Assembly: GCA_964517275.1 (NCBI GenBank) | Contig: CAZFBL010000001.1 | Location: 14,144 to 78,143, forward strand | Reading direction: 5' to 3' | From: an uncultured Candidatus Saccharibacteria bacterium | Lineage (GTDB): Bacteria > Patescibacteriota > Minisyncoccia > Portnoybacterales > UBA2143 | Length of the DNA stretch: 64,000 nt | Shown here: positions 1-64,000 of the stretch, piece by piece | Position numbering within the stretch: position 1 is the first letter of the stretch | How the letters are laid out: the number at the start of each line of letters is the position of its first letter | Translations under genes and position numbers: made by a program | Notes under the pieces: model-generated | Seen by the model: only the letters and a program-made list of their open reading frames with translations | Told to the model about the DNA's origin: nothing | The model's database searches: none

Positions 1-410
1 AAATACCTCCTTAAAGCGACCCTTGCCAGATTGTCTAAAGGTATGCTTAATTGTCTAGGATTTTTAAAGGTAAACTCGTCACCTTCAAGATAATCGGTAA
101 TCTGCCCTCTAATTTCACAAAGGAATATCTCTATAAGCCAACCGTGAGTTCCTTTGGGACCACCTCTGTCTCCTGGAATCGTGCCTAAAGAGAAAACTAC
201 CTTTATCTCTGTTAAACCAGCTAGTTCTTCAAGCATTTCTCGTAAAATAGCCGCCTCAGCCGTAACGTCGTCAGATTCCATGGTGCCAGTAGGCACAGTC
301 CAACATTTAGCACCTCTGTTGTGGACAAATAAAATTTCCCCTTTCTTATTTTGCAATAAGCCAGCCACGCCGGCAGCCGGCCTAAACGTCTTTCCTGTAT
401 GTATTCCCAT
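1..410 (-). CDS. NUDIX hydrolase, partial: N-terminus at 410, C-terminus runs past position 1
   Basis: The minus-strand frame from the ATG at 408-410 stays open to the window edge. The translation MGIHTGKTFRPAAGVAGLLQNKKGEILFVHNRGAKCWTVPTGTMESDDVTAEAAILREMLEELAGL... carries a Nudix-box-like G-x5-(E/D)-x7-REx2EExG. It is absent from the ORF track because there is no in-window stop. Confidence 0.5.
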   Translation of the reverse strand, partial: MGIHTGKTFRPAAGVAGLLQNKKGEILFVHNRGAKCWTVPTGTMESDDVTAEAAILREMLEELAGLTEIKVVFSLGTIPGDRGGPKGTHGWLIEIFLCEIRGQITDYLEGDEFTFKNPRQLSIPLDNLARVALRRY

Positions 411-536
411 GGCAAACCTCTTTTCATTCCCAAAAGGTCTATTCTTCTAACCAAAAATTATCCAAAGAACTATTCTACTTTAATATCCTAATTATATTCT
501 TTACACCCAGCCAGTCAAGATAATACAATAAAAACC

Positions 537-2006
537 ATGGAAATAAATCAATTCTTAGAAGAATTAAAGAAAATTAATCCTCACCTCGACTTTGACTTGA
601 TTGAGAAGGCTTGCTTCTTCGCCCAAGAAAAATATCGGGGTCTGGTCCGTCTTTCCGGTCAAACCTATTTTGCTCATTGCCTAGAGGTCGCTCTAGACTT
701 AGCTAAGATGAAATTAGACTCAACCAGCGTAGCGACCGCTGTCCTTCACGAAACCATAGAAAGAGCTGGAGTGGCTAAAGAAGAAGTTAAAAAAGAATTT
801 GGGCCGGAGATTGCTTTTTTGGTCGAAGGGGTAACCAATGTCGGTAAAATAGAACACCAGAAAGCGGCCCGAAGCATAGAGAATCTACGCAAGTTGTTCT
901 TGGTTATGGCCCAAGATGTTCGAGTCGTCATCATCAAATTAGTCAACCGTCTTCACAGTTTAAAAACACTTTCGGTCTTCCCGACAGAAAAACAAAAAAG
1001 ATTAGCGCTGGAGACTCTGGAAATTTACGCTCCTTTGGCTTATCGTTTAGGAATCGGCGAACTCAAAGGACAACTGGAAGATTTAGCTTTTGCTCACGCT
1101 TATCCTCAGGAGTATCAGAAACTGACCGGCCAAGTTAAAAATAGATATGAGCAAAGCGAAAAATACCTTAAAAAAATCATTCCTCTAGTTAAAAAAGTTT
1201 TGGTTCGAGAAGGAATCAAGGTGATTGAAATTCACGCTCGCGCTAAACACTATTATAGTCTGTACAAAAAACTGCAGCGTTATGAGATGGATTGGCACAG
1301 AATTTATGACTTAGTCGCTCTTCGAGTTATTGTCCCTGATGTTGAAAGTTGTTACGCCGCTTTAGGAATTATTCATAAGAAGTGGAAGCCGCTGATCGGC
1401 CGGATTAAGGACTATATCGCTATTTCCAAGCCTAACGGCTATCAATCTCTCCACACGACTGTCTTTTGCCAGAGCGGAAAGATTACCGAATTCCAAATCC
1501 GGACACCGGAAATGCATCGAGAAGCTGAATATGGAATTGCCGCCCATTGGTTCTACAGCGAGAAGAAAGGTTTGACTGACTATATTAAAGAAAAAATCTT
1601 AAAGCAAAAACCGAGCAAGGAACAAAAAAAAGAATTTATCTGGGTTAAGCAACTTCAAGAATGGCAGAAAGATGGGTTTGACTCGACTAAAGATTTTCTT
1701 GATTCCTTAAAAATAGATTTTTTGAAAGACCGCATCTTCGTTTTTACTCCTAAAGGCGATGTTATTGACTTACCCGAGGGAGCCACCCCGATTGACTTTG
1801 CCTATCAAGTCCATACCGATATCGGGCACCAGTGCACCGGAGCCAAGGTAGACGGCAAACTCAGTTCGCTTTCCCAGCCGCTACGAAATGGCCAGGTAGT
1901 TGAAATTATTATCCAGAAAAACAAAAAGCCAAAGAGAGATTGGCTTGATTTTGTCAAAACTAACCTAGCTAGAGAGAGAATCAGAGCAGCTCTAAAAAAA
2001 GATTAG
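537..2006 (+). CDS. rel: RelA/SpoT-family (p)ppGpp synthetase/hydrolase homologue, short form (489 aa, TGS domain, no ACT)
   Basis: N-terminal HD-like region (AHCLEV...LHETIE). Synthetase motif RAKHYYSLYKKL...DLVALRVIV. TGS-like IFVFTPKGDVIDLPEGATPIDFAY. Confidence 0.8.
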   Translation: MEINQFLEELKKINPHLDFDLIEKACFFAQEKYRGLVRLSGQTYFAHCLEVALDLAKMKLDSTSVATAVLHETIERAGVAKEEVKKEFGPEIAFLVEGVTNVGKIEHQKAARSIENLRKLFLVMAQDVRVVIIKLVNRLHSLKTLSVFPTEKQKRLALETLEIYAPLAYRLGIGELKGQLEDLAFAHAYPQEYQKLTGQVKNRYEQSEKYLKKIIPLVKKVLVREGIKVIEIHARAKHYYSLYKKLQRYEMDWHRIYDLVALRVIVPDVESCYAALGIIHKKWKPLIGRIKDYIAISKPNGYQSLHTTVFCQSGKITEFQIRTPEMHREAEYGIAAHWFYSEKKGLTDYIKEKILKQKPSKEQKKEFIWVKQLQEWQKDGFDSTKDFLDSLKIDFLKDRIFVFTPKGDVIDLPEGATPIDFAYQVHTDIGHQCTGAKVDGKLSSLSQPLRNGQVVEIIIQKNKKPKRDWLDFVKTNLARERIRAALKKD

Positions 2007-2011
2007 TTACT

Positions 2012-2917
2012 TTAGAATTTTAACAAATAGTTAACCAATTTATCTAATTCTTTTTGGTCGGTAAATTCAATCCTTAAATAACCGTGACCTTCCCTTTGAG
2101 TAATACTAACCCGCCGGCCCAAGGCCTCAGTCAGGCCTTTTTCTTTTTCCTTAAAAAGAATATTTTTCGGACCGCTAGCATAAGGTCTAGGAACAGCCAA
2201 CTGCCTCGCTTTTTCTTCGGCTCCTCGAACATCTAAATTTCCTCTAATAATCGCTTGGTAGATAGAAGAACGGGCAGCCGGTTTAGCCATTAGAATAGCC
2301 CGGCCATGTCCTTCGCTAATTCGCCCGCCAGCCAGCGCTTTTTGGGCCTGCGGCGGCAAGGTTAATAATCTTAAAGTATTAGTTACCGTCACCCGACTTT
2401 TGCCTACCTTTTGAGCAATCTGGCTGTGTTTTAATTTAAAATCCTGATGGAGTTGCTTAAAGGCCCGAGCCGCTTCCATCGGATTGAGATTTTCTCTTTG
2501 GAGATTTTCGACCAAGGCTAACTCTAATTTTTCGTAAGCCGAGCTGTCCCGAATAATGACCGGCACTTGAGGCAGGCCGACCATTTTGGCCGCTCGCCAT
2601 CTCCGCTCGCCGGCCACCAGTTCATATTCCACCTGACGTCCCCAGTCAGTCGAGCGCTCAATCTTAGTGACAATCAATGGCTGAAGAATACCGTGTTCTC
2701 TGATAGAACCAGACATCTCTTTTAAGCCCTCCTCGGACATCTCCTTCCGCGGCTGATGAGGGTTAGGTTTAATCTTATCAATTTCCACATTAAAAATACT
2801 CTCCTTCTTCGGCTCCAACCAGCTTTTTTTCCGGCTGCCATTGGTAAGCAGTTGAGCCATCTTTGGCTCTTTTTTAGGAATAAGCGATTGTAGGCCTTTG
2901 CCTAAAGTTTTTCTCAT
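2012..2917 (-). CDS. parB: ParB/Spo0J chromosome partitioning protein
   Basis: GKGLQSLIP N-terminal motif, ELVAGERRWRAAK ParB box, HTH region. Confidence 0.85.
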   Translation of the reverse strand: MRKTLGKGLQSLIPKKEPKMAQLLTNGSRKKSWLEPKKESIFNVEIDKIKPNPHQPRKEMSEEGLKEMSGSIREHGILQPLIVTKIERSTDWGRQVEYELVAGERRWRAAKMVGLPQVPVIIRDSSAYEKLELALVENLQRENLNPMEAARAFKQLHQDFKLKHSQIAQKVGKSRVTVTNTLRLLTLPPQAQKALAGGRISEGHGRAILMAKPAARSSIYQAIIRGNLDVRGAEEKARQLAVPRPYASGPKNILFKEKEKGLTEALGRRVSITQREGHGYLRIEFTDQKELDKLVNYLLKF

Positions 2918-2988
2918 AATTTTTAAACCTATTGAAGTCTGTTAAAGTCAGTCTTCAACAGAACTTCAACAGAAATGACCTTACTTTT

Positions 2989-3774
2989 TTATTCCTCTAA
3001 CTTAATTATTTCCTGGGCTAATTGCCGATAGGCCCGCGCCCCCCTGGAATGCGGGTCATATTGAAGAATCGACTGACCAAAGCTGGGCGCCTCGGCTAAT
3101 CTGACACAACGAGGGATAATAGCCTCAAAAACATAGCTATTAAAATTTCTTTCCATTTCTTTGCGAACCTGACGGGAAAGTTTATTGCGACGGTCATACA
3201 TAGTCAATAGAGCGCCTTTAATTTTAGTCGGGCTATTCAGATTTTCCTGAACTAATTCAACTGTTCTTAAAAGCTGGCCCAATCCTTCCAAAGCGTAATA
3301 TTCGCACTGAACCGGAATAATTACCTGGTCGGCGGCTACCAAGCCGTTGATGGTCAAGAGGCCTAAGCTAGGCGGGCAATCAACCAAGATATAGTCATAA
3401 TCTGTTCTGATTCGGCGGAGCAATTCATAAAGCTTGAATTCCCGATTGGCTTGAGAAACCAATTCAACGGTCGCCCCGGCCAAATCAGAAGAAGCCGGCA
3501 TTACGTCGCAGCCAAAAGAAGCAGTCCGCCGAATTATTTCTTCCGGCAACAGACCACCGATTAAAGAATGATATAGATTCAAAGGAACATTTTGAGGATC
3601 AAGGCCAATACCGGAAGTGGCATTAGCCTGCGGGTCAATATCAACTAAAAGAACGTACTTACCCAGAGCGGCTAAGTAACCAGATAAATTGATGGCCGTA
3701 GTTGATTTTCCAACACCGCCTTTTTGATTAACCAAGCTGATTATTTGAGCCATGTTTAATATATTATACTCCAA
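2989..3774 (-). CDS. parA: ParA/Soj partitioning ATPase
   Basis: Deviant Walker A KGGVGKSTTAINL. Adjacent to parB. Confidence 0.9.
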   Translation of the reverse strand: MEYNILNMAQIISLVNQKGGVGKSTTAINLSGYLAALGKYVLLVDIDPQANATSGIGLDPQNVPLNLYHSLIGGLLPEEIIRRTASFGCDVMPASSDLAGATVELVSQANREFKLYELLRRIRTDYDYILVDCPPSLGLLTINGLVAADQVIIPVQCEYYALEGLGQLLRTVELVQENLNSPTKIKGALLTMYDRRNKLSRQVRKEMERNFNSYVFEAIIPRCVRLAEAPSFGQSILQYDPHSRGARAYRQLAQEIIKLEE

Positions 3775-3821
3775 TTTTTTCTAATTGACAATAAGGTAAT
3801 TTTAAGAGAGAATAAAAATAA

Positions 3822-3908
3822 GCCGAAGTGGTGAAATTGGAAAACACGCAGCACTCAAAATGCTGTGGGCGCAAGCCCTTGTGGGTTCGAGTCCCACCTT
3901 CGGCACCA
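3822..3908 (+). tRNA. tRNA-Leu(CAA), 87 nt with long variable arm and encoded CCA
   Basis: Acceptor GCCGAAG/CTTCGGC. Anticodon stem CAGCA/TGCTG with loop CTCAAAA (anticodon CAA). Long extra arm. T-arm GGTTCGAGTCC. 3' GCACCA. Confidence 0.8.
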
Positions 3909-3910
3909 TT

Positions 3911-3942
3911 AAAAATCCCCCGCCATACTACGAGGGATTTTT
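3911..3942. terminator. Bidirectional intrinsic terminator between tRNA-Leu and tsaC
   Basis: AAAAATCCC...GGGATTTTT stem with A-run and T-run on either side. Confidence 0.5.
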
Positions 3943-4585
3943 ATATCTTCAACAGTTTCAATAAATCTTTTTTGCTGGCCGGGCCGACCCGCGAAATCTT
4001 CGGCTGTTGGCCGGTTAAATCCAAAATGGTTGATGGCTGATTATTCGGCAATTGACCGGCGTCCAAGATTAAATCTGGCCGGGGATAGGCCTTGTCAAAA
4101 ATTTTAACAACTTCAGCGGCCGAACTTAAAGGCGGCTGGCCGGAAAAATTAGCCGAAGTAGCCGTCAGCGGCTCTTCCAGCTCAGCCATTAAAGTTCGGG
4201 CTAAGCGGCAATCAGCAATGCGTAAACCGATTGTCTTTTTGCCGGCCGTTAAAAAATCGGGAACAATTTCCCGCTTTTTCAAAATAACCGTCACCGGACC
4301 AGGCCAGATAGCCGCTAGCACTTTCTCCGTTCGCCGGTCAACAAAAGCCAATTCTTTAGCCATCGCCAAGTCGCGAACAATGACCGGAACCGGTTTCGTG
4401 GCCGGCCTTTTTTTGATTTTAAAAAGCCGCTCAACGGCCGGCTCTCTCAAGGCATTAACCCCTAAACCATAAACTGTATCAGTCGGGTAAACGACTGCTC
4501 CGTTTCTTTGAACGACGGTTATCGTCTTCTGAATAATTTCCGAACTCGGTAAATCGGTTGATAAATCGATTTTAATAATTTCCAT
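3941..4585 (-). CDS. tsaC: L-threonylcarbamoyladenylate synthase (YrdC/Sua5 family)
   Basis: VVYPTDTVYGLGVNA YrdC signature. Confidence 0.85.
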   Translation of the reverse strand: MEIIKIDLSTDLPSSEIIQKTITVVQRNGAVVYPTDTVYGLGVNALREPAVERLFKIKKRPATKPVPVIVRDLAMAKELAFVDRRTEKVLAAIWPGPVTVILKKREIVPDFLTAGKKTIGLRIADCRLARTLMAELEEPLTATSANFSGQPPLSSAAEVVKIFDKAYPRPDLILDAGQLPNNQPSTILDLTGQQPKISRVGPASKKDLLKLLKI

Positions 4586-4588
4586 TAT

Positions 4589-6991
4589 CTAAACAACTAA
4601 ATTAACTAAGCGGTTGGGAATATATATCACTTTTTCCGGCTTCTTACCAGCTAACCACTTCTTAACTTTCTCTTGAGAGAGAGCCAATTTTTTAACCTCT
4701 TCCTCGCTAATACCTTTTTTAACTTCTATTTTATCCCTGACCTTGCCGTTGACTTGAATAATCAACTGCCAGCTTTCTTCTTCAGATAATTTCTGGTCAG
4801 CTTGGGGCCATTTTTCTAAAAAGATACTCTTCTGATGGCCCAGTTTTTCCCATAATTCCTCGGATAAATGAGGAGCCAGTGGGGCTAGCAAATAAAGGAA
4901 GATTTCCGCTTCCTTTTTGGCCAGAATTTGCTTGTCGGCAACCCAAAGATTAGTAAATTCCATAAAAGAGGCAACGGCTGTGTTAAATTTCATCGCCTCT
5001 AAATCGCCGCTAACCTTCTTAATTAATTGATGGATTTTGGATAATAATTCTTTACTAGTCTGCGAGCCGATTTTCTGCTGGTCATCGAATATTTGCCAAA
5101 TTCGATTAAGGAAACGATAGCAGCCTTGGACTCCTTCGGTGCTCCAATTAATCATTTGAGCAAAAGGGCCCATAAACATTTCATAAATTCTCAAAGTATC
5201 GGCTCCGTACTCGCTTACGACATCATCTGGCCGAATAACATTGCCGAAACTCTTACTCATTTTCCGCCCATCTTCAGCTAAAACCACTCCGTGAGAATAA
5301 CGACGCTGATAAGGTTCAATGGTTGGCACTATTTTCAGGTCATATAAAAATTTATGCCAGAAGCGGGAATAAAGTAAATGGAGAGTGGTATGTTCCATGC
5401 CGCCATTATACAAATCAACCGGCAACCAGTATTTTAATTTTTTAAAATCAGCCAATTCTTTATCATTTTTCGGGTCAAGGTATCTCAAAAAATACCAAGA
5501 TGAACCGGCCCAATTAGGCATAGTATCAGTTTCTCTATGGGCTGACCGGCCGCACTTCGGACATTTGGTTTCCACCCAATCTTTAATTTTAGCCAAAGGA
5601 GACTGGCCGGTCTCGCTCGGCTGATATTTTTCAACCGGCGGCAATTTCACCGGTAAATCCTTATCCGGTACGGCCACCGCCCCGCATTTCGGACAATGAA
5701 TAATCGGAATCGGCTCGCCCCAATAATGCTGGCGGGAAAATATCCAATCGCGTAGTTTGTACTGAATTGTTTTTCGGCCTGATTTGTTCTTGGCCAGCCA
5801 CTCGGTAATCTTTTTAATCGCCTCTTGAGAAGACAAGCCGTTAAACCGGTCAGAATTAACTAATTGGCCATATTCGGTGTAGGGCTCTTCAGAAATGTTC
5901 CCGCCGCTAATGACTTCTCGAATCTCCAGACCATATTTTTTAGCAAAAGCATAATCTCTTTTGTCATGAGCCGGGACAATCATGACCGCCCCGCCGCCAT
6001 AAGTGGCAATCACGTAATCACTGACCCAAATCGGTATTTTTTCCTGATTAATCGGATTCAAACAATAGGAACCGAGAAAAACACCGGTCTTTTCCTTATC
6101 TAATTGAGTTCTCTCAAACTCGCTTTTCTTTTTGGAAGCCAAGACGTATTTTTTAACCTCTTCTTTATGTTCTGGGCTGGTTAACTTATCCAATAAAGGG
6201 TGCTCGGGAGCGATAATCATAGCGGTGATGCCGAAAATAGTATCAACTCGGGTAGTAAAAACAGTAATCATATCCTTTGAATCAACGACCGGGAAATTAA
6301 TTTCGGTACCATAACTGCGGCCAATCCAGTTAATCTGTTGTCTTTTAATTTTTTCCAAATAATCAACTTTTTCCAAATCGTCAATTAACCGGTCAGCATA
6401 GGCGGTGATTTTAAGCATCCATTGCTTAAGAGTTCTCTGCTCGGTCTGAGCCCCACAGCGCTCGCATTTGCCGCCGATAACTTCTTCGTTGGCTAAACCG
6501 ATTTTACAGCTGGGACACCAGTTAATCGGCATTTCCGACTGATAAGCCAAACCTTTTTTGAAAAACTGGAGGAATATCCACTGGGACCAACGGTAATACT
6601 TCGGGTCGGTCGTGTTAATCTCCCGTGACCAATCAAAAGAAAGACCTAAGGAATTCATCTGTTTTTTAAAAACCTTAATGTTATCTTCAGTCACTTTGGC
6701 TGGATGAATGCCGGTCTTGATGGCGTAATTTTCGGTCGGCAAACCAAAAGCGTCCCAGCCCATCGGATAGAGCACATTAAAACCTTCCATTCTTTTCTTA
6801 CGAGCCAGGGCGTCTAAGGCCACGTAACTGCGAACGTGGCCAACGTGGAGGCCATCGCCCGAAGGATAGGGGAATTCAACCATCAGATATTTCTTTGGTT
6901 TTTTGGAAAAATCCTCGGCCTGGTAGATTTTCTGCTTAGCCCATTTCTGCTGCCATTTTTTTTCAATTTTCTGCGGATTATATTTAGACAT
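4589..6991 (-). CDS. leuS: Leucyl-tRNA synthetase
   Basis: HIGH region FPYPSGDGLHVGHVRSY. KMSKS as KMSKSFGN. 800 aa. Confidence 0.95.
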   Translation of the reverse strand: MSKYNPQKIEKKWQQKWAKQKIYQAEDFSKKPKKYLMVEFPYPSGDGLHVGHVRSYVALDALARKKRMEGFNVLYPMGWDAFGLPTENYAIKTGIHPAKVTEDNIKVFKKQMNSLGLSFDWSREINTTDPKYYRWSQWIFLQFFKKGLAYQSEMPINWCPSCKIGLANEEVIGGKCERCGAQTEQRTLKQWMLKITAYADRLIDDLEKVDYLEKIKRQQINWIGRSYGTEINFPVVDSKDMITVFTTRVDTIFGITAMIIAPEHPLLDKLTSPEHKEEVKKYVLASKKKSEFERTQLDKEKTGVFLGSYCLNPINQEKIPIWVSDYVIATYGGGAVMIVPAHDKRDYAFAKKYGLEIREVISGGNISEEPYTEYGQLVNSDRFNGLSSQEAIKKITEWLAKNKSGRKTIQYKLRDWIFSRQHYWGEPIPIIHCPKCGAVAVPDKDLPVKLPPVEKYQPSETGQSPLAKIKDWVETKCPKCGRSAHRETDTMPNWAGSSWYFLRYLDPKNDKELADFKKLKYWLPVDLYNGGMEHTTLHLLYSRFWHKFLYDLKIVPTIEPYQRRYSHGVVLAEDGRKMSKSFGNVIRPDDVVSEYGADTLRIYEMFMGPFAQMINWSTEGVQGCYRFLNRIWQIFDDQQKIGSQTSKELLSKIHQLIKKVSGDLEAMKFNTAVASFMEFTNLWVADKQILAKKEAEIFLYLLAPLAPHLSEELWEKLGHQKSIFLEKWPQADQKLSEEESWQLIIQVNGKVRDKIEVKKGISEEEVKKLALSQEKVKKWLAGKKPEKVIYIPNRLVNLVV

Positions 6992-6992
6992 G

Positions 6993-7856
6993 TTAAATAT
7001 TAAATAATTCCCGGGCGCTTTTAGTTGTTTGTCCGGCCACCTCGGCTAACTTTATTCCCTTAATCTCGGCAATTTTCTCGGCAACCAGCTTAACGTAAAG
7101 CGGTTCGTTACGTTTACTCCGATGAGGAAACGGGGTTAGATAAGGACAATCGGTTTCTAATAAAATTCTATCTAAGGGAAGATTTTTAATAACCTTGTCA
7201 TAATCGCGAGCGTAAGTGATTAAACCATTAAATCCGAAATAAAAGCCCATACTCATTAATTTTTCGGCCTGCGACCAGCGGCCCATAAAGCAATGAAGCA
7301 CTCCCCTAATCTTTTTATTACCGGCACCCGGACAACTAAAAGGACAATTAAGACAGCTATTTGACAAACAGTCTAAAATTTCAATCAAATCATCATAAGC
7401 CTTGCGGCAATGAAAAATTACCGGCTTATCTGTTTGTTGGGCCAATTCTAACTGTTCCAATAAAACTTGCTTTTGCTTATCCTTAGCTTCCTGACTGATT
7501 CCATCGCCATATTCCAAACCGATTTCGCCCATAGCTATCGCCTTAGGATTAGCCAATAGTTTCTGGTATTTTTCCGGCTCAAACTCTTCCAATTCCCGAC
7601 TTTCATCTTGAGCGCCTCTGTCTTGTTCAAGATTATCCTGATGAACGTGGCTGGGGTGAATGCCAACGGCTGCATAAACTCCCTCTTTATATTTTTGAGC
7701 ATATTCAACCGCCCGCCGGCTGGTACTATATTGAGCGCCAACATTAACTAGCCAGACATTTTCCTTCAAGGTCCGTTTGATTACCTGGTCGCCATCTTCT
7801 TTATAAGCGTTAAAATTAATATGAGCGTGGCTGTCAATTAAAAAAGGCTTAGCCAT
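6993..7856 (-). CDS. tatD: TatD-family metal-dependent hydrolase/DNase
   Basis: DSHAHINF, GEIGLEYG, IFHCRKA, ETDCPYL motifs. Confidence 0.8.
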   Translation of the reverse strand: MAKPFLIDSHAHINFNAYKEDGDQVIKRTLKENVWLVNVGAQYSTSRRAVEYAQKYKEGVYAAVGIHPSHVHQDNLEQDRGAQDESRELEEFEPEKYQKLLANPKAIAMGEIGLEYGDGISQEAKDKQKQVLLEQLELAQQTDKPVIFHCRKAYDDLIEILDCLSNSCLNCPFSCPGAGNKKIRGVLHCFMGRWSQAEKLMSMGFYFGFNGLITYARDYDKVIKNLPLDRILLETDCPYLTPFPHRSKRNEPLYVKLVAEKIAEIKGIKLAEVAGQTTKSARELFNI

Positions 7857-7937
7857 ATTTAAAAATATAATAGCTTATTTGATGACTCTTTTCAAGTGAT
7901 AGATTATATTATAAGATGAGTTGGAACAACTTGTTTT

Positions 7938-8684
7938 ATGGCTGACTATATTTTTTTAGGCGTTCTTCAGGGAATATTTGAATGGATTCCCATTTCCAGC
8001 GAGGGCATTGTCGCTCTGGCCAGTCATTTTTTAATTGAAGAAATTAATCCGATTGATATTGCCTTATTTTTACATCTAGGCACTTTTTTAGCTGTACTCA
8101 TTTATTTCAGAAAAGACTGGCTGGAAATTCTTTCGTTTAAAAATCTTCCCCTGCTCCGTTTTCTAATTATTGCCACCCTTATTTCTTTGGCTGTCGGCTA
8201 CCCTTTTTATAAAATGATCAGCCAAGCAACCAGCGGAGCCATTCTCTTATTCATTGTCGGCCTGGGTTTATTGCTAACTGCCCAAGCTCACAAATTCAAA
8301 AAGTCATTTAGTTTAGGTTCAGCCAAAAATCTAAATAAATTGGCTGTTTTGACCGGCTTTTTACAAGGTCTGGCTGTTATTCCCGGTCTTTCCCGTTCTG
8401 GAGCAACCATTTTTGGTCTGTCTTTAGGCCAGTTATCGCCAAGACAAATTCTCAAAATATCCTACATAATGTCCGCTCCTTTGGTTTTGGTTTCCAGCGC
8501 TTATCTTTTTTGGCAGAATCACCTTCTAATAGCTGGTTGGCCCTCGCTGGCGGCCAGTTTTCTGGTTGGCCTGGCCAGTTTATCTCTTTTAATGAAATTG
8601 GCTGAAAAAATAAACTTCTATCGTTTCGCTTTGATTTTCGCCTTACTTTGTTTTATGGGCGGCTTCATCGGTTTAGTTATTTAA
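7938..8684 (+). CDS. uppP: Undecaprenyl-diphosphatase (BacA/UppP)
   Basis: LQGIFEWIPISSEG matches the GxxQGxxEFLPISSSG motif. Polytopic membrane protein. Confidence 0.8.
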   Translation: MADYIFLGVLQGIFEWIPISSEGIVALASHFLIEEINPIDIALFLHLGTFLAVLIYFRKDWLEILSFKNLPLLRFLIIATLISLAVGYPFYKMISQATSGAILLFIVGLGLLLTAQAHKFKKSFSLGSAKNLNKLAVLTGFLQGLAVIPGLSRSGATIFGLSLGQLSPRQILKISYIMSAPLVLVSSAYLFWQNHLLIAGWPSLAASFLVGLASLSLLMKLAEKINFYRFALIFALLCFMGGFIGLVI

Positions 8685-8712
8685 AAAACAGGCCGAGACC
8701 GGCCTGTTTTTT
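8683..8712. terminator. Bidirectional intrinsic terminator (AAAAAACAGGCC-GAGACC-GGCCTGTTTTTT)
   Basis: Perfect GC-rich hairpin flanked by an A-run and a T-run, between convergent uppP and metG. Confidence 0.6.
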
Positions 8713-8713
8713 A

Positions 8714-8796
8714 GGAAAAGGCCTGGCCTTGCCCAACTCAGACTGTAATTACTAGTTAGTTCTGAAAATTTTAGCCGGAAAGGCCAGGCCTTTTCC
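8714..8796. repeat. Conserved stem-loop intergenic element, copy A: 15-bp perfect stem GGAAAAGGCCTGGCC/GGCCAGGCCTTTTCC around a 53-nt conserved loop
   Basis: Near-identical copy at 56208..56290. A stem mismatch in one copy is matched by a compensatory change in the other. Confidence 0.6.
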
Positions 8797-8831
8797 TACG
8801 GCCTGTTTTTAAAAATGAAACTATAAAGGAT

Positions 8832-10259
8832 TTACAATCGCGGAAATAAAACCGCGCTTTTTTTATTTTGTTTGACTTGCTCCTTTATTTTTCCTGCTGT
8901 TTCCGGTATAAACGGTTCTAATAAACCAGCAATTTCTTTTAAGGCATTTAAAAGCGCTCCTAACGATTTCTTGGCCTTTTCAGAATCATTTTTGACTAAT
9001 TCCCAAATTTTATTTCTATCCACAAACTCATCGCAAGCGCCGACCAAACGCCAAACCGCCTCTAAAGCCTCATTGAACTTTATTTCTTCCATCGCCTTTT
9101 TGTATTTTTCTTGAGTTGATTTAATTTCTTTAGCTAATTGACCTTCAACAGACTTAGTTGGCTCCGTCTTCTCCGATAAAGTTAAAACCCGACTGACCAA
9201 ATTGCCCAATCCGTTGGCTAAGTCAGCATTATAACGTTCTTCAAAACGTTTAATCGAAAAATCACCATCCTGACCGAAAGAAATTTCCCTTAACAGGAAA
9301 TACCTCAAGGCATCAGCCCCGTATTTGTCAGCTAAATAAACCGGGTCAATAACATTGCCCAGGGTTTTACTCATCTTTTGGCCATTAATCGTAAAAAAGC
9401 CGTGAACGAATATTTTTTTCGGCGGCTTTAAGCCAACCGCTAACAATAGAGCCGGCCAAAAAATAGCGTGGAATTTGACGATATCTTTAGCGATTAAATG
9501 CAAATCAGCTGGCCATAATTCTTTAAATTGCTTTGGATTATTTTCATAGCCAATAGCCGTGATATAGTTTTGAAGAGCTTCCACCCAGACGTAAATTTTC
9601 TGTTCCCCGTCAAAAGGCAAATCAATTCCCCATTTGACTTTCTGACGAGAAATAGAAAGATTGCCCAAGTCTTGTTTCAATAAAGAAAGAACCTCTTTTT
9701 TTCTTTCAGGCGGCTCAATAATCATCTGGTCGGTAGTAATTAATTTTTTGACCTGAGGTAAAAAATCTTTCAGTTTGAAAAAATAATTAGTTTCGGAAAC
9801 TAACTGAGGTTCTTTTTTATGAATTGGACATTTACCGTCAACTAAATCCTTTTTAAAAATAAAATCCTCGCAATTAGGACAATAAAGGGCCTTATATTCG
9901 TCTTGATAAATCTTACCGCTTTCTTTAAGTTTTAATAAAAATTTGGTTACCCCTTCTTGATGTCTCTTGTCAGTTGTCCTGATAAAATCATTGTATTTAA
10001 TATTAAGTTTTTGCCAGGCATCCTTAAACTGTTGGGCTATTTTATCAACAAATTCTTGAGGCGACTGTCCGGCTTTTTGAGCCGCTTGAGCAATGTGTTC
10101 GCCATGCTCGTCAGTACCGGTCAAAAAGAAAACCTTCTCGCCTTGTTGCCGACGATAACGCGCCAAAACATCAGCCGCTACGGTCGTGTAAGCCGTACCG
10201 ATATGAGGCGGCTGATTAGTATAGTAAATAGGGGTGGTGATATAGAATTTCTTGGCCAT
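8832..10259 (-). CDS. metG: Methionyl-tRNA synthetase (short form)
   Basis: PIYYTNQPPHIGTAYTTV (HIGH variant HIGT). KMSKTLGNV. 475 aa. Confidence 0.9.
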   Translation of the reverse strand: MAKKFYITTPIYYTNQPPHIGTAYTTVAADVLARYRRQQGEKVFFLTGTDEHGEHIAQAAQKAGQSPQEFVDKIAQQFKDAWQKLNIKYNDFIRTTDKRHQEGVTKFLLKLKESGKIYQDEYKALYCPNCEDFIFKKDLVDGKCPIHKKEPQLVSETNYFFKLKDFLPQVKKLITTDQMIIEPPERKKEVLSLLKQDLGNLSISRQKVKWGIDLPFDGEQKIYVWVEALQNYITAIGYENNPKQFKELWPADLHLIAKDIVKFHAIFWPALLLAVGLKPPKKIFVHGFFTINGQKMSKTLGNVIDPVYLADKYGADALRYFLLREISFGQDGDFSIKRFEERYNADLANGLGNLVSRVLTLSEKTEPTKSVEGQLAKEIKSTQEKYKKAMEEIKFNEALEAVWRLVGACDEFVDRNKIWELVKNDSEKAKKSLGALLNALKEIAGLLEPFIPETAGKIKEQVKQNKKSAVLFPRL

Positions 10260-10970
10260 CTATTTATTGCTAATAACTACCACAAATTCGCCTCTTGGCT
10301 CTTTAATCTGTTCAACGACTTCTTCAACCCGGCCACGGTAAATGGTCTCAAACTTTTTGGTTAATTCGCGGCAGACAACAACTCGCCTGACCGGAGATTT
10401 TTTCGCGGAGCCTGTGCTGAGCGATAGTGAAGTGCTCGCAATGACAAGTGACAATTCATTTAATGTTTTAATAATCCGATGAGGGGACTCGTAAAAAACA
10501 ACTGTCTGTTTGGCTCTGGCCACTTCTTCAAAAAATTTCTTTCTTTTTTTCTTGGCCGGCGGAAAACCGAGGAAAAAAAACTTGTCAGCCGGAAAACCGG
10601 AAATACTTAAAGCGGTAATTAAGGCCGAAGGGCCGGGTATGGGAATAATTTTCAAATCGGGCAGCTGGCCAACCAAATAGTCAATTAACTTAGCTCCCGG
10701 ATCGCTAATACCGGGCGTGCCCGCCTCCGAGACTAAGGCCAAATTTCGACCTTTTTCCAATTGCTCTAAGATATACTTGACTTTGGCTAGCCGACTGTGC
10801 TGATGATAACTGATAACCGGCTTATCAATTTGGTAATGAGTCAAAAGTTTTTTCGTTGTCCGCGTATCTTCTGCCAAGACCAAATCAACCTCTTTTAAAA
10901 CCGCCAATCCCCTTAAAGAAAAATCTCTTAGATTGCCAATGGGAGTGGCTAGAACGTATAGATTCGCCAT
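10260..10970 (-). CDS. rsmI: 16S rRNA (cytidine1402-2'-O)-methyltransferase RsmI
   Basis: N-terminus LYVLATPIGNLRDFSLRGLAVLKEVDLVLAEDTR. Tetrapyrrole-methylase-fold protein. Stop abuts the metG start. Confidence 0.8.
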   Translation of the reverse strand: MANLYVLATPIGNLRDFSLRGLAVLKEVDLVLAEDTRTTKKLLTHYQIDKPVISYHQHSRLAKVKYILEQLEKGRNLALVSEAGTPGISDPGAKLIDYLVGQLPDLKIIPIPGPSALITALSISGFPADKFFFLGFPPAKKKRKKFFEEVARAKQTVVFYESPHRIIKTLNELSLVIASTSLSLSTGSAKKSPVRRVVVCRELTKKFETIYRGRVEEVVEQIKEPRGEFVVVISNK

Positions 10971-10983
10971 AGTCTAATTGTAT

Positions 10984-11011
10984 CTAAAAACTGCCTGGGC
11001 TGGCAAGGCAG
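10984..11011 (-). terminator. Intrinsic terminator downstream of the AI-2E transporter gene
   Basis: CTGCCT-TGCCAGCCC-AGGCAG hairpin followed by TTTTT on the minus strand. Confidence 0.5.
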
Positions 11012-11124
11012 TTCTCAAGAAAATCAAGGTTCAACCCTTCCAATAGCAATCTTCAACGTTTAGTTATCCTTCAGTGCTTAGATGCGAAGGCTAAACCTTA
11101 ATTTTCTTTAATTCCAATTTCTTT

Positions 11125-12195
11125 TTAGGCCTCCTTTTTCTGAAGGTCTTTTAAAAATTCGGCGATGGCTGCGGCTACCGGAACGGCTAGAATAATTCCC
11201 AAAATACCAGCCAGTTTGCCGCCGATAAGTAAGGCAATAATAATAACGACTGGGCTAAGGCCAACTGCTTTCCTCATCACCTGGGGAGCCAGTAAGTAAT
11301 TTTCTAACTGCTGAATAACAATATAGAGGGCAATCGTCAATAAGGCTAAAAGAGGAGACTGTAAAAAAGCCAAAATGACAGCCGGTAAAGCGGCCAGGAC
11401 TGGTCCGACATAAGGAATAATTTCGAAAAGAGCGGCGATCAAAGCCAAAACTAAAGCATATTTGATTCCCAAAAAATAAAGACCGATGAAAGTGAGTAGA
11501 CCGATAATCAACATCAGGACAAGTTGGCCTCTTAGCCAGCTGCCTATTTTACCCTCAATCCGATCAATTAATCCGGTCAAATAAGCCTGATGTTCGCTAG
11601 GCATTAAAGAAACTAAAAATCTTTTAGCTCCCCGCTCCTGAACAGATAAATAGAAAGAAATAACCAGAATAACAATCGCCGAAATAAGACCGCCAAAAAG
11701 ATTAATTGTCGTTGACAAAACGCTGGAAGCGGCCTGGGTCAATTTATCACTGATTCGGTCCAAAAAGGTTTGTAAATTATGCTCCAAATTATAGTCTTGC
11801 CACCACTGCTGAATACTCAAACCTACTTTTTCAACAATGGCCGGGAAATGAGTAGCCAATTGCTTAATCTGATCAGCCAGCGGCGGAAAAATCAAAGTAA
11901 CAATCAAGCCAATCAGTAAAAAGAGAAGCAAATAGATAAAAAGAACCCCTAAAAGACGAGGGACTTTATTGCGCTGTAGCCAACTAACCGGACTGTTAAT
12001 AGCGGCGGCAATGACAACAGCCACAAAAATAACCAGGACAATATCACGAATCAGGTAAAGAAAAACCAAAGCCAGTAAAATAATAATTGTCCGGAGGATA
12101 GTCGAAGTGGAAATATTAATTGTTTGGGCTTGATTCATAAGGGCTATCTTGAGCGTTAGCGAAAGATCCTGTGGTTTTCGCTCGAGATTTTTCAC
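11125..12195 (-). CDS. AI-2E family transporter (PerM/YhhT-like, UPF0118)
   Basis: 356 aa, about 8 hydrophobic helices, characteristic AI-2E topology and length. Confidence 0.7.
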   Translation of the reverse strand: MKNLERKPQDLSLTLKIALMNQAQTINISTSTILRTIIILLALVFLYLIRDIVLVIFVAVVIAAAINSPVSWLQRNKVPRLLGVLFIYLLLFLLIGLIVTLIFPPLADQIKQLATHFPAIVEKVGLSIQQWWQDYNLEHNLQTFLDRISDKLTQAASSVLSTTINLFGGLISAIVILVISFYLSVQERGAKRFLVSLMPSEHQAYLTGLIDRIEGKIGSWLRGQLVLMLIIGLLTFIGLYFLGIKYALVLALIAALFEIIPYVGPVLAALPAVILAFLQSPLLALLTIALYIVIQQLENYLLAPQVMRKAVGLSPVVIIIALLIGGKLAGILGIILAVPVAAAIAEFLKDLQKKEA

Positions 12196-12200
12196 TTCAT

Positions 12201-13478
12201 TCAGAATGACGATAACAAGCGGTCAAATCTTTGTTTATCTTTAAACGGGCCAATTAGAGCTAAATTAAGTTTTTCCGGCCGGAAAATATCTTGAGCGACC
12301 TGCTGAATATCATCAATTGTCACTTTATCAATTTTAGCAAATTTATCTTCTAAGGTCAAAATATTATTAGTCAACAGCTCTTGAAAACCAACAAAAGAAG
12401 CCTGGGCATCGGATGATTCCATTTCCAAAAGAGTCGTTCCTTTGGTATAATCTTTAGCCTTTTTTAACTCGGCCGGGCTAATTTTTCGGTCGGCTATCTT
12501 TCGGTACTCCTTTAAAATAAGGCTGATTGCTCTATCCACTTTACGATTATCAATTCCGGCCTGACTGGCCAGAAAACCAACATCTGTGTCAGTGTCAGCT
12601 CCGGTTTTAATATAATATGCCAAGCCTTCTTTTTCTCTAACCGACATAAAAAGTCGCGAACTCATATTGCCGCCCAAAATCGCCCCAAGTAAACCTAAAG
12701 CGTACTTATCCGGATTAAAAATATTATAAGCCCGAACTCCCAAATAGAGATGAGTCTGGTCGGTCTTTTTGTAATAAATTAGCGACTGAGGCCGGCTTTG
12801 TTTTTCCTTAACCGGTAACTTGTCTTTGGCCGGTCCTTTATTGATTGTTTGAAAATACTTTTTGACTTTGTCTAAAGCTAAACCGTGGTTAATCTGGCCG
12901 GCCACAACAACAAGAGTGTTCTGAGCCAAATAATGTTTTTTCAAATAGTCAATAAACTGAGCCCGTTTAACACTCTTGATTAACTTTTCAGTGCCAAGAA
13001 TTGGCCAACCGGCCGGCTGATCTCCATAAAGTAGCTCCAGCCAGAGGTCGCCAACATAACGAGTCGGCGTATCTAAATACATGTTTAATTCCTGCAGAAT
13101 GGTTCCTCTTTCTCGTTCAATCTCGGCAACTGGTATTTGAGAGTTTAAATAGATATCGGCCACCCAATCCAGAGCAGTTTCCAAATGGTTGGCGTCAACT
13201 TTAGCCCAATAACCGGTAAATTCTTGAGAAGTGAAGGCATTGTATTGGCCGCCAATCTTATCTAACGGCTCAATCAGTTTCAACTTATTAGGATGTTTTT
13301 TAGTCCCTTTAAAAAGCATGTGTTCCAAGAAATGAGAAATTCCGTTAATTTCTTTAGTCTCGTACTTTGAACCGGTCCCAACCAAAACCAAGACACTGAC
13401 CGCTTTAGTCCCCTTGACCGGCAGAGTAATGATTCTTAAACCGTTTTTAAGAGTTGTTTTTTTATAATTATTTTCCAT
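12201..13478 (-). CDS. M16-family (insulinase-like) zinc peptidase
   Basis: Inverted zinc motif HFLEHMLFKGT (HxxEH). Confidence 0.8.
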   Translation of the reverse strand: MENNYKKTTLKNGLRIITLPVKGTKAVSVLVLVGTGSKYETKEINGISHFLEHMLFKGTKKHPNKLKLIEPLDKIGGQYNAFTSQEFTGYWAKVDANHLETALDWVADIYLNSQIPVAEIERERGTILQELNMYLDTPTRYVGDLWLELLYGDQPAGWPILGTEKLIKSVKRAQFIDYLKKHYLAQNTLVVVAGQINHGLALDKVKKYFQTINKGPAKDKLPVKEKQSRPQSLIYYKKTDQTHLYLGVRAYNIFNPDKYALGLLGAILGGNMSSRLFMSVREKEGLAYYIKTGADTDTDVGFLASQAGIDNRKVDRAISLILKEYRKIADRKISPAELKKAKDYTKGTTLLEMESSDAQASFVGFQELLTNNILTLEDKFAKIDKVTIDDIQQVAQDIFRPEKLNLALIGPFKDKQRFDRLLSSF

Positions 13479-13686
13479 GTAATTCTTTCTCCCAACGATA
13501 AGCTACTTTGACATTAACCTTATACTCGGCTATTTGTCCATCTTTAATATCGGCCGTCTGGCTAAGTATTCTAGCCCCAGTCACATTTTTCTTCTGAGCG
13601 CAAACTTGATTTACCGCTCCTTGAAAAGCGTCGTCAAATCCTTTAGTTGAACTGCCAATAATTTCCTTGATTTTGATTAAAGACAT
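13468..13686 (-). CDS. Dodecin-family flavin-binding protein (72 aa)
   Basis: IKIKEIIGSSTKGFDDAFQGAVNQ...DGQIAEYKVNVKVAY fits the dodecin beta-alpha-beta-beta pattern. Confidence 0.55.
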   Translation of the reverse strand: MSLIKIKEIIGSSTKGFDDAFQGAVNQVCAQKKNVTGARILSQTADIKDGQIAEYKVNVKVAYRWEKELHGK

Positions 13687-13692
13687 AACTAA

Positions 13693-15033
13693 TCACCTCC
13701 CTTCCAATTCTTCCCTCAAATAATCAACTAATTTCTCAATTTTAACCCGTTCCTGTTTCATCGTATCGCGTTCTCGGATAGTTAAATCATTATTTTCTAA
13801 ACTGTCAAAATCAACGGTTAAACAATAAGGAGTGCCAATTTCATCCTGGCGGCGATAGCGCCGGCCGATGGAGCCGACTTCATCATACTGAGACATCCAA
13901 TGAACTTTGAGCAAATCATAAACTTCTTTAGCCTTTTTAACTAAATCTTTTTTATTCTTAACTAAAGGTAAAATAGCCACCTTAATCGGAGCTAATTTCT
14001 TGTCTAAACGTAAAACCACTTCTTTCTCTTTCTTGGCCTCGGTCGTCTTGGTTCGCCCGCCTTCAATCTCGTTATAAGCATTCACCAAAAAAGATAAAAC
14101 ATTGCGGTCAGCGCCAGCTGAGGTCTCAATAATATGGGGAGTAAATTTTTTCTTGGTTTGTTCGTCGTAATAGCTCAAATCCTGACCGCTGTGTCTGCTG
14201 TGATTAGATAAATCCCAATCGCCTCGGTCGTGAATCCCTTCTATCTCGTCCCAACCCCAAGGAAATTTATATTCAATATCAACTGCCTTTTTGGCGTAGT
14301 GAGCTAACTCGTCCGGCCGGTGTTCCCGGAAGCGCAAATTATCTTTTTTAATCCCCAGACCGAGATACCAACTCATTCGCTCTTTTTTCCAATAATCAAA
14401 CCACTTCTTTTTTTCTTTGGCGTCCGGTTCAACAAAATACTGCATCTCCATTTGTTCAAACTCTCTCATTTTAAAAATAAAATAACGGGTCGTAATTTCG
14501 TTACGAAAAGCCTTACCGATTTGGGCGATGCCGAAAGGAATTTTTAAACGCATCGTGTCCTTCATAAACTGGTAATTCATATAAATACCCTGGCAGGTCT
14601 CTCCTCTTAAATAAGTAACAGACGCCTCGTCCTCAACTGAACCGACAAATGTTTTCATCATCAGATTGAATTTTCTCTCTTTAGTCAATTCGCCGCCGCA
14701 ATCTGGACATTTATCCTCTTTTAAATAATCCTTACGGAAACGGTGATGACATTCTTTGCACTCAACCAAAGAGTCGGCAAAACCGGCTGTTAAATGACCT
14801 GAAGCCTGCCAAACTTTGGGCGACATCAAAATACTGGCATCCACACCAACAATGTCATCACGGTATTGAGTCATTGTTTTCCACCAGCTTTGTTTAATAC
14901 TACTCTTCAGCAGAGCGCCCAAAAAGCCGTAATCATAACAACTTTCAAAACCGCCATAAATTTCGCTGGAAGGAGTGATAAACCCCCGCCGTTTACAAAG
15001 AGAAACAATTTTTTCCATTAAATCCTGGGGCAT
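13693..15033 (-). CDS. glyQS: Glycyl-tRNA synthetase (dimeric class II GlyRS)
   Basis: GFITPSSEIYGGFESCYDYGFLGA N-terminus. Class II motifs. 446 aa. Confidence 0.9.
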   Translation of the reverse strand: MPQDLMEKIVSLCKRRGFITPSSEIYGGFESCYDYGFLGALLKSSIKQSWWKTMTQYRDDIVGVDASILMSPKVWQASGHLTAGFADSLVECKECHHRFRKDYLKEDKCPDCGGELTKERKFNLMMKTFVGSVEDEASVTYLRGETCQGIYMNYQFMKDTMRLKIPFGIAQIGKAFRNEITTRYFIFKMREFEQMEMQYFVEPDAKEKKKWFDYWKKERMSWYLGLGIKKDNLRFREHRPDELAHYAKKAVDIEYKFPWGWDEIEGIHDRGDWDLSNHSRHSGQDLSYYDEQTKKKFTPHIIETSAGADRNVLSFLVNAYNEIEGGRTKTTEAKKEKEVVLRLDKKLAPIKVAILPLVKNKKDLVKKAKEVYDLLKVHWMSQYDEVGSIGRRYRRQDEIGTPYCLTVDFDSLENNDLTIRERDTMKQERVKIEKLVDYLREELEGR

Positions 15034-15048
15034 AAATTTCTAAATTGT

Positions 15049-16917
15049 TTATTCAACAACGATGCCGTCTTGTCGACTGACCTGAGGATCGTCAGGCAAA
15101 TCTGTATCAATGGCCGAGCTAATACTTTCTAAGCTCAAACCAGTAAAAGTATCTTGACCAGTCGCTTTTGATTGACCGATTAGTTCGACAAAACCGCCTA
15201 AATGGGCCAAACCCGGAGTGATTGCTACCTGAAAGGCGACCTGCTTAACCGGCAGAAGAAGACCGGTCGCGGCTGGCAAATCGCCAACCCGCCAAGTCAA
15301 ACGGCCGGTTTGAGAATTATAACTTAGATTCTCGTTACTCGGACTAATCTTGCTCTGCCATTGAACATGAGGCGGCAGAGAAGCTTCAACCCTAACCTCT
15401 TCTAAATCATTGGCCGTATTAATTAATCGCCATTTAATTGTATAAGTAGTTGTCTGACCGACCTTCGGCGGAATTGACCCGCTGTTAGGAATCAAATCGT
15501 CATAATAGTATCCCTTGGTTTGCAAAGTCAACTGACTGGCTATCTTGCTGATTAACTGACTCTGGCCGGCAATTTGGATATCGCCCAGAGAGAGCGGTAC
15601 TTGGCTAGAGTCGATTTCGACCTTGTTAGTCACTTTAAAGTTCTTATCGCCATAGCTGTTAATCGGCAGCGGGTCCTTAATCTTAATCGAAAAACTCAGC
15701 TGACCATCCTGGCCGGGCCCCAGAAATTCCAAAGCCGGCAGGTTGCTCGTCTTCCAGGTAATCGTCCGGCTAGCCCCGTCAAAAGAGCCTTTTTCTAGAT
15801 CGAGACTGGATAAATCAAAAGCGGCCCCGTTTAGTTCCGAAGTTATGACGACCTCGCTAATACCGACATCAGTCGTATTTTGATAATCAATCAAATAATT
15901 TAACTTCTCGCCGGTCTCGGCTATATAATCCGTCTGGCCGTTAATGGTCTGACTTACTGATAAAGGCGACGAGGAAATCTCTAGAGCGTTGACTGTCTTG
16001 GCAATCAGTTCAAACTCTTCTTCTTCTTCAAAAACGCCTAATTCTGCTTTAAATGATTGAGCCTGGCCCTGTTCGCCTTGAATTAAACCTTGAATAAAAA
16101 TCTTTCCCTCCTGGCCGGCCATCAAACTATCCAATAGCCAAATATTATTTTCCTCTGCCGGCTGCGGATCGGCCGATTGGAAAGTAAAATCAGTTGGGTA
16201 GTTAATCTTAATCCCTAAATCTTCAAAAGAAACCTCGGCCTGGTTTACGTATTTCAAAGAGAATTTAAAAGACTGACCGCTAACCAGGCGACTGGGCAAA
16301 TCTAAATCTAAAATAAGGGGAACCGAAATTATTTCGTTTGAGAACTCGGCCCGATTGGTATAGGTAGAACTAAGACCGGTCGGCTGATAACTTAATTCGG
16401 CCCAAGCTGTTTTCTTCTCATCTTTTAAACCAATAATCCGGGCCGGCAGCTCGATTCGTTTCTCCTGGCCAACCGCTAAATTATCCAGTTCGATTGTCTG
16501 AACCAAATCATCTGTCTCTAAGGGAATTGACTGCTCAGGGTAATGAAAGACCAATCGGAGCTGAGTCAGTTCTAAACGAGTCTGGTTTTGACACCTGACC
16601 GTATAGGCTACTTCTTCGCCGCTAATTACTCTTTCCGCCCCGCCTACCTCTAATCTGACCTTATCTTTATCAAAGGAAGTTAGACCATGCCAAAAGAGCC
16701 AGCCGATGATAATCAGAAAGACAAGACCAGCCAGACCGCCAGCTAGCCAATATTTCCTCTGTCTCGGTGACAGACCTTTTTTCTTTAATTCCGGCCAATC
16801 GGAAGGAGTTCTCTTTTCCGGCTGACGGCCGGGTTGAAAGACCTCGGGCGGCTTAGCCCGCTCGCCAAATTGAGCGCCCGGTTTATAAATTTTCTTTTTT
16901 AATTCTTCAAGGGCCAT
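15049..16917 (-). CDS. Hypothetical membrane-anchored protein (N-terminal TM, large extracytoplasmic region)
   Basis: 622-aa ORF, TM LAGGLAGLVFLIIIGWLFW. No recognisable catalytic motif. Confidence 0.5.
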   Translation of the reverse strand: MALEELKKKIYKPGAQFGERAKPPEVFQPGRQPEKRTPSDWPELKKKGLSPRQRKYWLAGGLAGLVFLIIIGWLFWHGLTSFDKDKVRLEVGGAERVISGEEVAYTVRCQNQTRLELTQLRLVFHYPEQSIPLETDDLVQTIELDNLAVGQEKRIELPARIIGLKDEKKTAWAELSYQPTGLSSTYTNRAEFSNEIISVPLILDLDLPSRLVSGQSFKFSLKYVNQAEVSFEDLGIKINYPTDFTFQSADPQPAEENNIWLLDSLMAGQEGKIFIQGLIQGEQGQAQSFKAELGVFEEEEEFELIAKTVNALEISSSPLSVSQTINGQTDYIAETGEKLNYLIDYQNTTDVGISEVVITSELNGAAFDLSSLDLEKGSFDGASRTITWKTSNLPALEFLGPGQDGQLSFSIKIKDPLPINSYGDKNFKVTNKVEIDSSQVPLSLGDIQIAGQSQLISKIASQLTLQTKGYYYDDLIPNSGSIPPKVGQTTTYTIKWRLINTANDLEEVRVEASLPPHVQWQSKISPSNENLSYNSQTGRLTWRVGDLPAATGLLLPVKQVAFQVAITPGLAHLGGFVELIGQSKATGQDTFTGLSLESISSAIDTDLPDDPQVSRQDGIVVE

Positions 16918-16921
16918 TGTT

Positions 16922-17491
16922 CTATCTTACCAAACGAAACGCCTTTTGTAAAAAAAGACGGGAATATATTTTTTCTCTAAAAAGCGAATTAACCAAAGAA
17001 ACAATACTCTGTTCGCCTTGTCCATAACCGAGTAACTCTAACAATTGTTTTTCAAAATTATTAACTATTGTTTTCGGCTCTGTCTTTTCTTTATCGAGCT
17101 CCCGAAAACTATTTAAAACCAACTGCCAGATTTTTTCGTCTCTTTCTGGACCAATAACGGTCTTGTCAATAATTTCAGATAAATAATAGGTGGTCGCTAA
17201 ACAGGGCAACTGCTGATGAAGCCGGGGGAAACTTTCGATGGTTTCGGCGCCGGTGATAATATCCAGATTTTTGCCCGGCGCAATTAATAAATGACTGTTT
17301 AAAAAAAGCTCCAAATGGCCTCTAAGTTTTGATTGGTTTTTCCGGACCGCTTTAGCCCTGACTAAAATCTTACCAAAATCTTTAGTGTAAATAGTTAATA
17401 AGCGATCAAATTCGCCTAAATTAATCCTTTTAATAATAATCCCCTCGGTTTTATAGAGCATGTAAATATAAAATTTACCTGATAAAAGCAA
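16922..17491 (-). CDS. recO: DNA repair protein RecO (short form)
   Basis: N-terminal OB-fold region EGIIIKRINLGEFDRLLTIYTKDFGKILVRAKAVRK resembles the RecO N-domain. Confidence 0.6.
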   Translation of the reverse strand: MLLSGKFYIYMLYKTEGIIIKRINLGEFDRLLTIYTKDFGKILVRAKAVRKNQSKLRGHLELFLNSHLLIAPGKNLDIITGAETIESFPRLHQQLPCLATTYYLSEIIDKTVIGPERDEKIWQLVLNSFRELDKEKTEPKTIVNNFEKQLLELLGYGQGEQSIVSLVNSLFREKIYSRLFLQKAFRLVR

Positions 17492-17512
17492 GAAAAGTTA
17501 ATTTTCTTGTTT

Positions 17513-20500
17513 TTATCTCTTCCTAATCCCCAACCAGATTTTTTGGCCGTCTAATTTAACTTCCTTTTCAACTAAAAAAGTTTCTTTTCTTTTGGTCGTC
17601 GCCTCAATCCGGTTAGCTGAAACTTCTGCTCTGATAACTGATTCATTTTTCTGGACTAATTTCCTTAAAGAAGGACTGGTTGAGTAGCGCAGATAAATTT
17701 TATCTCCCGGTTTCAAGCCGCCGTCTTTGCGCATTCCTTGAACAAAGCGAATCAAATCACGGACAATCCCCTCGGCTCTTAGCTTCGGACTAATCTTAGT
17801 ATCTAATTTAATTTCCTTGCCAAAAACCACCTCTTTTACATTAACCTCTTCGGCCAATAAATTAGCCATTCCTTTATCAGTCGCTATCGGTTTGCTGCTA
17901 ATAGTCAATTTCTCAAGCGGTTGTCTGACTTTAAGACCGGCCTTGGCTCTTTGAGCTAAACCAACAGCCGCTATTTGACGCAGTTCCGACATTTTGGCCT
18001 CTAGTTTTTTGTCAATTAATTTCTTATCGGACTTGGGGTAATCAGCCAAATGGACTGAAGAGCCCTTTTCCAAATGCTGGTATATTTCTTCGGTCAGAAA
18101 AGGCAGAAAAGGAGCAGCTAATTTAACTAATTTCAAAAGAACAAAAGAATAAACTTTCTGGGCCTCTTTTTTCTCCGAAAGATTAATCGGCCTTTGAAAG
18201 AGACGGCGGGAACGCCGAACATACCAGTTGGAAAAATCTTCCAAAAAATCATCCAGCAAACGGGCTGCTTTGGTCAATTCATACTTATCCATCCATTTAA
18301 CCATTTCTTGATTAAGAGTGTTGAACAAAGAAATAATCCATCTGTCCAAAGCGTTTTTCGGTTTAACTGATTTGGGAGCCAAACATTCTCCGTCGGTATA
18401 GGTGTCTAAAAAAGTAAAGGAATTATAAAAAGTCATAATCGTCCGCCGAAAGGTCTCGGCAATCCTCTTTTCGGAGACGATATAATCCTCGCCCATCGGG
18501 GTGCCGGTCAATAGGTAATAGCGTATGGCATCAGCCCCGTATTTGTCAAAAATGGCCTCCGGGGCAGGATAATTTTTTAGACGCTTGGAAAGCTTTTTGC
18601 CGTCTTCGCCCAAAACCAAGCCGTTAACGATAACGTTCTTGAAGGCGGGCTGATTCTTGCCTAAGCCCAAATTCTTTAGAGTCAAGGCGCTGGCCAAAAC
18701 ATGCAAGGTATAGAACCAGCCGCGGGTCTGGTCAATCCCTTCGGCGATAAAGTCAGCCGGGAATGTTTTCTCAACCAGCTCTTTATTCTGAAAAGGATAA
18801 TGCCATTGACCGTAAGGCATTGAACCGCTTTCAAACCAACAGTCAAAAACCTCCGATGTCCTTTTCATCGTTCCGCCGCAGGAACAAGGAATCTCTATCT
18901 GGTCAACAAAAGGCCGATGTAAATTTAAATTACCCTGGTCATCAAAAGGCAATTTCTTGAACTTAAGAGACGATAATTGTCCAACTTGAACAAGTTCTTT
19001 TTCCCTATTGTTGGCTATCTCCTCGTTAGACAATCCCCGACTGGCCCCTTTGAGAATCCAAAGAGGACCGCCATGGCCGACAATTAAAATATTCTTATTC
19101 CGATATTTTTTATCCGTGGCCAGGAGAAAACTCATCATTCTTTTTTTAACCTGACTAAGATTTTCTCCGCCTGGCGGCGCTTGCTCAAACCTTTTTAGAT
19201 TATCGTTCTGGAAATAAGCAAAATATTCTTTAAGCGGCCTGCCCTTGAATTTACCCATCTCAATATCTCGTAAACGCCGGTCCTGAATAACTTTAATCCC
19301 CAGGGCTTGACCGATAATAGAAGCGGTCTGCCGGGTCCGGAAGAAATCGGAGCTGAAAATTAAATCTATCTTAGCTTTCTTTAATTCCGGCACCAAGCTC
19401 CTAATCTCATTTTCGCCTTTCCCTGTCAGAGGCATTTTTCGGTTTTCGGTATCGGTATAAATCTGATAATCTATGTTAAACTTGGTCTGGCCGTGACGAA
19501 GGATATAGTAATTATTTCTTTTCGCCTTTTGGGCCAGTTCATCAAGTCCGCCAATGACCTCGGTCCGGCCGCACTTTGAACATTGCCAAATAGGAATCGG
19601 GGTTCCCCAATAACGGTTGCGGGAGATAGACCAATCGCGTGCCCCTTCCAGCCATTTGCCAAAACGTCCCTTTTTCAAATGACCAGGCACCCATCTAATC
19701 TTTTGATTATTGGCGACCAGCTCTTTTTTAAACTTGGTTACCGCCACGTACCAACTGTTAATCGGGTAGTAAAGCAACGGACTTTCACAGCGCCAGCAAA
19801 AAGGATAAGCGTGTTTAATCTTTTCGGCTTTGAATAATAGGTCACGTTTCTTTAAATCAGCTTTGATATCCTGGTCGGCCTTCTTGACAAATTTGCCTTC
19901 GCCCGGAATCTTTAATCCTTTAATTACCTTGCCCTCTTCGTCAACGGTAATCAGACCGGGTAAATCTTCTTTCTGGCCTAATTCCATATCTTCCTCGCCA
20001 AAAGTCGGAGCAATATGAACTAAGCCGGTCCCGTCTTCCACCGAAACAAAATCAGCCGGGACAATCCGATAGCCTGGTTTATCCAATTTCATCGGATAAA
20101 GCGGTTGATATTCCAAACCAACCAAATCCCGGCCAAATAACTCTTCAACCACTTCGCACTTTCCGGCTTTAGTCAAAACATCCAGACGCTCTTTGGCTAA
20201 GATATAGTACTGGTTATTGAATTTAACTTTAAGGTATTTGAAATCCGGGCCGACAGCGACAGCTGTATTGGCGGCTAGAGTCCAAGGAGTGGTTGTCCAG
20301 ACAAATAAAAAAGTATCCGGCTGGCCCTTTAAAGGAAATTTAATATAGACCGATTCGTCTTCCACTTCCTGATAAGCACCGGGCTGATTCAATTCAAAAT
20401 TAGACAGAGGCGTGCCGCAGCGCGGGCAATAAGGAGTCACCCGAAAATCCTGATAAACTAAGCCCTGCTCCCACAATTGTTTCAATACCCACCAAACTGA

Positions 20501-20950
20501 TTCAATGTATTCATTATCCAGAGTGGCGTAAGATTGAGAAAAATCCGCCCAACGAGCAACTCGGTTAAAGGTTTTGTACCAATCGTTAATACATTGAAAA
20601 ACCGACTGACGACAGGCCTGATTAAATTTCTTAATCCCAAATTTCTCAATCTCTTTTTTGCTTTTCAAGCCCAATTTCTGTTCAATCATATTTTCAACCG
20701 GCAAACCATGGCAATCCCAGCCAACCCGCCAGCCAATACGATGGCCTTTCATCGCCCAATAACGCAAGACCGTATCTTTAATCGTCCCGGCTAGAATATT
20801 GCCGTAATGAGGCAAACCGGAGGCAAAAGGCGGTCCATCATAAAAACTAAAAAAGGGCTTCTTCTGGCGAAGCTTAATCGATTTGGCAAAAATGTCCTCT
20901 TTTTGCCAAAACTTCAATATTTTCTTCTCTATTTTAGGAATCGGATTCAT
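17513..20950 (-). CDS. ileS: Isoleucyl-tRNA synthetase (type 2) carrying an inserted histidine-phosphatase (PGAM-like) domain
   Basis: PPFASGLPHYGNILAG (HIGH variant HYGN). KLSKRLKNYP (KMSKS). 1145 aa. An insert of about 185 aa sits between PIPIW-QCSKCG and HRPFVD, with RHGQT...SSDFFRTRQTA...LIVGHGGP. Confidence 0.9.
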   Translation of the reverse strand: MNPIPKIEKKILKFWQKEDIFAKSIKLRQKKPFFSFYDGPPFASGLPHYGNILAGTIKDTVLRYWAMKGHRIGWRVGWDCHGLPVENMIEQKLGLKSKKEIEKFGIKKFNQACRQSVFQCINDWYKTFNRVARWADFSQSYATLDNEYIESVWWVLKQLWEQGLVYQDFRVTPYCPRCGTPLSNFELNQPGAYQEVEDESVYIKFPLKGQPDTFLFVWTTTPWTLAANTAVAVGPDFKYLKVKFNNQYYILAKERLDVLTKAGKCEVVEELFGRDLVGLEYQPLYPMKLDKPGYRIVPADFVSVEDGTGLVHIAPTFGEEDMELGQKEDLPGLITVDEEGKVIKGLKIPGEGKFVKKADQDIKADLKKRDLLFKAEKIKHAYPFCWRCESPLLYYPINSWYVAVTKFKKELVANNQKIRWVPGHLKKGRFGKWLEGARDWSISRNRYWGTPIPIWQCSKCGRTEVIGGLDELAQKAKRNNYYILRHGQTKFNIDYQIYTDTENRKMPLTGKGENEIRSLVPELKKAKIDLIFSSDFFRTRQTASIIGQALGIKVIQDRRLRDIEMGKFKGRPLKEYFAYFQNDNLKRFEQAPPGGENLSQVKKRMMSFLLATDKKYRNKNILIVGHGGPLWILKGASRGLSNEEIANNREKELVQVGQLSSLKFKKLPFDDQGNLNLHRPFVDQIEIPCSCGGTMKRTSEVFDCWFESGSMPYGQWHYPFQNKELVEKTFPADFIAEGIDQTRGWFYTLHVLASALTLKNLGLGKNQPAFKNVIVNGLVLGEDGKKLSKRLKNYPAPEAIFDKYGADAIRYYLLTGTPMGEDYIVSEKRIAETFRRTIMTFYNSFTFLDTYTDGECLAPKSVKPKNALDRWIISLFNTLNQEMVKWMDKYELTKAARLLDDFLEDFSNWYVRRSRRLFQRPINLSEKKEAQKVYSFVLLKLVKLAAPFLPFLTEEIYQHLEKGSSVHLADYPKSDKKLIDKKLEAKMSELRQIAAVGLAQRAKAGLKVRQPLEKLTISSKPIATDKGMANLLAEEVNVKEVVFGKEIKLDTKISPKLRAEGIVRDLIRFVQGMRKDGGLKPGDKIYLRYSTSPSLRKLVQKNESVIRAEVSANRIEATTKRKETFLVEKEVKLDGQKIWLGIRKR

Positions 20951-20951
20951 C

Positions 20952-22502
20952 CTACATTTTCTCCGGCGCTTGAATGCCCATTAACTTTAAAACGTTTCTT
21001 AAAACAATCTGTGTTGCTTTGATTAAACCAAGTCGGGCTCGGCTTAATTCTTTATTCTGTTCATCTAAAACCCGGCACTGTTCATAAAATTTATGAAAGG
21101 AATTAGCTAACTCCAAAGAATAGTAGGGCAGTCGCTGGACTTGGTAATCTCGGCTGGTTTCTTCAATAATTTCCGGGAACTTGATTAACTGGCGAATAAG
21201 GCTTAATTCGCTCAAGCCAAGGTTCGACCTTTCGAGCGCGACCTTGCCTTTGGCAATGTCGCTACTCTCAATGTCAAACCTTGCTTTCGCTTTTGCCAGA
21301 ATACTGTGTATTCTGGCGTGGGCGTACTGGACATAATAGACCGGATTCTTGGCTGATTGTTCCTGGGCCAAGGCCAAATCAAAATTCAAATGAGTATCCG
21401 GGGATTTTTGTAAAAAGAAAAATCTAACTGCGTCAGAGCCAACTTTATCCAACAACTCATCCATGCCTACATAAAAGCCGGCCCGCTTAGACATTTTTTT
21501 CTGAGCACCTTTTTCTAAAATAGTCACAAATTGCAAAAGAATAATCTCTAACTTGTCTTTATGGCCAATCGCCTCTACCGCGGCTATTAATCCGGGGATA
21601 TCGCCATGATGGTCAGCTCCCCAAATATTAATCACTCTATCAAAACCCTTGTCCTCAAACTTATACTGATGCAAAGCAATATCACCAGCTAAATAGGTTT
21701 TACCACCATCTTTTTTGACTACCACCCGGTCCCGTTGATCGCCGAACTTGGATGACTTAAACCATTGGGCATCTTCTTTCTGCTCAATTAAACCCTTTTC
21801 GGTTAAATATTTCAAGACCTTGTCTACCCGACCGGACTGATGTAAGTCAGATTCAAAAATCCATTCATCATATTTAATCCCTAATTTATCAGTCGTCTTT
21901 TGAATTGAATCTTTAACAATATGCTTAGCCGCTAGTTGACCGACCTTAAAAGGGTCTTTTTCTTTGACTTTTTTAGCTAATTCATCAATATATTCGCCTT
22001 TGTACTTGGCCTGTTCGTCTTTCAGAACGGAATGACCTAAACTCGAAATCTGCTGACCGTAATCATTAACATAATAGGCTTTTTCTGTCTGGAAACCGGC
22101 TTTTTTTAAAATATTAGCTAAAACATCGCCATAAGGACCGCCCCGGGCATTAGCTACGGTTAAAGGTCCGGTCGGGTTGGCTGAAATAAACTCTACCTGG
22201 ACCTTTTTATTCTGACCAATATCCAATTGGCCATAACTATCTCCTTGCTTAATAATTTCAGCCAATTCTTCCTGAAGCGCTTTTTCAGATAAAAAAAAGT
22301 TAATAAAACCCGGCCCAGCTTTTTCCACTTTATCGAATAAAGGATTATTCTTTAACGATCCTATAATTTTAGCAGGGTCGGTTTTAGTTTGCAGTGCAAT
22401 GTTGGTTGAATAATCGCCAAATTCCGAATTAGTCGGATGCTCTAAATGAACCTCTTTTTTGACAATTTCTTTAATTAATTTCTCAATTTTTTTTCTGAGC
22501 AT
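20952..22502 (-). CDS. argS: Arginyl-tRNA synthetase
   Basis: SANPTGPL-TVAN-ARGG (HIGH position). KKMSKRAG. DALR-domain start VQYAHARI. Confidence 0.85.
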   Translation of the reverse strand: MLRKKIEKLIKEIVKKEVHLEHPTNSEFGDYSTNIALQTKTDPAKIIGSLKNNPLFDKVEKAGPGFINFFLSEKALQEELAEIIKQGDSYGQLDIGQNKKVQVEFISANPTGPLTVANARGGPYGDVLANILKKAGFQTEKAYYVNDYGQQISSLGHSVLKDEQAKYKGEYIDELAKKVKEKDPFKVGQLAAKHIVKDSIQKTTDKLGIKYDEWIFESDLHQSGRVDKVLKYLTEKGLIEQKEDAQWFKSSKFGDQRDRVVVKKDGGKTYLAGDIALHQYKFEDKGFDRVINIWGADHHGDIPGLIAAVEAIGHKDKLEIILLQFVTILEKGAQKKMSKRAGFYVGMDELLDKVGSDAVRFFFLQKSPDTHLNFDLALAQEQSAKNPVYYVQYAHARIHSILAKAKARFDIESSDIAKGKVALERSNLGLSELSLIRQLIKFPEIIEETSRDYQVQRLPYYSLELANSFHKFYEQCRVLDEQNKELSRARLGLIKATQIVLRNVLKLMGIQAPEKM

Positions 22503-22543
22503 AATTCCATCATAGCTTATTATTGCGATTTACTCAAGTATCA

Positions 22544-22571
22544 TTGACAAATATAATAGGTATAGTATAAT
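22544..22571 (+). promoter_or_regulatory. Near-consensus sigma70-type promoter (TTGACA-16 nt-TATAAT)
   Basis: TTGACA at 22544-22549, TATAAT at 22566-22571. Followed by the 5' hairpin CCGTGG-ATGCG-CCACGG and a GGAG RBS before the ATG at 22647. Confidence 0.55.
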
Positions 22572-22646
22572 TTAATACCGTGGATGCGCCACGGTCCGCT
22601 AGCCATCTAGCAGAAAAAAATTAAAAATCTAAAAATGGAGAATACT

Positions 22647-22973
22647 ATGTTAGAAGGGGTAGCCAGAATATACGGTTTTGTGTTAGAAGCGCCAGAAGAA
22701 ATTAAAAAAGCAGCTGGCGGAAAAGTGTATCTCGAATTCGAATGGTCTGTTGAAAGCGGCGAATTATGTGTGGCTGAACAAATCACGACCTCGGCAACCA
22801 TAGGTTTTTGTTCCAATAATGGAATAAAGCTCTTCAACTTCACAGATTTTAACGATCCTCTTCACGAAAAACCGAAAAAATGGGTGGTTTTCGGTTCTGC
22901 TAAAAACTTTGACGAGGCCCGTCTACGGGCACAAGAAGCCATTGACGAAAAAATAATAGGAAGGATTAACTGA
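22647..22973 (+). CDS. Hypothetical protein (108 aa)
   Basis: ORF with GGAG 7 nt upstream of ATG 22647. The in-frame ATG at 22635 has no SD. Confidence 0.5.
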   Translation: MLEGVARIYGFVLEAPEEIKKAAGGKVYLEFEWSVESGELCVAEQITTSATIGFCSNNGIKLFNFTDFNDPLHEKPKKWVVFGSAKNFDEARLRAQEAIDEKIIGRIN

Positions 22974-23068
22974 CGTTACCATTTATAATGTCCTTCTTAG
23001 AAAAATTTATCCTGGGTCGGTATCTAATACGTATTACTGGCCCTTTTTCTATATGATATAATATATTC

Positions 23069-23518
23069 ATGCCCACCTTAGCCAAAAATCCGCGAGCTAA
23101 ATACGATTACCATATTTTAGCCACCTTTGAGGCCGGTTTGGTTTTAGCCGGCCACGAAGTTAAGGCCATCAAAACCGGACACATGAGTTTAAAAGGGGCT
23201 TATGTGACCATCAAAAATGAAGAGGTCTGGTTGATTAATGCCTTTATTCCGCCCTACCAACCGAAGAATACGCCGGCCGACTATCAGCCGGACCGAACCA
23301 GAAAATTGCTTTTGAATAAAAAAGAGATAAGAAGTTTAATCGGCCAGTCAAAACAGAAAGGCTTGACTTTAGTCCCCTTGCGGGTTTATACTAAAAAAGG
23401 AAAAATAAAGCTGGAATTTGCTTTAGGCCGCGGTAAACGACAATTTGACAAACGTCAAAAAATTAAAGAAAGAGAAAGCAAAAGGAAAATTGACCGGGCC
23501 TTGAAAAATCGCTCTTAA
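23069..23518 (+). CDS. smpB: SsrA-binding protein SmpB
   Basis: KYDYHILATFEAGLVLAGHEVKAIKTG... is a typical SmpB core. Confidence 0.9.
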   Translation: MPTLAKNPRAKYDYHILATFEAGLVLAGHEVKAIKTGHMSLKGAYVTIKNEEVWLINAFIPPYQPKNTPADYQPDRTRKLLLNKKEIRSLIGQSKQKGLTLVPLRVYTKKGKIKLEFALGRGKRQFDKRQKIKERESKRKIDRALKNRS

Positions 23519-23600
23519 AAATTATTCTCTGAGCGAGCCGAAGGGCTCTTCGATAAACATGGATCAAATGCCTTCGACAAACTCAGACAATAACCCGAAT

Positions 23601-23936
23601 GGGGGCGCTAGGCCTCGATGGGAAGTAATTTCAAAATAGGCAAGCCAAGCGGAATCTTGTTAACTTTCATAAAACAATTGCCAACTTAAAAGTTGCTCCT
23701 GCTTACGCTTAAGTAAGCAGCATCTGCTTGATTGACTCTCGATAGATAAAGCAGGTGTCATTGATCGAGATAGACAGAGCTTGAGTTAGGCAGCTCTGTT
23801 CGAAGATTACTAACTAGAGATAAGAGGATTTTGTCTTTTTTAGACCGATTATCTCAAATCTTCCAAAAAAGACTAAACTTGTAGAATATTTTGAGAGAAC
23901 TTTCTAGACGGGAGTTCGACTCTCCCCGCCTCCACC
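23601..23936 (+). ncRNA. ssrA: tmRNA (SsrA), standard non-permuted form
   Basis: 5' GGGGGCG...CUCGAUGGG. 3' GGGAGTTCGACTCTCCC T-arm plus CGCCTCCACC acceptor with a G3:U wobble. Internal ORF GCC AAC TTA AAA GTT GCT CCT GCT TAC GCT TAA (tag ANLKVAPAYA), with the stop in a GCTTAC/GTAAGC hairpin loop. Lies immediately downstream of smpB. Confidence 0.8.
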
Positions 23937-23939
23937 TCG

Positions 23940-24461
23940 ATTATTAAAGTAAAAGCTATTCAAATAAAACCACGCCTCAACAATCAAATAAGGATTAGTC
24001 CAATTCGGCTGATTGATGAAAATGGTCAGAACCTGGGTATTGTCGAGACTGGCCAAGCTTTAAGGATAGCCCGAGAGAAAGGTCTTGATTTAATTGAGAT
24101 AGCCCCGACCGTCCGACCGCCAGTCTGCCGGATAATGGATTACGGCAAATATCAATACCAGAAATCGAGAGAAGAAAGACAGCAAAAATCCAAACAGAAA
24201 AAAATAGAAGTAAAGGGAGTCCGAATTGGTTTAAAAACAGGTCAACATGACCTGGAGATTAAAGCTAAACAGGCTAACAAATTTCTTGACCAAGGGGATA
24301 AGGTTAAAATAGAAATTATCCTGCGCGGTCGGGAAAAAGCTCTTCTGGATATCGCTAAGGAAAGATTAAACAATTTTATTGAATTAATTTCGCCGGAAGC
24401 TAAGATTGAAAAACAAGCCGAAAGACAACCTCGGGGATTGAGTATGCTGGTCACCAAATAA
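23940..24461 (+). CDS. infC: Translation initiation factor IF-3 with a probable non-AUG (AUU) start
   Basis: The frame is open from 23895. Upstream of the first ATG (24135) it encodes an IF-3 N-domain, IIKVKAIQIKPRLNNQIRISPIRLIDENGQNLG...PPVCRIMDYGK. ATT codons occur at 23940 and 23943. The C-domain motifs and the infC-rpmI-rplT order are conserved. Confidence 0.7.
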   Translation: MIKVKAIQIKPRLNNQIRISPIRLIDENGQNLGIVETGQALRIAREKGLDLIEIAPTVRPPVCRIMDYGKYQYQKSREERQQKSKQKKIEVKGVRIGLKTGQHDLEIKAKQANKFLDQGDKVKIEIILRGREKALLDIAKERLNNFIELISPEAKIEKQAERQPRGLSMLVTK

Positions 24462-24462
24462 A

Positions 24463-24654
24463 ATGCCTAAACTGAAAACGAATAAACTTTTATCAAAAAG
24501 AATTAAAATTACCGGTCGGGGCAAACTGCTTCACCGCCCGGGTCATCAAGACCACTTTAACGCCAAGGATTCTGGACAGAAAACTCGGGCTAAGCGGAAA
24601 AAACAGAAATTATCCTCGGCCGGCCAAAGGATATTCAAAAATATCCCTTTTTAA
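24463..24654 (+). CDS. rpmI: 50S ribosomal protein L35
   Basis: MPKLKTNKLLSKRIKITGRGKLLHRPGH matches the L35 family. Confidence 0.85.
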   Translation: MPKLKTNKLLSKRIKITGRGKLLHRPGHQDHFNAKDSGQKTRAKRKKQKLSSAGQRIFKNIPF

Positions 24655-24666
24655 TTTTGACAATCT

Positions 24667-25011
24667 ATGCCTAGAGTTAAACGAGGAACAATGGCCCATA
24701 AGCGACGCAAAAAGGTTATTAAACAGGCTAAGGGCTTTAAATGGGGCCGTAAATCTAAATACAAATTAGCTAAGGATGCTTTAAGGCATGCCTGGCTTCA
24801 TGCTTACCGCGACCGCAAAAGAAAAAAGCGGGATTTTCGCCGACTCTGGCAGATTAAAATAAACGCCGCTTGCCGAGAAAATGGTTTGACTTACAGCAAA
24901 TTCATTAACAAACTAAAAAAAGCCAAGATTGAAATAGACCGCAAAATCCTGGCCCAGTTGGCTGAAAAAGAGCCAACCATCTTTAAAAAAATAATTGAGA
25001 AAGTTAAATAA
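24667..25011 (+). CDS. rplT: 50S ribosomal protein L20
   Basis: MPRVKRGTMAHKRRKKVIKQAKGF...YRDRKRKKRDFRRLWQIKINAA matches the L20 family. Confidence 0.9.
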   Translation: MPRVKRGTMAHKRRKKVIKQAKGFKWGRKSKYKLAKDALRHAWLHAYRDRKRKKRDFRRLWQIKINAACRENGLTYSKFINKLKKAKIEIDRKILAQLAEKEPTIFKKIIEKVK

Positions 25012-25073
25012 TTTATCAAAGCCGGATGGTGCAATTCAGGAGGCATAATTATGATATTAACTTTATCAAATGG

Positions 25074-25111
25074 AAAAGCCGTTTGGAATTTAAATCCCAA
25101 ACGGCTTTTTT
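25074..25111. terminator. Bidirectional intrinsic terminator (13-bp stem AAAAGCCGTTTGG/CCAAACGGCTTTT)
   Basis: Perfect hairpin with a 10-nt loop and a T-run. Lies between rplT (+) and a convergent minus-strand gene. Confidence 0.7.
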
Positions 25112-25127
25112 GTATTCGGTCTTTCTG

Positions 25128-25661
25128 CTAATGCCAAAAAGCGGACCAGAGTTCATCAAGAATACTATTCTGACTAATCCGGGCGATTGATTCCATTTCC
25201 TCTTTTTCGGCCAAGGCCAGTCCTCGAGCTGCGCAGAGAACCACCGCTTCGTCAACCAATTCTCCCTGTGTAGAATCTTCAAGAAAAATACTGCTTTTAA
25301 AAGAAAAAATCAGCCCCTTGCGCAGCTTAACAGCTCCACCAGCCCAAACAACATATTTTCGCTTTTGCCAGCTGCTAACCAAATTCCGATGATAAGCAAG
25401 AATCCAACCATTACGTTTCGCTAAAGTACGTAGGAATTCAACATCGCCCCCTCCCGAAATAAAATTAGCTAGCTGACCGAAGACAGCCGATAGAGTTTTG
25501 ACATATAGCCCGGGTTGATCGCCTACCATTTCCCAAAGAACAAAACAACCAACTTGTGGTCTGGAAATTGCTTTAATCTTTTCCAAACTAAACAGAGCTT
25601 CAAAAACCTCCCAAGTCCTAGACAAAATTTCAATCCTAAAATCGTCGTTTATCGGCTCCAT
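25128..25661 (-). CDS. Hypothetical protein (177 aa)
   Basis: ORF only. No motif recognised. Confidence 0.4.
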   Translation of the reverse strand: MEPINDDFRIEILSRTWEVFEALFSLEKIKAISRPQVGCFVLWEMVGDQPGLYVKTLSAVFGQLANFISGGGDVEFLRTLAKRNGWILAYHRNLVSSWQKRKYVVWAGGAVKLRKGLIFSFKSSIFLEDSTQGELVDEAVVLCAARGLALAEKEEMESIARISQNSILDELWSAFWH

Positions 25662-25758
25662 AACTACCTCCTCCCATTGAATTGACGATGACTACCTATT
25701 AATATAAAAGAGCTACAAGCTATAAATATACTATAGCAAAAATCGGTCAAGTCAATAT

Positions 25759-26691
25759 TTAAATCTCGGCCACCAATAAATCCAAGGCTGTTGGACCATC
25801 CAAGCGGCCTTTTTTTATAGCCAAATCAATTTCCAGCAAGCGTTGGTAGATTCTCTTCAGCTGGTCCAAGCTGAAATTTTGAAGGACTGACCAGTTTTTT
25901 TTAACTGCATAGGGATGAAGACCGCTTTTTTTAGCCAAAGTATGGTAGGGCGTTCCCCGGCTGATTAAATCCTTAAGTTTAAGCAAACCGCGCAGTTGAT
26001 AAATAAACATGGTTAGTAAATAGATTTCGTTTTCACCTTGATTTAAATGTTCGTGCAAAAGCTTCAAGGCCGTTTTTTTATCTCGTTGAGCCAGAGCATC
26101 CAAGGTTTTGAAAATATTAACCTCTATCTTGGGTCCAACCAACAAATCGATATCTTCTTCATTAATCGGCTGGCCGGCTCTATAGCTAGCCAGTTTGTTA
26201 AGCTGGTTATTAATCTGCCAAAGGTCGTTGTCCGAATAAGAAACTAGTTTTTTAAGAGCGTCTAGACTAATAGCTATCTTCTGTCTAGCTGCTTCTTTTT
26301 TCAGCCAATTAACCAAATATGCTCCGCTTAATGGTTTAAACTCTTCAAACATAGTCAGCCAGGATTTAAAAGGAGTGATGGCTAACTTGCCTTCTTGATG
26401 AATAACTAAAATGATATCCTGATTTTGTTTTAGTTTATTCTTCTTAACGTATTCAGAAAATTCCCCTAAGAAACTTTTGTTCTCAAAAATGTTTTCCAAA
26501 ATAATTAATTTCTTCTCATCGAACATAGAAACCGACTCCACTTTTTCTTTGACTTGAGAAAAATCCAAATCTTCTTCGCGGAAGCGAACCAAATTTAGGC
26601 CAGTTCTGTGCTTAGTCTGGTATTGTCCGATAATTTCTTTTAATTTTTGCCGCGAGCGATAACTATCCTCGCCGTAGAGAAGAATGAGCAT
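25759..26691 (-). CDS. holA: DNA polymerase III delta subunit
   Basis: MLILLYGEDSYRSRQKLKEI... is a typical HolA N-terminus. The ORF track extends to 26889, but that extension overlaps the intergenic palindromic element. Confidence 0.6.
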   Translation of the reverse strand: MLILLYGEDSYRSRQKLKEIIGQYQTKHRTGLNLVRFREEDLDFSQVKEKVESVSMFDEKKLIILENIFENKSFLGEFSEYVKKNKLKQNQDIILVIHQEGKLAITPFKSWLTMFEEFKPLSGAYLVNWLKKEAARQKIAISLDALKKLVSYSDNDLWQINNQLNKLASYRAGQPINEEDIDLLVGPKIEVNIFKTLDALAQRDKKTALKLLHEHLNQGENEIYLLTMFIYQLRGLLKLKDLISRGTPYHTLAKKSGLHPYAVKKNWSVLQNFSLDQLKRIYQRLLEIDLAIKKGRLDGPTALDLLVAEI

Positions 26692-26706
26692 AAAAAAGTT
26701 AGTGAA

Positions 26707-26877
26707 GAGGATTGTCCTAACCATTTCGAGAAACCTAGATGACAAAAGCGGCAGCCATTTGTGGCTAAGAAATGGGGCGAGCTTTTGGCATCTCGGAGCC
26801 GCCACAACAATATAGATAGAAAACAAATTAATTAACGGTGGCGGCGTTTTCGAAAAATGGTTAGGACAATCCCTAGA
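26707..26877. repeat. Palindromic intergenic element of about 170 bp with 18-22-bp terminal inverted repeats (GGATTGTCCTAACCATTT) and a nested GCCGCCAC/GTGGCGGC hairpin
   Basis: Left arm 26709-26730 pairs with right arm 26851-26872. CTAG at both ends. Confidence 0.5.
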
Positions 26878-26879
26878 AA

Positions 26880-27908
26880 CTATCGCCAAGTTACATCTTG
26901 GTAAGGCTCAACCATTTCTATCCAAATTTGGCCGGGAATAAAGGGTATTTCCTGACCCGCTTCATCCAAAAATTTAAGTTTGCTGGCCGGATTCTTCTCG
27001 CTTTTTTGCCAAGTACCATCAATGACTATTCCATTTTGATAAATTTGACAATCGCCTGTTCCCTCTAAATCCAAATCATTATAGTCTGGCCCTTCAATCT
27101 GTTTAGAAACCACCCGCATAACAACCACATTTTTAGCGGCAATCTGCTGGTTATTATCTTTATCTATTTCTTTTAAATTAGTCCGGTAACGCAGATAGGA
27201 ATTGGTCGCTGGTTCATACTGATAGGATACGTTATACGGATAAGAATAGCCAATTCTTAAAACCCGACGATTAGCCTCTTGGCTTTCACCTTGGCCGTGC
27301 GGATAACCCTCAAATTTATTTTCTAAACGATAGCCTAATTTTTGAGCACTGTTTAATAGCCGCTCCATCGAAGTAAAGCCGTTATGCGGCTGAGGAATGC
27401 TTTGTTTCTGATAAAAGGCGTTGTAGGGGTTTTTAAGAGCGTCAATGTTGTCCATCATTCCAGTGTCCAATTTGTCCAAGGCGAAATGAGAACCGCCCCA
27501 ATGGACTAAAATGGCGTCTAAGCCAAGGGCTAAAGGGATAAAATCATGACGGGCGCTGCGCAAAGAACCGATTTCGGTCGGCTCCTGACAAACGTAAAGA
27601 GCAACCATCCGGGTAATGCTGTTGGTAATAACCGGCATTTCCAAAACCAAATCAGCTTGGGAAAGACCGGCCAACGGCCGGGTAACAGGGTCTTCGGCCA
27701 AAACAACGGCTAGCGGCCGCCGTTGATAGTTTTGGCAGACTAAACCTGACAGCGGACTGCTCCCGTTCAGCTCTCCCTGATTTACCGAACTGGCCGGCTG
27801 ACCGCCTATTTCAACGGTCCGGCTGGCTCGCTGCCAAATAAAAATTAGCCCGAAGGCTAAAATAAGAAAAATGAAAAATAACCAACCTCTTTTTCTTAAC
27901 TTAAACAT
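26880..27908 (-). CDS. DUF3048 domain protein (YerB-like), N-terminal TM/signal anchor
   Basis: RPLAVVLAEDPVTRPLAGLSQADLVLEMPVITNSITRMVALY matches the DUF3048 core. Confidence 0.6.
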   Translation of the reverse strand: MFKLRKRGWLFFIFLILAFGLIFIWQRASRTVEIGGQPASSVNQGELNGSSPLSGLVCQNYQRRPLAVVLAEDPVTRPLAGLSQADLVLEMPVITNSITRMVALYVCQEPTEIGSLRSARHDFIPLALGLDAILVHWGGSHFALDKLDTGMMDNIDALKNPYNAFYQKQSIPQPHNGFTSMERLLNSAQKLGYRLENKFEGYPHGQGESQEANRRVLRIGYSYPYNVSYQYEPATNSYLRYRTNLKEIDKDNNQQIAAKNVVVMRVVSKQIEGPDYNDLDLEGTGDCQIYQNGIVIDGTWQKSEKNPASKLKFLDEAGQEIPFIPGQIWIEMVEPYQDVTWR

Positions 27909-27916
27909 ATTAATTA

Positions 27917-28303
27917 CTAGCCGCTTCCTAAAATTTTCTTGATTTTGCTTATAATCTCATCGGGGGTGAAATGAGCCTTGATTAAATAATCAACCGCTCC
28001 TAACTTTAATCCTTTTTCCACTTCTTCCTGTTGACCCAGATTACTCAAAATAATCACTGGGATTTTGCTAATCTGATTGTCGTTCTTGATCTGCTTGAGT
28101 ATCTCAAAACCATCAATGCCAGGCAGGATTAAATCTAAGAGAATCAGTTGCGGCTGTTCTTTTTTAATCATCGCCAAGGCCTTCCCTCCGTCCGGAGCAA
28201 TTGAGATAATAAAGCCTTCGCCCTTCAATTTACGAATAAGCAACTCTCGAAGGAATTTATCATCCTCAACAATGAGGATTTTGATTTCCTTTGGGTCAGT
28301 CAT
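27917..28303 (-). CDS. Single-domain response regulator (CheY-like receiver)
   Basis: ILIVEDDKFLRELL...LILLDLILPGIDGFEIL...KLGAVDYLIK. Confidence 0.85.
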   Translation of the reverse strand: MTDPKEIKILIVEDDKFLRELLIRKLKGEGFIISIAPDGGKALAMIKKEQPQLILLDLILPGIDGFEILKQIKNDNQISKIPVIILSNLGQQEEVEKGLKLGAVDYLIKAHFTPDEIISKIKKILGSG

Positions 28304-28404
28304 AATAAACTAATATCAGCTTATGTTTCAATTTACCGGTTTAAACTAACGAAGCGCCCAAAAAATAATTTTATCAAATCTTCCCTCTTTTTTCAAGAAT
28401 AGCC

Positions 28405-28779
28405 TTATTTGGACTGTCCCAGTTGCTTCTTAACTTTAACAACTACTTCTTCCGGATCGAAGTCAGTCTTGACCAAACAGTCTTTAACACCTAATTCTTT
28501 GGCTCGGTCCAGTTCAACCGGTTGGCCTGAGTTAGAAATGATAATAATCGGAATTTTTTTCAGTTCCTCATCCTGGTTAATTTTTTCTATCACCTCGAAG
28601 CCGCCCATCTTAGGCATAACAATATCCAGTAAAATCAAATCTGGTTTGTTGTCTTTTATCTTTTCTAATCCCTCCTGACCGTTTTCGGCTGTCTCCACTT
28701 GATAGCCTTCTCTGGTTAATTTTTTTTGAAGAAGCCCGAGCAGAATTTCTTCATCTTCGACGATAATAATTTTTTTCAT
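28405..28779 (-). CDS. Single-domain response regulator (CheY-like receiver)
   Basis: KKIIIVEDEEIL...DLILLDIVMPKMGGFEVIE...AKELGVKDCLVK. Confidence 0.85.
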   Translation of the reverse strand: MKKIIIVEDEEILLGLLQKKLTREGYQVETAENGQEGLEKIKDNKPDLILLDIVMPKMGGFEVIEKINQDEELKKIPIIIISNSGQPVELDRAKELGVKDCLVKTDFDPEEVVVKVKKQLGQSK

Positions 28780-28794
28780 ATTTTTAAAATTATT

Positions 28795-30294
28795 TCAATC
28801 TATCGGCAAGCTGAACCAAAAGGTAGTCCCTTGTCCTTCTTTACTCTCAAACCAAATTTCTCCGCCGTGCGCTTCGACAATATTTTTACAAATAAACAGA
28901 CCTAAACCGGTCCCTTCTGTCTCCAGCTTTATTGCGTTATCAGCTCTGAAAAATTTAGCAAAAATCCTTTTCTGTTGAGAATTAGGAATGCCAATTCCAC
29001 TATCCTTAACCATCACCTTTAAATTAATTTTATCACATTCAACAGAAATTGTCACCTGTCCGCCGGATTCACTGAAACTAATCGCGTTATCCAACAGGTT
29101 CTGAACGACCAAACTTATTTTTTCCTTATCAATTTTAACCTTGGGCAAAAATTTCTTCGGTTTTTTAAAAACGAGCTTAAGATTCTTTTTTTTAACTGCT
29201 TCGCTTACTCCTTCAATAATATTTTCAATAATTTTCTCTATCGATTGAGGAACCGGATTATAGACAAAACGACCTTCTTCAATACGAGCCACGTTTAGAA
29301 GGTCATTAATTAGATTAATCATCCTTTCATTGCTCTGATAGCCTTTTCCCAAAAAAGCAAGCTGTTCCTGATTAAGTTTCCCGACATCGCCGTCTAAAAG
29401 CATCCGCAGAGTCCATTTAATAGCCGATAAAGGAGTTCTTAACTGATGAGCGGCAATAGAAACGAATTCCGTCTTCATTCTATCAATTTCCCTTTGTCTG
29501 GTTATATCATGCAGGATAATCATTGAACCGAAAGTCTCTTTGCCAACCACAACCGGAGCGACGGAAAACTGAAAAAATCTTTTAAGCGGTTTCTCAAGAA
29601 CTAGTTCATGCTTTCGGCCGGTCCATTTTATTTCTCCTCCCAAAACTTGATAGAGCTTTTTAAGATTAGAAAGGCCGGCTAGTTGGCTAATCTTTTTGTT
29701 AATAACCTGTTCCTCTTTCAACCTCAAAACCTTTTCCGCTTCCGGATTGACCAAAGTAATTCTTTCGGCCTGGTCAAAAACAATCAAACCATCGGTCAGA
29801 CTGGTCAACATTGCCCTGGTTTTATTCTTTTCTGCCTCAACCTCTTTAGTCCTTTCTATTACTTTTTCCTCCAAATTTTCCTGGAACTTCTTAATCTCGG
29901 TAATATTAGAGATAGCCCAGAAACAACCGATTAAGGTTCCTTGATAGTCTCTTCTAACCGAGACCGAAACACTGACCGGAATCTTTTTCTTGGCCCGAGT
30001 CGATAAAACCATTTCCTGATTTTCGGCCGTCTTGCTTTTAAAAACCTTTTTAAGGAGTTTTTTCGCTGATTCTTTGTCTTCGAAGACGAATTCGATTCCC
30101 TGGCCGATTACCTCTGTTTCATTATAGCCAGTCAGCTTTTTAGCCGCTTGATTAAGGTCAACAATAACCCCGGTCGGATTGACAGTGCAAACGGCCAAGG
30201 GCAAAAAAAAGGAAAATTCTTCAATATATCTCTCCAAATTTTCCAAATCTTCTTTAAGTTGTTGACACAGAAAATGTTCTTCCTTTTTTTTCAT
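28795..30294 (-). CDS. Sensor histidine kinase with PAS domains (cytoplasmic, no TM)
   Basis: H-box FVSIAAHQLRTPLSAI. HATPase N/G boxes DSGIGIP...GTGLGLFICKNIVEAHGGEIW. Two PAS-like segments. Confidence 0.85.
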   Translation of the reverse strand: MKKKEEHFLCQQLKEDLENLERYIEEFSFFLPLAVCTVNPTGVIVDLNQAAKKLTGYNETEVIGQGIEFVFEDKESAKKLLKKVFKSKTAENQEMVLSTRAKKKIPVSVSVSVRRDYQGTLIGCFWAISNITEIKKFQENLEEKVIERTKEVEAEKNKTRAMLTSLTDGLIVFDQAERITLVNPEAEKVLRLKEEQVINKKISQLAGLSNLKKLYQVLGGEIKWTGRKHELVLEKPLKRFFQFSVAPVVVGKETFGSMIILHDITRQREIDRMKTEFVSIAAHQLRTPLSAIKWTLRMLLDGDVGKLNQEQLAFLGKGYQSNERMINLINDLLNVARIEEGRFVYNPVPQSIEKIIENIIEGVSEAVKKKNLKLVFKKPKKFLPKVKIDKEKISLVVQNLLDNAISFSESGGQVTISVECDKINLKVMVKDSGIGIPNSQQKRIFAKFFRADNAIKLETEGTGLGLFICKNIVEAHGGEIWFESKEGQGTTFWFSLPID

Positions 30295-30298
30295 TTAG

Positions 30299-30898
30299 CT
30301 ATTCCCATTCAATAACGAATTCGTGGTAGGGGTCGCCCCGGAAAACGCATTTAGTCTCTTTAATAGTCATTTTATCGGTTTTGACCGCCAGCAAGGCAAC
30401 TGATTTAAAGTATCCTCTGAAATACTGGCAGAGAATCGGATGAACCTTAAAATCTTTGAGTCGGAGGACTAATCGTTTCGTATCAACATTAACTTCCGGC
30501 GCCTCCAGTTGGCCAATCGAATAATGCTCCCTCCAATATTTGGCACTCTCATTGAAGGTCTTATCCAAGGAGACAAAGTATCTTAAAAGAGCCCTGACAA
30601 TAAAAGAATGCTTGGGAGCGGCGTAGCCCATTTCCAATATTTCCTTCTCGCCCCAGCCAAAAGTCTCTTTGATGATTAATAATGAAATGGCTCGCCAGCT
30701 CAAAGGATACCAACCAGTTGCTCTGATTTCCTTACCATAACTGATCGGCTGGCCGGTTTTTTTAATAGCCGCTTCAACTTTTTTAAGCCCGGCTTGCCCC
30801 TTTTTTTCCAAAATATACTGGGCGTCAGTCTGAAAAACGACTCCTCTGGCTTGTCCTTTTACTTTTAGTATTTTGTCAATTTCATTCTTGGTTAGCAT
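30299..30898 (-). CDS. V4R-like ligand-binding domain protein (paralogue 2)
   Basis: C-terminal HPILCQYFRGYF...ETKCVFRGDPYHEFVIEWE resembles the V4R core (C..G.....EteC...GDpyCeF). 3' end identical at nucleotide level to the neighbour. Confidence 0.5.
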   Translation of the reverse strand: MLTKNEIDKILKVKGQARGVVFQTDAQYILEKKGQAGLKKVEAAIKKTGQPISYGKEIRATGWYPLSWRAISLLIIKETFGWGEKEILEMGYAAPKHSFIVRALLRYFVSLDKTFNESAKYWREHYSIGQLEAPEVNVDTKRLVLRLKDFKVHPILCQYFRGYFKSVALLAVKTDKMTIKETKCVFRGDPYHEFVIEWE

Positions 30899-30928
30899 AT
30901 TTCTCGATTTGCTATTTATAACTTCAAC

Positions 30929-31555
30929 TTATTGATACCTATAGACATAGACGAATTCGTGGTAGGGGTCGCCCCGGAAAACGCATTTAGTTTCCTCGGC
31001 TCTAACTACTTTCGCCCCAACAATCATCTCAATAAGTTTGGAAAAGACTCCGAGAAGATAAGGACAGACAACCGGATGTTTTTTAAAATCTTCCAGTCTG
31101 ACGACAATCAGTTTTTTCTTCTCGTCATATTTATTAATCTTAACCCGACCAAAGGTATAGAATTTTCTCCAACTATCTGCTCCCATCTTAAGGGTCGTCT
31201 CGACTGACATAAAATATCTCAAGAATCTTTTTATTCCCAAATGGGAATAGACTACCGACTGACCCATTTTCATAATCTCTTCTTCCCGCCAGTTAAAACA
31301 TTTAGCGCTGGCCAGCATAAAGATGGTTGGCCAACTGCTCGGAATCCAATCCATATCCTTTATCTTAGACAGGTCCGGCAATTCGTAGCCACATCTTTTC
31401 AGTTCGGCTTTTACTTTCTTAAATCCATCCTCCCCTTTTTCTCGTCTTACATAGCTGACTAGAAACTTTATGTCATTCCCTCTTTCTTTGCCCGTATCAT
31501 CCTTTTGTATCTCTTTGATCGCTTTTTTCAAATCTATTTTATCTAAATCCAACAT
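30929..31555 (-). CDS. V4R-like ligand-binding domain protein (paralogue 1)
   Basis: HPVVCPYLLGVF...ETKCVFRGDPYHEFVYVYRYQ. Tandem paralogue of 30299..30898. Confidence 0.5.
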   Translation of the reverse strand: MLDLDKIDLKKAIKEIQKDDTGKERGNDIKFLVSYVRREKGEDGFKKVKAELKRCGYELPDLSKIKDMDWIPSSWPTIFMLASAKCFNWREEEIMKMGQSVVYSHLGIKRFLRYFMSVETTLKMGADSWRKFYTFGRVKINKYDEKKKLIVVRLEDFKKHPVVCPYLLGVFSKLIEMIVGAKVVRAEETKCVFRGDPYHEFVYVYRYQ

Positions 31556-31564
31556 ATATTTAGG

Positions 31565-32449
31565 CTATAACTCAAATAGTCTCTTGGCTAAACTATCAAA
31601 CTCTAATTTTCTTAAGAGTCTAGCCGCTTTCTCTTTATTATACCCTCCCCAGCCGGATTGGTCTAATTTAAAATCAAGAGGAACATCTTTTTTAACAGTC
31701 ACTAAATACTGACTGAAAAAAGCGTCTTTTTTGTATTCCAGCAATTTAGCTTTCAATTTGGGATTTAAATTGCTTTGAGGAAGATTTTTATAGAGTTCTT
31801 TTAAGCTGCCGAAGCGCTTAATTAAACCAGCCGCCGTCTTCTGGCCGATACCGACCACTCCCGGGACATTGTCCGAAGGATCTCCTTTCAACCCTTTAAA
31901 GTCGTTAATTTGTTTCACTTCCAGACCATAACGTTTTTTGACAGCCGCCTGGTCATAGACAGTCATCTCTTTAATGCCGGCTTGAGGAGTATAAACAAAA
32001 GTCAATCGGTCAACCAGCTGAAGAGCGTCTAAATCGCCGGTGATAATAATTTTCTTTATTTTCTTATGCTTGGTTTTTTGAACAATCGTCCCAATAATGT
32101 CATCGGCTTCAAAACCTTGTTTTTCATAAATGGGAATGCCCAAGGCTTTAATAATTTCCTTGATTAAGGGAATTTGGTCATATAATTCCTGAGACGGCTT
32201 AACCCGTTTGGCCTTATACTCCTTGTACTCAAGGTCGCGAAAAGTCGGCCCGGCCAGATCAAAAGCGGCGACCAGGTAATCCGGCTTCAAATCTTTAATA
32301 ACCTTGAAAAGAATGCTGACAAATCCGTAAACAGCGTTAACCAACCGACCTTTCTTGGTTTTTAGAGGCGGCAAGGCATGATAAGCCCGATGGATTAAAG
32401 CGTTACTGTCAATAAGAATTAGGGTTTTTATAGATAATCTTGCGCTCAT
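31565..32449 (-). CDS. 5'-3' exonuclease / flap endonuclease (Pol I N-terminal-domain-like)
   Basis: LILIDSNALIHRAYHAL...GFEADDIIGTI and a helix-hairpin-helix region. Overlaps the tsaE 3' end by 41 nt. Confidence 0.8.
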   Translation of the reverse strand: MSARLSIKTLILIDSNALIHRAYHALPPLKTKKGRLVNAVYGFVSILFKVIKDLKPDYLVAAFDLAGPTFRDLEYKEYKAKRVKPSQELYDQIPLIKEIIKALGIPIYEKQGFEADDIIGTIVQKTKHKKIKKIIITGDLDALQLVDRLTFVYTPQAGIKEMTVYDQAAVKKRYGLEVKQINDFKGLKGDPSDNVPGVVGIGQKTAAGLIKRFGSLKELYKNLPQSNLNPKLKAKLLEYKKDAFFSQYLVTVKKDVPLDFKLDQSGWGGYNKEKAARLLRKLEFDSLAKRLFEL

Positions 32450-32900
32450 CTTTAGTTAAGTATTCAAATTTAAACCAGCTAACCTTAGCTGGCAAAATCT
32501 TTTTTATCTTTTCAGCCCATTCAATAACTACCAAATTATTCGGTTGACCGATTATCTCCTTAAAACCCAAGTCGGCTAAATCATCAGCTGAACTAAGTCG
32601 GTAGCAATCAACGTGATAAAGATATTCGAAAAGGCCGGTCCGCTTTAACTCAAATTTTTTGAAAATAACGAAAGTCGGACTGGTTATTTTCTCCTTGATT
32701 CCTAACCCCCGGGCCAAGCCCCGGATAAAAGTGGTTTTACCGCCGCCTAACTCTCCCTCTAAAGCGATAACTAGAGCCTGTCTCTCTTTTGGTCGGCTTT
32801 TAATTATCTCTTCAGCTAAAATTCGGCCGGCTTGCTCTGTTTCTCGAGTATTTTTAGTAATGATTTCCGTCTTGTCTGTAATTTCCGAAGTTCCATTCAT
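32409..32900 (-). CDS. tsaE: tRNA t6A37 biosynthesis ATPase TsaE (YjeE)
   Basis: LEGELGGGKTTFIRGLARGLG Walker A. Length typical of TsaE. Confidence 0.8.
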   Translation of the reverse strand: MNGTSEITDKTEIITKNTRETEQAGRILAEEIIKSRPKERQALVIALEGELGGGKTTFIRGLARGLGIKEKITSPTFVIFKKFELKRTGLFEYLYHVDCYRLSSADDLADLGFKEIIGQPNNLVVIEWAEKIKKILPAKVSWFKFEYLTKDERKIIYKNPNSY

Positions 32901-32971
32901 TAATTCTATTATACTACATTTGACCAGAAGACCGAAATGAGCTAGACTCGAGATAGGGTTAAAGCAATCAA

Positions 32972-34645
32972 ATGACTTCCCTTAATTCAAAAACAAAAAA
33001 GCAGGCTCTCCAAGAGAAATTAACCGAATTAAGAAAAGAAGCTGAAGAAAGAAAGGCCAAACAATTAGCCGTTAAGCTTAATTTACCCTATCTTGATTTA
33101 AAGATAACACCGATTGAATCAGAAGCTCTTAAGCTGCTCTCTGAAGAAAGAGCAAAAAAGGCGAAACTGGCGGCCATCAAAAAGCAAGACAAAAAAATCT
33201 GGCTGGCCAGCCAAGAACCCGATAACCAGTCAGCTAAAAAAATTATTGAAGAACTCAAGAAAGAAGGCTACCAGATCAATCTGATTCTCGTTTCAATGGC
33301 TAGTCTGATTAAAGCTTGGGCTGGCTACCAACGAATAGCTGAGCCAGCTAAAGAAATTACCGGCAAAGTGGAAATAGCCAGTCAGGTCCTGGAAAGATTG
33401 CAAGAAGAAATTAAAAACTTAGCTGATATTAAAAAAAGAGTTGAAGAGAAATCAGTCAGCCAAGCCTCAACTATTATCGAGCTCCTTTTAGCTGGCGGCC
33501 TACAAACTAATTCTTCCGACATCCATTTGGAAAGCGAAGCCGATAAGATTAATTTACGTTACCGTATCGACGGTCTTCTCCAGGATGTCGCTTTTTTATC
33601 TCCAAAAATCTATCACTTTGTTTTGAACAGGCTAAAACTGTTAGCCGGTCTCAAATTAAACGTCCATGATATCGCCCAAGACGGCCGTTTCACCATTTCG
33701 TTGGGCAAAATTGATATCGAAATCAGGGTTTCCTGTCTGCCAAGCGCTTACGGAGAAAATATTGTCATGAGAATTCTCAATCCGAAGTCAATTGATTTGG
33801 ACCTGGAAAAATTGGGTTTGCGTCCGGATTTATTAGAGGTCATTCAAAAAGAAATTAAAAAGCCCGATGGGATGATCATTACCACTGGGCCGACTGGCTC
33901 GGGAAAAACAACTCTCCTTTATTCTTTTATTAAGAAAGTTAACAAACCAGAGGTTAAAATAATTACTCTGGAAGACCCGATTGAATATCATCTGGAAGGA
34001 ATTAGTCAAACCCAAACTGAAAAAGAAAAAGGTTATACCTTTGCCAAGGGCCTACGGGCCATTTTAAGACAAGACCCCGATGTTATCCTAATCGGCGAAA
34101 TTAGAGATAAAGAAACAGCTCAAATTGCCGTTCAGGCCGCTTTGACTGGTCATCTAGTATTTTCCACTCTTCATACTAATGACGCGGCCGGAGCGATTCC
34201 CCGTTTCCTCGATTTAGGACTACAGGCTTCTAATTTAGCTGCCTCGCTCAATCTAATTATTGCTCAACGCCTAGTCAGAAGACTTTGCTCCCATTGCCGT
34301 CAAGCCGTCTCTCCCTCGACCGAACAACTGAATAAAATAAAAAAAGCCCTAAGCGGGCTACCAAAACAAATCAAGCATAAACCGATAAATAAAAAACTGG
34401 AAATCTATCAGGCTAAAGGCTGTAACCAATGCAATCAAACCGGCTATCGGGGCCGAATTGGTATTTTTGAAATAATCCCGATTAACCAAACAATGGAGAA
34501 AATAATCAAGCCGGGCGTCAGCCACGCCGAAATTTTGGAAAAATCTTTTCAGCAAAGTCTAGTCAGCTTCCGACAAGACGCCTTGCTTAAAGTTTTAGAA
34601 GGAGTAACCAGCCTGGAAGAAGCAGAAAGAGTACTCGGCGAATAA
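32972..34645 (+). CDS. pilB: Type IV pilus / type II secretion assembly ATPase (PilB/GspE family)
   Basis: Walker A TGPTGSGKTT. Asp/His boxes. Tetracysteine CSHC...CNQC. Confidence 0.85.
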   Translation: MTSLNSKTKKQALQEKLTELRKEAEERKAKQLAVKLNLPYLDLKITPIESEALKLLSEERAKKAKLAAIKKQDKKIWLASQEPDNQSAKKIIEELKKEGYQINLILVSMASLIKAWAGYQRIAEPAKEITGKVEIASQVLERLQEEIKNLADIKKRVEEKSVSQASTIIELLLAGGLQTNSSDIHLESEADKINLRYRIDGLLQDVAFLSPKIYHFVLNRLKLLAGLKLNVHDIAQDGRFTISLGKIDIEIRVSCLPSAYGENIVMRILNPKSIDLDLEKLGLRPDLLEVIQKEIKKPDGMIITTGPTGSGKTTLLYSFIKKVNKPEVKIITLEDPIEYHLEGISQTQTEKEKGYTFAKGLRAILRQDPDVILIGEIRDKETAQIAVQAALTGHLVFSTLHTNDAAGAIPRFLDLGLQASNLAASLNLIIAQRLVRRLCSHCRQAVSPSTEQLNKIKKALSGLPKQIKHKPINKKLEIYQAKGCNQCNQTGYRGRIGIFEIIPINQTMEKIIKPGVSHAEILEKSFQQSLVSFRQDALLKVLEGVTSLEEAERVLGE

Positions 34646-34701
34646 GACTTTTCGGCTGACGGTTTTTTAAGCAAACATTATCTGGATAAACCTTTAATAT
34701 C

Positions 34702-34857
34702 AACTAACCTGTAGGCAATGACTCTCAGCCTGAGAACAGAGAGAAAAGGCTTTTCCGAGGAATATCCCAGTCGGAACCAAGATATCCTAAAGACTAAGAT
34801 AAAACCCCTATCGGACCCTATTTAAAAAATTGAGCCCTTATTGCCTACAGATTAGTT
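34702..34857. repeat. Inverted-repeat-flanked intergenic element (18-bp IR AACTAACCTGTAGGCAAT / ATTGCCTACAGATTAGTT, 17/18) enclosing about 120 bp
   Basis: Lies in the 279-bp pilB-ruvB spacer. Internal small palindromes CTCAGCCTGAG and GAAAAGGCTTTTCC. Confidence 0.45.
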
Positions 34858-34924
34858 AATATTAAAAAGGGACGACTTAATTGTCCTTCCTAACTATTAA
34901 GTATAATAGCAAACTATCGTCAAA

Positions 34925-35944
34925 ATGTCAAGACCGACAACCACTGCTAACCAATTAAAAGAAGATCGTTATCTGGATTTAACCCTCCGACCGGGTTCTT
35001 TTGAAGAATATATGGGCCAGCAAAAAATTAAGGATAATCTTAAAATTTTAATGGAGGCGGCCCAAAAGAGAAAAGAGCCGATTGAACATGTTCTCCTCTA
35101 CGGCGGCTCCGGCTTAGGTAAAACCACTTTAGCACATATTATCGCCAGAGAAATGAATTGCCAAATTAAGGTAACCTCCGGACCAGCCATCGAAAAAGTA
35201 GGTGACTTAGCTTCTATTTTGACCAATTTAGCTGATGGCGATGTTCTTTTCGTTGACGAATGCCACCGTTTGAACAAATCTATCGAGGAAGTTCTTTACC
35301 CAGCCATGGAAGATTTCCTTCTGGATATTATTATTGGCAAAGGACCGTCGGCCCGAACCCTCCGCTTGGAACTGCCACGTTTTACCTTAATTGCCGCGAC
35401 CACCCGGATTGGTCTCCTTTCTTCGCCTCTGCGGAGCCGCTTTGGGATAAATTTTCGCTTGGACTTCTACGACCCAAAAGACATTGAAAAAATTATCGCC
35501 CGGTCGGCTAAAATTCTAAAGACGTCCATTGAGCCGGCCGCTCTCCAAATGATTGCTCAATCGGCCCGCTATACGCCCCGGATAGCCAACCGCTTGCTTA
35601 AAAGAATTCGCGATTACGCCCAAGTCCGAGCGGACGGACTAATTAACCAAAAAACAGCCCGAGAAGGACTGAAAATGTTGGAAGTTGACGAAATCGGCTT
35701 AGAACCGGCTGACCGCCACATTTTAGAAACAATGATTAAAAAATTTAACGGCGGTCCGGTCGGACTGCAGGCTTTAGCGGCGGCCACTAACGAAGAGCAG
35801 GATACAATTGAAGAAATTTACGAACCCTACCTGCTTCGTTTAGGTTTTTTAGCACGTACCCCGAAAGGCCGTCAAGCAACCGAATTAGCTTATGAGCACC
35901 TAGGTATAAAATATGAAGGAGGGGATCAAGATAAATTGTTTTAG
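34925..35944 (+). CDS. ruvB: Holliday junction branch-migration helicase RuvB
   Basis: RPGSFEEYMGQQKIKDNL...LLYGGSGLGKTTLAHIIA. Walker B DVLFVDECHRL. Confidence 0.9.
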   Translation: MSRPTTTANQLKEDRYLDLTLRPGSFEEYMGQQKIKDNLKILMEAAQKRKEPIEHVLLYGGSGLGKTTLAHIIAREMNCQIKVTSGPAIEKVGDLASILTNLADGDVLFVDECHRLNKSIEEVLYPAMEDFLLDIIIGKGPSARTLRLELPRFTLIAATTRIGLLSSPLRSRFGINFRLDFYDPKDIEKIIARSAKILKTSIEPAALQMIAQSARYTPRIANRLLKRIRDYAQVRADGLINQKTAREGLKMLEVDEIGLEPADRHILETMIKKFNGGPVGLQALAAATNEEQDTIEEIYEPYLLRLGFLARTPKGRQATELAYEHLGIKYEGGDQDKLF

Positions 35945-37529
35945 CTTTAAAATTATCCTCTGTTTGTTAATCATCGGAGGGTTTTTTGTTTGGCCATTTT
36001 TTTGTTTTGGAGCAGCTAATGAGGTAGTTATTAATGAAATTGCCTGGATGGGAACAATTGAATCAACTAATGACGAATGGATTGAATTAAAAAACAATAC
36101 TGACCAAGAAATTGGTTTGACTGACTGGACTTTAAAAGCGGTTGATGGCAGTCCAGAGATATCCTTGACCGGCGTTATCCCCGCTCAAGGATATTTTTTA
36201 TTGGAAAGAACTGATGATAATTCTGTGTCTGAATTGGCGGCTGACCAGATTTATACAGGCGCCTTAGGCAATACAGGGGAAAGTTTAGAGCTAGGCGATG
36301 GAGAAAATAATCTAATTGATTCAATTGATTGCTCTGAAGGTTGGTTAGCTGGCGATAACGAAACCAAGCAAACCATGGAAAGAATAGATACTGACTGGCA
36401 AACTAGTTTGGGTATTGGCGGCACGCCAAAGACCCGAAACAGCAGCGGCCAAGGAGTCCCAGCCGAAGAACCGCCACTCGGAGGGTCAAGCCAAAAACCG
36501 GAAGCCGAGCGACAAATTCCGCCAACCACAGTTAATCAGCCGCCAGTCGCCCAAGCCGGTCCGGATCTGACCGCCTTAACCAACCGGGAAATATTTTTTG
36601 ACGCTTCCCAATCTTGCGACCCGAATAATGATTCTCTCAGCTATTTCTGGAACTTTGGTGACGGAGCAACCGCCACTGAAGCCAAGACCAGTCACGCCTA
36701 CTCTTATCCCGGCCAATATATAGTCAGCTTAATAGTCAATGATGGTGAATTTTCCGACTTCAATATTATAACTGTCAATATTTATAGCTCCTCGGTCATC
36801 ATTAGTGAATTTCTGCCTAATCCGGTTGGTTCGGACGAAGAAAGCGAATGGATTGAATTATTTAACCAAAGCAACCAGATAGCCAATCTGACTGACTGGC
36901 AATTAGATGACCAATTTGAAGGAAGCCATCCTTTTATTTTTCCGGCCAACAGCCTAATCAGCCCGAGACAATTTCTGCTTATCTTACGGCCAGTCAGTAA
37001 AATAGCTCTCGATAATGACTGCGACCAGGTTCGGTTTTTTTATCCGAATGGCTCCCTGGCCAGCGAAATCAGCTACCAAGGACAGACTGAAGAGGGCTCG
37101 GCTATTGCATTTGACGGTCGGGACTATTTTTGGACGAGGCAGCCAACTCCGGGAGCGGCCAACATTATCTCTGCGATCAGTTTAATAGATAAAAGCGAAA
37201 ATCTCTCGGCTAATAATCCTCAATCGATTATCCAAGGAAGCCAAGAACCACCAGAAATTTTAGTTCAAACTGATGCTGGTCGAAATCAGTCAACTTCAGC
37301 CCTTGATCAGCCAAGTCAAACCGAAGCCTCTCAATCGAACCAATCAATCAAGACAACAACTCATTCAACGGAAAAAAGCAAACTGGTATCTAAACAGGCA
37401 GCCGATTTAGGCCAATCAAGCAGGACAGCCGGACAAGCCAGCTTAATCTCGACCCTTTCCATTATTATCTCTGCTTCCCTGTTGGCCAGCTGGTTATTAA
37501 TTCGACTAAACATACTAAAAACTCATTGA
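35913..37529 (+). CDS. Surface protein with two lamin-tail domains (LTD) flanking a PKD-like domain, N-terminal signal peptide and C-terminal TM anchor
   Basis: VINEIAWMGTIESTNDEWIELKN and IISEFLPNPVGSDEESEWIELFN (LTD). FWNFGDGATATEAKTSHAYSYPGQYIVSLIVNDG (PKD). Overlaps the ruvB end by 32 nt. Confidence 0.7.
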   Translation: MKEGIKINCFSFKIILCLLIIGGFFVWPFFCFGAANEVVINEIAWMGTIESTNDEWIELKNNTDQEIGLTDWTLKAVDGSPEISLTGVIPAQGYFLLERTDDNSVSELAADQIYTGALGNTGESLELGDGENNLIDSIDCSEGWLAGDNETKQTMERIDTDWQTSLGIGGTPKTRNSSGQGVPAEEPPLGGSSQKPEAERQIPPTTVNQPPVAQAGPDLTALTNREIFFDASQSCDPNNDSLSYFWNFGDGATATEAKTSHAYSYPGQYIVSLIVNDGEFSDFNIITVNIYSSSVIISEFLPNPVGSDEESEWIELFNQSNQIANLTDWQLDDQFEGSHPFIFPANSLISPRQFLLILRPVSKIALDNDCDQVRFFYPNGSLASEISYQGQTEEGSAIAFDGRDYFWTRQPTPGAANIISAISLIDKSENLSANNPQSIIQGSQEPPEILVQTDAGRNQSTSALDQPSQTEASQSNQSIKTTTHSTEKSKLVSKQAADLGQSSRTAGQASLISTLSIIISASLLASWLLIRLNILKTH

Positions 37530-37564
37530 CACTCTTTCTGAATCAATAGTATGATTAAAGTAAT

Positions 37565-38104
37565 ATGAGCGGACATTCCCACTGGGCCGGCATTAAACAC
37601 AAAAAATCAATTACTGACGCTAGGCGGGGTAAACTTTTTAGCAAGATATCCCGCTTAATTATTATTGCCGCTAAAGAAAAAGGGGCCGATCCGGAGACCA
37701 ACCCCCAGTTAAGATTAGCTATTGAGAAAGCGAAAGAGGTTAATATGCCCAAGGATAACATCGATAAGGCGATTAAGAGAGGGACCGGACAGATAGCCGG
37801 CGTCCAGATAGAAGAATTTATCTATGAGGCCTACGGACCAGCCGGGATAGCTTTGATTATTACCGGCATTACCGATAATAAAAACAGAACGTTGGCTGAA
37901 ATTAAACATATCCTTAGCAGGTTTAAGGCGAAATTGGCCGAGGCCGGTAGCGTTAAGTATCTTTTCGATAAACAAGGCAAAGATTGGCAACCGAAATATC
38001 CTCTGGAAGTTAACCAGCAAACCAAAAACCAATTAGAGAATCTTTTCGAGACCCTGGATGAAAACGAAGATGTTCAAGATATCTACTCTAATTTAAAAGA
38101 TTAA
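37565..38104 (+). CDS. yebC: YebC/PmpR-family transcriptional regulator (short form)
   Basis: MSGHSHWAGIKHKKSITDARRGKLFSKISRLI...NMPKDNIDKAIKRGTG. Confidence 0.8.
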   Translation: MSGHSHWAGIKHKKSITDARRGKLFSKISRLIIIAAKEKGADPETNPQLRLAIEKAKEVNMPKDNIDKAIKRGTGQIAGVQIEEFIYEAYGPAGIALIITGITDNKNRTLAEIKHILSRFKAKLAEAGSVKYLFDKQGKDWQPKYPLEVNQQTKNQLENLFETLDENEDVQDIYSNLKD

Positions 38105-38108
38105 AAAT

Positions 38109-38579
38109 ATGACTATTATGGGCATTGATCCGGGAACGGCTATAACCGGCTATGGGGTTATTAAAAAGGTGCCGAACGAATTAACTACCATTGATTATAA
38201 TTGTATCCGGACTACTACCCATTACTCGACAGCTGAACGACTCGGTCAAATCGGACAGCAGCTAACCAGGCTCATAAAAAAATATAAGCCGGACCGAATT
38301 GCGGTCGAAGATATCTTTTTTTTCAAAAATCTGAAAACGGCTGTCAAGGTCAGCCAAGCCCGAGGAGTAATTTTAGCTCAAGCCGCTCAACTAAAACTGC
38401 CGGTCATCGAATACACTCCTCTTCAGGTCAAGCAGGCGGTTACTGGTTACGGACGAGCCGAAAAAAAACAGGTTCAGGAGATGGTCAAATTAATACTTAA
38501 CTTAAAGGAAATACCCAAGCCGGATGACGCGGCTGATGCCTTAGCTATCGCTATCTGTTGCGCTCATTCGCTTCGCTAA
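38109..38579 (+). CDS. ruvC: Holliday junction resolvase RuvC
   Basis: IMGIDPGTAITGYGVI. C-terminal acidic catalytic residue region DDAADALAIA. Confidence 0.85.
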   Translation: MTIMGIDPGTAITGYGVIKKVPNELTTIDYNCIRTTTHYSTAERLGQIGQQLTRLIKKYKPDRIAVEDIFFFKNLKTAVKVSQARGVILAQAAQLKLPVIEYTPLQVKQAVTGYGRAEKKQVQEMVKLILNLKEIPKPDDAADALAIAICCAHSLR

Positions 38580-38583
38580 ATTT

Positions 38584-39246
38584 ATGTTTTCTATCATAGA
38601 ATATATGGTCAACCAGGGTGTCCCCCAAGAGACGATCGTTCTCCTTTTAATGCTGCCTGTGGTCGCAACCATCATTGCTTTTGCCCGACAAGTCATCGGC
38701 ATTAGAGGCTTTGGCATCTATACACCTTTGATTATCTCATTGGCTTTCTTGGCCACTGGCTTAAAATACGGTCTGGTTCTTTTTGTGACTGTCTTGCTAG
38801 TCGGGACATTGACTCGCCTTCTGGTCAAACGGTCCCGCCTTCTTTATTTGCCCCGGATGGCCATTGTCTTAACCGCCGTCGCCCTGGGTATCTTTTTACT
38901 CCTCCTGGCTGGCGCTTACGCTGACCGCCGAGGTTTAATTGCCGTCTCTATTTTCGCCATTTTGATTATGGGCACCTTAGTTGAGAAATTCATCGCTGTC
39001 CAAATTGAACGCGGGGCTCGGGGAGCAATTATCTTGACTTCGGAAACTTTGATTCTTTCAATTATCTGTTATTGGGTAGCTAGCTGGTCTTGGCTGCAAA
39101 GCCAAGCTCTCGTTTACCCAATCTGGTTTATCTTAGGAGCGATTGTCATCAACATCCTTTTAGGTAGATGGACCGGTCTCCGACTGTCCGAATATTGGCG
39201 TTTCCGGGAAGTGATTAAACGGGTTGAACTGCCCGAGAAAAAATAA
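38584..39246 (+). CDS. Polytopic membrane protein (about 6-7 helices) leading the ATP-grasp cluster
   Basis: 220 aa, strongly hydrophobic. Starts 5 nt after the ruvC stop and is followed 9 nt later by the ATP-grasp gene. Confidence 0.55.
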   Translation: MFSIIEYMVNQGVPQETIVLLLMLPVVATIIAFARQVIGIRGFGIYTPLIISLAFLATGLKYGLVLFVTVLLVGTLTRLLVKRSRLLYLPRMAIVLTAVALGIFLLLLAGAYADRRGLIAVSIFAILIMGTLVEKFIAVQIERGARGAIILTSETLILSIICYWVASWSWLQSQALVYPIWFILGAIVINILLGRWTGLRLSEYWRFREVIKRVELPEKK

Positions 39247-39254
39247 GCTCGGTT

Positions 39255-40607
39255 ATGCTCGACTTCATTAAAAAATCCAGCTATCTACTCGGTCTCAATG
39301 CTCGAAACCTGACCTATTTAAGACCCTCTAATCCATTGAGGGCTATTCGTATTGCCAATAACAAACTTCTATCTAAAAAAATCTTAAGAAAAGCTGGTTT
39401 GCCTGTTTTAAAGAATCACTCAATTATCCATTATGCTAAAGAGCTTAAAGATTTTGATTGGGCCAGTCTGCCACCAAGCTTTGCTCTTAAACCCAACCGC
39501 GGACTCGGTGGTGAGGGTATTTTAGTTGTTTATGGCCGAAAGAAAAAATTTCCTTATTCTTGGATTAAAGCAGATAAAAGAGAAGTTTGCATCAAAGATT
39601 TACGTAATCACATCCTTAACATTCTGGAGGGTACTTTTTCTTTAACTAGTCTGCCTGATACAGCTTTCTTTGAAGAACGGATTAAACTATTGAAGCTTTT
39701 CAAACCATATGCTTACCGAGGCATTCCTGACATCAGGATTATTGTCTATAATTCAGTACCGATTATGGCTGAACTGCGTTTACCAACCAAGGAATCGGGC
39801 GGCAAAGCTAACCTCCATTTAGGCGGCATTGGTGTTGGTATTGACTTGGGTACTGGTGTAACTACAACGGCCATCCAGCGGGATCGTCTCATTGAATATT
39901 TCCCCAAAACTCGCGCCTTGCTACGCGGACTACCTATCCCTGAATGGAAAGAGATGCTTAAATTAGCTATACAGGCCCAAGAGGTTTCCAAGATTGGCTT
40001 TCTGGGCGTAGACATTGCCATTGACCGGGAAAAAGGACCGGTTATTTTAGAGCTTAATGCCCGATCGGGCCTTTCTATTCAAAACGCTAACCTAGCTTCT
40101 CTTAAGGACCGACTCCAACGAGTCAAAGGCCTCAAGATAAAAACCTTAATTAAAGGAGTAAAAATTGCCCAAGACCTGTTTGGCGGCGAAGTAGAAGAAG
40201 AATTAGAGGAAATTTCCGGCCGCAAGGTAATTGGGATTAACGAAGCCATTGAAATACTTGACGAACAAGGCAATAAGCATCTAACTATGGCCAAGATTGA
40301 CAGCGGTGCTTATCGAACCACTGTCTGTCGCAGCTTAGCTGAACAGTTAAAAATCAACCAACAGATTGGTTCCAAAAAGGTCAGAGGGGCTTTGGGTTTC
40401 GAGGAACGTCCCTTAATCAATCTTTTCTTTATTCTGGATAAGCGTTTGGTCACTACTGAGGCCTTTATAGCTGACCGCCAAGAAATGAAATACGACATTA
40501 TTGTTGGTCGTAAAGATTTGAAAAGATTCTTGGTTGACCCGGCTAAAAATATTTTTATGACCCCCCGGGTTTTAGAAAAAGCTAAAGAAAGACGAGGCAT
40601 AAAATGA
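39255..40607 (+). CDS. ATP-grasp ligase (RimK / alpha-L-glutamate-ligase-like) fused to a C-terminal retropepsin-like peptidase domain
   Basis: ATP-grasp motifs FALKPNRGLGGEGILVV and ILELNARSGLSIQN. C-terminal about 120 aa with HLTMAKIDSGAYRTTV (D-S-G-A) ... YDIIVGRKDLKRFLVDP, resembling the PF05618-type protease found beside rimK. Confidence 0.6.
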   Translation: MLDFIKKSSYLLGLNARNLTYLRPSNPLRAIRIANNKLLSKKILRKAGLPVLKNHSIIHYAKELKDFDWASLPPSFALKPNRGLGGEGILVVYGRKKKFPYSWIKADKREVCIKDLRNHILNILEGTFSLTSLPDTAFFEERIKLLKLFKPYAYRGIPDIRIIVYNSVPIMAELRLPTKESGGKANLHLGGIGVGIDLGTGVTTTAIQRDRLIEYFPKTRALLRGLPIPEWKEMLKLAIQAQEVSKIGFLGVDIAIDREKGPVILELNARSGLSIQNANLASLKDRLQRVKGLKIKTLIKGVKIAQDLFGGEVEEELEEISGRKVIGINEAIEILDEQGNKHLTMAKIDSGAYRTTVCRSLAEQLKINQQIGSKKVRGALGFEERPLINLFFILDKRLVTTEAFIADRQEMKYDIIVGRKDLKRFLVDPAKNIFMTPRVLEKAKERRGIK

Positions 40608-41554
40608 CAAAAAAGGATAAAAATACAGAAATTATTCTCGAAGAAGCAAAGAAACTCGGTCTGAAAGCAAAAATTATTTACCCGAAACGACAGCTCATCG
40701 AGCTAACCAAGGGCTCAGGGAAATTTTTAATTCAAGGAAATTTCAGAATTAATCTAAGCCGATTCGGCACAAAGAATATTCCTCTTTTTAAGGATCTATC
40801 CTATTTTTTCTGGCAAAAGAATAATATCCCTATTCCTAAAACAATCACCGCTTTTTCTTTTCAAGAGGCAAAAAGAAAAATGAAAAAGATTTCTTTTCCT
40901 TTAGTCATCAAAGACGCCCGAGCCAGCCAAAGTAGAAATCTCTGGGTGAATATTCCTGACTTAGCAAAGGCCTCCTCCGTTTTAAAAAAACTGTTCCTGG
41001 ATTATCTAATTGAAGCGGTTATTATTCAAGAATTCGTCCGAGGCGAAGAATTTCGAATTTTAACTCTCAAAAATAGAATCTTAGGCATAGCCCAGCTGAT
41101 TCCTCCTTTTTTAATCGGCAACGGTCAGGCAACTATAAAAAGTTTAATTAAGGAATTAGAAAGAAAAAGAAAGTGTCAGATCATTATTGACCAAGAAATT
41201 AAAGTTTTGATTAAAAAACAGGGATTCTCCTTAAACTCCATTTTGCCAATTAACCAAAAATTACTTTTAAGAGAATACTCAAAAATCAGCCAGGGCGGAC
41301 AGGTTAAAAATTTCTCATTGAATAACATCCATCCAGAAACAGAAAAATTGTGCCTGAAGGCAGTTAAAGTGACTGGTTTAGAATTAGCCGGGCTAGATAT
41401 TATAGCCGAAGATCTGACTAAATCACCAAAAGAACAAAAAATAAAATTTATAGAGATTAATGGTCGACCGGATATCTATATCCATCATTATCCCCATGAA
41501 GGAAAGCCGGTTAACGTAACTAGAGAAATATTAAAATATATCTTCAAGTTATGA
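40604..41554 (+). CDS. ATP-grasp ligase paralogue 2
   Basis: FPLVIKDARASQSRNLWV, EFVRGEEFRILT, GLELAGLDIIA, FIEINGRPDI. Start overlaps the upstream stop (ATGA). Confidence 0.6.
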   Translation: MTKKDKNTEIILEEAKKLGLKAKIIYPKRQLIELTKGSGKFLIQGNFRINLSRFGTKNIPLFKDLSYFFWQKNNIPIPKTITAFSFQEAKRKMKKISFPLVIKDARASQSRNLWVNIPDLAKASSVLKKLFLDYLIEAVIIQEFVRGEEFRILTLKNRILGIAQLIPPFLIGNGQATIKSLIKELERKRKCQIIIDQEIKVLIKKQGFSLNSILPINQKLLLREYSKISQGGQVKNFSLNNIHPETEKLCLKAVKVTGLELAGLDIIAEDLTKSPKEQKIKFIEINGRPDIYIHHYPHEGKPVNVTREILKYIFKL

Positions 41555-42411
41555 AAATACTCATTATCGGCTCCAGCCAATCCAAAGAGAGCCAACTATT
41601 AAAAGAAGAGGCCGAAAAAAGAAACCATTCGGCTGTCATCGTCCCCTTATCGAAGTTAACTTTCAGCGGCCAAGAAAAATTATCAATTACTACCCCGGCC
41701 GGCCAAGATATTAAAGATTTTGAGGCAACCTTATTTCGAGCCATCAGTCGGCACATTATTGAAGCTAAAATTATCGCTCAATATTTGGCTAGCCATCAAC
41801 GAGTAATCGTTGACCGGATTTTAGCCCAGGGAAATTACGAATACCATAAATTTTTTATGCATAGCCGTCTCTGGGCTAGCCGGATTCCTCAACCGACTAC
41901 TTTTTTTATTCTCAATCCGACCAGTTTAAAAGCGGCCGTTCGAAAAATAAAGCCGCCTTTTATCGTCAAACACATCAAAGAAATGCACGGCCGGAGTAAT
42001 TTCCGCTTTGATTCACAAGAAGAACTGGCTGCTTTCTTCAAGAAGAAAGAACGGTTAGGTCAGTATATAATACAGGAATGGCACCCGTCTAAATACTATT
42101 ATCGAACCCTGGTCTTAGGTAACAGGGTTTTGGGAGCGATGAAGAGATTATCACTTCACTGTCAAGACCGCCCTAAAATTCCTCTAAGTCAGCGATCAAA
42201 AAAAGCCAGCCTATCAGCTGACCTGGAAAAAATTTCTTTAGCTGCGACTAAAGCCATGGAGATTGAATTAGCTGGCCTGGATATTATGCCCGACCGCCAA
42301 GGCCAATTAAAGGTTTTAGAAATTAATCGCTCCCCCCAATTCAAACGCTTCAGCCAAGTGACCGGAATCAGTGTAGCTGAAGAGATAATTAAACACATTG
42401 AGAAAAAATAA
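41551..42411 (+). CDS. RimK-like ATP-grasp ligase paralogue 3
   Basis: PFIVKHIKEMHGRSNFRF, IELAGLDIM, LKVLEINRSPQFKRFSQVTGISVAEEII (RimK C-terminal pattern). Start overlaps the upstream stop. Confidence 0.65.
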   Translation: MKILIIGSSQSKESQLLKEEAEKRNHSAVIVPLSKLTFSGQEKLSITTPAGQDIKDFEATLFRAISRHIIEAKIIAQYLASHQRVIVDRILAQGNYEYHKFFMHSRLWASRIPQPTTFFILNPTSLKAAVRKIKPPFIVKHIKEMHGRSNFRFDSQEELAAFFKKKERLGQYIIQEWHPSKYYYRTLVLGNRVLGAMKRLSLHCQDRPKIPLSQRSKKASLSADLEKISLAATKAMEIELAGLDIMPDRQGQLKVLEINRSPQFKRFSQVTGISVAEEIIKHIEKK

Positions 42412-42433
42412 CTGTATCCATAATTTAAAATAA

Positions 42434-42473
42434 AAAACCCCACTCGGCTGCTAAAGCGACCTGGTGGGGTTTT
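42434..42473. terminator. Bidirectional intrinsic terminator (AAAACCCCAC...GTGGGGTTTT)
   Basis: GC-rich stem with an A-run and a T-run. Lies between the convergent ATP-grasp operon and the small Zn-ribbon gene. Confidence 0.65.
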
Positions 42474-42495
42474 GAAAATTCAGGCAGCCGTACTA

Positions 42496-42708
42496 TTACG
42501 GCGACCTCTTCCGTCTAAGAGGGATAACCTTTCTCGGCTTGGTGCCGGTGCGGTCAGACAGAACACAGTAGGTTTTACCCCACTCGTGTCCATGGTCACA
42601 AATGCCTCCTTCATCAAACCATCCTCCGCAAATAACACATCTGTTACCGAATCCTTTATTTAAAACCTTTCGCCCACCGCTGACGGGTTCTGTGCTAACC
42701 TGTAACAT
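42496..42708 (-). CDS. Small Cys/His-rich (zinc-ribbon-like) protein, 70 aa
   Basis: Perfect SD GGGGAGGAATAAAATG. CVICGG...CDHGHEW. Basic C-terminus RKVIPLRRKRSP. Confidence 0.55.
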   Translation of the reverse strand: MLQVSTEPVSGGRKVLNKGFGNRCVICGGWFDEGGICDHGHEWGKTYCVLSDRTGTKPRKVIPLRRKRSP

Positions 42709-42752
42709 TTTATTCCTCCCCAGTTAAAGGACAAAATAAATTAAGACTAAAA

Positions 42753-43961
42753 TTAATCTCCTATTTTAACTTTAACAAACTTTCTTTTGCCGACTTGAAT
42801 GATCAGGCCGTCTTTGACGACTATTTCCTTTTGCCAGTTTTTGACCACTTGATTGTCTATTTTAACCCCGCCCTGAACAATCAACCGCTTGGCTTCGCTC
42901 TTACTGGGAGCCAATTTTATTTGAACAAGCAAATCTAAAAGAGAATATTTTTTAGTCGTTAATTTTACAATCGGCATTTTCGATGGCTTTTCCTTTTTTT
43001 TAAAAACCCTGTTGAATTCTTTTTCCGCTTCGGCAGCTGCTTTTTGGCTGTGATGAACAGCCACAATCTCCAGGGCTAAACGGGCTTTGGCATCGCGCGG
43101 GTTCATTTTCCCCTGTTTAATCTGTTCTTCAATCCGATTAACTTCGGTCATCGGTATGTCCGTGCAAAGCTCCAAACCGAGTCCGATAACTTCGTCGGAC
43201 CAGGCCATAATCTGACCAAACATTTCATTGGCTGGCGTGTCTAAATTAATCATTTTGCCCTCGGTCTTGCCCATTTTTTGACCGGAAGAATCAACTAATA
43301 ATTTGGTGGTTAAAACAAATTTCTCCTTATTCTTCATCTTTTTCATTAATGTCCGGCCAGCCAACATATTAAAGGTTTGGTCATTGCCGCCGACTTCCAA
43401 ATCAACATCCATGGCCAAGCTGTCATAAGCCTGCATTAAAGGATAAAGGAATTCATGTAAATACAAATCCTCGCCTGCCTCTATTCTTTTTTTAAACATA
43501 TCTCGGGCTAAGGTTTGTTGGGCCGTAAAATTGGAAGCTATTTCAATTAAATCAATAAAGGAAAGTTTATCATTCCATTGGCTGTTATGCATTACCTTAG
43601 CCGGGTTATTGCCCGAAAAATCTAAAATCCGGCCGGCCTGGTCTTTGTACTTTTCCGAATTTTTCAAAACCTGCTTTCTGGTTAGTTTTTTTCTGGCCTT
43701 AGCCTTATCGGTCGGGTCGCCAATCATACCGGTGAAATCGCCGATTAGAAAAATAACTTCGTGACCCAAGGCCTGAAATTGGGCCAACTTCCTAATTTGG
43801 ATAGCGTTACCGATATGAAGCGAAGAAGCAGTTGGGTCAAAACCGCAATAAAGCCGGATTTTTTGACCGGATTTTAGTTTTTTCTCCAAGGCTTGGCGAT
43901 TGGGATAAATATTCTCAACTCCCCGCGTCAAGACCTCTTTTATTTTATCTTCTTGGTTCAT
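42753..43961 (-). CDS. tyrS: Tyrosyl-tRNA synthetase with C-terminal S4 domain
   Basis: GFDPTASSLHIGNAIQ (HIGH variant HIGN). KMGKT. S4-like SKSEAKRLIVQGGVKIDN. Confidence 0.9.
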   Translation of the reverse strand: MNQEDKIKEVLTRGVENIYPNRQALEKKLKSGQKIRLYCGFDPTASSLHIGNAIQIRKLAQFQALGHEVIFLIGDFTGMIGDPTDKAKARKKLTRKQVLKNSEKYKDQAGRILDFSGNNPAKVMHNSQWNDKLSFIDLIEIASNFTAQQTLARDMFKKRIEAGEDLYLHEFLYPLMQAYDSLAMDVDLEVGGNDQTFNMLAGRTLMKKMKNKEKFVLTTKLLVDSSGQKMGKTEGKMINLDTPANEMFGQIMAWSDEVIGLGLELCTDIPMTEVNRIEEQIKQGKMNPRDAKARLALEIVAVHHSQKAAAEAEKEFNRVFKKKEKPSKMPIVKLTTKKYSLLDLLVQIKLAPSKSEAKRLIVQGGVKIDNQVVKNWQKEIVVKDGLIIQVGKRKFVKVKIGD

Positions 43962-44042
43962 AAATCCAACGACCAGATTAAACTCTATAAATTCATGATA
44001 TCACCCTTGATTAAAGTGGTCAATTCTGCCAGAATAAAAGAA

Positions 44043-46574
44043 ATGTTTAGAAGAATAATTAAGCCAACAATTAAATTAGCTGTTTTTTGTTTAGTCATCG
44101 GTATTTTAGCCGTTCTGGCAATTTCGGCCTACTTCGCCAAAGACCTGCCCGATCCGACCAAAATCAGCCAGCGTCAGATAGTTGAATCAACCAAGATTTA
44201 CGACCGGACCGGCCAGACTGTCATTTATGATATCCATGGCGAGGAGAAAAGAACGGTTATCCTTTTTGAAGAAATACCCCAATTTGTCAAAGAGGCGACT
44301 GTAGTCATTGAAGATGATAATTTTTATCATCACTTTGGTCTGGATTGGCGAGGAATTCTGCGAGCCGCCTGGGCTAATTTAACCGGCAAAAAAATCGCCC
44401 AAGGCGGTTCAACCATAACCCAGCAGTTTATTAAAAACGCTTATTTAGGCGGCCCCCAATCGGCCAGGACTTTTACTCGAAAAATCAAAGAAGCCATTCT
44501 GGCTCCATTGATGGAAAGCAAGTATTCCAAGGATGAGATTCTCGGGTTTTATCTCAATCAGGTGCCTTACGGCTCCAATGCCTATGGTATTGAGGCAGCC
44601 GCCCAAACTTACTTTAGCAAACCGGCCCGAGACTTAACTTTAGCTGAATCAACTCTTTTAGCGGCCCTCCCTCAGGCGCCGAGTTACTATTCGCCTTACG
44701 GTTCTCATCCCGAAGAATTGAAAGCCAGGCAAGAATGTATTTTGGAAAGAATGGTTAAGTTCGGCTATATTACCGAAGAAGAAGCCAGCCAGGCTAAAGA
44801 AGAAGAATTAAAATACGCTTCCCAGATTGATCTCAAAGCGCATCATTTTGTAACTATGATTCAGGAATATCTGGAGGAAAACTATGGCCGCCAATATACT
44901 GATATCAATATGGCTGGCCTGAAGGTTTATACTAGCCTAGATTGGGAACTACAACAAATCGCCGAAGAGGCGGTCAAACAGGGAGCGGAACGAAACGAAA
45001 AAAACTACCGCGCTTCCAACGCCGCCCTGGTCGCCATCGACCCAAAAACTGGTCAGCTGCTCGCTTTGGTCGGCTCAAAGGGTTACCAGGAAGAACAATT
45101 CAATGTAGCAACCAGTCCCCATCGACAACCGGGCTCCTCTTTTAAACCGTTCGCTTACGCAGTCGCTTTCGAGAAGGGTTATAACCCAGAAACAATCTTA
45201 TTTGATTTAGAAACCAGCTTTGGCAAATTCGGACCAGGTGATGGTCAAGAATACGCTCCCAAAAACTATGATTTAAAATTCCGCGGCCCGGTGACCATGA
45301 GACAAGCCTTAGCTCAATCGATTAACTTACCTTCAGTCAAAACTCTTTATCTGGCCGGGGTTCAGGAAACTATCAATTTAGCCCAGGATATGGGCATTAC
45401 CACTCTTAAAGACCGTAGCCGCTACAGTTTATCTTTGGTTCTCGGCGGCGGCGAAGTTAAATTGATAGACGAAACCGCCGCCTACAGTGTTTTCGCCTCT
45501 GAAGGGATCAAGCATCCTTTGAAAATGATTCTCAAGATTGAGGACGCCCAAGGGAATATCTTGGAAGAATATAATGATGAAGCCATTCGTGTTCTCGACA
45601 AACAGGTTGCCCGGCAAATAAGCGATGTTTTATCAGACGAGGCGGCCCGAGCCCCAATGTTCGGCTATCGCTCCGACCTTTTTTTAGCCGGCCGGCCGGC
45701 CGCCGCTAAAACCGGAACGACACAAGATTATAGCGACGGTTGGACGGTTGGCTACACACCAAGTCTGGTTGTTGGTGTCTGGGCCGGCAACAACGACTAC
45801 ACCAAAAAGATGAGAATGGGCGCGGCCGGTCTCTATGTGGCCGCCCCGATTTGGCACGACTTTATGACTCAATCCTACCAACTAAAAGCTGGCCAAGAAG
45901 TCGAGGAAGAAAATCAATTCAGCCTACCAGCTGAGATAGAAGGTTTTAATCAACCACTGGCCAGCTCGACGACTACTAAGCCGATGTTAAACGGGCAATT
46001 AGCCTATCAAAAAAAGATTGAAATTGATAAGATTTCCGGCAAATTAGCCACCGACTTAACTCCGCCCGACCTGATTGAAGAAAGAATTTATCAGGAGGTC
46101 CACTCTATTCTCTATTATGTCGATAAAGACAATCCGCTGGCTGATTACACTGAATTATCCAGCCAAGATGCCCAATTTGATTACTGGGAAAAACCGGCCT
46201 TGGCCTGGGCATCAAGTCAACCCTGCTCGGCCAGCTCCTGCTACAATCAGGAGCCGCCTGAACAATATGACGATATTCACACCGAAGAGAACCAACCCAG
46301 GGTAAGGATTAGCTCGCCGCCAGATAATTCCCTGGTCAGTCAATCTGCCTTAACTGTCAAGGTTCAAGCCAGCGCTCCTTTAGACATCAAACAGTTGGAT
46401 TTCTTTTGCAATAATCGACTGGTCGGCAGCGACACGAATTATCCTTATTCGGTCAGTTTCAACCTTTTTTCTTACCTAAATACAGACTCAAGCGAACAGA
46501 TAATTAAAGTACGAGCTTATGACAAGGTGCTCAACCGCCAAGAGGATGAAATAACGATTAAAGTAAATCTGTAA
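44043..46574 (+). CDS. Class A penicillin-binding protein (glycosyltransferase + transpeptidase) with C-terminal extension
   Basis: GT51 motifs EDDNFYHHFGLDW and GGSTITQQFIKN. TP motifs including KTGTTQD. Start moved to ATG 44043 (TM MFRRIIKPTIKLAVF...) to avoid overlap with the tyrS start. Confidence 0.8.
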   Translation: MFRRIIKPTIKLAVFCLVIGILAVLAISAYFAKDLPDPTKISQRQIVESTKIYDRTGQTVIYDIHGEEKRTVILFEEIPQFVKEATVVIEDDNFYHHFGLDWRGILRAAWANLTGKKIAQGGSTITQQFIKNAYLGGPQSARTFTRKIKEAILAPLMESKYSKDEILGFYLNQVPYGSNAYGIEAAAQTYFSKPARDLTLAESTLLAALPQAPSYYSPYGSHPEELKARQECILERMVKFGYITEEEASQAKEEELKYASQIDLKAHHFVTMIQEYLEENYGRQYTDINMAGLKVYTSLDWELQQIAEEAVKQGAERNEKNYRASNAALVAIDPKTGQLLALVGSKGYQEEQFNVATSPHRQPGSSFKPFAYAVAFEKGYNPETILFDLETSFGKFGPGDGQEYAPKNYDLKFRGPVTMRQALAQSINLPSVKTLYLAGVQETINLAQDMGITTLKDRSRYSLSLVLGGGEVKLIDETAAYSVFASEGIKHPLKMILKIEDAQGNILEEYNDEAIRVLDKQVARQISDVLSDEAARAPMFGYRSDLFLAGRPAAAKTGTTQDYSDGWTVGYTPSLVVGVWAGNNDYTKKMRMGAAGLYVAAPIWHDFMTQSYQLKAGQEVEEENQFSLPAEIEGFNQPLASSTTTKPMLNGQLAYQKKIEIDKISGKLATDLTPPDLIEERIYQEVHSILYYVDKDNPLADYTELSSQDAQFDYWEKPALAWASSQPCSASSCYNQEPPEQYDDIHTEENQPRVRISSPPDNSLVSQSALTVKVQASAPLDIKQLDFFCNNRLVGSDTNYPYSVSFNLFSYLNTDSSEQIIKVRAYDKVLNRQEDEITIKVNL

Positions 46575-46586
46575 ATATGTATAATT

Positions 46587-47438
46587 ATGTATAATCCGGA
46601 AGAATTGCTTTTAAAAAAACAGGCCGCTCCCGAAGAAGAGCTTTGCCCGAATGAAGAAAAAGTCTACCATGACTATGTTTTAAGCTATAAAAAAGAGAGC
46701 GTAAAAATAGATAATTTTTCTGATATTTATCCGGAAATAAAAATCAAGAGAGATGTAAAAAGGGTGGCTGAGATTAAAGAAAAATTCTGGTCTGGTAAAA
46801 CCGAGCGTTCGGAGATTCTAGAGGCAATTCTGGCCAGGCAGATTGAGCAAGCCAATTGGTTTGGCGAGAATTGTTCCGTCGTCCGGACTTCTGAATATGA
46901 TGATTTGGTCAATCACACCGACTTGGTCGCTGAATTCGAAGAAGAAGGTATATTCATCAGACTGGCTCTAGATGTGACAACCAGTCAGGATAAAGACACT
47001 TTAGCCGATAAGATAAGATCTATTGAAAAAGAAATAGACCAAGGTAAATTAACTAGCTTGGAATATTATTTATCCGAAGAAACCGAACCGCCAACCAAGG
47101 GTCGGCTGGAAATGGTCCCCCGGGTAATTATTGGGACTGATAGAGAGGGAGTTAAAGAATTAAGCGACCTGGTTAAGAAAACAATTGACCAGGAGAAAGG
47201 AAGTAATCTTGAATTGGCTAATTCTCAGGTCCAAATTGAATTACTAACCGAAGTCAAAGAACAGCTGGAATACTTTATTGATTACGCTAAAGAGAAGAAG
47301 GCTGCCCCTTTTTTGATTAACCAACAAAAGAAAGTTTTGAAAATTATTGAGCGAGCTTTGGAAAATAAAAAGAGCTCGATTGGTCCAACCAACCGAGCTC
47401 GCCAGAATGACACCTATCAGTTTCTCAGCTCTCTTTAG
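46587..47438 (+). CDS. Hypothetical protein (283 aa, acidic)
   Basis: ORF only. Confidence 0.4.
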   Translation: MYNPEELLLKKQAAPEEELCPNEEKVYHDYVLSYKKESVKIDNFSDIYPEIKIKRDVKRVAEIKEKFWSGKTERSEILEAILARQIEQANWFGENCSVVRTSEYDDLVNHTDLVAEFEEEGIFIRLALDVTTSQDKDTLADKIRSIEKEIDQGKLTSLEYYLSEETEPPTKGRLEMVPRVIIGTDREGVKELSDLVKKTIDQEKGSNLELANSQVQIELLTEVKEQLEYFIDYAKEKKAAPFLINQQKKVLKIIERALENKKSSIGPTNRARQNDTYQFLSSL

Positions 47439-47630
47439 CTTCTTTTTGGTCTTTATCTTTAGGGATTTCTTTACTTCTTTCCTTTTTTAATATAGAAGAA
47501 ATCCTATAAAATATCCCACCTTTAGGAATTTCCTGTTTAGGGATTTTTTTATCCCCTTTTTCCATCTCCTCCTCCTTTTTAAATCTAAGATAACTTAATA
47601 ATAAAACAAAAAAATAACTAATGTCAATAT

Positions 47631-48734
47631 TTAAGCCTTAATCGGCATAACTAAATAAGTGTAACTAGTGTCACCAACCGGCCTAATAACTATTGGCTTG
47701 TCGCTTCCGTTAAAACCTAAGCTAATTTTATCGCTAAAAATATTATTCAAGCCATCTAAAAGATAGCGGTAATTAAAAACTGTCTCAACTTCCCGGCCGT
47801 CGATTTTAGCCTCAATTTGAGACTTGTTTTCGCCAATATCAACATCTTTAGCGACAATCTCTAATAACGACTTCTCTGAATTAATGATTATCTTAATATT
47901 ATTTATTTTTCCGCTAAAAAGGCTGGCTACTTTAATATTACTAATTAAGTCTTCCCGATTAATAATTACTTCGGTCTTAAAATCATTAGGGATAATTTGT
48001 TGATAATCTGGGTATTGACCGTCGATTAACCTGGAGATAACTTGGTAATCTTCTAAATCAAATAAAATCTGGCCGGTTGATAAAACTATTTTAACCTCAT
48101 TTTCATTATCATTTAATATCCTAATTAGCTCTTGAATGGTTCTATGAGGAATAATTACTGTATGAGTTTTTGAGCTTTGAATGTTTTTAACTTCAATATT
48201 TTTTTCAGCTAAACGGAAACTATCAGTTGCCGCCAGTTTAATTAAACTTTTGTCGAATTTAGTATATATCCCTGAAATTTCCGGTCGCGATTCAGAAAAA
48301 GAAACCATCTCAACCACCTGAGATAAGCTATTTTTTAAAACCAACCCGTTAATTTTAATAACTGGCTCTTCTTTGATTTTTGGAATAATCGGGAAATCAT
48401 CAGCGCTTAACCCATTAATAATAGATTTAAATTTTTCACAACGTAGTTCTAATTGATTATTCTTGGTTTTAAGTTCTACTTTTTTATTAGGTAGGTTATT
48501 AATTAAATCGCTAATTAACCTCGCAGGAACGGTAATTTTACCTGATTCCGTTACTTTACCACTTAACCAAGTATTAATACCGATTTCTAAATTAGTTGAG
48601 GAAACCTTTAATTTACTTTTCTCAACCACTAAAAGAAGATTATTTAAAATAGGTAAAGATAAATTACGTCCAATAATCCTTTCAGTAATATTAAGAGCTT
48701 GTTTTAATTTTTCTTGAAGACAAATTATCTGCAT
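47631..48734 (-). CDS. dnaN: DNA polymerase III beta sliding clamp
   Basis: Three-domain length (367 aa). N-terminus MQIICLQEKLKQALNITERIIGRN. Immediately downstream of dnaA. Confidence 0.85.
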   Translation of the reverse strand: MQIICLQEKLKQALNITERIIGRNLSLPILNNLLLVVEKSKLKVSSTNLEIGINTWLSGKVTESGKITVPARLISDLINNLPNKKVELKTKNNQLELRCEKFKSIINGLSADDFPIIPKIKEEPVIKINGLVLKNSLSQVVEMVSFSESRPEISGIYTKFDKSLIKLAATDSFRLAEKNIEVKNIQSSKTHTVIIPHRTIQELIRILNDNENEVKIVLSTGQILFDLEDYQVISRLIDGQYPDYQQIIPNDFKTEVIINREDLISNIKVASLFSGKINNIKIIINSEKSLLEIVAKDVDIGENKSQIEAKIDGREVETVFNYRYLLDGLNNIFSDKISLGFNGSDKPIVIRPVGDTSYTYLVMPIKA

Positions 48735-48908
48735 AATTATAATAATAATTATAATAATAATTATAATATATAATATTATTATTAATGTTAGGGTTTTAAA
48801 AACTGGGGAAAAACTATTTTAGTTTAATTATTAATTAGTAAAACAGTTTTAAAACTTGTTGAATTTATAATTAATAATCTGTTGATAATATTTTGATAAC
48901 TTTATAGG
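48735..48908. promoter_or_regulatory. AT-rich DNA-unwinding-element-like tract of oriC between dnaA and dnaN
   Basis: Direct repeats ATAATAATTATAAT x2 in a tract of >85% AT. DnaA-box-like TGTTGATAA (TTATCAACA) at 48877-48885. Confidence 0.55.
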
Positions 48909-50264
48909 CTAACTATAAATTCTTTCCTTGATTAAATTTATTTCTTGTAGGAGTGATTCGTTATTTTCAATATTCTTATTGATTTTTTGGTAGGCATACA
49001 TAACTGTTGTATGGTCGCGGCCGCCTATTTTTTCACCGATATATGGGTAAGAACCGTTAAGTTCTTCGCGAATTAGATACATAGTTATCTGACGGGGATA
49101 AACCAACTCTTTTTTTCGAGAACGGTTGATTAATTCATTAATACTGATATCATAAAATTCAGCGACTGCCTTAAGAATATTTTTTAAATTAGTCTTTCTT
49201 TTTGGGCTACTAATGATTTTAGAAAGAATCTGTGAGGTATTTTTTAAATTAGGTGAAATTTCATTCATTTGACAAAAAACAATTAATCTATTAAGCGCAC
49301 CTTCTAATTCTCTGATATTTTTTTGGACATTATTGGCAATGTAATTTACGACTTCTTCTTGTATTTTGAAATTTTTATCCTTAACTTTACTTCTAAGGAT
49401 AGCCATTCTTGTCTCTAAGTCGGGATAACTAATATCAGCAATCATTCCTCCTTCAAAACGGGAACGAAGTCTTTCTTCTAAAGTAGAAATTGCCTTGGGT
49501 GGCCGGTCAGAACTAATGATAATTTGCTTATTTTTCTGATAAAGAGAATTAAAGGTGTGGAAAAATTCCTCTTGGGTCTTCTCTTTGCCGGCAATGAAAT
49601 GAATATCGTCAATAATTAAAGTGTCTATTTTCTGGTATTTCTTTTTAAAACTATCCATTCCTTTTTTGGAAATAGCGTCAACTAGTTCGCTGGTGTATTT
49701 TTCAGAACTAAGATATTTAACTTTTTTATTGGGATATTTTTTAACTAACTCATTCCCGACAGCCTGAAGAAGATGAGTTTTACCTAGACCGACTCCGCCG
49801 TAAATAAAAAGAGGGTTGTAAAGCGTGCCTAAATGTTTAATAACCCCCAGGCCGGCCGCCTGGGCCAGTTCATTAAAGGAGCCGATAACAAAATTTTCAA
49901 AACTGTATTTAGGGTTTAGATTGGTTTCTCCATTAACATTAAACTCCTGGAATTTAAGTTGGTCTTCAGAGAAAGTGAAAGGAGGTTTTCTTTTAGCTGG
50001 ACTGGTTTCCAAAATAACTCCTCCCTCGATAATGAATTTAATTTCTTTGATATCAGGAGAATTATTACGTAGGATTTTTAAAATGAGTTTATTATATTTA
50101 TTTTCCAGCCATTCTTTAGTAAATGCGTTAGGGACGCCAATAGTAATCACTCCATCTTTTTTTGAGTGAATCCTGGTGTTTCTGAACCAAGTGATAAAAT
50201 TAGCTTTGGAAATACTTAATTCTATTTCGCCTAAGATAGCCTGCCAGAGTTCTTTTAAATTCAT
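48909..50264 (-). CDS. dnaA: Chromosomal replication initiator DnaA
   Basis: AAA+ Walker A GGVGLGKTHLL. DnaA signature and C-terminal DNA-binding helix region. Confidence 0.95.
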   Translation of the reverse strand: MNLKELWQAILGEIELSISKANFITWFRNTRIHSKKDGVITIGVPNAFTKEWLENKYNKLILKILRNNSPDIKEIKFIIEGGVILETSPAKRKPPFTFSEDQLKFQEFNVNGETNLNPKYSFENFVIGSFNELAQAAGLGVIKHLGTLYNPLFIYGGVGLGKTHLLQAVGNELVKKYPNKKVKYLSSEKYTSELVDAISKKGMDSFKKKYQKIDTLIIDDIHFIAGKEKTQEEFFHTFNSLYQKNKQIIISSDRPPKAISTLEERLRSRFEGGMIADISYPDLETRMAILRSKVKDKNFKIQEEVVNYIANNVQKNIRELEGALNRLIVFCQMNEISPNLKNTSQILSKIISSPKRKTNLKNILKAVAEFYDISINELINRSRKKELVYPRQITMYLIREELNGSYPYIGEKIGGRDHTTVMYAYQKINKNIENNESLLQEINLIKERIYS

Positions 50265-50521
50265 TGTGTTTTATCCGAGTTAAAATATTATAAAGAAAAA
50301 GGTGGTGAAAAATATTTCCTCTGTGCTTCAATTGACCGGATAATTGAAGAATCTGTTGTTATTCTACCACAATTAAAAAAATAATAAACAGGTCTTTTTT
50401 GTTAACAAGTTGTGGAAGAAGAGTGGATAAATTAAAGGCATAAATTAACAGCTTGTTGATTTGACGAAATACTCCTTAAATGCTAATCTGAATTAACAAA
50501 CCTTCTGTCTATTTTAATCCT
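50265..50521. promoter_or_regulatory. DnaA-box cluster upstream of dnaA (oriC part 1)
   Basis: TTATCCGAG (50267-75), CCGGATAA, TGTGGAAGA, AGTGGATAA (8/9 to TGTGGATAA). Confidence 0.5.
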
Positions 50522-50656
50522 ATGTCTATTACTTATCAACCCAAAAAGAAGAAACGCAAGAAAACCCACGGCTTTCGGGCTAGGATGGCTACTCGATACG
50601 GTCGACGGGTTTTGTCTCGTCGCCGGCGTAAACAACGGGAAAAAATAACCGTCTAG
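50522..50656 (+). CDS. rpmH: 50S ribosomal protein L34
   Basis: [44 protein letters not shown]. Not in the ORF track (44 aa). Confidence 0.85.
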
Positions 50657-50742
50657 TTTTATTGACTTAATGAGCGAAGGAAACGAAAATTTGTTTCTAT
50701 TTCCAAGCAAGTGAATTAATATATAGGTAATAAAATTTTTTA

Positions 50743-51081
50743 ATGTTACCTGGAAAATATAAGCTAAAAAAAGAAAGCCATTTCAAGAGAGTTTTCCGTC
50801 AAGGGAAAACCTGCCAAGGAGAATTTATCCGTCTTAAGTTTTTTAGGAATAATTTAGAGATTAGCCGTTTTGCGTTTGTTGTTAGTTTAAAAACATCCAA
50901 AAAAGCCAGTCAGCGGAATAAAATCAGGCGTCAATTAGAAGAAATAATCCGTTCAAGATTAGAATTAATCAAACCCGGACTTGATATGGTTATTTCTGTT
51001 AATCCGGAAATAATTAATCAAAATTACCAAACCATTGAAAAAAAACTGATGAATTTATTCAAAAAAGCTAAACTGATCTAG
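50743..51081 (+). CDS. rnpA: RNase P protein component
   Basis: Basic 112-aa protein following rpmH, with ...RNKIRRQLEE... RNR-like motif. Confidence 0.8.
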   Translation: MLPGKYKLKKESHFKRVFRQGKTCQGEFIRLKFFRNNLEISRFAFVVSLKTSKKASQRNKIRRQLEEIIRSRLELIKPGLDMVISVNPEIINQNYQTIEKKLMNLFKKAKLI

Positions 51082-51082
51082 T

Positions 51083-51808
51083 ATGGAAATATTAATAAAT
51101 TTTTTTAATCAAATCCTTTATTACCCTTTATTCAACGCCCTAATTTGGCTTTATAATAATATCCCAGGCCAAGATTTAGGGATAGCCATCATTGTTTTGA
51201 CCGCTCTAATACGTTTTATTTTATACCCTCTTTCCCAAAAGGCAATCCAGTCTCAAAAAGCGATGGCTAAATTACAGCCGGAGATAAAGGAAATTAGGAA
51301 GAAATACAAAGGGAAAGAAGAACAGGCCAAGGCGATGATGAATTTATATCAGAAATACAAGATTAATCCTTTTTCCGGTTGTCTGCCTATTCTTATTCAA
51401 CTACCCATCCTGTTCGCTCTTTATAGGGTTTTCTTCACCGGTTTAGACCCCCAGAGATTAAATGGACTTTATAGCTTTATTGAACAGCCGACATCGTTAA
51501 GCCCGATGTTTTTGGGGATAGTCGACCTTTCTCAAAGAAGTATCATTTTAGCTGTTTTAACTGGTATTCTTATGTTTATTCAATCTAAAATGATTATGCC
51601 TAAAAAAACAGCTCAACCGACCCAAGGGGTGAAAATAGCTGGTTTGGACATTTCTTCTCTAATGAGTCAACAGATGCTTTACTTTATGCCGTTAATCACT
51701 GTTTTAATTGCTTGGAATTTGCCGGCCGCTCTGCCTCTTTATTGGATAGTTATTACCCTATTCGGAATTATTCAGCAGTATTTTACAAAAGTTAAAATTG
51801 AAGGTTAG
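51083..51808 (+). CDS. yidC: Membrane protein insertase YidC (short Oxa1-like form)
   Basis: LGIAIIVLTALIRFILYPLSQKAIQS...PFSGCLPILIQLPILFALY. Confidence 0.85.
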   Translation: MEILINFFNQILYYPLFNALIWLYNNIPGQDLGIAIIVLTALIRFILYPLSQKAIQSQKAMAKLQPEIKEIRKKYKGKEEQAKAMMNLYQKYKINPFSGCLPILIQLPILFALYRVFFTGLDPQRLNGLYSFIEQPTSLSPMFLGIVDLSQRSIILAVLTGILMFIQSKMIMPKKTAQPTQGVKIAGLDISSLMSQQMLYFMPLITVLIAWNLPAALPLYWIVITLFGIIQQYFTKVKIEG

Positions 51809-51823
51809 AATATAAATACAAGT

Positions 51824-52285
51824 ATGGAGAAAGAAAATCTTATCAAAGATACAATTAACCAGTTATTAAAAATAATCGGAATTGACGGTCAGTTGACTGT
51901 CGATGGTTTAAACCAAGATAATATTTTAGTTAATATCCAGACTGAGCAAGGCGGATTTTTAATTGGTCAGGCCGGAGCTAATTTAAACGCTCTCCAACAC
52001 ATCGCTCGTTTGTTGGTTAATAAGAAAAACAATCAGACGATTCGATTTATCCTGGACGTCAATAATTATCGTCGTCATCGTTTAGAGTTACTGGAAGAGT
52101 TAGCTCAAGATATGGCTAAGCAGGCTTTAACCAGGCGAGTCTCTTTGATTTTACACCCAATGCCGGCCTATGAAAGAAGAATTATTCATTTAGCGTTGGC
52201 TGAACAGCCGGAAATAAACACTCAAAGCACTGGCCAAGAGCCGAAGAGGAGGATAGTCATCAAACCGGTCAGTCAGGATAAATAA
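51824..52285 (+). CDS. jag: Jag/KhpB R3H-domain RNA-binding protein
   Basis: C-terminal R3H YERRIIHLALAE. Downstream of yidC. Confidence 0.75.
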   Translation: MEKENLIKDTINQLLKIIGIDGQLTVDGLNQDNILVNIQTEQGGFLIGQAGANLNALQHIARLLVNKKNNQTIRFILDVNNYRRHRLELLEELAQDMAKQALTRRVSLILHPMPAYERRIIHLALAEQPEINTQSTGQEPKRRIVIKPVSQDK

Positions 52286-52297
52286 ATCGACTACCCA

Positions 52298-53713
52298 ATG
52301 CTTGGTAGAAAAATTACCTATAATACGATTGTGGCGGCTGGGGCTAGAGTTATTAATCTAGCCCTTTCTTTAATTATTATTGGTTTTATCACCCGTTACT
52401 TGGGACAAACTGGTTTTGGCCAATACACAACTATTCTGGCTTTCTTGTACTTCTTCAGCGTTTTGGCTGATTTGGGCCTTTACTCTATTTGTCTGCGGGA
52501 AATTTCCCGACCGACCGCCGATGAGAGAAAAATAGCCAGTAATGCTTTTACTCTGAGATTAGTGGCCGGCTTATTTATTTTCAGCTTAGCCCCCTTAGCC
52601 GGCTATTTCTTCCCTTATCCGGGACAGGTCAAGTTAGGTATTTTGATTGGAGCAATCGGTTTCTGGCTTTTGTCAAATCAGCAGGTTCTGATGAGTGTCT
52701 TCCAAAAGTATCTGCGAGTAGATAAAGTCGCCTTGGCTGATTTCTTGGGTCGGCTGCTTCAATTGAGCTTAGTCCTCTTTTTTATCTGGCAGGAGAAAGA
52801 TTTTCTGTTTATCGTCAGCGCGATGGTTGGAGGCGCTTTGGTTAATTTTCTGCTGGTTTTTATTTTTAGTCAAAAGTATATTCCTATCTCATTGCAATTT
52901 GATTTCATCTTTTGGCGCTCTTTACTTAGAGAATCCCTGCCTCTGGCTTTGGCTATCGTTTTCACAATGATTTATTTTCGGATAGATACTATTATGCTTT
53001 CCCTAATGAAAAGCGCGGCCGAAGTCGGTATTTACGGTTTGGCTTACAAAATTCTGGAAAGCCTGATTTTCTTTCCGGCTATGTTCGTCGGCTTGGTTAT
53101 GCCTCTACTTTCCAGGTACGCCCTGGCCGCTAGGGAAAAATTCAGAAAAGTCAGCCAACAAACTTTAAATGTTTTGCTTATTTTTATCATTCCCATGGTT
53201 GTCGGCACCATCTTTCTTTCTCGGCCGGCAGTTACTTTGATTGCCGGTCGAGAATTTTCTCTTTCGGCCGGCGTTTTGAATATTCTTATTTTTGCGACCG
53301 GCCTTATTTTCTTGGGTACGCTTTTAAGCAACATGATTATTGCCCTAAAGGAACAAAGAAAATTGACTTATATTTACGGCTTAGGGGCTTTATTGAATCT
53401 GGTTGCCAATTTTATTTTTATTCCCAAGTATTCCTATTATGGAGCGGCCGTAACAACCGTTCTGACCGAATTAATTGTTACTTTACTGATGCTGGTCGTT
53501 CTTTATCGGCTTTTGAGAAAATTTATTTCCTTCAGCTCGTTGGTTAAATGCCTGGCGGCCGGCTTGATTATGGCCGCTTTGCTTTATGTCTGGCCGACAG
53601 CTAATTTATTTATCGTAATTATTTTAGCCAGCTTGGCTTACTTCGGTAGTCTGTATCTAATTGGCGGTTTTTCAACCAAAGACCTGTTAGCTTTAGTTAA
53701 GAAAAATGTTTAA
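52298..53713 (+). CDS. Polysaccharide/oligosaccharide flippase (Wzx/PST family)
   Basis: 471 aa with about 12-14 TM. N-terminus RVINLALSLIIIGFITRYLGQTGFGQY is typical of the PST family. Confidence 0.65.
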   Translation: MLGRKITYNTIVAAGARVINLALSLIIIGFITRYLGQTGFGQYTTILAFLYFFSVLADLGLYSICLREISRPTADERKIASNAFTLRLVAGLFIFSLAPLAGYFFPYPGQVKLGILIGAIGFWLLSNQQVLMSVFQKYLRVDKVALADFLGRLLQLSLVLFFIWQEKDFLFIVSAMVGGALVNFLLVFIFSQKYIPISLQFDFIFWRSLLRESLPLALAIVFTMIYFRIDTIMLSLMKSAAEVGIYGLAYKILESLIFFPAMFVGLVMPLLSRYALAAREKFRKVSQQTLNVLLIFIIPMVVGTIFLSRPAVTLIAGREFSLSAGVLNILIFATGLIFLGTLLSNMIIALKEQRKLTYIYGLGALLNLVANFIFIPKYSYYGAAVTTVLTELIVTLLMLVVLYRLLRKFISFSSLVKCLAAGLIMAALLYVWPTANLFIVIILASLAYFGSLYLIGGFSTKDLLALVKKNV

Positions 53714-54983
53714 ATGGCTTCTTTTCTTAATCGCTTATTTGCCTTTCCAGGTTGCTCTTAATCCTTGGCCGGGCATTGATTTGGCCTCTTTACGATTATT
53801 TATTGTTCTGCTTCTAGGCTTTTGGCTAGTTGAGACTTTAATCAGTAGAACTTGGCCGAACTGGGTTTATTTTAAGAACTTACAGAGTCTGACTTTGTTA
53901 TTTTTTTTAGGTCTGGCTTTTTTCTCTTTAATCGGAGCCGAAAACACCATCTGGGGGTTAAGGAAAATCGGTTTTTTCTTGTCCGTCTTTCCTTTATATT
54001 TCTTAGTTTTAATTTTGGTTGATAGTTGGTCGCGGATGAGAAAAATTATTTTAATTTTAATAACCAGTGGTCTGGCTATGGCTTTAATCGGCCTCAGCCA
54101 ATTTTTAGCTCAGTTCGTCTTTGGTCTGGAAAAGGTTTACCAGTTCTGGGCGGTAAATATCGTTCCTCTTTTCTCCGGTTTTAATTTAGGGACGATGATT
54201 TTAGCTTATCCCAGTTGGCTGGTTAATCTTGACGGTCAAACCGTTTTAAGGGCTTTTTCTTTTTTCTCCGACCCTCACGTCTTCAGCTTTTACCTGGGGC
54301 TCCTCTTGCCTCTCGGCTTCATCCTTTATTTAAAAGAAAAAAAACCTTTTCTATTATTTTCCTCCGCCGCCTTATTTACTGCCTTGCTGTTTACTTTTAC
54401 CAGGGGCGCTTATCTGGCCGTTGTCGTCTCTTTTTTAACGCTAGCCTTCTTGGTTTGGAAGTATCTTCAAAAAAGGAAAGCCGCTCTCGGACTTGCCTTA
54501 GTCCTGCTTATTTTTTTGATTCCAGGAACACCAATCGCTGATAGATTTTATTCTTCTTTTGATTTGGACGACGGTTCTAACAAGGGCCGTTTAGAGATGT
54601 GGCAGCAGGCCGGTCAGGGCGGTTTGAAAAACTTGTGGCAGGGGGTCGGCCTTGGCAATTATTCTTTACTGGTTGAACCTGACTTGGATTACCGTAATCC
54701 AGCTACCGCCCACAACCTTTATTTAGATGTTTTTTCAGAAATGGGTATTTTCGCTTTGGTTATCTGGCTGGCCCTGGTTCTTGGGACGCTTGTCCAGTTG
54801 GTTTGGAGACCGGCCCAGTTCGGGCAAGCCGAGGAATATCTTAGACTGGGTTTAATTGGTTCGCTGGTTTACTTAACCGTCCATAGTTTTTTTGAAACAA
54901 CTATCTATAGTCCGGTTGTTTTGGCTCTTTTGATGATTATTTTGGCTTTATCGACTATTATCGCCAAGAAGGGCCTTGATTAA
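53706..54983 (+). CDS. O-antigen ligase-like (Wzy_C) membrane protein, paralogue 1
   Basis: FTFTRGAYLAVVVSF (Wzy_C signature). Polytopic. Confidence 0.65.
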   Translation: MFKWLLFLIAYLPFQVALNPWPGIDLASLRLFIVLLLGFWLVETLISRTWPNWVYFKNLQSLTLLFFLGLAFFSLIGAENTIWGLRKIGFFLSVFPLYFLVLILVDSWSRMRKIILILITSGLAMALIGLSQFLAQFVFGLEKVYQFWAVNIVPLFSGFNLGTMILAYPSWLVNLDGQTVLRAFSFFSDPHVFSFYLGLLLPLGFILYLKEKKPFLLFSSAALFTALLFTFTRGAYLAVVVSFLTLAFLVWKYLQKRKAALGLALVLLIFLIPGTPIADRFYSSFDLDDGSNKGRLEMWQQAGQGGLKNLWQGVGLGNYSLLVEPDLDYRNPATAHNLYLDVFSEMGIFALVIWLALVLGTLVQLVWRPAQFGQAEEYLRLGLIGSLVYLTVHSFFETTIYSPVVLALLMIILALSTIIAKKGLD

Positions 54984-56178
54984 TATGCTCCAGAAGTTTG
55001 TTAATTTGTTAATCTATTTAGTCGCCTTGCTTCTACCGGTTTATTTAATCCGTTTTGAAGTTTTTTCGTTGCCGATTAATTTACTGGAATTAATTATCGC
55101 TATTCTGTTGGCTCTTTGGTTAATTCTGAAAGTAAGCTCGACTCCTTTCCGATTCCGAGGACCAGCCTTTTTTTATCCAATTTTTCTAATCTTTGTTGGT
55201 CTGACTTTAGCCACTTTCTTTTCGGCTGATTTGAGAATAAGCGCTGGTATTTGGAAAAGCTGGTTTATTGTCCCCTGGCTCTATCTGGTCGTTTTAGTTG
55301 ATAATCTACAGACCGAAAAACAAGTCAATAAACTATTAATTGCTCTGACTTTATCCGGCCTGGGCGTTGCTTCAGTCGCTCTTGTCTATCGGCTGACTGG
55401 TCAGTTGACCTATGACGGTCGACTGAATGCCTTTTATCTTTCCCCTAATCATCTGGCTATGTATCTGTCGCCAATTCTCATTCTTTCTTTTTATCTTTAT
55501 TTCTGTTTTAAACGCAGCTTTTTCAAAATATTATTATTGTTAGTCGACTGCTTATTGTTATTGACCGTTTTTTTGACCTATTCCTATGGCGCCTGGCTGG
55601 GTTTATTGACTGCTTTTATTTTTCTGCTGATAATTCTGTATAGAAATAGGGATTGGTTTAGAAATTCAAAGATAGCCCTGGCGGCGATTAGCCTGATTTT
55701 TTTAGTTTTTATTCTAGCCTGCTTGAGTCAAATTCCCAGTCATAAATTCCAGAGCCTGGCTGATTTATCTTATCCCTCTTTGCAGTCGCGATTGGCGATT
55801 TGGCGGAGCGCTTGGCAAATAGCTGTTGACCATCTTTGGTTAGGCATCGGCCCCGGGCTTTTTCAGCAATATTATTTGGACTATCAGAACCAAATGCCTC
55901 CTTACTTGGAATGGGCTGTTCCACAGCCTCATAATCTTTTTTTGGCCTTCTGGTTACAGACTGGCTTGCTTGGTTTAATCGGCTTTATTTGGCTTTTAGC
56001 TCTCTTTTTTAAGCAAATATTCAAGCAAATAAAAAACAGCCATCTGATTGCCTGTTTTTTAATGGCGGCTATGATTTATCTTTTAATCCACGGTTTAATC
56101 GATACTACTTATTGGAAGAATGATTTGTCAATTATCTTTTGGTTGATAATCGGTCTGGCTTCCAGCCGGCTTGCTTAA
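54976..56178 (+). CDS. O-antigen ligase-like (Wzy_C) membrane protein, paralogue 2
   Basis: YSYGAWLGLLTAFIFLL (Wzy_C signature). Polytopic. Confidence 0.65.
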   Translation: MINMLQKFVNLLIYLVALLLPVYLIRFEVFSLPINLLELIIAILLALWLILKVSSTPFRFRGPAFFYPIFLIFVGLTLATFFSADLRISAGIWKSWFIVPWLYLVVLVDNLQTEKQVNKLLIALTLSGLGVASVALVYRLTGQLTYDGRLNAFYLSPNHLAMYLSPILILSFYLYFCFKRSFFKILLLLVDCLLLLTVFLTYSYGAWLGLLTAFIFLLIILYRNRDWFRNSKIALAAISLIFLVFILACLSQIPSHKFQSLADLSYPSLQSRLAIWRSAWQIAVDHLWLGIGPGLFQQYYLDYQNQMPPYLEWAVPQPHNLFLAFWLQTGLLGLIGFIWLLALFFKQIFKQIKNSHLIACFLMAAMIYLLIHGLIDTTYWKNDLSIIFWLIIGLASSRLA

Positions 56179-56207
56179 TTAAAGCGAAAGTGGGTCCTTG
56201 TCGCCGG

Positions 56208-56290
56208 CGAGAAAAGGTCTGGCCTCGCCCAACCCAGCTCGTAATTATTGGTTAGTTTTGAAAATTTTAGTTGGAAAGGCCAGACCTTTT
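56208..56290. repeat. Conserved stem-loop intergenic element, copy B (GAAAAGGTCTGGCC...GGCCAGACCTTTTC), followed by two extra copies of the 3' arm
   Basis: About 85% identical to 8714..8796. The C-to-T change in the left arm is compensated by G-to-A in the right arm. Extra arms AAAAGGCCAGGCCTTTTC and GAAAGGCCAGACCTTTTCC through 56336. Confidence 0.6.
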
Positions 56291-56341
56291 CAAAAGGCCA
56301 GGCCTTTTCGAAAGGCCAGACCTTTTCCTTTCTACTGGTTA

Positions 56342-57478
56342 TCAAAGTTCTAAGCTATAAAGCAGACTGTTGAGTTTATTGATAAAAAGAAGATAGTCTT
56401 CCAAGGGGGATAAAAGCAGTTGTTGGGCATCGTAAGACATAGTTTCTTCTTCAGCCTCGGCCGATGGATAAATCTGAATCTTCTCTCCGGTATCTAAATT
56501 AACCCGCCAAAAATTATCAGCCAAGACAACTAACCCTTTGTAATAATCATCAGGCAAGGTGGCTGTGGTCGAAATATTCTTAGGAACGGCGCAGAAAATG
56601 GTTCGGTTATCCTGAGACCAAACGCATTTTTCCGGCAAAGTGACAAAATCCAATTCCTTAGTCGTCTGCTTAGCCAAATTGGCTATTTTTAATTTGAGAT
56701 TTTTGCCCCGTTCATCAGTCTCCGAAAAGAGTATTTTGTCTCCCTGCGGCGACCAAATAACAGTCAAGCCATAAGTTTCGCTAATAAGCTTCTGTAAATG
56801 GCCGTTGGCCAAATCAATTGAATAGACAACGCTTTGTGCTAAACCGCTTGGTCTGGTCCGAATGGATAATTGGCTGGAATTGGGCCACTCAACAATCAAG
56901 TTTTTCATCCGGGTGGCTAAAATATTAGTCCAGTTTGAACCATCCGGATTGGCAATACTAATATTATTGTCTTCAGTCTGCGGATTATAGTATTGATAAG
57001 CGATTTTGTCTTGGTTAGGCGACCAGGTGATGTGTCGGATATTTGAATCAAGCTGGGTCGCTTTTTCGGTTTGGTAATCATAAAGATATTTTTTTATTTC
57101 TCCTCCGTCATCAAAAATAGCAATAACCTTATCTCGCTGGGGTGACCAGAGAGCTTTTAACAAATCGGTTAGTAGATTAGCCGAAACCCTTGTTTTATCG
57201 GAGCCATCAAAATCGGATTCGAAAACATTGCCGTTACCCATTAGATAATACTTGACTTTTTGTCCATCAGCAATCGGACTTAAAATTGATTCTTGGGTGA
57301 TTGTCTTGATTCGACCGGCTTGCTTTAGCTCGGTTGAGGAAGCTGGGCCGGTTGTCGGTTTAGTCGGTTCTTCTTCTTTGAAAAAGTAATTATAAGCAAT
57401 TAAAAAACCTACTACAAGGACAAGTAGGACGATTAAAATGATAAAGATTTTTTTGAGCGACATATTTTTATTTAGCAA
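56342..57478 (-). CDS. Membrane-anchored PD40/TolB-like beta-propeller repeat protein
   Basis: N-terminal TM. Repeated W-SP-(Q/N)-DK-I motifs (WSPQRDKVIAIF, WSPNQDKIAYQ, WSPQGDKILFSE). Confidence 0.55.
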   Translation of the reverse strand: MLNKNMSLKKIFIILIVLLVLVVGFLIAYNYFFKEEEPTKPTTGPASSTELKQAGRIKTITQESILSPIADGQKVKYYLMGNGNVFESDFDGSDKTRVSANLLTDLLKALWSPQRDKVIAIFDDGGEIKKYLYDYQTEKATQLDSNIRHITWSPNQDKIAYQYYNPQTEDNNISIANPDGSNWTNILATRMKNLIVEWPNSSQLSIRTRPSGLAQSVVYSIDLANGHLQKLISETYGLTVIWSPQGDKILFSETDERGKNLKLKIANLAKQTTKELDFVTLPEKCVWSQDNRTIFCAVPKNISTTATLPDDYYKGLVVLADNFWRVNLDTGEKIQIYPSAEAEEETMSYDAQQLLLSPLEDYLLFINKLNSLLYSLEL

Positions 57479-57491
57479 GAGTTAACTATTA

Positions 57492-57953
57492 TTAGGGGCC
57501 AGCTGTTTCTATGCACTGACAAGAACTGAAATCCCAGGAGTAGTTCGGCTCACAGGGTATTTCGCATTGAGCCGGGCAATGGCCCGGATGGCACGGTTCA
57601 TGCCAACTGACTAAGTCTGGATTGATTGTGTTTAAAATTAAATAGGCGGCTAATGCTAATAATAGGCCGGAAATAGCTCCCCAAATATATTTCTTGGCTT
57701 CTTCTTTAGAGGTAATTGTTCCGGAGAGCATATAGTTGAAGCCGCCATAAACTAAAGCGGCTAGAGCGGCGATACCGACTAGACCTAGGCCAAAAAGATA
57801 AATATAGCGAAGATAGGTCAATAAATCAGGTTCGGTTTCGGTCATCTGGGGGATGCTTACTTCTATTTCGTAAGCAGTTTGACCGATAAAAGGAATTAAT
57901 AATAAACAGCCGAGCGCGGAAGACAAGATAATTTTAATTAATAGTTTTTTCAT
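57492..57953 (-). CDS. VirB2/TrbC-pilin-like small membrane protein with Cys-rich C-terminal tail
   Basis: Signal peptide, two hydrophobic helices, then HEPCHPGHCPAQCEIPCEPNYSWDFSSCQCIE (7 Cys). Confidence 0.4.
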   Translation of the reverse strand: MKKLLIKIILSSALGCLLLIPFIGQTAYEIEVSIPQMTETEPDLLTYLRYIYLFGLGLVGIAALAALVYGGFNYMLSGTITSKEEAKKYIWGAISGLLLALAAYLILNTINPDLVSWHEPCHPGHCPAQCEIPCEPNYSWDFSSCQCIETAGP

Positions 57954-57976
57954 TGATTATGAATTAGTCGTAAAAC

Positions 57977-58723
57977 CTAAGGGATGAGGTTTATTTCTGC
58001 TTTAGTTTGGGCATCTTGTAGAGAGTTATTCTTGTTTTCTAAATTAATAGTCAAGTCTTCTTCAATTGATTGGCCTACTTGGCCTACTTTAATAATAACG
58101 ACGTTAGGATGTTCGTTGCCGGTTTGGGACAATTCTTTTTCTCCCCAGTTCCATTGGTAATTTAGTTCGTTTAAATTTTGAATGTTGAAAAAATAAGGTT
58201 GGGCCGTGAATTTTACTTCCTGATTAGCTTTGATTTGATATTGAGAAGTTAATCGGCTAAGTTTCCGGGGGAATATATCAGTTTTTAAAACAACTTCTGG
58301 TTCAGCCGTTTTTAAAGAAAGAAGAGGCGAATAACCCAGGAAATTATTTTGGTTGTCTCTAATCAGTACCTTGATCAAGTATTGTTGGTTGAGGCTCTGG
58401 CTGGTCTTAAATCTGAAAATCTGTTTATCCTGGCCGGAGTCTTTTTTTTGAAGTTGGCCATCCAGAAACCATTGATAATTTAGCTCCTGGAGATTGGTTT
58501 CCAGCTGGCCGGTCAGCCAGTCAATATTAGCCACCACTTCAATCATGCTTTCCTGGCTGGGCAAGGCCTTGCCCGGGTAATTAGTCGGGACGTAGACATC
58601 GGTTGACCAAGTTAGAGTGATTGATATCCTTTGGGCTTGGCCTCCTGTGAAAGGAAACAATATAAAGAGACAGCAACAGATAAGCGGGAGGAAATATCTA
58701 ATTAAAATTATTCGTTTATTCAT
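57977..58723 (-). CDS. Secreted hypothetical protein (signal peptide)
   Basis: N-terminal hydrophobic leader. Internal duplication (LNYQWFLDG / LNYQWNWGE). Confidence 0.45.
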   Translation of the reverse strand: MNKRIILIRYFLPLICCCLFILFPFTGGQAQRISITLTWSTDVYVPTNYPGKALPSQESMIEVVANIDWLTGQLETNLQELNYQWFLDGQLQKKDSGQDKQIFRFKTSQSLNQQYLIKVLIRDNQNNFLGYSPLLSLKTAEPEVVLKTDIFPRKLSRLTSQYQIKANQEVKFTAQPYFFNIQNLNELNYQWNWGEKELSQTGNEHPNVVIIKVGQVGQSIEEDLTINLENKNNSLQDAQTKAEINLIP

Positions 58724-59124
58724 TTTATTTTAGTCGGCTTTGCTAGGGTTTTGGACAGATAGCCTTTCTCTTCCAGATAGATGCTGATAACAAAAATAGT
58801 CCAGGTTGGCAATAAATCGCCTAGGCCGGGAATTAGTTCAGTTAAAAAAGTTGTTCCAAATCTAGCGCCAGGAAAACGATGTAAGCGAACAAGACACCAG
58901 AGTCCGAGAATCCCAGCCGTAACCAGATCAATAAGTCGAAAAAGCAGTAAATCTAATCCCAGCCAGTCGCAAAGGTCGTTAATTGCCGCGATAAGGCCAA
59001 TAAGGAAGAATTCAACGTCACTAATTTCGCTAGCGGCCGGAGATAATTCTTTTCTGACTTTAACTTTTTTCTTAGTGGCCTTAGCCCTTCTGGCCTGATT
59101 AAGAGAAGCTGTATAATTAGGCAT
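58720..59124 (-). CDS. Small membrane protein (basic N-terminus, 2-3 TM)
   Basis: ORF with a hydrophobic core. Overlaps the next gene by 4 nt. Confidence 0.4.
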   Translation of the reverse strand: MPNYTASLNQARRAKATKKKVKVRKELSPAASEISDVEFFLIGLIAAINDLCDWLGLDLLLFRLIDLVTAGILGLWCLVRLHRFPGARFGTTFLTELIPGLGDLLPTWTIFVISIYLEEKGYLSKTLAKPTKIK

Positions 59125-59142
59125 ATTTGTTGTCTATTTTAA

Positions 59143-60957
59143 TCAATAGGCCGTACCGGCGGTCTCCTTCGTCTCCTTTCCGTTCTCTTCGGCCAGTTCT
59201 TTTTTGGCCTGTTCAATCTCCATCAATTGAGCTGGGTCAGAAGTGATAATCTGGTCTTCGGTGTAGGAGGCGATTACTTGGATAGCTACGTGTTTTAGGC
59301 CAGCGAAGAAAATACCCTCGCCGACGCTGGCCGCTAGTAATCTGCTTTTTTCTTGTTCGGTTAAATGAAAGGTTTCCTTAACCACGTCAATTGTCGCTGG
59401 CGACTGCTTTAATAGGAGCTGTAAAGAGGAGTTAGTGACAATCGGTTTGCCGTATTTGGATTTCATAAAGTCAGCTATGTCTTGAGTGATAGTAGTCAGT
59501 CCCAGGTAATACTTTCGACACCTTTTGGCGATTCCGAAAAGGAAAGAAGCGGCGTCCTCGTGCTGCATCATCCACCAAGCCTCGTCAACGACTAAAATCC
59601 TTTTCTTCTTTTGAGAGCGGACAATATTCCAGATATAACGAAGAATGACATACATAGCTAAAGGCCTTAATTCGTCCTCCATGTCGCGAATACTAAAGAC
59701 GACTAATTTTTTACCTAATTCTATGTTGGTTGGTTCATTAAAGAAGCCGGCGTAGCTGCCACTAACATATTTTTCTAAACGGGTGGCCAAACTTTCTCCG
59801 CCAGTCATTCCTTTTAAAACAGTATAGAGGTCCTGCATTAAAGGCGGATTGATTTTGGTGAAATCTGACTCGGCGGTGATATCGCGGGCGGCGTAAGTTT
59901 GGCTGAGCGCTTTATCTATGACAGCGTCTTCTTCCGGAGTCAAACCACCAAGCATTATTCTTAAAAGGCCGACTAGATTGATAATGTTGCTTCTTAAAAG
60001 ATTGGCCGGCTTGTCGTCTGGTCCGGGCAAGGGCAAGTCAAACGGATTAAGATGGTGAGTTGAAGTCAGGGAAATATCAATAAAGCTGCCGCCAACCGTT
60101 TCAGTCAGATATTTATATTCTTTTTCCGGGTCAATGATAATTACTTCTGCCTCCTGCATCAAAGAACGGAGAACTTCCAATTTAACTGAATATGATTTTC
60201 CTGAGCCGGATTTGGCAAAAACGACCATATTCCCGTTTTCCAAACTAAAACGGTCGAATAAGATTAGGGAGTTATTGTGAGTGTTAATGCCGTAAAGAAT
60301 CCCCTTATTGTCAGTTAAATCAGAAGAAATGAAAGGGAAAGTTGATGATAAGGGAGCGGTGTTAAAGCTGTTATGAATGATTAGTTTGTCTTCTTCTAAA
60401 GGCAAGGTTGAAATAAGGCCTTGTTCCTGTTGAAAGACAGCTGGCTTGGCATAGATGCTCTGGTTTTCTAGAATAGCCCTGATTTCGTTCTCAATTTCAT
60501 CTAACTGTTTGATTGAGTCGGAAAAAAATGTAATATAAAGGCCGAATTTGAAAAGCCTTTCCATGCCTTGCTGTAATTTGTCGCGTAAATCTTCAACATT
60601 TTGAAAGGCGGTTTCCAAAACTGGACTACGTACTCTGCCTTTCTCTTGCTGAAGAGATATTTGAGACTGAATTTGAGCCGTCTTCTTAGTTAGATTTTTT
60701 AAAACAGTTCTTGTCTCTATCGGATGAATGAATAAAGAAACATTCATTTCTTGGTCAAAAGTGATGATCGGCGAGAGCCAGCCAGTGTTCAAAACGCTCG
60801 GATAAGTAAAAACAAAGATGGTCCGGCCGTATTTTTGGCCAAGCTGGAAATAGCCGGATTCAATCTTAAGCCCAGCCGGAGCAATCAAATTAACCAAGTC
60901 TGTTTTAGAATCTATTTCCAAGGGTTCTTCTTTTTTTATTTTTTTGAACAGAGACAT
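59143..60957 (-). CDS. VirB4/TraC-like T4SS ATPase, C-terminal ATPase part
   Basis: Walker A VVFAKSGSGKSYSV. Walker B RILVVDEAWWMM. 604 aa. Confidence 0.8.
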   Translation of the reverse strand: MSLFKKIKKEEPLEIDSKTDLVNLIAPAGLKIESGYFQLGQKYGRTIFVFTYPSVLNTGWLSPIITFDQEMNVSLFIHPIETRTVLKNLTKKTAQIQSQISLQQEKGRVRSPVLETAFQNVEDLRDKLQQGMERLFKFGLYITFFSDSIKQLDEIENEIRAILENQSIYAKPAVFQQEQGLISTLPLEEDKLIIHNSFNTAPLSSTFPFISSDLTDNKGILYGINTHNNSLILFDRFSLENGNMVVFAKSGSGKSYSVKLEVLRSLMQEAEVIIIDPEKEYKYLTETVGGSFIDISLTSTHHLNPFDLPLPGPDDKPANLLRSNIINLVGLLRIMLGGLTPEEDAVIDKALSQTYAARDITAESDFTKINPPLMQDLYTVLKGMTGGESLATRLEKYVSGSYAGFFNEPTNIELGKKLVVFSIRDMEDELRPLAMYVILRYIWNIVRSQKKKRILVVDEAWWMMQHEDAASFLFGIAKRCRKYYLGLTTITQDIADFMKSKYGKPIVTNSSLQLLLKQSPATIDVVKETFHLTEQEKSRLLAASVGEGIFFAGLKHVAIQVIASYTEDQIITSDPAQLMEIEQAKKELAEENGKETKETAGTAY

Positions 60958-60958
60958 G

Positions 60959-61615
60959 TTATTCCATTCTTAACTCCTTAGCCTTGCCCAGCTCGGGCTC
61001 TTCTTTGGCGCTGGGGTTGTATAGTTTGTAGAAAAGTTCAATCAGTTCATCGGTTTTTAAGGGAACCGCCTTAAGACCAGTGCTTCTTAAACCGGCTGTA
61101 ATGAACTCAACTCTTTGCCAGAGATTATTTTTTAATTCCTCGAAGCTTTCTTGGGAGCTGGAATCCTTATTCTTTTTAAAACCGCCTAATAAGTTACCAA
61201 AGAAACCAATCTTTTTAGTAATGGAGGGATTATAAGGAACGATTAAGTAGAAGGATTCGGTCATAATATTGGTTGTCTCGGTCAGGCCTTTAACAAAATC
61301 AAGATATTCTGAAGTCTGTACTTTTAGTAATTCATTTTCTTGTTTTTCCTGATGTTGCTTTAATGTTTCTAAATACGGCTCAATGTCGAATTTTCGGGAA
61401 GCGGCCATAATTTGGATAGGAAAATCAAGCGAATTTAGAAGGGCCTGATAACGATGGACAATAGCGTCCTGCTCATCAGTTGATTTAAGGGCAAAATTAA
61501 TACTGCTAGTCATTAAAATAGCCCGCAGTCCACCGCTCTTGAGAATCAGGACGCCGTCCTTTATTTCTTTAATTGGTAAGTGTTTTTGGATAGAGGCTGA
61601 TTTTTGTTGAGACAT
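60959..61615 (-). CDS. VirB4-like N-terminal domain encoded as a separate ORF
   Basis: LPIKEIKDGVLILKSGGLRAILMTSSINFALKSTDEQDAI resembles Gram-positive VirB4 (PrgJ/TcpF) N-termini. The stop TAA is 1 nt before the ATG of 59143..60957, in a different frame. Confidence 0.5.
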   Translation of the reverse strand: MSQQKSASIQKHLPIKEIKDGVLILKSGGLRAILMTSSINFALKSTDEQDAIVHRYQALLNSLDFPIQIMAASRKFDIEPYLETLKQHQEKQENELLKVQTSEYLDFVKGLTETTNIMTESFYLIVPYNPSITKKIGFFGNLLGGFKKNKDSSSQESFEELKNNLWQRVEFITAGLRSTGLKAVPLKTDELIELFYKLYNPSAKEEPELGKAKELRME

Positions 61616-61893
61616 TATTTTTTTCGCCAGAGATATAATCTGGGCTTCCTTAAGTATTTGACTAATGAGCCCAAAAGAGAAACAAACGGCCGGCCGTTGA
61701 CTCTATAAAAAGCTAAAGCGCCGCAGAGAGCCGCCACCGGAATGGCTACAATAATAAAAGCGGTCAGCTTAAGAAAAAACCAAAGGATAAAAAGCAAGCC
61801 GGCCCCGCCTCCTAAGTAGAAAAACTGTTTTAAGGTTAAGGGACCGATAATTTTGTCTTCTACTTCAATAAATTGGGGAACATTGAACTGCAT
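61615..61893 (-). CDS. PrgI-family (VirB3-like) small T4SS membrane protein
   Basis: MQFNVPQFIEVEDKIIGPLTLKQFFYLGGGAGLL plus two TM segments. Stop overlaps the next start (TAATG). Confidence 0.6.
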   Translation of the reverse strand: MQFNVPQFIEVEDKIIGPLTLKQFFYLGGGAGLLFILWFFLKLTAFIIVAIPVAALCGALAFYRVNGRPFVSLLGSLVKYLRKPRLYLWRKK

Positions 61894-61936
61894 ATTTTGG
61901 CAAGCAAAATAATTTTTCCTGACTTTCTTGAGAAAA

Positions 61937-62497
61937 TTAATGTCCGTTTTTTAAATCGACCACATTTCCCTCTAGACGCGGTCCATCTGCCTTGGCTTGA
62001 TCTGATGTTTCAATTGGTTCGCGATAAGTATCTCCTCTGGCTGGCTGTGATTCGGCTCTTTCAGGCGGACTATCTTTTAATTTAACCACCGGCGATGGAC
62101 TTGGCTCTTTGACAGTTCCTTCTTCACGCGGCCAGGACGGGACCCGATGAATCTTTTTTAAGTTTTCTTTGACTGGTAGAAAAATAGTCTGATTAATATC
62201 TCTGGCCAGCTGACGAGCCGGTTCTTCGGCTAAGCCGCATTCTTTCTGGAGCGACTTGACAAAATTAACGATGTTGGTTTCGCCTAATAAGATTAGGCCG
62301 GTCACGTAAGAAGCCTGGACAAGCTGTTCCCTATCCAAATTGTTTTTTAAACCGATTTCTCTGACTTGGTTGGCAGTATTTTCATTAAAAAATAAGTTGC
62401 GCATCTCTGGCGGAAGTTGAAAATAAATACCGTATCTTTTTCTAATAGTCGGATTATTAACTTTTTTTAATTTTTTTACTTGTAAGGAAGTAAGCAT
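61937..62497 (-). CDS. Hypothetical protein with Pro/charged-rich C-terminus
   Basis: ORF only. Confidence 0.4.
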   Translation of the reverse strand: MLTSLQVKKLKKVNNPTIRKRYGIYFQLPPEMRNLFFNENTANQVREIGLKNNLDREQLVQASYVTGLILLGETNIVNFVKSLQKECGLAEEPARQLARDINQTIFLPVKENLKKIHRVPSWPREEGTVKEPSPSPVVKLKDSPPERAESQPARGDTYREPIETSDQAKADGPRLEGNVVDLKNGH

Positions 62498-62501
62498 GTT
62501 T

Positions 62502-64000
62502 TTATTTCTTCAGCGCTTCTCGCGACTTTTCTAATTCTTCTTCGCTTATTTTCCGGCCGCCGGCGCCGGCCGGGCTGGCTGTTTTGATGAATGGTTCGCC
62601 CTCTGGCGCGTATAAGCTTCTACCCAAGTCAGTTCCTAGATAATCTTGGACAGGCCGTGGAAAGCTTTCAATATTTTCCTTGGTCATTATTTTCTGGATT
62701 CTGCTTCTTAAACCCGGGTCAGGTCCCATCTGTCCCAAATGCGCGCTAGTCCAATGACCATCTCTAAAGGCCTTAACAATAGCTTCCTGGATTTTATCTA
62801 TTTCTTCAGGCACTATTTTCTTGGCTTGTTCAGGCTTAATTTTGTTAACTACTTCCTGGACGTCTCTGTTTACTTCTCCGGCTAAACTAGGCATGGCTTT
62901 AACTAATTTTGATTCCTGGCCGTAGCGCTGGGCTAATTTTAGTCCTTTTTTGCGCTGCTCCGGTTTCTTAAGCATATCCAAATCGTCGTTTTCATGAAGC
63001 TGAAGCATTCTGGCTACTTTTCCTTCAGCCGGCGCTCGGTCGAAAGTATCAACCAAATTTTTGCTGGCCCAGCCCTTGATAGATTCTTTTTCCTGCTGAA
63101 CCATGGCCCGGTTTTGCTCTAAGCCGCGGAAAGCCGGAATAGCTAATTTGCCGGCTATTTTAATTTTGGCTATCTGACTTAGTCCTCTCTGGATTAGGCC
63201 GCCCTCCAGCTTTCCGCTAGGCGTCTTTTTGGGCGGCGGAGCCATTTTGGCTAGGGTTCGTCTACTGACTTGGCCCGGCCACTTGGCTGCTCTGGCACTG
63301 ACTCCTTTAACTACACCCATAGCTCCTTGGGCGCCGTAAACACCCATTTTCTGAGCGACGATTAATCCGCCAAAAAGCAGGCCAATAATGCAAATAAACT
63401 GAAGAAATAAAGAGGGTACTGATAATAAGACAAAAGCGCTGGTTTCCGTAAAGCCGGAGGCATTAATAATATTTTCAGTTTGATTTCTAATCAACGAAGT
63501 AAAAGCGCCGCCTTCAGCCGCTTTAACAGCTAAGTAAACAAAAAAGAAATAAATAGGAGCAAAAAAGACCCATTTTAGAAAAGTATTCCACCATTGGCGA
63601 AAAAGATGGGCGGTATGAGGCAGAATAAACATTAGCCAGGCAATTGGAGCTAAAATAAGCAGTATCCAAAGGATAATTAAACGGACGATTAGGAAAAAAG
63701 CGCCTACCCCTAAGGCGAAAGTGGCGCAAAGAATAAGAATTATACCCAAAAAGAGAGAAGATACGACCATTAAGACGCCGCCGGCTCCGGCCCCTAATGC
63801 ATCGCCAAAGCCGGATTCCTTGTTTATTTCATAGACACTTTGGATGTTCAGGGCCTTAGCCAGTTGGGCACTTACTCCGGTCGTGCTGCCTATTTGGTCA
63901 TAAAAGAAATAGGTCAAGACCTGGGAAAAATCAATAATCAGACCGGCCAAGACCAAACTAAAATTAATTAAGAGAGCGGCGATAACTAATTTAGGCAAGA
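62502..64000 (-). CDS. Polytopic membrane protein with large C-terminal soluble domain; VirB6/TrbL-like candidate (N-terminus may lie beyond the window)
   Basis: About 6 TM helices in the first ~230 aa, then a hydrophilic charged region. Positioned with the VirB3/VirB4 homologues. Confidence 0.4.
   Translation of the reverse strand, partial: LPKLVIAALLINFSLVLAGLIIDFSQVLTYFFYDQIGSTTGVSAQLAKALNIQSVYEINKESGFGDALGAGAGGVLMVVSSLFLGIILILCATFALGVGAFFLIVRLIILWILLILAPIAWLMFILPHTAHLFRQWWNTFLKWVFFAPIYFFFVYLAVKAAEGGAFTSLIRNQTENIINASGFTETSAFVLLSVPSLFLQFICIIGLLFGGLIVAQKMGVYGAQGAMGVVKGVSARAAKWPGQVSRRTLAKMAPPPKKTPSGKLEGGLIQRGLSQIAKIKIAGKLAIPAFRGLEQNRAMVQQEKESIKGWASKNLVDTFDRAPAEGKVARMLQLHENDDLDMLKKPEQRKKGLKLAQRYGQESKLVKAMPSLAGEVNRDVQEVVNKIKPEQAKKIVPEEIDKIQEAIVKAFRDGHWTSAHLGQMGPDPGLRSRIQKIMTKENIESFPRPVQDYLGTDLGRSLYAPEGEPFIKTASPAGAGGRKISEEELEKSREALKK

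Follow-up and report, generated by a model that had tools for sequence, protein, structure and literature searches.

Two stem-loops in the 64-kb stretch of DNA analysed here (the window) are probably copies of a small, non-coding, non-autonomous mobile DNA hairpin of the MITE type. This reading follows from the dispersed intergenic copies, from a clean empty site with a 12-bp duplication in a relative, and from palindromic arms that occur alone and in tandem. Its main rival is a REPIN/RAYT system, which we consider rather unlikely. As judged by MetRS and other proteins, the host belongs to the Patescibacteria (CPR), with Candidatus Portnoybacteria as the nearest group. CPR/Patescibacteria genomes are tiny, gene-dense and usually thought to be repeat-poor. 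The element itself is of an ordinary kind, in a phylum for which our literature search found no paper describing MITEs, and it leaves the general picture unchanged. A lineage-specific hairpin repeat that inserted beside terminators both before and after a recent split nevertheless offers a way to mark strain-level evolution in uncultured bacteria, can account for contig breaks in CPR assemblies and provides a small test case of how palindromic mobile DNA keeps its arms complementary.

The copies and their family

Both stem-loops described in an initial, sequence-only reading are present, copy A as GGAAAAGGCCTGGCC-53 nt-GGCCAGGCCTTTTCC at 8714-8796 and copy B as listed in Table 1. At either end the inverted repeat of copy A is one base pair longer than had been noted, reaching TAGG...CCTA, and its 22-nt arms are 95% complementary. 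Copies A and B share 83% identity over 89 nt; the identity of the loops, put earlier at about 85%, comes closer to 81% on recount. The stem difference reported between them (C-G in one, T-A in the other) is indeed compensated, and the two extra copies of the 3' arm seen behind copy B do follow it in tandem. Folding of copy A gave -38 to -42 kcal/mol, and both hairpins are far more stable than their shuffles (z -4.7 to -6.1). The arm motif matches the window eight times against 0.1 expected. The plan of the element is one of ~20-bp terminal inverted repeats, preserved in every copy and with the 20-bp end sequence TAGGAAAAGGYCTGGCCTTG, enclosing an AT-rich interior of ~40 nt within a total of ~87 nt. 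The only open reading frames over an element of this size (87 nt) are spurious ones of 41-56 aa over copy B, none of them conserved. Convergent gene pairs flank both copies, as previously observed: BacA/UppP and MetRS in the case of copy A, Wzy_C and a beta-propeller protein in that of copy B.

Table 1 Positions in the window of the element copies and of the features associated with them.
Feature	Sequence	Position	Strand	Remarks
uppP bidirectional intrinsic terminator	AAAAAACAGGCC-GAGACC-GGCCTGTTTTTT	8683..8712		Directly past the uppP stop codon
Left direct repeat, 12 bp	CGGCCTGTTTTT	8700..8711	+	3' arm and T-tract of the uppP terminator, the putative target; single copy in the relative
Copy A, 87-nt element	TAGGAAAAGGCCTGGCC...GGCCAGGCCTTTTCCTA	8712..8798	+	Terminal inverted repeats of 22 nt at 8712-8733 and 8777-8798
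Right direct repeat, 12 bp	CGGCCTGTTTTT	8799..8810	+	Putative target-site duplication
Copy C, diverged member	AAGAAAATTAAGGTTTAGCC...GGGTTGAACCTTGATTTTCTT	11017..11108	-	Covariance model 27.9 bits, E 0.003
Copy B	AGAAAAGGTCTGGCC...GGCCAGACCTTTTC	56210..56291	+	
Extra 3'-arm palindromic units, 18 nt each, two in tandem	AAAAGGCCAGGCCTTTTC, GAAAGGCCAGACCTTTTC	56292-56309 and 56310-56327	+	

The sequence-only reading also held that a conserved 50-nt loop is untypical of a plain intrinsic terminator. The promoter and terminator scans call neither copy as a terminator: the loop of 40-50 nt is too long, and TA or CTG, not a T-run, comes after the stem. At gathering thresholds, only tmRNA and one tRNA pass in an Rfam search of the window and the element has no match. 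A permissive Rfam scan of the locus returned only sub-threshold matches to miRNA precursors, none of them above 29.6 bits where the cut-offs are 45 or higher, and these are generic long-hairpin noise.

A search for further copies, proposed in that reading, yielded a third copy in the window (C) and at least eight on other contigs. Copy C was found using a covariance model built on eight copies; its arms and loop align to family members, and its 22-bp stem contains four G.U pairs on the transcribed strand. The others reside on five short contigs of the metagenomes Ga0307421 and Ga0307422, from whose project the window also comes, namely L012, L056 (two), L069, L111 (two, of which one is truncated where the contig stops) and L121 (a tandem pair), and the relative L141 holds one more. 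Altogether the family comprises at least 11 copies at unrelated sites, a count to be read as a lower bound with most of the right arm fixed in the scan pattern. This arm-pattern scan of the metagenomes gave 119 stretches among the matches listed, nearly all of them chance, and the real copies on the five contigs were separated from chance matches by a profile search of the fetched loci. Apart from the element, the five contigs have nothing in common with the window.

Every copy seen is intergenic, a few to ~30 nt away from a stop codon or a terminator hairpin, with co-directional as well as convergent neighbours. The ends of short-read contigs fall within or beside copies (L132, L111), as expected of a repeat. 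No copy was detected in ~180 kb of more distant relatives. Scanning GTDB genomes with a loop-plus-arm pattern gave a single match, a chance one in a Bacteroidales MAG without the arms; in viral contigs the pattern of both arms had no match and the loop pattern two, both chance AT-rich stretches, and blastn against phage and plasmid collections found no homologue.

Occupied and empty sites

Contigs L126 and L127, whose MetRS is 91% identical, carry the same uppP/metG pair with a spacer of 50 nt that contains the terminator only, copy A being absent. In the alignment the relative reads ...GACCGGCCTATTTTT joined directly to AAAATGGG, the terminator running straight into AAAATG, whereas the window reads ...GACCGGCCTGTTTTT, then the element (TAGGAAAAGG...CCTTTTCCTA), then CGGCCTGTTTTT and AAAAATG. 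The extra DNA of the window consists precisely of the 87-nt inverted-repeat unit and one more CGGCCTGTTTTT. On both sides this direct repeat abuts the inverted repeat in the same register, which none of 2000 shuffles matched. Copy A sits at the 3' edge of the uppP terminator, a hairpin of -21 kcal/mol (z -8.3) that is kept in L126 and L127. As the relative's spacer holds the terminator only, copy A bears the signature of an 87-nt insertion with a 12-bp target duplication, a polarity that, as opposed to precise deletion, is read without an outgroup. The perfect duplication also speaks against the REPIN/RAYT rival; transposition of the IS200/IS605-like Y1 type is not known to make a target duplication.

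The spacer holding copy C measures 154 nt in the window and 70 nt in both L126 (91%) and L128 (86% MetRS identity), a difference of 84 nt. Since L126 and L128 carry the same short sequence at this site, parsimony favours reading copy C as inserted in the lineage of the window; its junctions there have decayed so that a duplication is undefinable. Copy B lies in a spacer of 163 nt, compared with -41 to +20 nt in the relatives L133-L136; its junctions are not alignable, as the Wzy_C C-termini of these relatives are too diverged for an exact empty site.

Other copies gave a less regular picture of duplication. The second copy on L056 (L056b) is flanked by a 9-bp direct repeat in asymmetric register, matched by 6 of 2000 shuffles and thus a probable duplication, while L111 shows a 5-bp flanking repeat that is not significant and the remaining copies show none. 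We count this unevenness against the MITE-type reading, since it is irregular for a single DDE transposase. The first copy on L056 (L056a) is a variant with the same arms around an unrelated interior and is also present at the orthologous site in L141 (a 91% relative), there with nested extra arms. As one member is common to the 91% relative, which lacks the element where the window has copies A and C, the family was active both before and after their split.

The clean insertion of copy A with its 12-bp duplication favours a DDE-type enzyme that makes staggered cuts and acts in trans. A transposase from elsewhere in the genome would bind the two identical ends, cut in a staggered manner and paste or copy the element, and in a gene-dense genome the survivors would be only those insertions that fell in short spacers behind stop codons or terminators. 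The arms would stay complementary if the element were recognised, or acted, as a folded single strand, either as DNA while being mobilised or as RNA, where read-through would make it a hairpin of a 3'-UTR or between cistrons. A scan of 36 window ORFs showed no transposase, integrase, reverse transcriptase or Y1/HUH protein, and our searches found no longer element bearing the same ends.

Palindromic arms, paired changes and competing readings

Each arm is itself a palindrome of 17-19 nt, AAAAGGYC-T-GGCCTTTT, which can also be written AAAAGGCC-W-GGCCTTTT (17 nt). The unit matches both strands, and arms in tandem fold on themselves. Solo, partial and tandem arm copies are located on the outer sides of full elements at copy B and in L069, L012, L111, L121 and L141. 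Tandem solo arms are a better fit to REP/BIME-like behaviour and count against the MITE-type reading. Under a REPIN-type explanation, the arm would be a REP-like palindrome and the 87-nt hairpin an inverted doublet with its spacer, which a RAYT encoded elsewhere by a single-copy gene would mobilise in the form of single-stranded DNA. The palindromic nature of each arm, the solo, tandem and nested arms beside full elements, and the member shared by L056 and L141 that combines the same arms with a different spacer all suit this explanation, as does the orientation of copies relative to genes (six same, one opposite). So does the hairpin of an inverted doublet and spacer with compensated changes, which resembles that described for REPINs (PMC3116915). 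However, the copies share no 5' flanking tetranucleotide, Y1_Tnp is absent among the scanned window ORFs, copies A and C have opposite orientations on the same side of dnaA, and three copies in 64 kb are few for a population of REPINs. To our knowledge, the REPIN/RAYT systems described so far are mostly proteobacterial, and the host here is a CPR bacterium.

Units of a similar kind occur in other contigs. L142, an 80% relative, has a palindromic unit of its own, 15 nt long (AAGGGACGCCCTT / AAGGGCGTCCCTT), which forms tandem and inverted arrays in three spacers of a 21-kb stretch (7186-7261, 9880-9990 and 15930-16020), a further point on the side of the REPIN-type explanation. One of these arrays includes a perfect 30+30-nt hairpin and occupies the spacer that in L056 and L141 contains the present element. 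L117, an unrelated metagenome contig with a GC content of 49%, has three hairpins (898-935, 1708-1745 and 2005-2045) made of an inverted pair of the near-identical arm motif AAAGGCCWGGCCTTTC without the interior; a T-run follows two of the three, and they look like a repeated terminator. Judging from the L117 hairpins and the L142 arrays, terminator-like palindromic units that multiply in spacers seem to be common in this group.

Returning to the MITE-type element, we compared stem pairing across eight copies and found 96% of the cells paired. Four pairs, in six cells, are changed on both sides, which shuffles reach in 7/500 and 0/500 cases, and these figures are a lower bound confined to the positions left free by the scan pattern, in which most of the right arm was fixed. 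In slid controls nothing changed on both sides, bar one pair (one cell) at slide -2. The compensated pairs are the outermost (T-A/C-G), two near the end (G-C/A-T) and the pair picked out by the sequence-only reading (T-A/C-G), at which the first copy on L121 (L121a) shows a T.G intermediate. The outer 20-bp stem thus stays paired through four compensated changes, whereas the inner 5-bp stem (CCAAC/GTTGG) displays uncompensated transitions only. The covariation from which a selected secondary structure had been argued is real, and it involves four stem pairs; but compensated changes are reported to be common in REPINs too (PMC3116915), which are mobile DNA hairpins, so on their own they are no proof of an RNA gene.

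Compensated changes in both ends are unexpected for ordinary protein-bound terminal inverted repeats, and we count them against the MITE-type reading. Quasi-palindrome template switching could yield such changes without selection. The changes can accordingly come from recognition or function of a folded single strand, or could come from template switching. A separate observation concerns strain variants of the uppP terminator (L003 and L004, 845-875, compared with window 8683-8712), in which the loop is inverted from GAGACC to GGTCTC and a stem pair is changed from G-C to A-T with compensation. The difference has the look of a hairpin inversion or a template switch and not of independent point mutations, so events of the hairpin-inversion type do, it seems, occur in this population.

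Recognition of the folded strand is also the core of another alternative that would account for the co-varying ends. In this case the family would represent a type of mobile element new to Patescibacteria that depends on its hairpin. It would land at the T-tract of intrinsic terminators and duplicate their 3' arm, rebuilding a terminator-like hairpin at the new junction (CAGGCC-N9-GGCCTG-TTTTT), and the enzyme moving it would belong neither to the classical DDE transposases nor to the classical RAYTs. Each related lineage would then hold its own unit, as L142 suggests. We regard this alternative as improbable, clearly more so than the REPIN-type explanation.

Transcription offers a different source of selection on pairing. 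As a cis-acting RNA, the hairpin would be read through from the upstream gene, and its 20-22-bp stem would protect the 3' end, attenuate read-through or be cut by RNase III; the covariation would then reflect selection on RNA, and mobility would only be the means by which the hairpin spread. Copy C fits, as its 22-bp stem is unbroken on the transcribed strand alone (four G.U pairs, no A.C, -33 kcal/mol), compared with four A.C mismatches and -21.7 kcal/mol on the other strand. The element is oriented with transcription in six of seven co-directional contexts, which is not significant. Copy C and the orientation bias thus hint weakly at a cis role of the transcribed hairpin. Further points in its favour are the copies located directly behind stop codons, the significance of the compensated changes, and the precedent of Correia and ERIC elements, for which cleavage by RNase III and effects on transcripts are documented (PMC10969869). 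Against this, close copies show no strand preference, since their one-sided transitions give G.U on the + sense three times and on the - sense four times. The inner stem changes are all uncompensated, the stem has no U-tract behind it and the element goes uncalled in the terminator scan, relatives lack it at the sites of copies A and C, and the loop is wholly replaceable, as in L056a. Overall, we think it unlikely that a cis-acting RNA explains the family.

An independent trans-acting sRNA gene in two paralogous copies is highly improbable: the hairpin is stable, the loop is ~81-96% conserved among close copies and copy B contains a weak promoter-like site on its minus strand, but no Rfam family matches beyond the miRNA-precursor noise, no promoter and terminator pair is common to the copies, the copies appear to be insertions missing from close relatives, partial and tandem arm debris surrounds them, and one element has the same arms with an unrelated loop. 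Among the three options offered by the sequence-only reading, the REP/MITE-like repeat family is therefore the one that stands, while the free-standing small RNA falls for want of an Rfam match and of a promoter and terminator of its own, with an interior that is replaceable and an inner stem that is uncompensated.

Known systems and other repeats in the window

The element resembles prokaryotic MITEs (such as Correia/NEMIS of Neisseria, ERIC, RUP and MITEAba12), which are likewise 80-150 nt long, intergenic and free of ORFs, with terminal inverted repeats of ~20 bp, an AT-rich interior and a long hairpin when transcribed. They also share a flanking target duplication with an empty site in a relative, seen here for copy A. 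In contrast to these MITEs, the duplication here reaches a length of 12 bp and differs from copy to copy, a parent IS with the same ends is not known, and the arms are palindromic, occur alone or in tandem and co-vary at the two ends.

REPINs and REP-BIMEs with their RAYTs (PMC3116915, Bertels & Rainey 2011) are similar in having two palindromic units inverted around a spacer, a hairpin fold with compensated changes, an extragenic location, singlets and clusters beside doublets, and lineage-specific families in related genomes. They differ from the present family in its 12-bp target duplication at copy A, its lack of a RAYT in the window, its density of 3 per 64 kb and the conservation among recent copies of the spacer as well as the arms. 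The repeat system described in PMC10969869 is comparable in that its unit, like the one here, resembles a terminator hairpin (A-run, GC stem, T-run), and in that units cluster with, and insert beside, other repeats in intergenic DNA. However, the two have no sequence relation, and the full element here is without a U-tract and is not called as a terminator.

Two further candidates were rejected. An integron attC site has RYYYAAC / GTTRRRY at the base of its hairpin and belongs to a cassette array beside an integron integrase; GCCCAAC and GTTGG are present here but within a 17-bp outer stem, the flanks are housekeeping genes and there is no integrase in the scanned ORFs. A TA duplication of the IS630/Tc1 type disagrees with the outermost pair, which covaries in inverted form (TA..TA, CA..TG) and not in direct form, and copy A would need an extra 12-bp duplication besides.

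The window contains other repeats. At 34693-34866, the 279-nt spacer between a T2SSE ATPase gene and ruvB contains an inverted repeat, possibly a second MITE-like element, whose 27-nt arms show 93% complementarity and are separated by 120 nt. Another inverted repeat (26709-26872), with 25-nt arms, 88% complementary and 114 nt apart, is located in the 5' part of the holA ORF (DNA polymerase III delta, 25759-26889). A 44-nt direct repeat of 98% identity (30315-30358 and 30951-30994) lies near the ends of the adjacent ORFs 30299-30898 and 30929-31555, which have no Pfam match and are probably recent tandem paralogues. Finally, dnaA and dnaN on the minus strand are separated by a gap of 478 nt from rnpA, yidC and a KH-domain gene on the plus strand (48909-50742), an arrangement from which we conclude that the window probably spans the replication origin.

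Follow-up and report, generated by a model that had tools for sequence, protein, structure and literature searches.

Few enzymes have been studied as intensively as the aminoacyl-tRNA synthetases; to our knowledge, second catalytic activities inside the catalytic domain of a synthetase are rare and so far consist of editing, i.e., deacylation. The closest described counterparts of the isoleucyl-tRNA synthetase (IleRS) considered here are the type-2 IleRSs, which are eukaryote-like and mupirocin-resistant and have been solved for Priestia megaterium (8C8V), Thermus thermophilus (1ILE), and yeast (IleRS-tRNA, 8WND). An IleRS with a second enzymatic domain is known from another bacterial lineage, where it carries an N-acetyltransferase (NF040702, ileS_w_GNAT, an NCBI-named exception family), which shows that catalytic add-ons are tolerated by IleRS. 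Modules that are free-standing in some organisms and fused to a synthetase in others, with a patchy phylogenetic distribution, are familiar from YbaK/ProX with the INS domain of ProRS and from AlaX with the editing domain of AlaRS. A branch-1 histidine phosphatase fused to a nucleic-acid enzyme is likewise found in bacteria in the RNase H/CobC-like acid phosphatase (Rv2228c type, NF005567). Stand-alone relatives of the same phosphatase branch are metabolic enzymes, namely the broad-specificity phosphatase PhoE/YhfR of Geobacillus stearothermophilus (1EBB, 1H2E), PspA (4IJ5), the GpgP Rv2419c (4PZ9), and CobC (6NRU, 6E4B).

Here, we analysed an ileS gene in a 64-kb stretch of DNA, hereafter the window, from a bacterium of the Parcubacteria group (Patescibacteria), the product of which has a histidine phosphatase in its interior. 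With the type-2 IleRSs it has the domain order and fold in common (TMt 0.83–0.91), as well as the editing motifs, the KMSKS signature, the PF19302 C-terminus, and both Cys4 clusters; however, the solved IleRSs have no domain in the second zinc-knuckle loop, where the window IleRS accommodates a second enzyme, nor the variant HIGH signature HYGN. With PhoE, PspA, GpgP, and CobC the insert shares the size class (~190–210 aa), the fold, and the catalytic residues, but it is only 20–27% identical to them and much more basic, roughly half of its subfamily has Asp at the position of the acidic Glu, and it was never found free of ileS at the examined loci, whereas the known enzymes occur in other contexts. 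The add-on of NF040702 is a GNAT rather than a phosphatase, and the window protein (268 bits against a cut-off of 1999) is not a member of that family. The match to NF005567 is weak (68.8 bits against a cut-off of 326), and that protein is a terminal fusion with a different partner, in contrast to the internal insertion in the window. The pattern known from YbaK/ProX and AlaX, in which a module occurs either as a separate partner protein or as a synthetase domain, is the same, but those modules are aminoacyl-tRNA deacylases with an editing role, whereas the window module is a predicted phosphomonoesterase, a chemistry for which we know of no place in the aminoacylation cycle. The preliminary description of this DNA had presented the architecture as new for IleRS; our literature searches likewise found no published account of a phosphatase within IleRS, and a 2026 survey of IleRS domain evolution (preprint) mentions neither a phosphatase nor any domain in the second zinc-knuckle loop.

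A type-2 IleRS with an insert in its second zinc knuckle

The ileS gene occupies positions 17513..20950 of the window on the minus strand, on which all other features described below are also encoded, and specifies 1145 aa in a single ORF that continues uninterrupted through the insert. The protein scores 896.1 bits with the ileS model TIGR00392 (cut-off 621.4), with the match split in two around the insert, and Pfam recognizes tRNA-synt_1, Anticodon_1, and DUF5915. Its C-terminus has the type-2 organization, with PF19302 at aa 1047–1144 and without the C-terminal zinc-binding domain of type-1 enzymes. In a Foldseek search with the full-length AF2 model (pLDDT 90.9, pTM 0.83), P. megaterium IleRS2 (8c8v, E=3e-89) was the top match, T. 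thermophilus IleRS (1ile) was also recovered, and IleRS2 and eukaryotic IleRSs ranked ahead of IleRS1, in agreement with the type-2 assignment proposed earlier. Directly upstream, behind a 1-nt spacer, lies argS (20952..22502; Pfam Arg_tRNA_synt_N, tRNA-synt_1d, DALR_1). Within the 64-kb window there is no second ileS and no second copy of the phosphatase, the weak matches being to other class I synthetases only.

Both class I signature motifs are present in variant form. Motif inspection with verified translation placed the HIGH signature, here HYGN, at 20798..20809, and the KMSKS signature, here KLSKR (aa 786–790, translation verified), at 18581..18595. Approximately 116 of the 121 aligned IleRSs read HYGH, while HYGN occurs in the window protein, P0070, and P0071, and HHGN in P0083. 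By analogy with TrpRS, which has a TIGN motif, the replacement of the fourth residue (His) by Asn is judged compatible with synthetase activity. The CP1 editing motifs W218-T219-T220-T221-x-W223-T224 and G307-x-G309-x-V311-H312 are present, in alignment columns that are invariant or nearly so.

The insert was delimited by an alignment of the window IleRS to 61 IleRSs without and 59 others with an insert. It extends over 18926..19519 (aa 478–675, 198 aa, translation verified), comprises the whole histidine phosphatase and a return linker, and lies in a loop of the catalytic domain, where it separates CSKC from CSC, the first and second half of the second Cys4 zinc knuckle. The first half, C457-S-K-C460 (19571..19582), is conserved in 58/60 (C457) and 57/60 (C460) of the insert-bearing proteins, and both cysteines of the second half, C689-S-C691 (18878..18886), in 58/60 each; these four residues probably correspond to the cluster Cys461/464/502/504 of T. 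thermophilus IleRS. The zinc-knuckle interval, corresponding to window aa 455–700 in the alignment, measures 235–257 aa with the insert versus 44–78 aa in insert-less relatives, so the normal segment is as short as the preliminary description had stated. The extent given there was only partly correct: instead of about 185 aa at 18950–19520 we found 198 aa, with the left edge, in the reading direction of ileS, matching and the right edge missed by ~24 nt.

The last 13 residues of the insert (aa 663–675, 18926..18964), KFKKLPFDDQGNL, form the return linker, which has no counterpart in free-standing phosphatases; these terminate in the alignment at ...GELRKL. Linker residue G673 is kept in 54/60 insert-bearing IleRSs. 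The insert is 45–50% identical over its full length to free-standing proteins of 187–199 aa, and it corresponds to a complete free-standing protein of ~190 aa with the 13-aa return linker added.

The presence and absence of this segment in near-identical strains superficially resembles a mobile insertion, but an artefact or mobile element, be it a chimeric assembly, a frameshift or pseudogene, an intein, or a transposon-like insertion, can be regarded as effectively refuted. As previously noted, the reading frame is continuous and has no frameshift; it also contains no stop codon, and the flanks are perfectly conserved. The GC content of the insert (41.1%) is like that of the rest of ileS (43.3%), so that there is no compositional anomaly in support of a foreign origin. 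The earlier statement that intein junctions are missing also holds: Pfam detects no Hint, intein, or transposase domain, and the junctions K477/R478 and L675/N676 are not intein-like, as the insert begins with Arg478 and ends in ...Gly-Asn-Leu675 ahead of Asn676, rather than having a Cys/Ser start and a His-Asn end followed by Cys/Ser/Thr. Where alleles differ, the whole zinc-knuckle segment is replaced, linker residues included, instead of a clean insertion with target-site repeats. The same architecture is furthermore found in a 99%-identical protein on another contig (P0070), a single-cell genome (L023, Paceibacter normanii), a closed Nealsonbacteria chromosome (L015, CP179887.1), and dozens more MAGs, and it is shared by >50 species-level genomes.

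A complete branch-1 histidine phosphatase

With its intact catalytic set, the inserted domain is a complete member of branch 1 of the histidine phosphatases and belongs to the small PhoE/PspA/CobC-like type. Profile, RHG motif, second arginine, acid, second histidine, and fold all place it in this branch, and the full signature earlier read from the translation (RHGQT, SSDFFRTRQTA, LIVGHGG) is present. The His_Phos_1 (PF00300) core covers 19013..19507 (aa 482–646; E=1e-32, 113.9 bits versus a gathering threshold of 21.7), and PhoE (1ebb/1h2e, E=1e-24) was among the best profile matches in the PDB. The AF2 model of the domain alone (pLDDT 91.4) has an alpha/beta/alpha PGAM-like fold, which Foldseek matched with a probability of 1.00 and a TM of 0.69–0.75 to Rv2419c, PspA, PhoE, and CobC.

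The RHG motif, with R485, the nucleophile H486, and G487 (19490..19498, codons verified), lies at the end of the model strand E480-485, as the family requires. R485 and H486 are present in 60/60 insert-bearing IleRSs, while the third position is G in 55/60 and A in 5/60. The second phosphate-binding arginine, R538 (19337..19339), is likewise found in 60/60 and aligns with the Arg in SGRALETA of PhoE. At the general acid position, D562 (19265..19267, in RLRD), which aligns with the Glu of RLREIHLG in PhoE, the window has Asp instead of the usual Glu; 32/60 proteins have E and 28/60 have D. The second catalytic histidine, H626 (19073..19075, in LIVGHGG), is invariant (60/60). Overall identity among the inserts drops to 33%, while R485, H486, R538, and H626 never vary and only D or E occurs at position 562 (60/60), and the catalytic set is also kept in 26 aligned standalone proteins. 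Judged by these residues, the phosphatase in IleRS is apparently catalytically active.

The subfamily is set apart by its charge, with a median net charge of +15 to +16 per ~190 aa in the ileS-linked proteins versus −2 in distant relatives. With +8.9 per 100 aa, the window insert exceeds all 50 window ORFs of at least 150 aa, and K or R is clade-specific at 12 positions, including R540 beside the catalytic R538. Part of this high charge is shared by these genomes in general: the IleRS core itself has +3.8 per 100 aa. Such a charge would suit a non-catalytic appendage, i.e., a basic tRNA-binding or ligand-sensing regulatory module in which phosphatase chemistry is irrelevant; non-catalytic tRNA-binding add-ons are common in synthetases, and one degenerate paralogue (L021) retains the domain even though its RHG has become RPG. 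We consider this quite improbable, since a mere binding module would not keep the catalytic set invariant in all 60 functional IleRSs and in the standalone proteins amid such overall divergence, and the paralogue has also lost its IleRS motifs and is thus decaying as a whole.

The insert remains under the cut-off of every NCBIfam equivalog model. With the models for dPGM (NF038349, PRK03482, and others) it scores 79.6 versus 225 (dPGM_arch), 66.7 versus 261 (GpmB), and 39–40 versus 316–320, and with phosphoserine phosphatase PspA (NF045917) 60.8 versus 350. For alpha-ribazole phosphatase CobC (TIGR03162) the score is 82.4 versus 162.9, and the gene context is argS/ileS rather than cob genes. 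A SixA-like assignment also falls under the cut-off.

Linkage to ileS and exchange of the zinc-knuckle segment

A scan of the GTDB species genomes yielded 380 related loci, of which we classified the best 80 together with the loci of the standalone proteins P0001 and P0021; as two of these are the same (L066 = L002), 81 distinct loci were compared. The phosphatase is encoded inside ileS at 55 of them (the degenerate paralogue included) and by a separate gene directly upstream of ileS at 25; the one remaining locus lies at a contig end before ileS, and 0/81 are elsewhere. In the unfused architecture, the phosphatase gene sits between argS and ileS, and the genes for P0001 and P0021 each share 10–11 nt with the beginning of an ileS that has no insert. 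This distinct, very basic phosphatase subfamily is hence linked to ileS at every examined related locus where ileS is visible (80/80), although the IleRS cores are only ~50% identical, and the linkage tracks ileS even where argS is not adjacent. Distant relatives are not linked to ileS, with one located in a glycosyltransferase cluster and one (P0041) beside CobS, and with respect to these the inserted and standalone forms together are monophyletic (94/100 bootstrap).

In neighbour-joining trees of both the phosphatase domain and the IleRS core, fused and separate states are interleaved, with several mixed clades at bootstrap values of 98–100. The phosphatase tree has too little depth, and recombination is too obvious, to root this history in either direction, from separate gene to insert or the reverse. 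At the available divergences, synonymous substitutions have reached saturation. Some IleRSs contain tandem arrays of two to at least four phosphatase domains, and P0280 has the domain also at a second site, where the anticodon-binding domain begins. Fused to IleRS or abutting ileS in the related genomes, the phosphatase and the synthetase look like dedicated partners. A functional coupling of the two, which was a guess in the preliminary description, is backed by the strict linkage in fused and unfused form, the recurrent fusion, and the tandem amplification.

Whether or not it contains the phosphatase, the zinc-knuckle segment behaves like a cassette that ileS alleles exchange. The strains L006 and L085 differ only in this cassette: their flanks of 3.3 and 6.0 kb match at 97.3% and 98.7% identity, respectively, while the CQKCG...CSCGG segment between the flanks is swapped, linker residues included (682 bp versus 88 bp). 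Syntenic relatives without the phosphatase at this locus also exist. The module is accessory rather than integral to the synthetase, since close relatives do without it. Residues that co-vary with the presence of the insert lie only inside the cassette, and a search for an interface found no co-varying residues in the IleRS core; this speaks against a fixed interface and would fit a passive passenger just as well.

The phosphatase might be a passenger, namely an ordinary small-molecule (metabolic or salvage) phosphatase of the Parcubacteria argS-ileS operon, the chemistry of which is unrelated to IleRS and a copy of which entered a tolerant loop at the IleRS surface in some lineages, to be carried along there because it is harmless and constitutively expressed. 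Besides the lack of co-varying core residues and the dispensability in close relatives, this would fit with the nearest solved relatives being small-molecule phosphatases (PhoE, PspA, the GpgP Rv2419c, CobC, and the riboflavin-pathway HFP) and with a permissive site, as the zinc-knuckle loop varies in length even without a phosphatase. However, a linkage that has no exception among the 80 loci with visible ileS and persists where argS is not adjacent goes well beyond what operon drift would ordinarily permit, internal fusion has occurred at two sites, the domain has multiplied in tandem inside IleRS, and the subfamily differs from its metabolic relatives in both charge and context. We regard the passenger explanation as unlikely, though as the most probable of the alternatives to our favoured reading.

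Candidate roles of the phosphatase

Our favoured reading, to which we assign a probability of roughly 0.6, is that the domain is an accessory phosphomonoesterase partnered with IleRS. The phosphatase would be an active phosphomonoesterase whose function depends on its location at IleRS, as deduced from the sequences and their arrangement. Where the gene is separate, translational coupling points to a 1:1 complex, and in the window form the tether is covalent. By sequence position, the tether point would belong to the connective-peptide region that links the editing domain to the Rossmann fold's second half, and from there the phosphatase could remove phosphate from a polyanionic ligand of the synthetase.

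Which ligand this might be can only be ranked tentatively. Our first guess, held with low confidence, is tRNA(Ile) whose 3′ end carries a blocking 2′/3′-phosphate, cyclic phosphate, or pyrophosphate, in which case the activity would amount to end-healing or detoxification coupled to charging. We know of no histidine phosphatase that acts on RNA ends, and none was found in our literature search. The repair of tRNA ends by a partner of one of the 20 synthetases is moreover not obviously useful unless the damage is specific to tRNA(Ile). A precedent for tRNA-specific blocking of the CCA end, via pyrophosphorylation, is FaRel2 (PMC11559606). A nucleotide product, e.g., AMP or 3′-AMP, comes next and seems somewhat less probable still, followed by phosphorylated IleRS, which we consider improbable.

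The last of these substrates corresponds to a sub-variant of the favoured reading, in which a protein phosphatase acts on IleRS as a built-in antidote and reverses an inhibitory phosphorylation by a kinase of the Hip-like or eukaryote-like kind. The histidine phosphatase superfamily does contain protein phosphatases (SixA, PGAM5, Sts-1), toxin kinases that inactivate synthetases exist (HipA on GltX, HipT on TrpS), and the accessory, strain-variable distribution and the tandem amplification resemble those of conflict-related genes. On the other hand, we know of no kinase that targets IleRS, the examined neighbourhoods hold no conserved kinase gene beside the locus, and in sequence and fold the domain is nearest to small-molecule phosphatases and not to SixA or PGAM5. 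The defence models of PADLOC-DB 2.0 gave no match for the insert or for two standalone homologues. We consider a dedicated protein phosphatase an improbable form of the partnership.

More broadly, the partnership could be that of a substrate-repair or antidote module, which would clear phosphate, cyclic phosphate, or pyrophosphate from the 3′ end of tRNA(Ile), or an inhibitory phosphate from IleRS, whereupon charging would resume; we put this forward as a speculation of low probability. The blocks could stem from toxSAS-like pyrophosphokinases, RNases, or kinases, and the presence or absence at strain level, the cassette exchange, and the tandem amplification might then be signs of an arms race over isoleucine decoding in these episymbiotic bacteria. 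If so, this would be the first member of the histidine phosphatase family with tRNA as its substrate, and also the first case of a phosphatase activity built into an aminoacyl-tRNA synthetase.

In much of the Parcubacteria, a phosphatase is tied to IleRS in four independent ways: as a fused domain, as a translationally coupled neighbour gene, in tandem arrays, and through insertion at a second site. Either some phosphorylated species is important for the charging of isoleucine in these organisms, such as damaged or toxin-modified tRNA ends, the phosphorylated enzyme, or nucleotide by-products, or these genomes offer an unusually clear natural case of modular domain insertion and cassette exchange within an essential gene. 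Natural alleles that have or lack the insert, with flanks that are 97–99% identical, can serve directly as a control pair.

The phosphatase-bearing IleRS proteins sit unremarked in public databases. The name given by the NCBI pipeline is only "class I tRNA ligase family protein", because of the phosphatase insertion.

An intact histidine phosphatase within isoleucyl-tRNA synthetase

The ileS gene of the window (17513..20950, minus strand) is a single ORF for a type-2 isoleucyl-tRNA synthetase (IleRS) of 1145 aa, assigned by the NCBIfam model TIGR00392 with 896 bits against a cut-off of 621. Pfam domains of the protein comprise tRNA-synt_1 in two pieces, Anticodon_1 and the type-2 C-terminal DUF5915, with His_Phos_1 (PF00300) located between both tRNA-synt_1 pieces (aa 482–646, E=1e-32), so the phosphatase that the preliminary description had read inside the synthetase is correct in essentials. 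When the window protein is aligned with the 120 top-ranked relatives from the database, the part that matches aa 455–700 falls into two length classes, 44–78 aa (n = 61) and 235–257 aa (n = 60 including the window protein), which delimits an insert of 198 aa (aa 478–675; 18926-19519, minus strand) that is shared by the 60 longer proteins and absent from the other 61. The location first proposed was retained, whereas the length of about 185 aa was not, and at its right boundary the insert extends about 24 nt past the coordinates first given. On either side of the insert stand C457-S-K-C460 and C689-S-C691, which together make up the second Cys4 zinc knuckle. The catalytic core halves of IleRS are separated by CP1 and CP2 in the naming of PMC10485003, and, judged by sequence position, the zinc knuckle probably sits at the end of this connective region, right before the second Rossmann-fold half (DCWFESG...). 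As previously described, the reading frame is unbroken, and no intein domain or intein-type junction was found at the insert by Pfam search and inspection of junction residues. The GC content is 41.1% in the insert versus 43.3% in the remaining ileS. The HIGH signature of the window protein (20798-20809) reads HYGN, with Asn for the fourth residue, His, as in the homologs P0070 and P0071; P0083 has HHGN, and about 116 of the 121 aligned proteins have HYGH.

The insert is an intact branch-1 histidine phosphatase that was inserted into IleRS as a unit. A profile built from the insert together with its nearest relatives matched the solved structures of PhoE/YhfR (1EBB, 1H2E; E=1e-24), PspA, and CobC, with the RHG, second Arg, acid, and second His all aligned in register. 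Modeled by itself with AlphaFold2 (pLDDT 91.4), the domain superimposes on Rv2419c, PspA, PhoE, CobC, and a histidine-family phosphatase of the riboflavin pathway with TM scores of 0.69–0.75. The full-length model (pLDDT 90.9, pTM 0.83, insert blocks 92–97) matches the type-2 IleRS structures 8C8V, 8WND, and 1ILE, whose second-knuckle loop carries no domain; an ordinary type-2 IleRS hosts an ordinary-looking PhoE-like phosphatase. None of the 60 insert-bearing IleRSs departs from R485, H486, R538, and H626, nor from S534, G566, E596, and R604, and each has Asp or Glu at position 562. Since the catalytic residues stay invariant while overall insert identity drops to about 33%, this pattern marks a maintained active site. 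The insert scores below the curated NCBIfam cut-offs for every characterized equivalog (dPGM, GpmB, CobC, PspA), and its substrate is therefore not readable from homology.

A phosphatase subfamily dedicated to ileS

Searches with the insert alone retrieved mostly stand-alone proteins of 187–203 aa that share 45–50% identity across their full length. The insert corresponds to such a protein from residue 2 or 3 through the last strand, followed by a 13-aa return linker (KFKKLPFDDQGNL). Both stand-alone genes for which the context was retrieved lie downstream of argS and directly upstream of an insert-less ileS, the start of which they overlap by 10–11 nt; in the window, argS (20952-22502, minus strand) is followed by ileS after 1 nt. 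Using one genome per GTDB species, we classified the best 80 of 380 related loci together with the two context loci, which gave 81 distinct loci as L066 and L002 denote one place. The domain lies inside ileS in 54 of these, and additionally in L021, which has two insert-bearing ileS genes; 25 have a separate gene of ~190 aa directly upstream of ileS (gap 0–80 nt except in two), and one stops at the contig edge. The phosphatase remains with ileS where argS does not adjoin. Distant homologs are unlinked to ileS, with P0037 encoded in a glycosyltransferase/amylase cluster and P0041 adjoining CobS, and the ileS-linked sequences, inserted and separate, form one clade against them in a neighbor-joining tree (bootstrap 94/100). 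The insert hence belongs to a phosphatase subfamily dedicated to ileS.

In L002, a pterin-4a-carbinolamine dehydratase-like gene (PF01329; 7669-7998) stands between argS and the phosphatase gene, which overlaps ileS despite this intervening gene. One insert-bearing locus (L045, DATKUR010000003.1) comes from a MAG labeled Candidatus Humimicrobiaceae, not a Patescibacteria name, and many others are labeled 'uncultured Candidatus Saccharibacteria'; such names seem to be generic or to reflect mis-binning.

In the YbaK/ProRS-INS and AlaX/AlaRS systems, a module is either free-standing or fused to the synthetase. The phosphatase follows the same pattern, but its chemistry, unlike theirs, is foreign to aminoacylation. 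NCBIfam lists one further IleRS that has gained an enzyme domain (ileS_w_GNAT); the window protein does not belong to it. The novelty is the combination of IleRS with a PhoE-like phosphatase, not either part. Consistent with the initial statement that the architecture is undescribed, no published account was found in literature outside subscription journals, although the proteins sit in public databases as 'isoleucyl-tRNA synthetase', 'class I tRNA ligase family protein', or 'hypothetical protein'.

Cassette exchange and recurrent fusion

The nearest insert-less IleRSs share 81% core identity with the window protein, as close as the nearest insert-bearing ones. Three of these nearest insert-less relatives keep the window synteny (smpB, argS, ileS, recO, a 622-aa DUF11/DUF7619 protein, and a class II synthetase), and none of the three has a phosphatase in or beside ileS. 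Locus L006, with insert, and L085, without, have IleRS cores that are 96.5% identical and flanking DNA that is 97.3% identical over 3.3 kb on one side and 98.7% over 6.0 kb on the other, while the CQKCG-to-CSCGG segment spans 682 bp in L006 (5964-6645) versus 88 bp in L085 (3327-3414). The short linker residues differ too, and the breakpoints fall in the CQKCG and CSCGG codons. A clean deletion or mobile-element insertion was rejected for this pair, as the whole segment was swapped, linker residues included. The difference between these two strains is the replacement, by recombination within conserved zinc-knuckle codons, of the cassette formed by the second zinc-knuckle segment, an intragenic exchange in an essential gene. 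Consistent with replacement between alleles, the positions that separate insert-bearing from insert-less proteins in the window's clade (463, 464, 476, 681, 685, and 688) are all within the cassette, and no core position of this clade co-varies with insert presence. The phosphatase module is thus dispensable and exchangeable.

Fusion is also recurrent. The IleRS core tree mixes inserted with adjacent-gene states at well-supported nodes, L072 being nested in an 11-member adjacent-gene clade (100%), with further such placements for L017 (98%) and L064 (99%); both architectures were therefore interconverted or exchanged several times. Domain mapping of the hits from an exhaustive search across 1.8 billion representative proteins revealed IleRSs in which the usual loop holds a tandem pair of phosphatase domains (P0305, 1468 aa), partial sequences that have three (P0279) or at least four (P0224), and two-domain stand-alone phosphatases (P0302, P0332). 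In P0280 (1419 aa), one domain occupies the usual site and another (aa 865–1052) lies where the anticodon-binding domain begins. The main alternative, a metabolic phosphatase functionally unrelated to the synthetase that hitch-hikes in a permissive loop, is unlikely: the module is easily lost and no core residue co-varies with it, which favors this reading, but the strict linkage to ileS, a second site of insertion, and tandem arrays count against it.

The tandem domains of P0305, P0279, P0285, and P0224 (2, 3, or at least 4) share one loop, and each keeps its own RHG and second-His motif. The first-site domain of P0280 reads RHA, and the zinc-knuckle cysteines around it are lost. In L021, the second, tandem ileS-like gene (8098-11127; 36% identical to the first) has no CP1 editing domain, its HIGH, KMSKS, and DCWFESG motifs are degenerate, and its insert has RPG at the RHG position; the gene, still open over 1009 aa, is apparently a paralog dead for both activities.

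Charge, possible role, and genomic neighborhood

The ileS-linked phosphatases have a median pI of 9.7–9.9 and a median net charge of +15 to +16 per ~190 residues, versus a pI of 6.1 and a net charge of −2 for the distant relatives. With +8.9 net charges per 100 aa, the window insert exceeds all 50 window ORFs of ≥150 aa (median 2.7) and the IleRS core (3.8). Clade-specific Lys/Arg occur at twelve alignment positions, including R540, two residues past the catalytic R538. Such basicity suggests a polyanionic substrate or neighbor, i.e., RNA or nucleotides. PADLOC returned no match.

We infer an active phosphatase that does its work at IleRS. In the unfused form, the overlapping reading frames suggest co-translation and a complex with IleRS, an association that fusion would make permanent. 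The reading we favor is a tethered phosphomonoesterase whose substrate would be a phosphorylated synthetase ligand. A blocked 3′ end of tRNA(Ile) is a tentative candidate; tRNA-specific pyrophosphorylation of CCA ends is documented for toxSAS enzymes (PMC11559606). An adenine nucleotide is a more doubtful substrate, and phosphorylated IleRS an improbable one.

Related Parcubacteria contigs (L083–L085) preserve the synteny of the block made up of smpB, argS-ileS-recO, the DUF11/DUF7619 protein, and the class II synthetase. In the window, smpB (23069-23518, plus strand; Pfam SmpB, E=1e-53) is directly followed by the tmRNA gene (23601-23936; tag peptide ANLKVAPAYA), and a 112-aa ORF without Pfam match (22635-22973, plus strand) lies between argS and smpB. 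At least five aminoacyl-tRNA synthetase genes occur within 22 kb, namely argS, ileS, the class II synthetase (13693-15033), and two class I genes of 800 aa (4589-6991) and 475 aa (8832-10259), each with a weak tblastn match to IleRS.

Follow-up and report, generated by a model that had tools for sequence, protein, structure and literature searches.

In V. cholerae, a heme-free H-NOX controls the histidine kinase HnoK via a zinc-Cys site, and in the H-NOX of S. oneidensis the metal site is formed by C139, H161, C164, and C172 (PMC7108781). The proximal heme-ligating His of H-NOX proteins, which is located on helix alpha-F, has been reported to be absolutely conserved (PMC7108781). In DmpR, the zinc ligands are C151, E172, C177, and C185 (PMC7264223), and MetOD1, an output domain found in response regulators of methanogens, is described as combining an HNOB-like secondary structure with the Cys cluster of V4R domains (Galperin et al. 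2018, PMC5847659).

Two paralogues that share features with all of these systems, here called parA and parB, are encoded in a 64-kb stretch of DNA (the window) in a run of six minus-strand ORFs. The run is composed as the original prediction had listed it, and ORFs and Pfam domains bear out the two paralogues, the soluble PAS-PAS-HisKA-HATPase kinase, and the two receivers. The gene parA (30929..31555) encodes a stand-alone protein of 208 aa with an H-NOX fold and a V4R-type metal site, and parB (30299..30898) encodes its ancient paralogue of 199 aa (37% aa identity, E 1e-45). The kinase (28795-30294) contains two PAS domains, HisKA (E 1e-16) and HATPase_c (E 5e-33) according to Pfam. Its residues 1-150 (29845..30294, Pfam PAS at 31-133) constitute a module termed PAS1, while the second PAS, HisKA (273-341) and HATPase_c (389-498) are found in residues 151-499 (28795..29844), and a search for a transmembrane segment in the kinase found none, in agreement with its predicted cytoplasmic location. 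The receivers RR1 (28405..28779, 124 aa, Response_reg E 7e-27) and RR2 (27917..28303, 128 aa, E 2.5e-26) consist of a single domain each, with the phospho-acceptors Asp52 and Asp57 readable in the respective sequences; Pfam detects no further domain in either of them, as expected for receivers that lack an output domain. A co-directional gene of a DUF3048 protein (26880..27908), which has an N-terminal membrane anchor and the N- and C-terminal DUF3048 domains of Pfam, adjoins the receivers. Promoter and terminator scans gave no more hits than shuffled sequences (24 vs 16.6+-4.4 and 12 vs 9.2+-3.8, respectively).

Fold and metal site of parA and parB

The AF2 model of the fold is confident (pLDDT 91, pTM 0.87), and its best structural match is H-NOX. 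In the model, not only the C-terminus but the whole protein of 200 aa is H-NOX-like, with the distal helical subdomain and the proximal alpha/beta subdomain of the H-NOX architecture present over the full length. There is also structural similarity to solved V4R domains, and it had been proposed that the C-termini resemble V4R domains in which the last Cys is replaced by His. This holds for the metal-ligand pattern, C164-x23-E188-x2-C191-x7-H199 in parA, which is the Cys...Glu...Cys-x7-Cys zinc-ligand pattern of V4R proteins such as DmpR, PoxR, and MopR with a His as the final ligand (Cys157, Glu181, Cys184, and His192 in parB), but the V4R profile PF02830 scores only 15.5 bits with parA and 16.3 bits with parB, the Pfam gathering threshold being 31, the match covers just profile positions 21-61 of 62, and the two-subdomain fold with its best match to H-NOX extends well beyond a V4R-like C-terminus. 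At the level of the family, 30 of the 40 members give a V4R hit with E <= 0.1, the best being 1.7e-6. Among 40 diverse members, the two Cys (C164, C191) never vary, E188 and H199 each occur in at least 90%, and the spacing of the ligands, C-x23-E-x2-C-x7-H, matches that of the S. oneidensis H-NOX and is close to that of DmpR. From this conservation, binding of a metal by a Cys2-Glu-His site can be predicted. The family itself, which comprises about 240 to 840 clusters of public sequences, is unannotated: NCBIfam has no family for parA or parB, and neither parA nor the family profile retrieved anything relevant from the PDB sequences.

With H-NOX as top match over the full length, and with an operon logic like that of H-NOX, including kinase or c-di-GMP-type partners, parA and parB could be true gas sensors that detect NO or O2 through a bound heme, as functional H-NOX proteins do. 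This is nevertheless highly improbable. The Pfam profile HNOB (PF07700) does not match parA or parB at E <= 1 and finds a single one of the 40 family members (E 0.035), and an hhalign comparison of the family profile with the Tt H-NOX gave no signal (probability 0.15%), which is why the mapping of heme residues relies on the order of secondary structures and on the zinc-Cys as an anchor. In this register, which is not a residue-level superposition, residues 100-135, which include the helix equivalent to the proximal one (106-132), contain no conserved His; parA His104 is present in some members only, and H199 of the metal site is the sole His that is conserved in at least 90% of the members in the 40-member alignment. 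The YxSxR motif, which we take to lie in H-NOX on the strand before the zinc-Cys, is absent as well: with C164 manually equated to C139 of the S. oneidensis H-NOX, this strand reads F157-K-K-H160-P. Judged by this manual register, parA and parB are without the heme ligands of H-NOX. The family thus bridges heme-binding H-NOX proteins and V4R domains, as it has the architecture of the former and the metal site common to both, without heme ligands, and it bears on the evolution of gas sensors from, or into, sensors of metals or small molecules.

Coupling to a PAS module and signal output

A sensor gene directly upstream of a gene whose product starts with PAS1 is seen in 36 genomes, mostly of Patescibacteria, the loci having been picked for containing the sensor. 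Of 35 informative loci, 29 have such a gene right after the sensor gene or genes. In most loci this partner is a kinase, in about 10 it is an ORF with PAS1 only, in two loci (L004, L017) a PAS3-HD_5 protein of the HD-GYP type, and in one (L021) a hybrid kinase. A sensor gene precedes 33 of 34 PAS1 modules vs 1 of 10 kinases that have no PAS1. The coupling is thus independent of the attached output, and it is found across several phyla; a signalling neighbour is absent at six loci, among them both archaeal ones. The two ancient paralogues often occur together, and there are two natural cases of a tandem sensor-sensor fusion, one of which (P0018) gave only a low-confidence model when a dimer interface was sought (2-sequence alignment, pLDDT 48.8, pTM 0.33). 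The conserved coupling to PAS1 suggests that the sensor acts in trans on the PAS module, in the manner of H-NOX with HnoK: H-NOX genes lie next to that of a histidine kinase or a c-di-GMP enzyme, the neighbour here is a kinase, a hybrid kinase, an HD_5 protein, or a PAS-only protein, and regulation is proposed by analogy. Judged from gene adjacency, PAS1 would be the docking or receiver module for the sensors. From the strict pairing with a single PAS module, one would expect the interface between sensor and PAS to be portable and possibly reusable.

It can be argued that the proteins are adaptors, scaffolds, or enzymes, since the fold superfamily also includes proteins that are not sensors, such as TRAPP Bet3, BcsD, YslB, ATC hydrolase, and BchJ. 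In that case, parA and parB might stabilise proteins that contain PAS domains, determine where these are located, or modify a small molecule. However, the best structural matches, also the longest ones, are the genuine sensors H-NOX, DmpR, and PoxR, the tight and output-independent coupling to one PAS module fits an accessory sensor such as H-NOX, and no metabolic genes are conserved near the sensor loci, so that a non-sensor role is regarded as unlikely.

As sensors, parA and parB would be cytoplasmic stand-alone proteins that respond either to a small hydrophobic ligand in a pocket between the subdomains or to a change in redox state or metal at the Cys2-Glu-His site. The signal would be conveyed in trans to PAS1 at the N-terminus of the soluble kinase, thereby altering kinase autophosphorylation and in consequence the phosphorylation of both receivers, which, being single-domain proteins, would act through protein-protein contact; the overall logic would be that of H-NOX regulating HnoK. 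The two sensors may work as a pair, but an obligate parA/parB heterodimer is unlikely, because parA is deleted in the closest relative (L038). A simple redox-switch analogy is weakened as well: in the V. cholerae H-NOX, the disulfide that is described as the first to form links the equivalents of C191 and H199, and with only two Cys in the metal site this disulfide is impossible in parA and parB.

The original prediction had assumed a phosphorelay. An Hpt domain was found neither in the kinase nor in the receivers or neighbouring ORFs, and the 64-kb window contains no additional kinases or receivers; with no Hpt and no second His-Asp step, the system is a plain two-component system, consisting of a HisKA-class kinase and receivers. 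RR1 and RR2 are conserved together in related loci, and in L003 a single REC-REC protein takes the place of the pair. The DUF3048 protein, which had been described as lipoprotein-like and counted as part of the system, does have a hydrophobic segment at residues 8-26, but no Cys follows it and hence there is no lipobox; among the related loci, its gene is found in two only (L002, L010), and Fpg/MutM is the usual occupant of that position. The suggested link to a pilus or T4SS had its sole basis in a PilB-like ATPase gene, and as this gene belongs to a conserved housekeeping backbone (ruvB, tsaE, exonuclease, holA), such a link is not specifically supported. Lacking specific conservation, both the DUF3048 protein and the PilB-like ATPase were rejected as functional parts.

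CPR bacteria (Patescibacteria) have tiny genomes and very few regulators. In many of their lineages the sensor-kinase-receiver module keeps the same place in the genome, and it therefore offers a concrete handle on what these bacteria sense; a complete genome of 0.65 Mb (L019) keeps the system. Among the papers that could be searched, none ties V4R or H-NOX-like sensors to CPR/Patescibacteria, and the sensor-kinase arrangement, which is conserved across CPR bacteria, has apparently not been described before. A far-reaching and rather doubtful idea is that it represents the main conserved signalling system of CPR bacteria of the Paceibacteria type, with a heme-free sensor of H-NOX fold that would detect a redox, oxidant, gas, or host-derived signal by its Cys2-Glu-His metal centre or by its pocket. 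The sensor-PAS unit would then be a cassette that has been joined in evolution to kinases, to HD-GYP enzymes, or to nothing at all, and the receiver-only pair would control host attachment or pilus behaviour.

An identical run in the two paralogues

Near their 3' ends, parA and parB share the sequence ACTAAATGCGTTTTCCGGGGCGACCCCTACCACGAATTCGT (coding strand), a run of exactly 41 nt that occurs in only two copies in the window, both on the minus strand. The copy in parA (30951..30991) encodes T189 to F201 and the first two bases of V202, and the copy in parB (30315..30355) T182 to F194 and two bases of V195. The noted identity is confirmed, with the length being 41 nt and the first copy located at 30315-30355 instead of 30304-30350. 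The runs do not extend to the gene ends but stop 13 nt (30315-30355) and 19 nt (30951-30991) short of the stop codons. For parA, an assembly artefact is excluded by the same sequence in the independent metagenome contigs L037 (98.6% identical) and L057; for the parB copy, no independent assembly was found, and an exact-protein look-up gave no other contig.

The encoded peptide TKCVFRGDPYHEF is conserved throughout the family, which is why the nucleotide identity in this region is already about 70-78% in other genomes, and the run could be a coincidence of a strongly conserved peptide with a common codon preference. This is exceedingly unlikely: all 13 synonymous codons of the run are identical vs 21 of 53 in the remainder of both genes, the probability calculated from the codon usage of the window is 10^-4.7 (about 2e-5), none of 300 synonymous resamplings reached 41 nt (maximum 29), and divergent paralogue pairs in 12 other genomes have exact identities of at most 19 nt. 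Apparent exact runs of 41 and 26 nt in L022 were rejected, being artefacts that stem from ORF calls which overlap.

Selection for the nucleotide sequence itself, whether it forms an RNA structure, is targeted by an sRNA or antisense RNA, or is bound by a protein as DNA in both genes, could be invoked to explain why the GC3 of the run is 0.69 vs 0.45 for the genes and 0.42 for the window as a whole, with rarer C-ending codons and CGG, and the run does carry a small GGGG/CCCC stem. Yet the claimed hairpin (GGGG-CGA-CCCC) is not more stable than shuffled sequences (z = +0.38, -0.55, +0.72), Rfam has no match for the run, a third copy is missing in the window, and the synonymous sites vary freely across about 50 other orthologous and paralogous genes. 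The parB orthologue of L038, which is 89% identical, differs synonymously in 8 of the 13 codons. Such a constraint is therefore very unlikely, and of the two causes that had been considered, gene conversion or constraint, conversion is the better one.

The run is most likely a short, lineage-specific patch of gene conversion or template switching between direct-repeat paralogues that are 636 nt apart. The paralogues themselves separated long ago, with identities of 58% and 72% to their orthologues vs 33-41% to each other, and of the 45 nt of the motif segments, 13 differ between the two genes in L002. RecA-dependent recombination usually needs more homology than 41 nt between genes of about 52% nucleotide identity, and this speaks against conversion. 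No relative was found that keeps both genes unconverted, and an attempt to polarise the conversion failed, with L038 lacking parA and the comparison of parA and parB orthologues giving a mosaic picture. A signature of GC-biased conversion is not significant (6 AT-to-GC vs 2 GC-to-AT changes in the run, 32:35 elsewhere, Fisher P = 0.26). As the peptide encoded there was already the same in both genes, the conversion would have been neutral, and the run is without evident functional importance; it is a small and clean example of micro-conversion between old paralogues. Taken jointly, the sensor mechanism and the gene conversion are considered the best explanation of the locus, with fair confidence.

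Comparison with known sensor systems

Like MetOD1, which is compared here by its description only, parA and parB are linked to two-component signalling, but MetOD1 is fused to a receiver as its output, has three conserved Cys, and belongs to methanogenic archaea. The stand-alone archaeal V4R protein MJ1460 (PDB 2oso) has 157 aa, of which 119 residues align, and it is devoid of the H-NOX-like N-terminal subdomain that parA and parB carry. In contrast to the V4R A domains of the sigma-54 activators XylR, DmpR, MopR, and PoxR, parA and parB stand alone with no AAA+ or DNA-binding output, their last ligand is a His, their N-terminal helical subdomain aligns with H-NOX and not with the DmpR N-terminus, and there are no aromatic-catabolism genes nearby.

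From H-NOX proteins, the family differs by the lack of detectable sequence similarity to HNOB, by the lack of a conserved proximal His and of YxSxR (in the manual register), and by Cys2-Glu-His ligands in place of Cys3-His/Gln. What defines its partner is a specific PAS module at the N-terminus, and the family occurs mainly in Patescibacteria and not in Proteobacteria, often with two paralogues together. Nonetheless, like in the H-NOX/HnoK systems of S. oneidensis and V. cholerae, the sensor gene adjoins that of a histidine kinase which is soluble and accompanied by several receivers, partners of the c-di-GMP type are found in other lineages (the HD_5 proteins of L004 and L017), and the metal site is at the place equivalent to that of the S. 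oneidensis H-NOX, with the spacing of C139, H161, C164, and C172.

Gene order between tsaE and holA

The ORF listing shows a tight co-directional gene run on the minus strand that leads from tsaE (32409-32900) and the gene of a 5'-3' exonuclease (31565-32449) through the tandem paralogues parA (30929-31555, 208 aa) and parB (30299-30898, 199 aa), here called sensors, to the genes of a kinase (28795-30294, 499 aa), of two single-domain receivers, RR1 (28405-28779, 124 aa) and RR2 (27917-28303, 128 aa), of a DUF3048 protein (26880-27908) and finally to holA (25759-26889). parA and parB are 37% identical. By Pfam, the kinase consists of two PAS domains, HisKA and HATPase_c, RR1 and RR2 of a receiver domain alone, and as no membrane segment was found in the kinase, the originally predicted combination of a soluble PAS-PAS-HisKA-HATPase kinase with two receiver-only proteins has been confirmed. 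No further kinases or receivers were found in the window. The DUF3048 protein has both DUF3048 domains (Pfam) and a hydrophobic anchor at the N-terminus, but no lipobox Cys, which is why the term lipoprotein-like does not apply, and its assignment to the signalling operon has to be given up as well: it is present in only two related loci, its position being usually held by an Fpg/MutM-type gene, and it is thus a neighbour and not a component. Downstream of holA, the same co-directional run includes a 177-aa ORF (25128-25661, minus) that has no Pfam or NCBIfam match.

Elsewhere in the window, a 1145-aa class-I aminoacyl-tRNA synthetase (17513-20950, minus; tRNA-synt_1 and Anticodon_1) carries an unusual His_Phos_1 histidine-phosphatase insert within its catalytic domain (residues 482-646, E 1e-32). 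A tmRNA with the tag peptide ANLKVAPAYA is found at 23601-23936 (plus) and a tRNA-Leu(CAA) at 3822-3908 (plus). Positions 38584-42411 (plus) encode a 7TM_transglut membrane protein, an ATPgrasp_ST (sugar-transfer-associated ATP-grasp) and two RimK-like ATP-grasp proteins. The segment 48001-52000 has a GC content of 0.305-0.337, compared with about 0.41 elsewhere, and may be foreign or an island.

An identical segment in parA and parB

Near their 3' ends, parA and parB share identical DNA of exactly 41 nt (30315-30355 and 30951-30991), the sole two copies in the window. The original prediction of an identical 3' segment was thus correct as such, but not its limits at 30304-30350 and 30951-30997. 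The run spans 13 codons (TKCVFRGDPYHEF), all of them synonymously identical, whereas only 21 of 53 comparable codons agree in the remainder of the two genes. With the codon usage of the window, such a run has a probability of 10^-4.7, and the longest shared run in 300 synonymous resamplings of both genes was 29 nt; an origin by chance is very unlikely. The same parA sequence is found on two independent metagenome contigs, L037 (98.6% identical) and L057, and the parA copy of the run is therefore not an assembly artefact. At 30932-30949, the 3' end of parA has a 6-nt tandem duplication (GTCTAT-GTCTAT) that adds a C-terminal 'VY' in comparison with L037.

Judged by sequence identity, which is 58% and 72% to their respective orthologues and 33-41% between the paralogues, parA and parB are old paralogues. 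In 12 other genomes, the longest exact runs shared by divergent paralogue pairs have only 9-19 nt, and in the L002 genome there are 13 differences over 45 nt between the two motif segments. Of the two options that had been considered for the segment, gene conversion and nucleotide-level constraint, a family-wide form of the latter is not supported, since the codons of the run vary freely in about 50 homologous genes, parB of the closest relative, L038 (89% identical), has 8 synonymous differences from the run, the GGGG/CCCC stem predicted as a hairpin does not exceed shuffled sequence in stability, and there is no Rfam match for the run. The best explanation is a short lineage-specific patch of gene conversion or template switching between the direct-repeat paralogues, which lie 636 nt apart. 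The homology flanking the run is low, and C-ending codons are in excess within it; a signature of GC-biased conversion is suggested there but falls short of significance (P = 0.26).

The putative sensor family and its metal-ligand pattern

Taken alone, sequence searches are of little help: in public sources, the family members are named only as hypothetical proteins, there is no NCBIfam family for parA and parB, and no sequence relative was found in the PDB. Nevertheless, this is a genuine and clearly delimited family: 17 relatives came from a word-indexed search, and an exhaustive profile search gave 842 clusters at E <= 1e-3 and 244 at E <= 1e-30. Apart from two tandem fusions, nearly all of them are stand-alone proteins with a length of about 200 aa. 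With regard to the predicted V4R domain, the two paralogues score only 15.5 and 16.3 bits at a Pfam cut-off of 31, but V4R is matched by 30 of 40 diverse family members (best E 1.7e-6), HNOB weakly by only one of the 40, and the metal-site pattern is of the V4R type. They are thus at best distant V4R members.

C164 and C191 occur in every one of these 40 members, E188 and H199 in at least 90% of them. The resulting ligand pattern C164-x23-E188-x2-C191-x7-H199 is spaced like known zinc sites, such as those of Shewanella oneidensis H-NOX (C139, H161, C164, C172; PMC7108781) and DmpR (C151, E172, C177, C185; PMC7264223). AlphaFold2, run on the family alignment, gave a confident model (pLDDT 91, pTM 0.87). 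True heme-based sensing is very improbable, as no His is conserved in the helix that corresponds to alpha-F, the strand equivalent to YxSxR reads F-K-K-H-P (manual register), and the family has no profile similarity to Tt H-NOX. parA and parB have the H-NOX fold and a metal site of the V4R type and lack the heme ligands, and therefore belong to the superfamily but are no strict H-NOX proteins.

Coupling to PAS1 and comparison with known systems

A genome scan for the sensor family gave 36 loci, one of them a complete 0.65-Mb genome, mostly from Patescibacteria (Paceibacteria, Nealsonbacteria, Portnoybacteria, Gribaldobacteria and others), with a few from WOR-3, Marinimicrobia, Margulisiibacteriota, Saganbacteria and a DHVE2 archaeon. 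The gene order is strongly conserved: tsaE, exonuclease, one to four sensor genes, kinase, two receivers, holA. Immediately after the sensor genes follows a protein that begins at its extreme N-terminus with PAS1, the PAS module of kinase residues 1-150. Its attached output is a kinase in most loci, but PAS1 also occurs as a free-standing ORF (about 10 places), in a PAS-PAS-PAS-HD_5 protein of the HD-GYP type (L004 and WOR-3 locus L017), and on a multi-PAS hybrid kinase (Marinimicrobia, L021). Within the sensor-containing loci, a sensor gene lies directly upstream of 33 of 34 PAS1 modules, and of only one of 10 kinases without PAS1. Some related loci encode a polytopic membrane protein, about 235-285 aa long, between kinase and first receiver (L006 10888-11742, L010 10234-11091, L026 10160-10864); this gene is missing from the window, and the only copy scanned, that of L010, has no Pfam family.

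A block of a PilB-like T2SSE ATPase (32972-34645), ruvB and a PKD/Lamin-tail-domain protein (together 32972-37529, plus) is divergent from tsaE and kept in about 16 Paceibacteria-type loci. As ruvB, tsaE, the exonuclease gene and holA are likewise conserved neighbours, the proximity of the ATPase, on which a pilus link had been based, is backbone synteny and not a specific sign of pilus control.

Two natural tandem fusions consist of two complete sensor modules, both of which carry a metal motif (P0018, 410 aa; P0019, 405 aa), a REC-REC fusion replaces the two receivers in L003 (10397-11233), and parA-type and parB-type copies have been anciently co-retained in L001, L002, L003 and L039-L041. 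This suggests that copies act in pairs, the fusions being Rosetta-stone hints that duplicated components act together. A heterodimer cannot be obligatory, however, because most loci have a single sensor gene and because L038, with about 84% nt identity from parB to the receiver, has lost about 600 nt comprising nearly all of parA (600-700 versus window 30901-31500) and retains only about 55 nt of its start (ORF 'MKLDLKEVIK*'); one of the two sensors is thus dispensable.

The analysis shows the fold of the sensors, their conserved set of metal ligands and their conserved gene coupling to PAS1. The sensor would bind a metal, probably zinc, and perceive either a small ligand in the inter-subdomain pocket or a change of redox state or metal at the Cys2-Glu-His site; it would then act in trans on PAS1 and modulate kinase autophosphorylation and thereby the phosphorylation state of both receivers, which would have to work through protein-protein contact. 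Such a trans-acting sensor is reasonably probable, and it is rather unlikely that parA and parB are a non-sensory adaptor or an enzyme.

In the literature searched, no account of such sensors was found for CPR bacteria. They offer a concrete, testable entry point into the signalling of these bacteria and link the heme and non-heme proteins of this fold in evolution, although the system logic is familiar and the identical run a curiosity. By their sequence and metal site, parA and parB come closest to the V4R domains of DmpR, PoxR and MopR, and the archaeal MetOD1, described as combining an HNOB-like secondary structure with the V4R Cys cluster (PMC5847659), is conceptually alike. The sequence and heme features that define H-NOX are lacking, and the score is below the Pfam cut-off for V4R. 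The partner spectrum of sensor and PAS1 is that known for H-NOX proteins, namely kinases and c-di-GMP-type enzymes (PMC7108781). We file the system as an accessory H-NOX/V4R-superfamily sensor for a two-component system, which by analogy would in its function most resemble H-NOX/HnoK, and especially the heme-independent zinc-Cys mode of Vibrio cholerae H-NOX.
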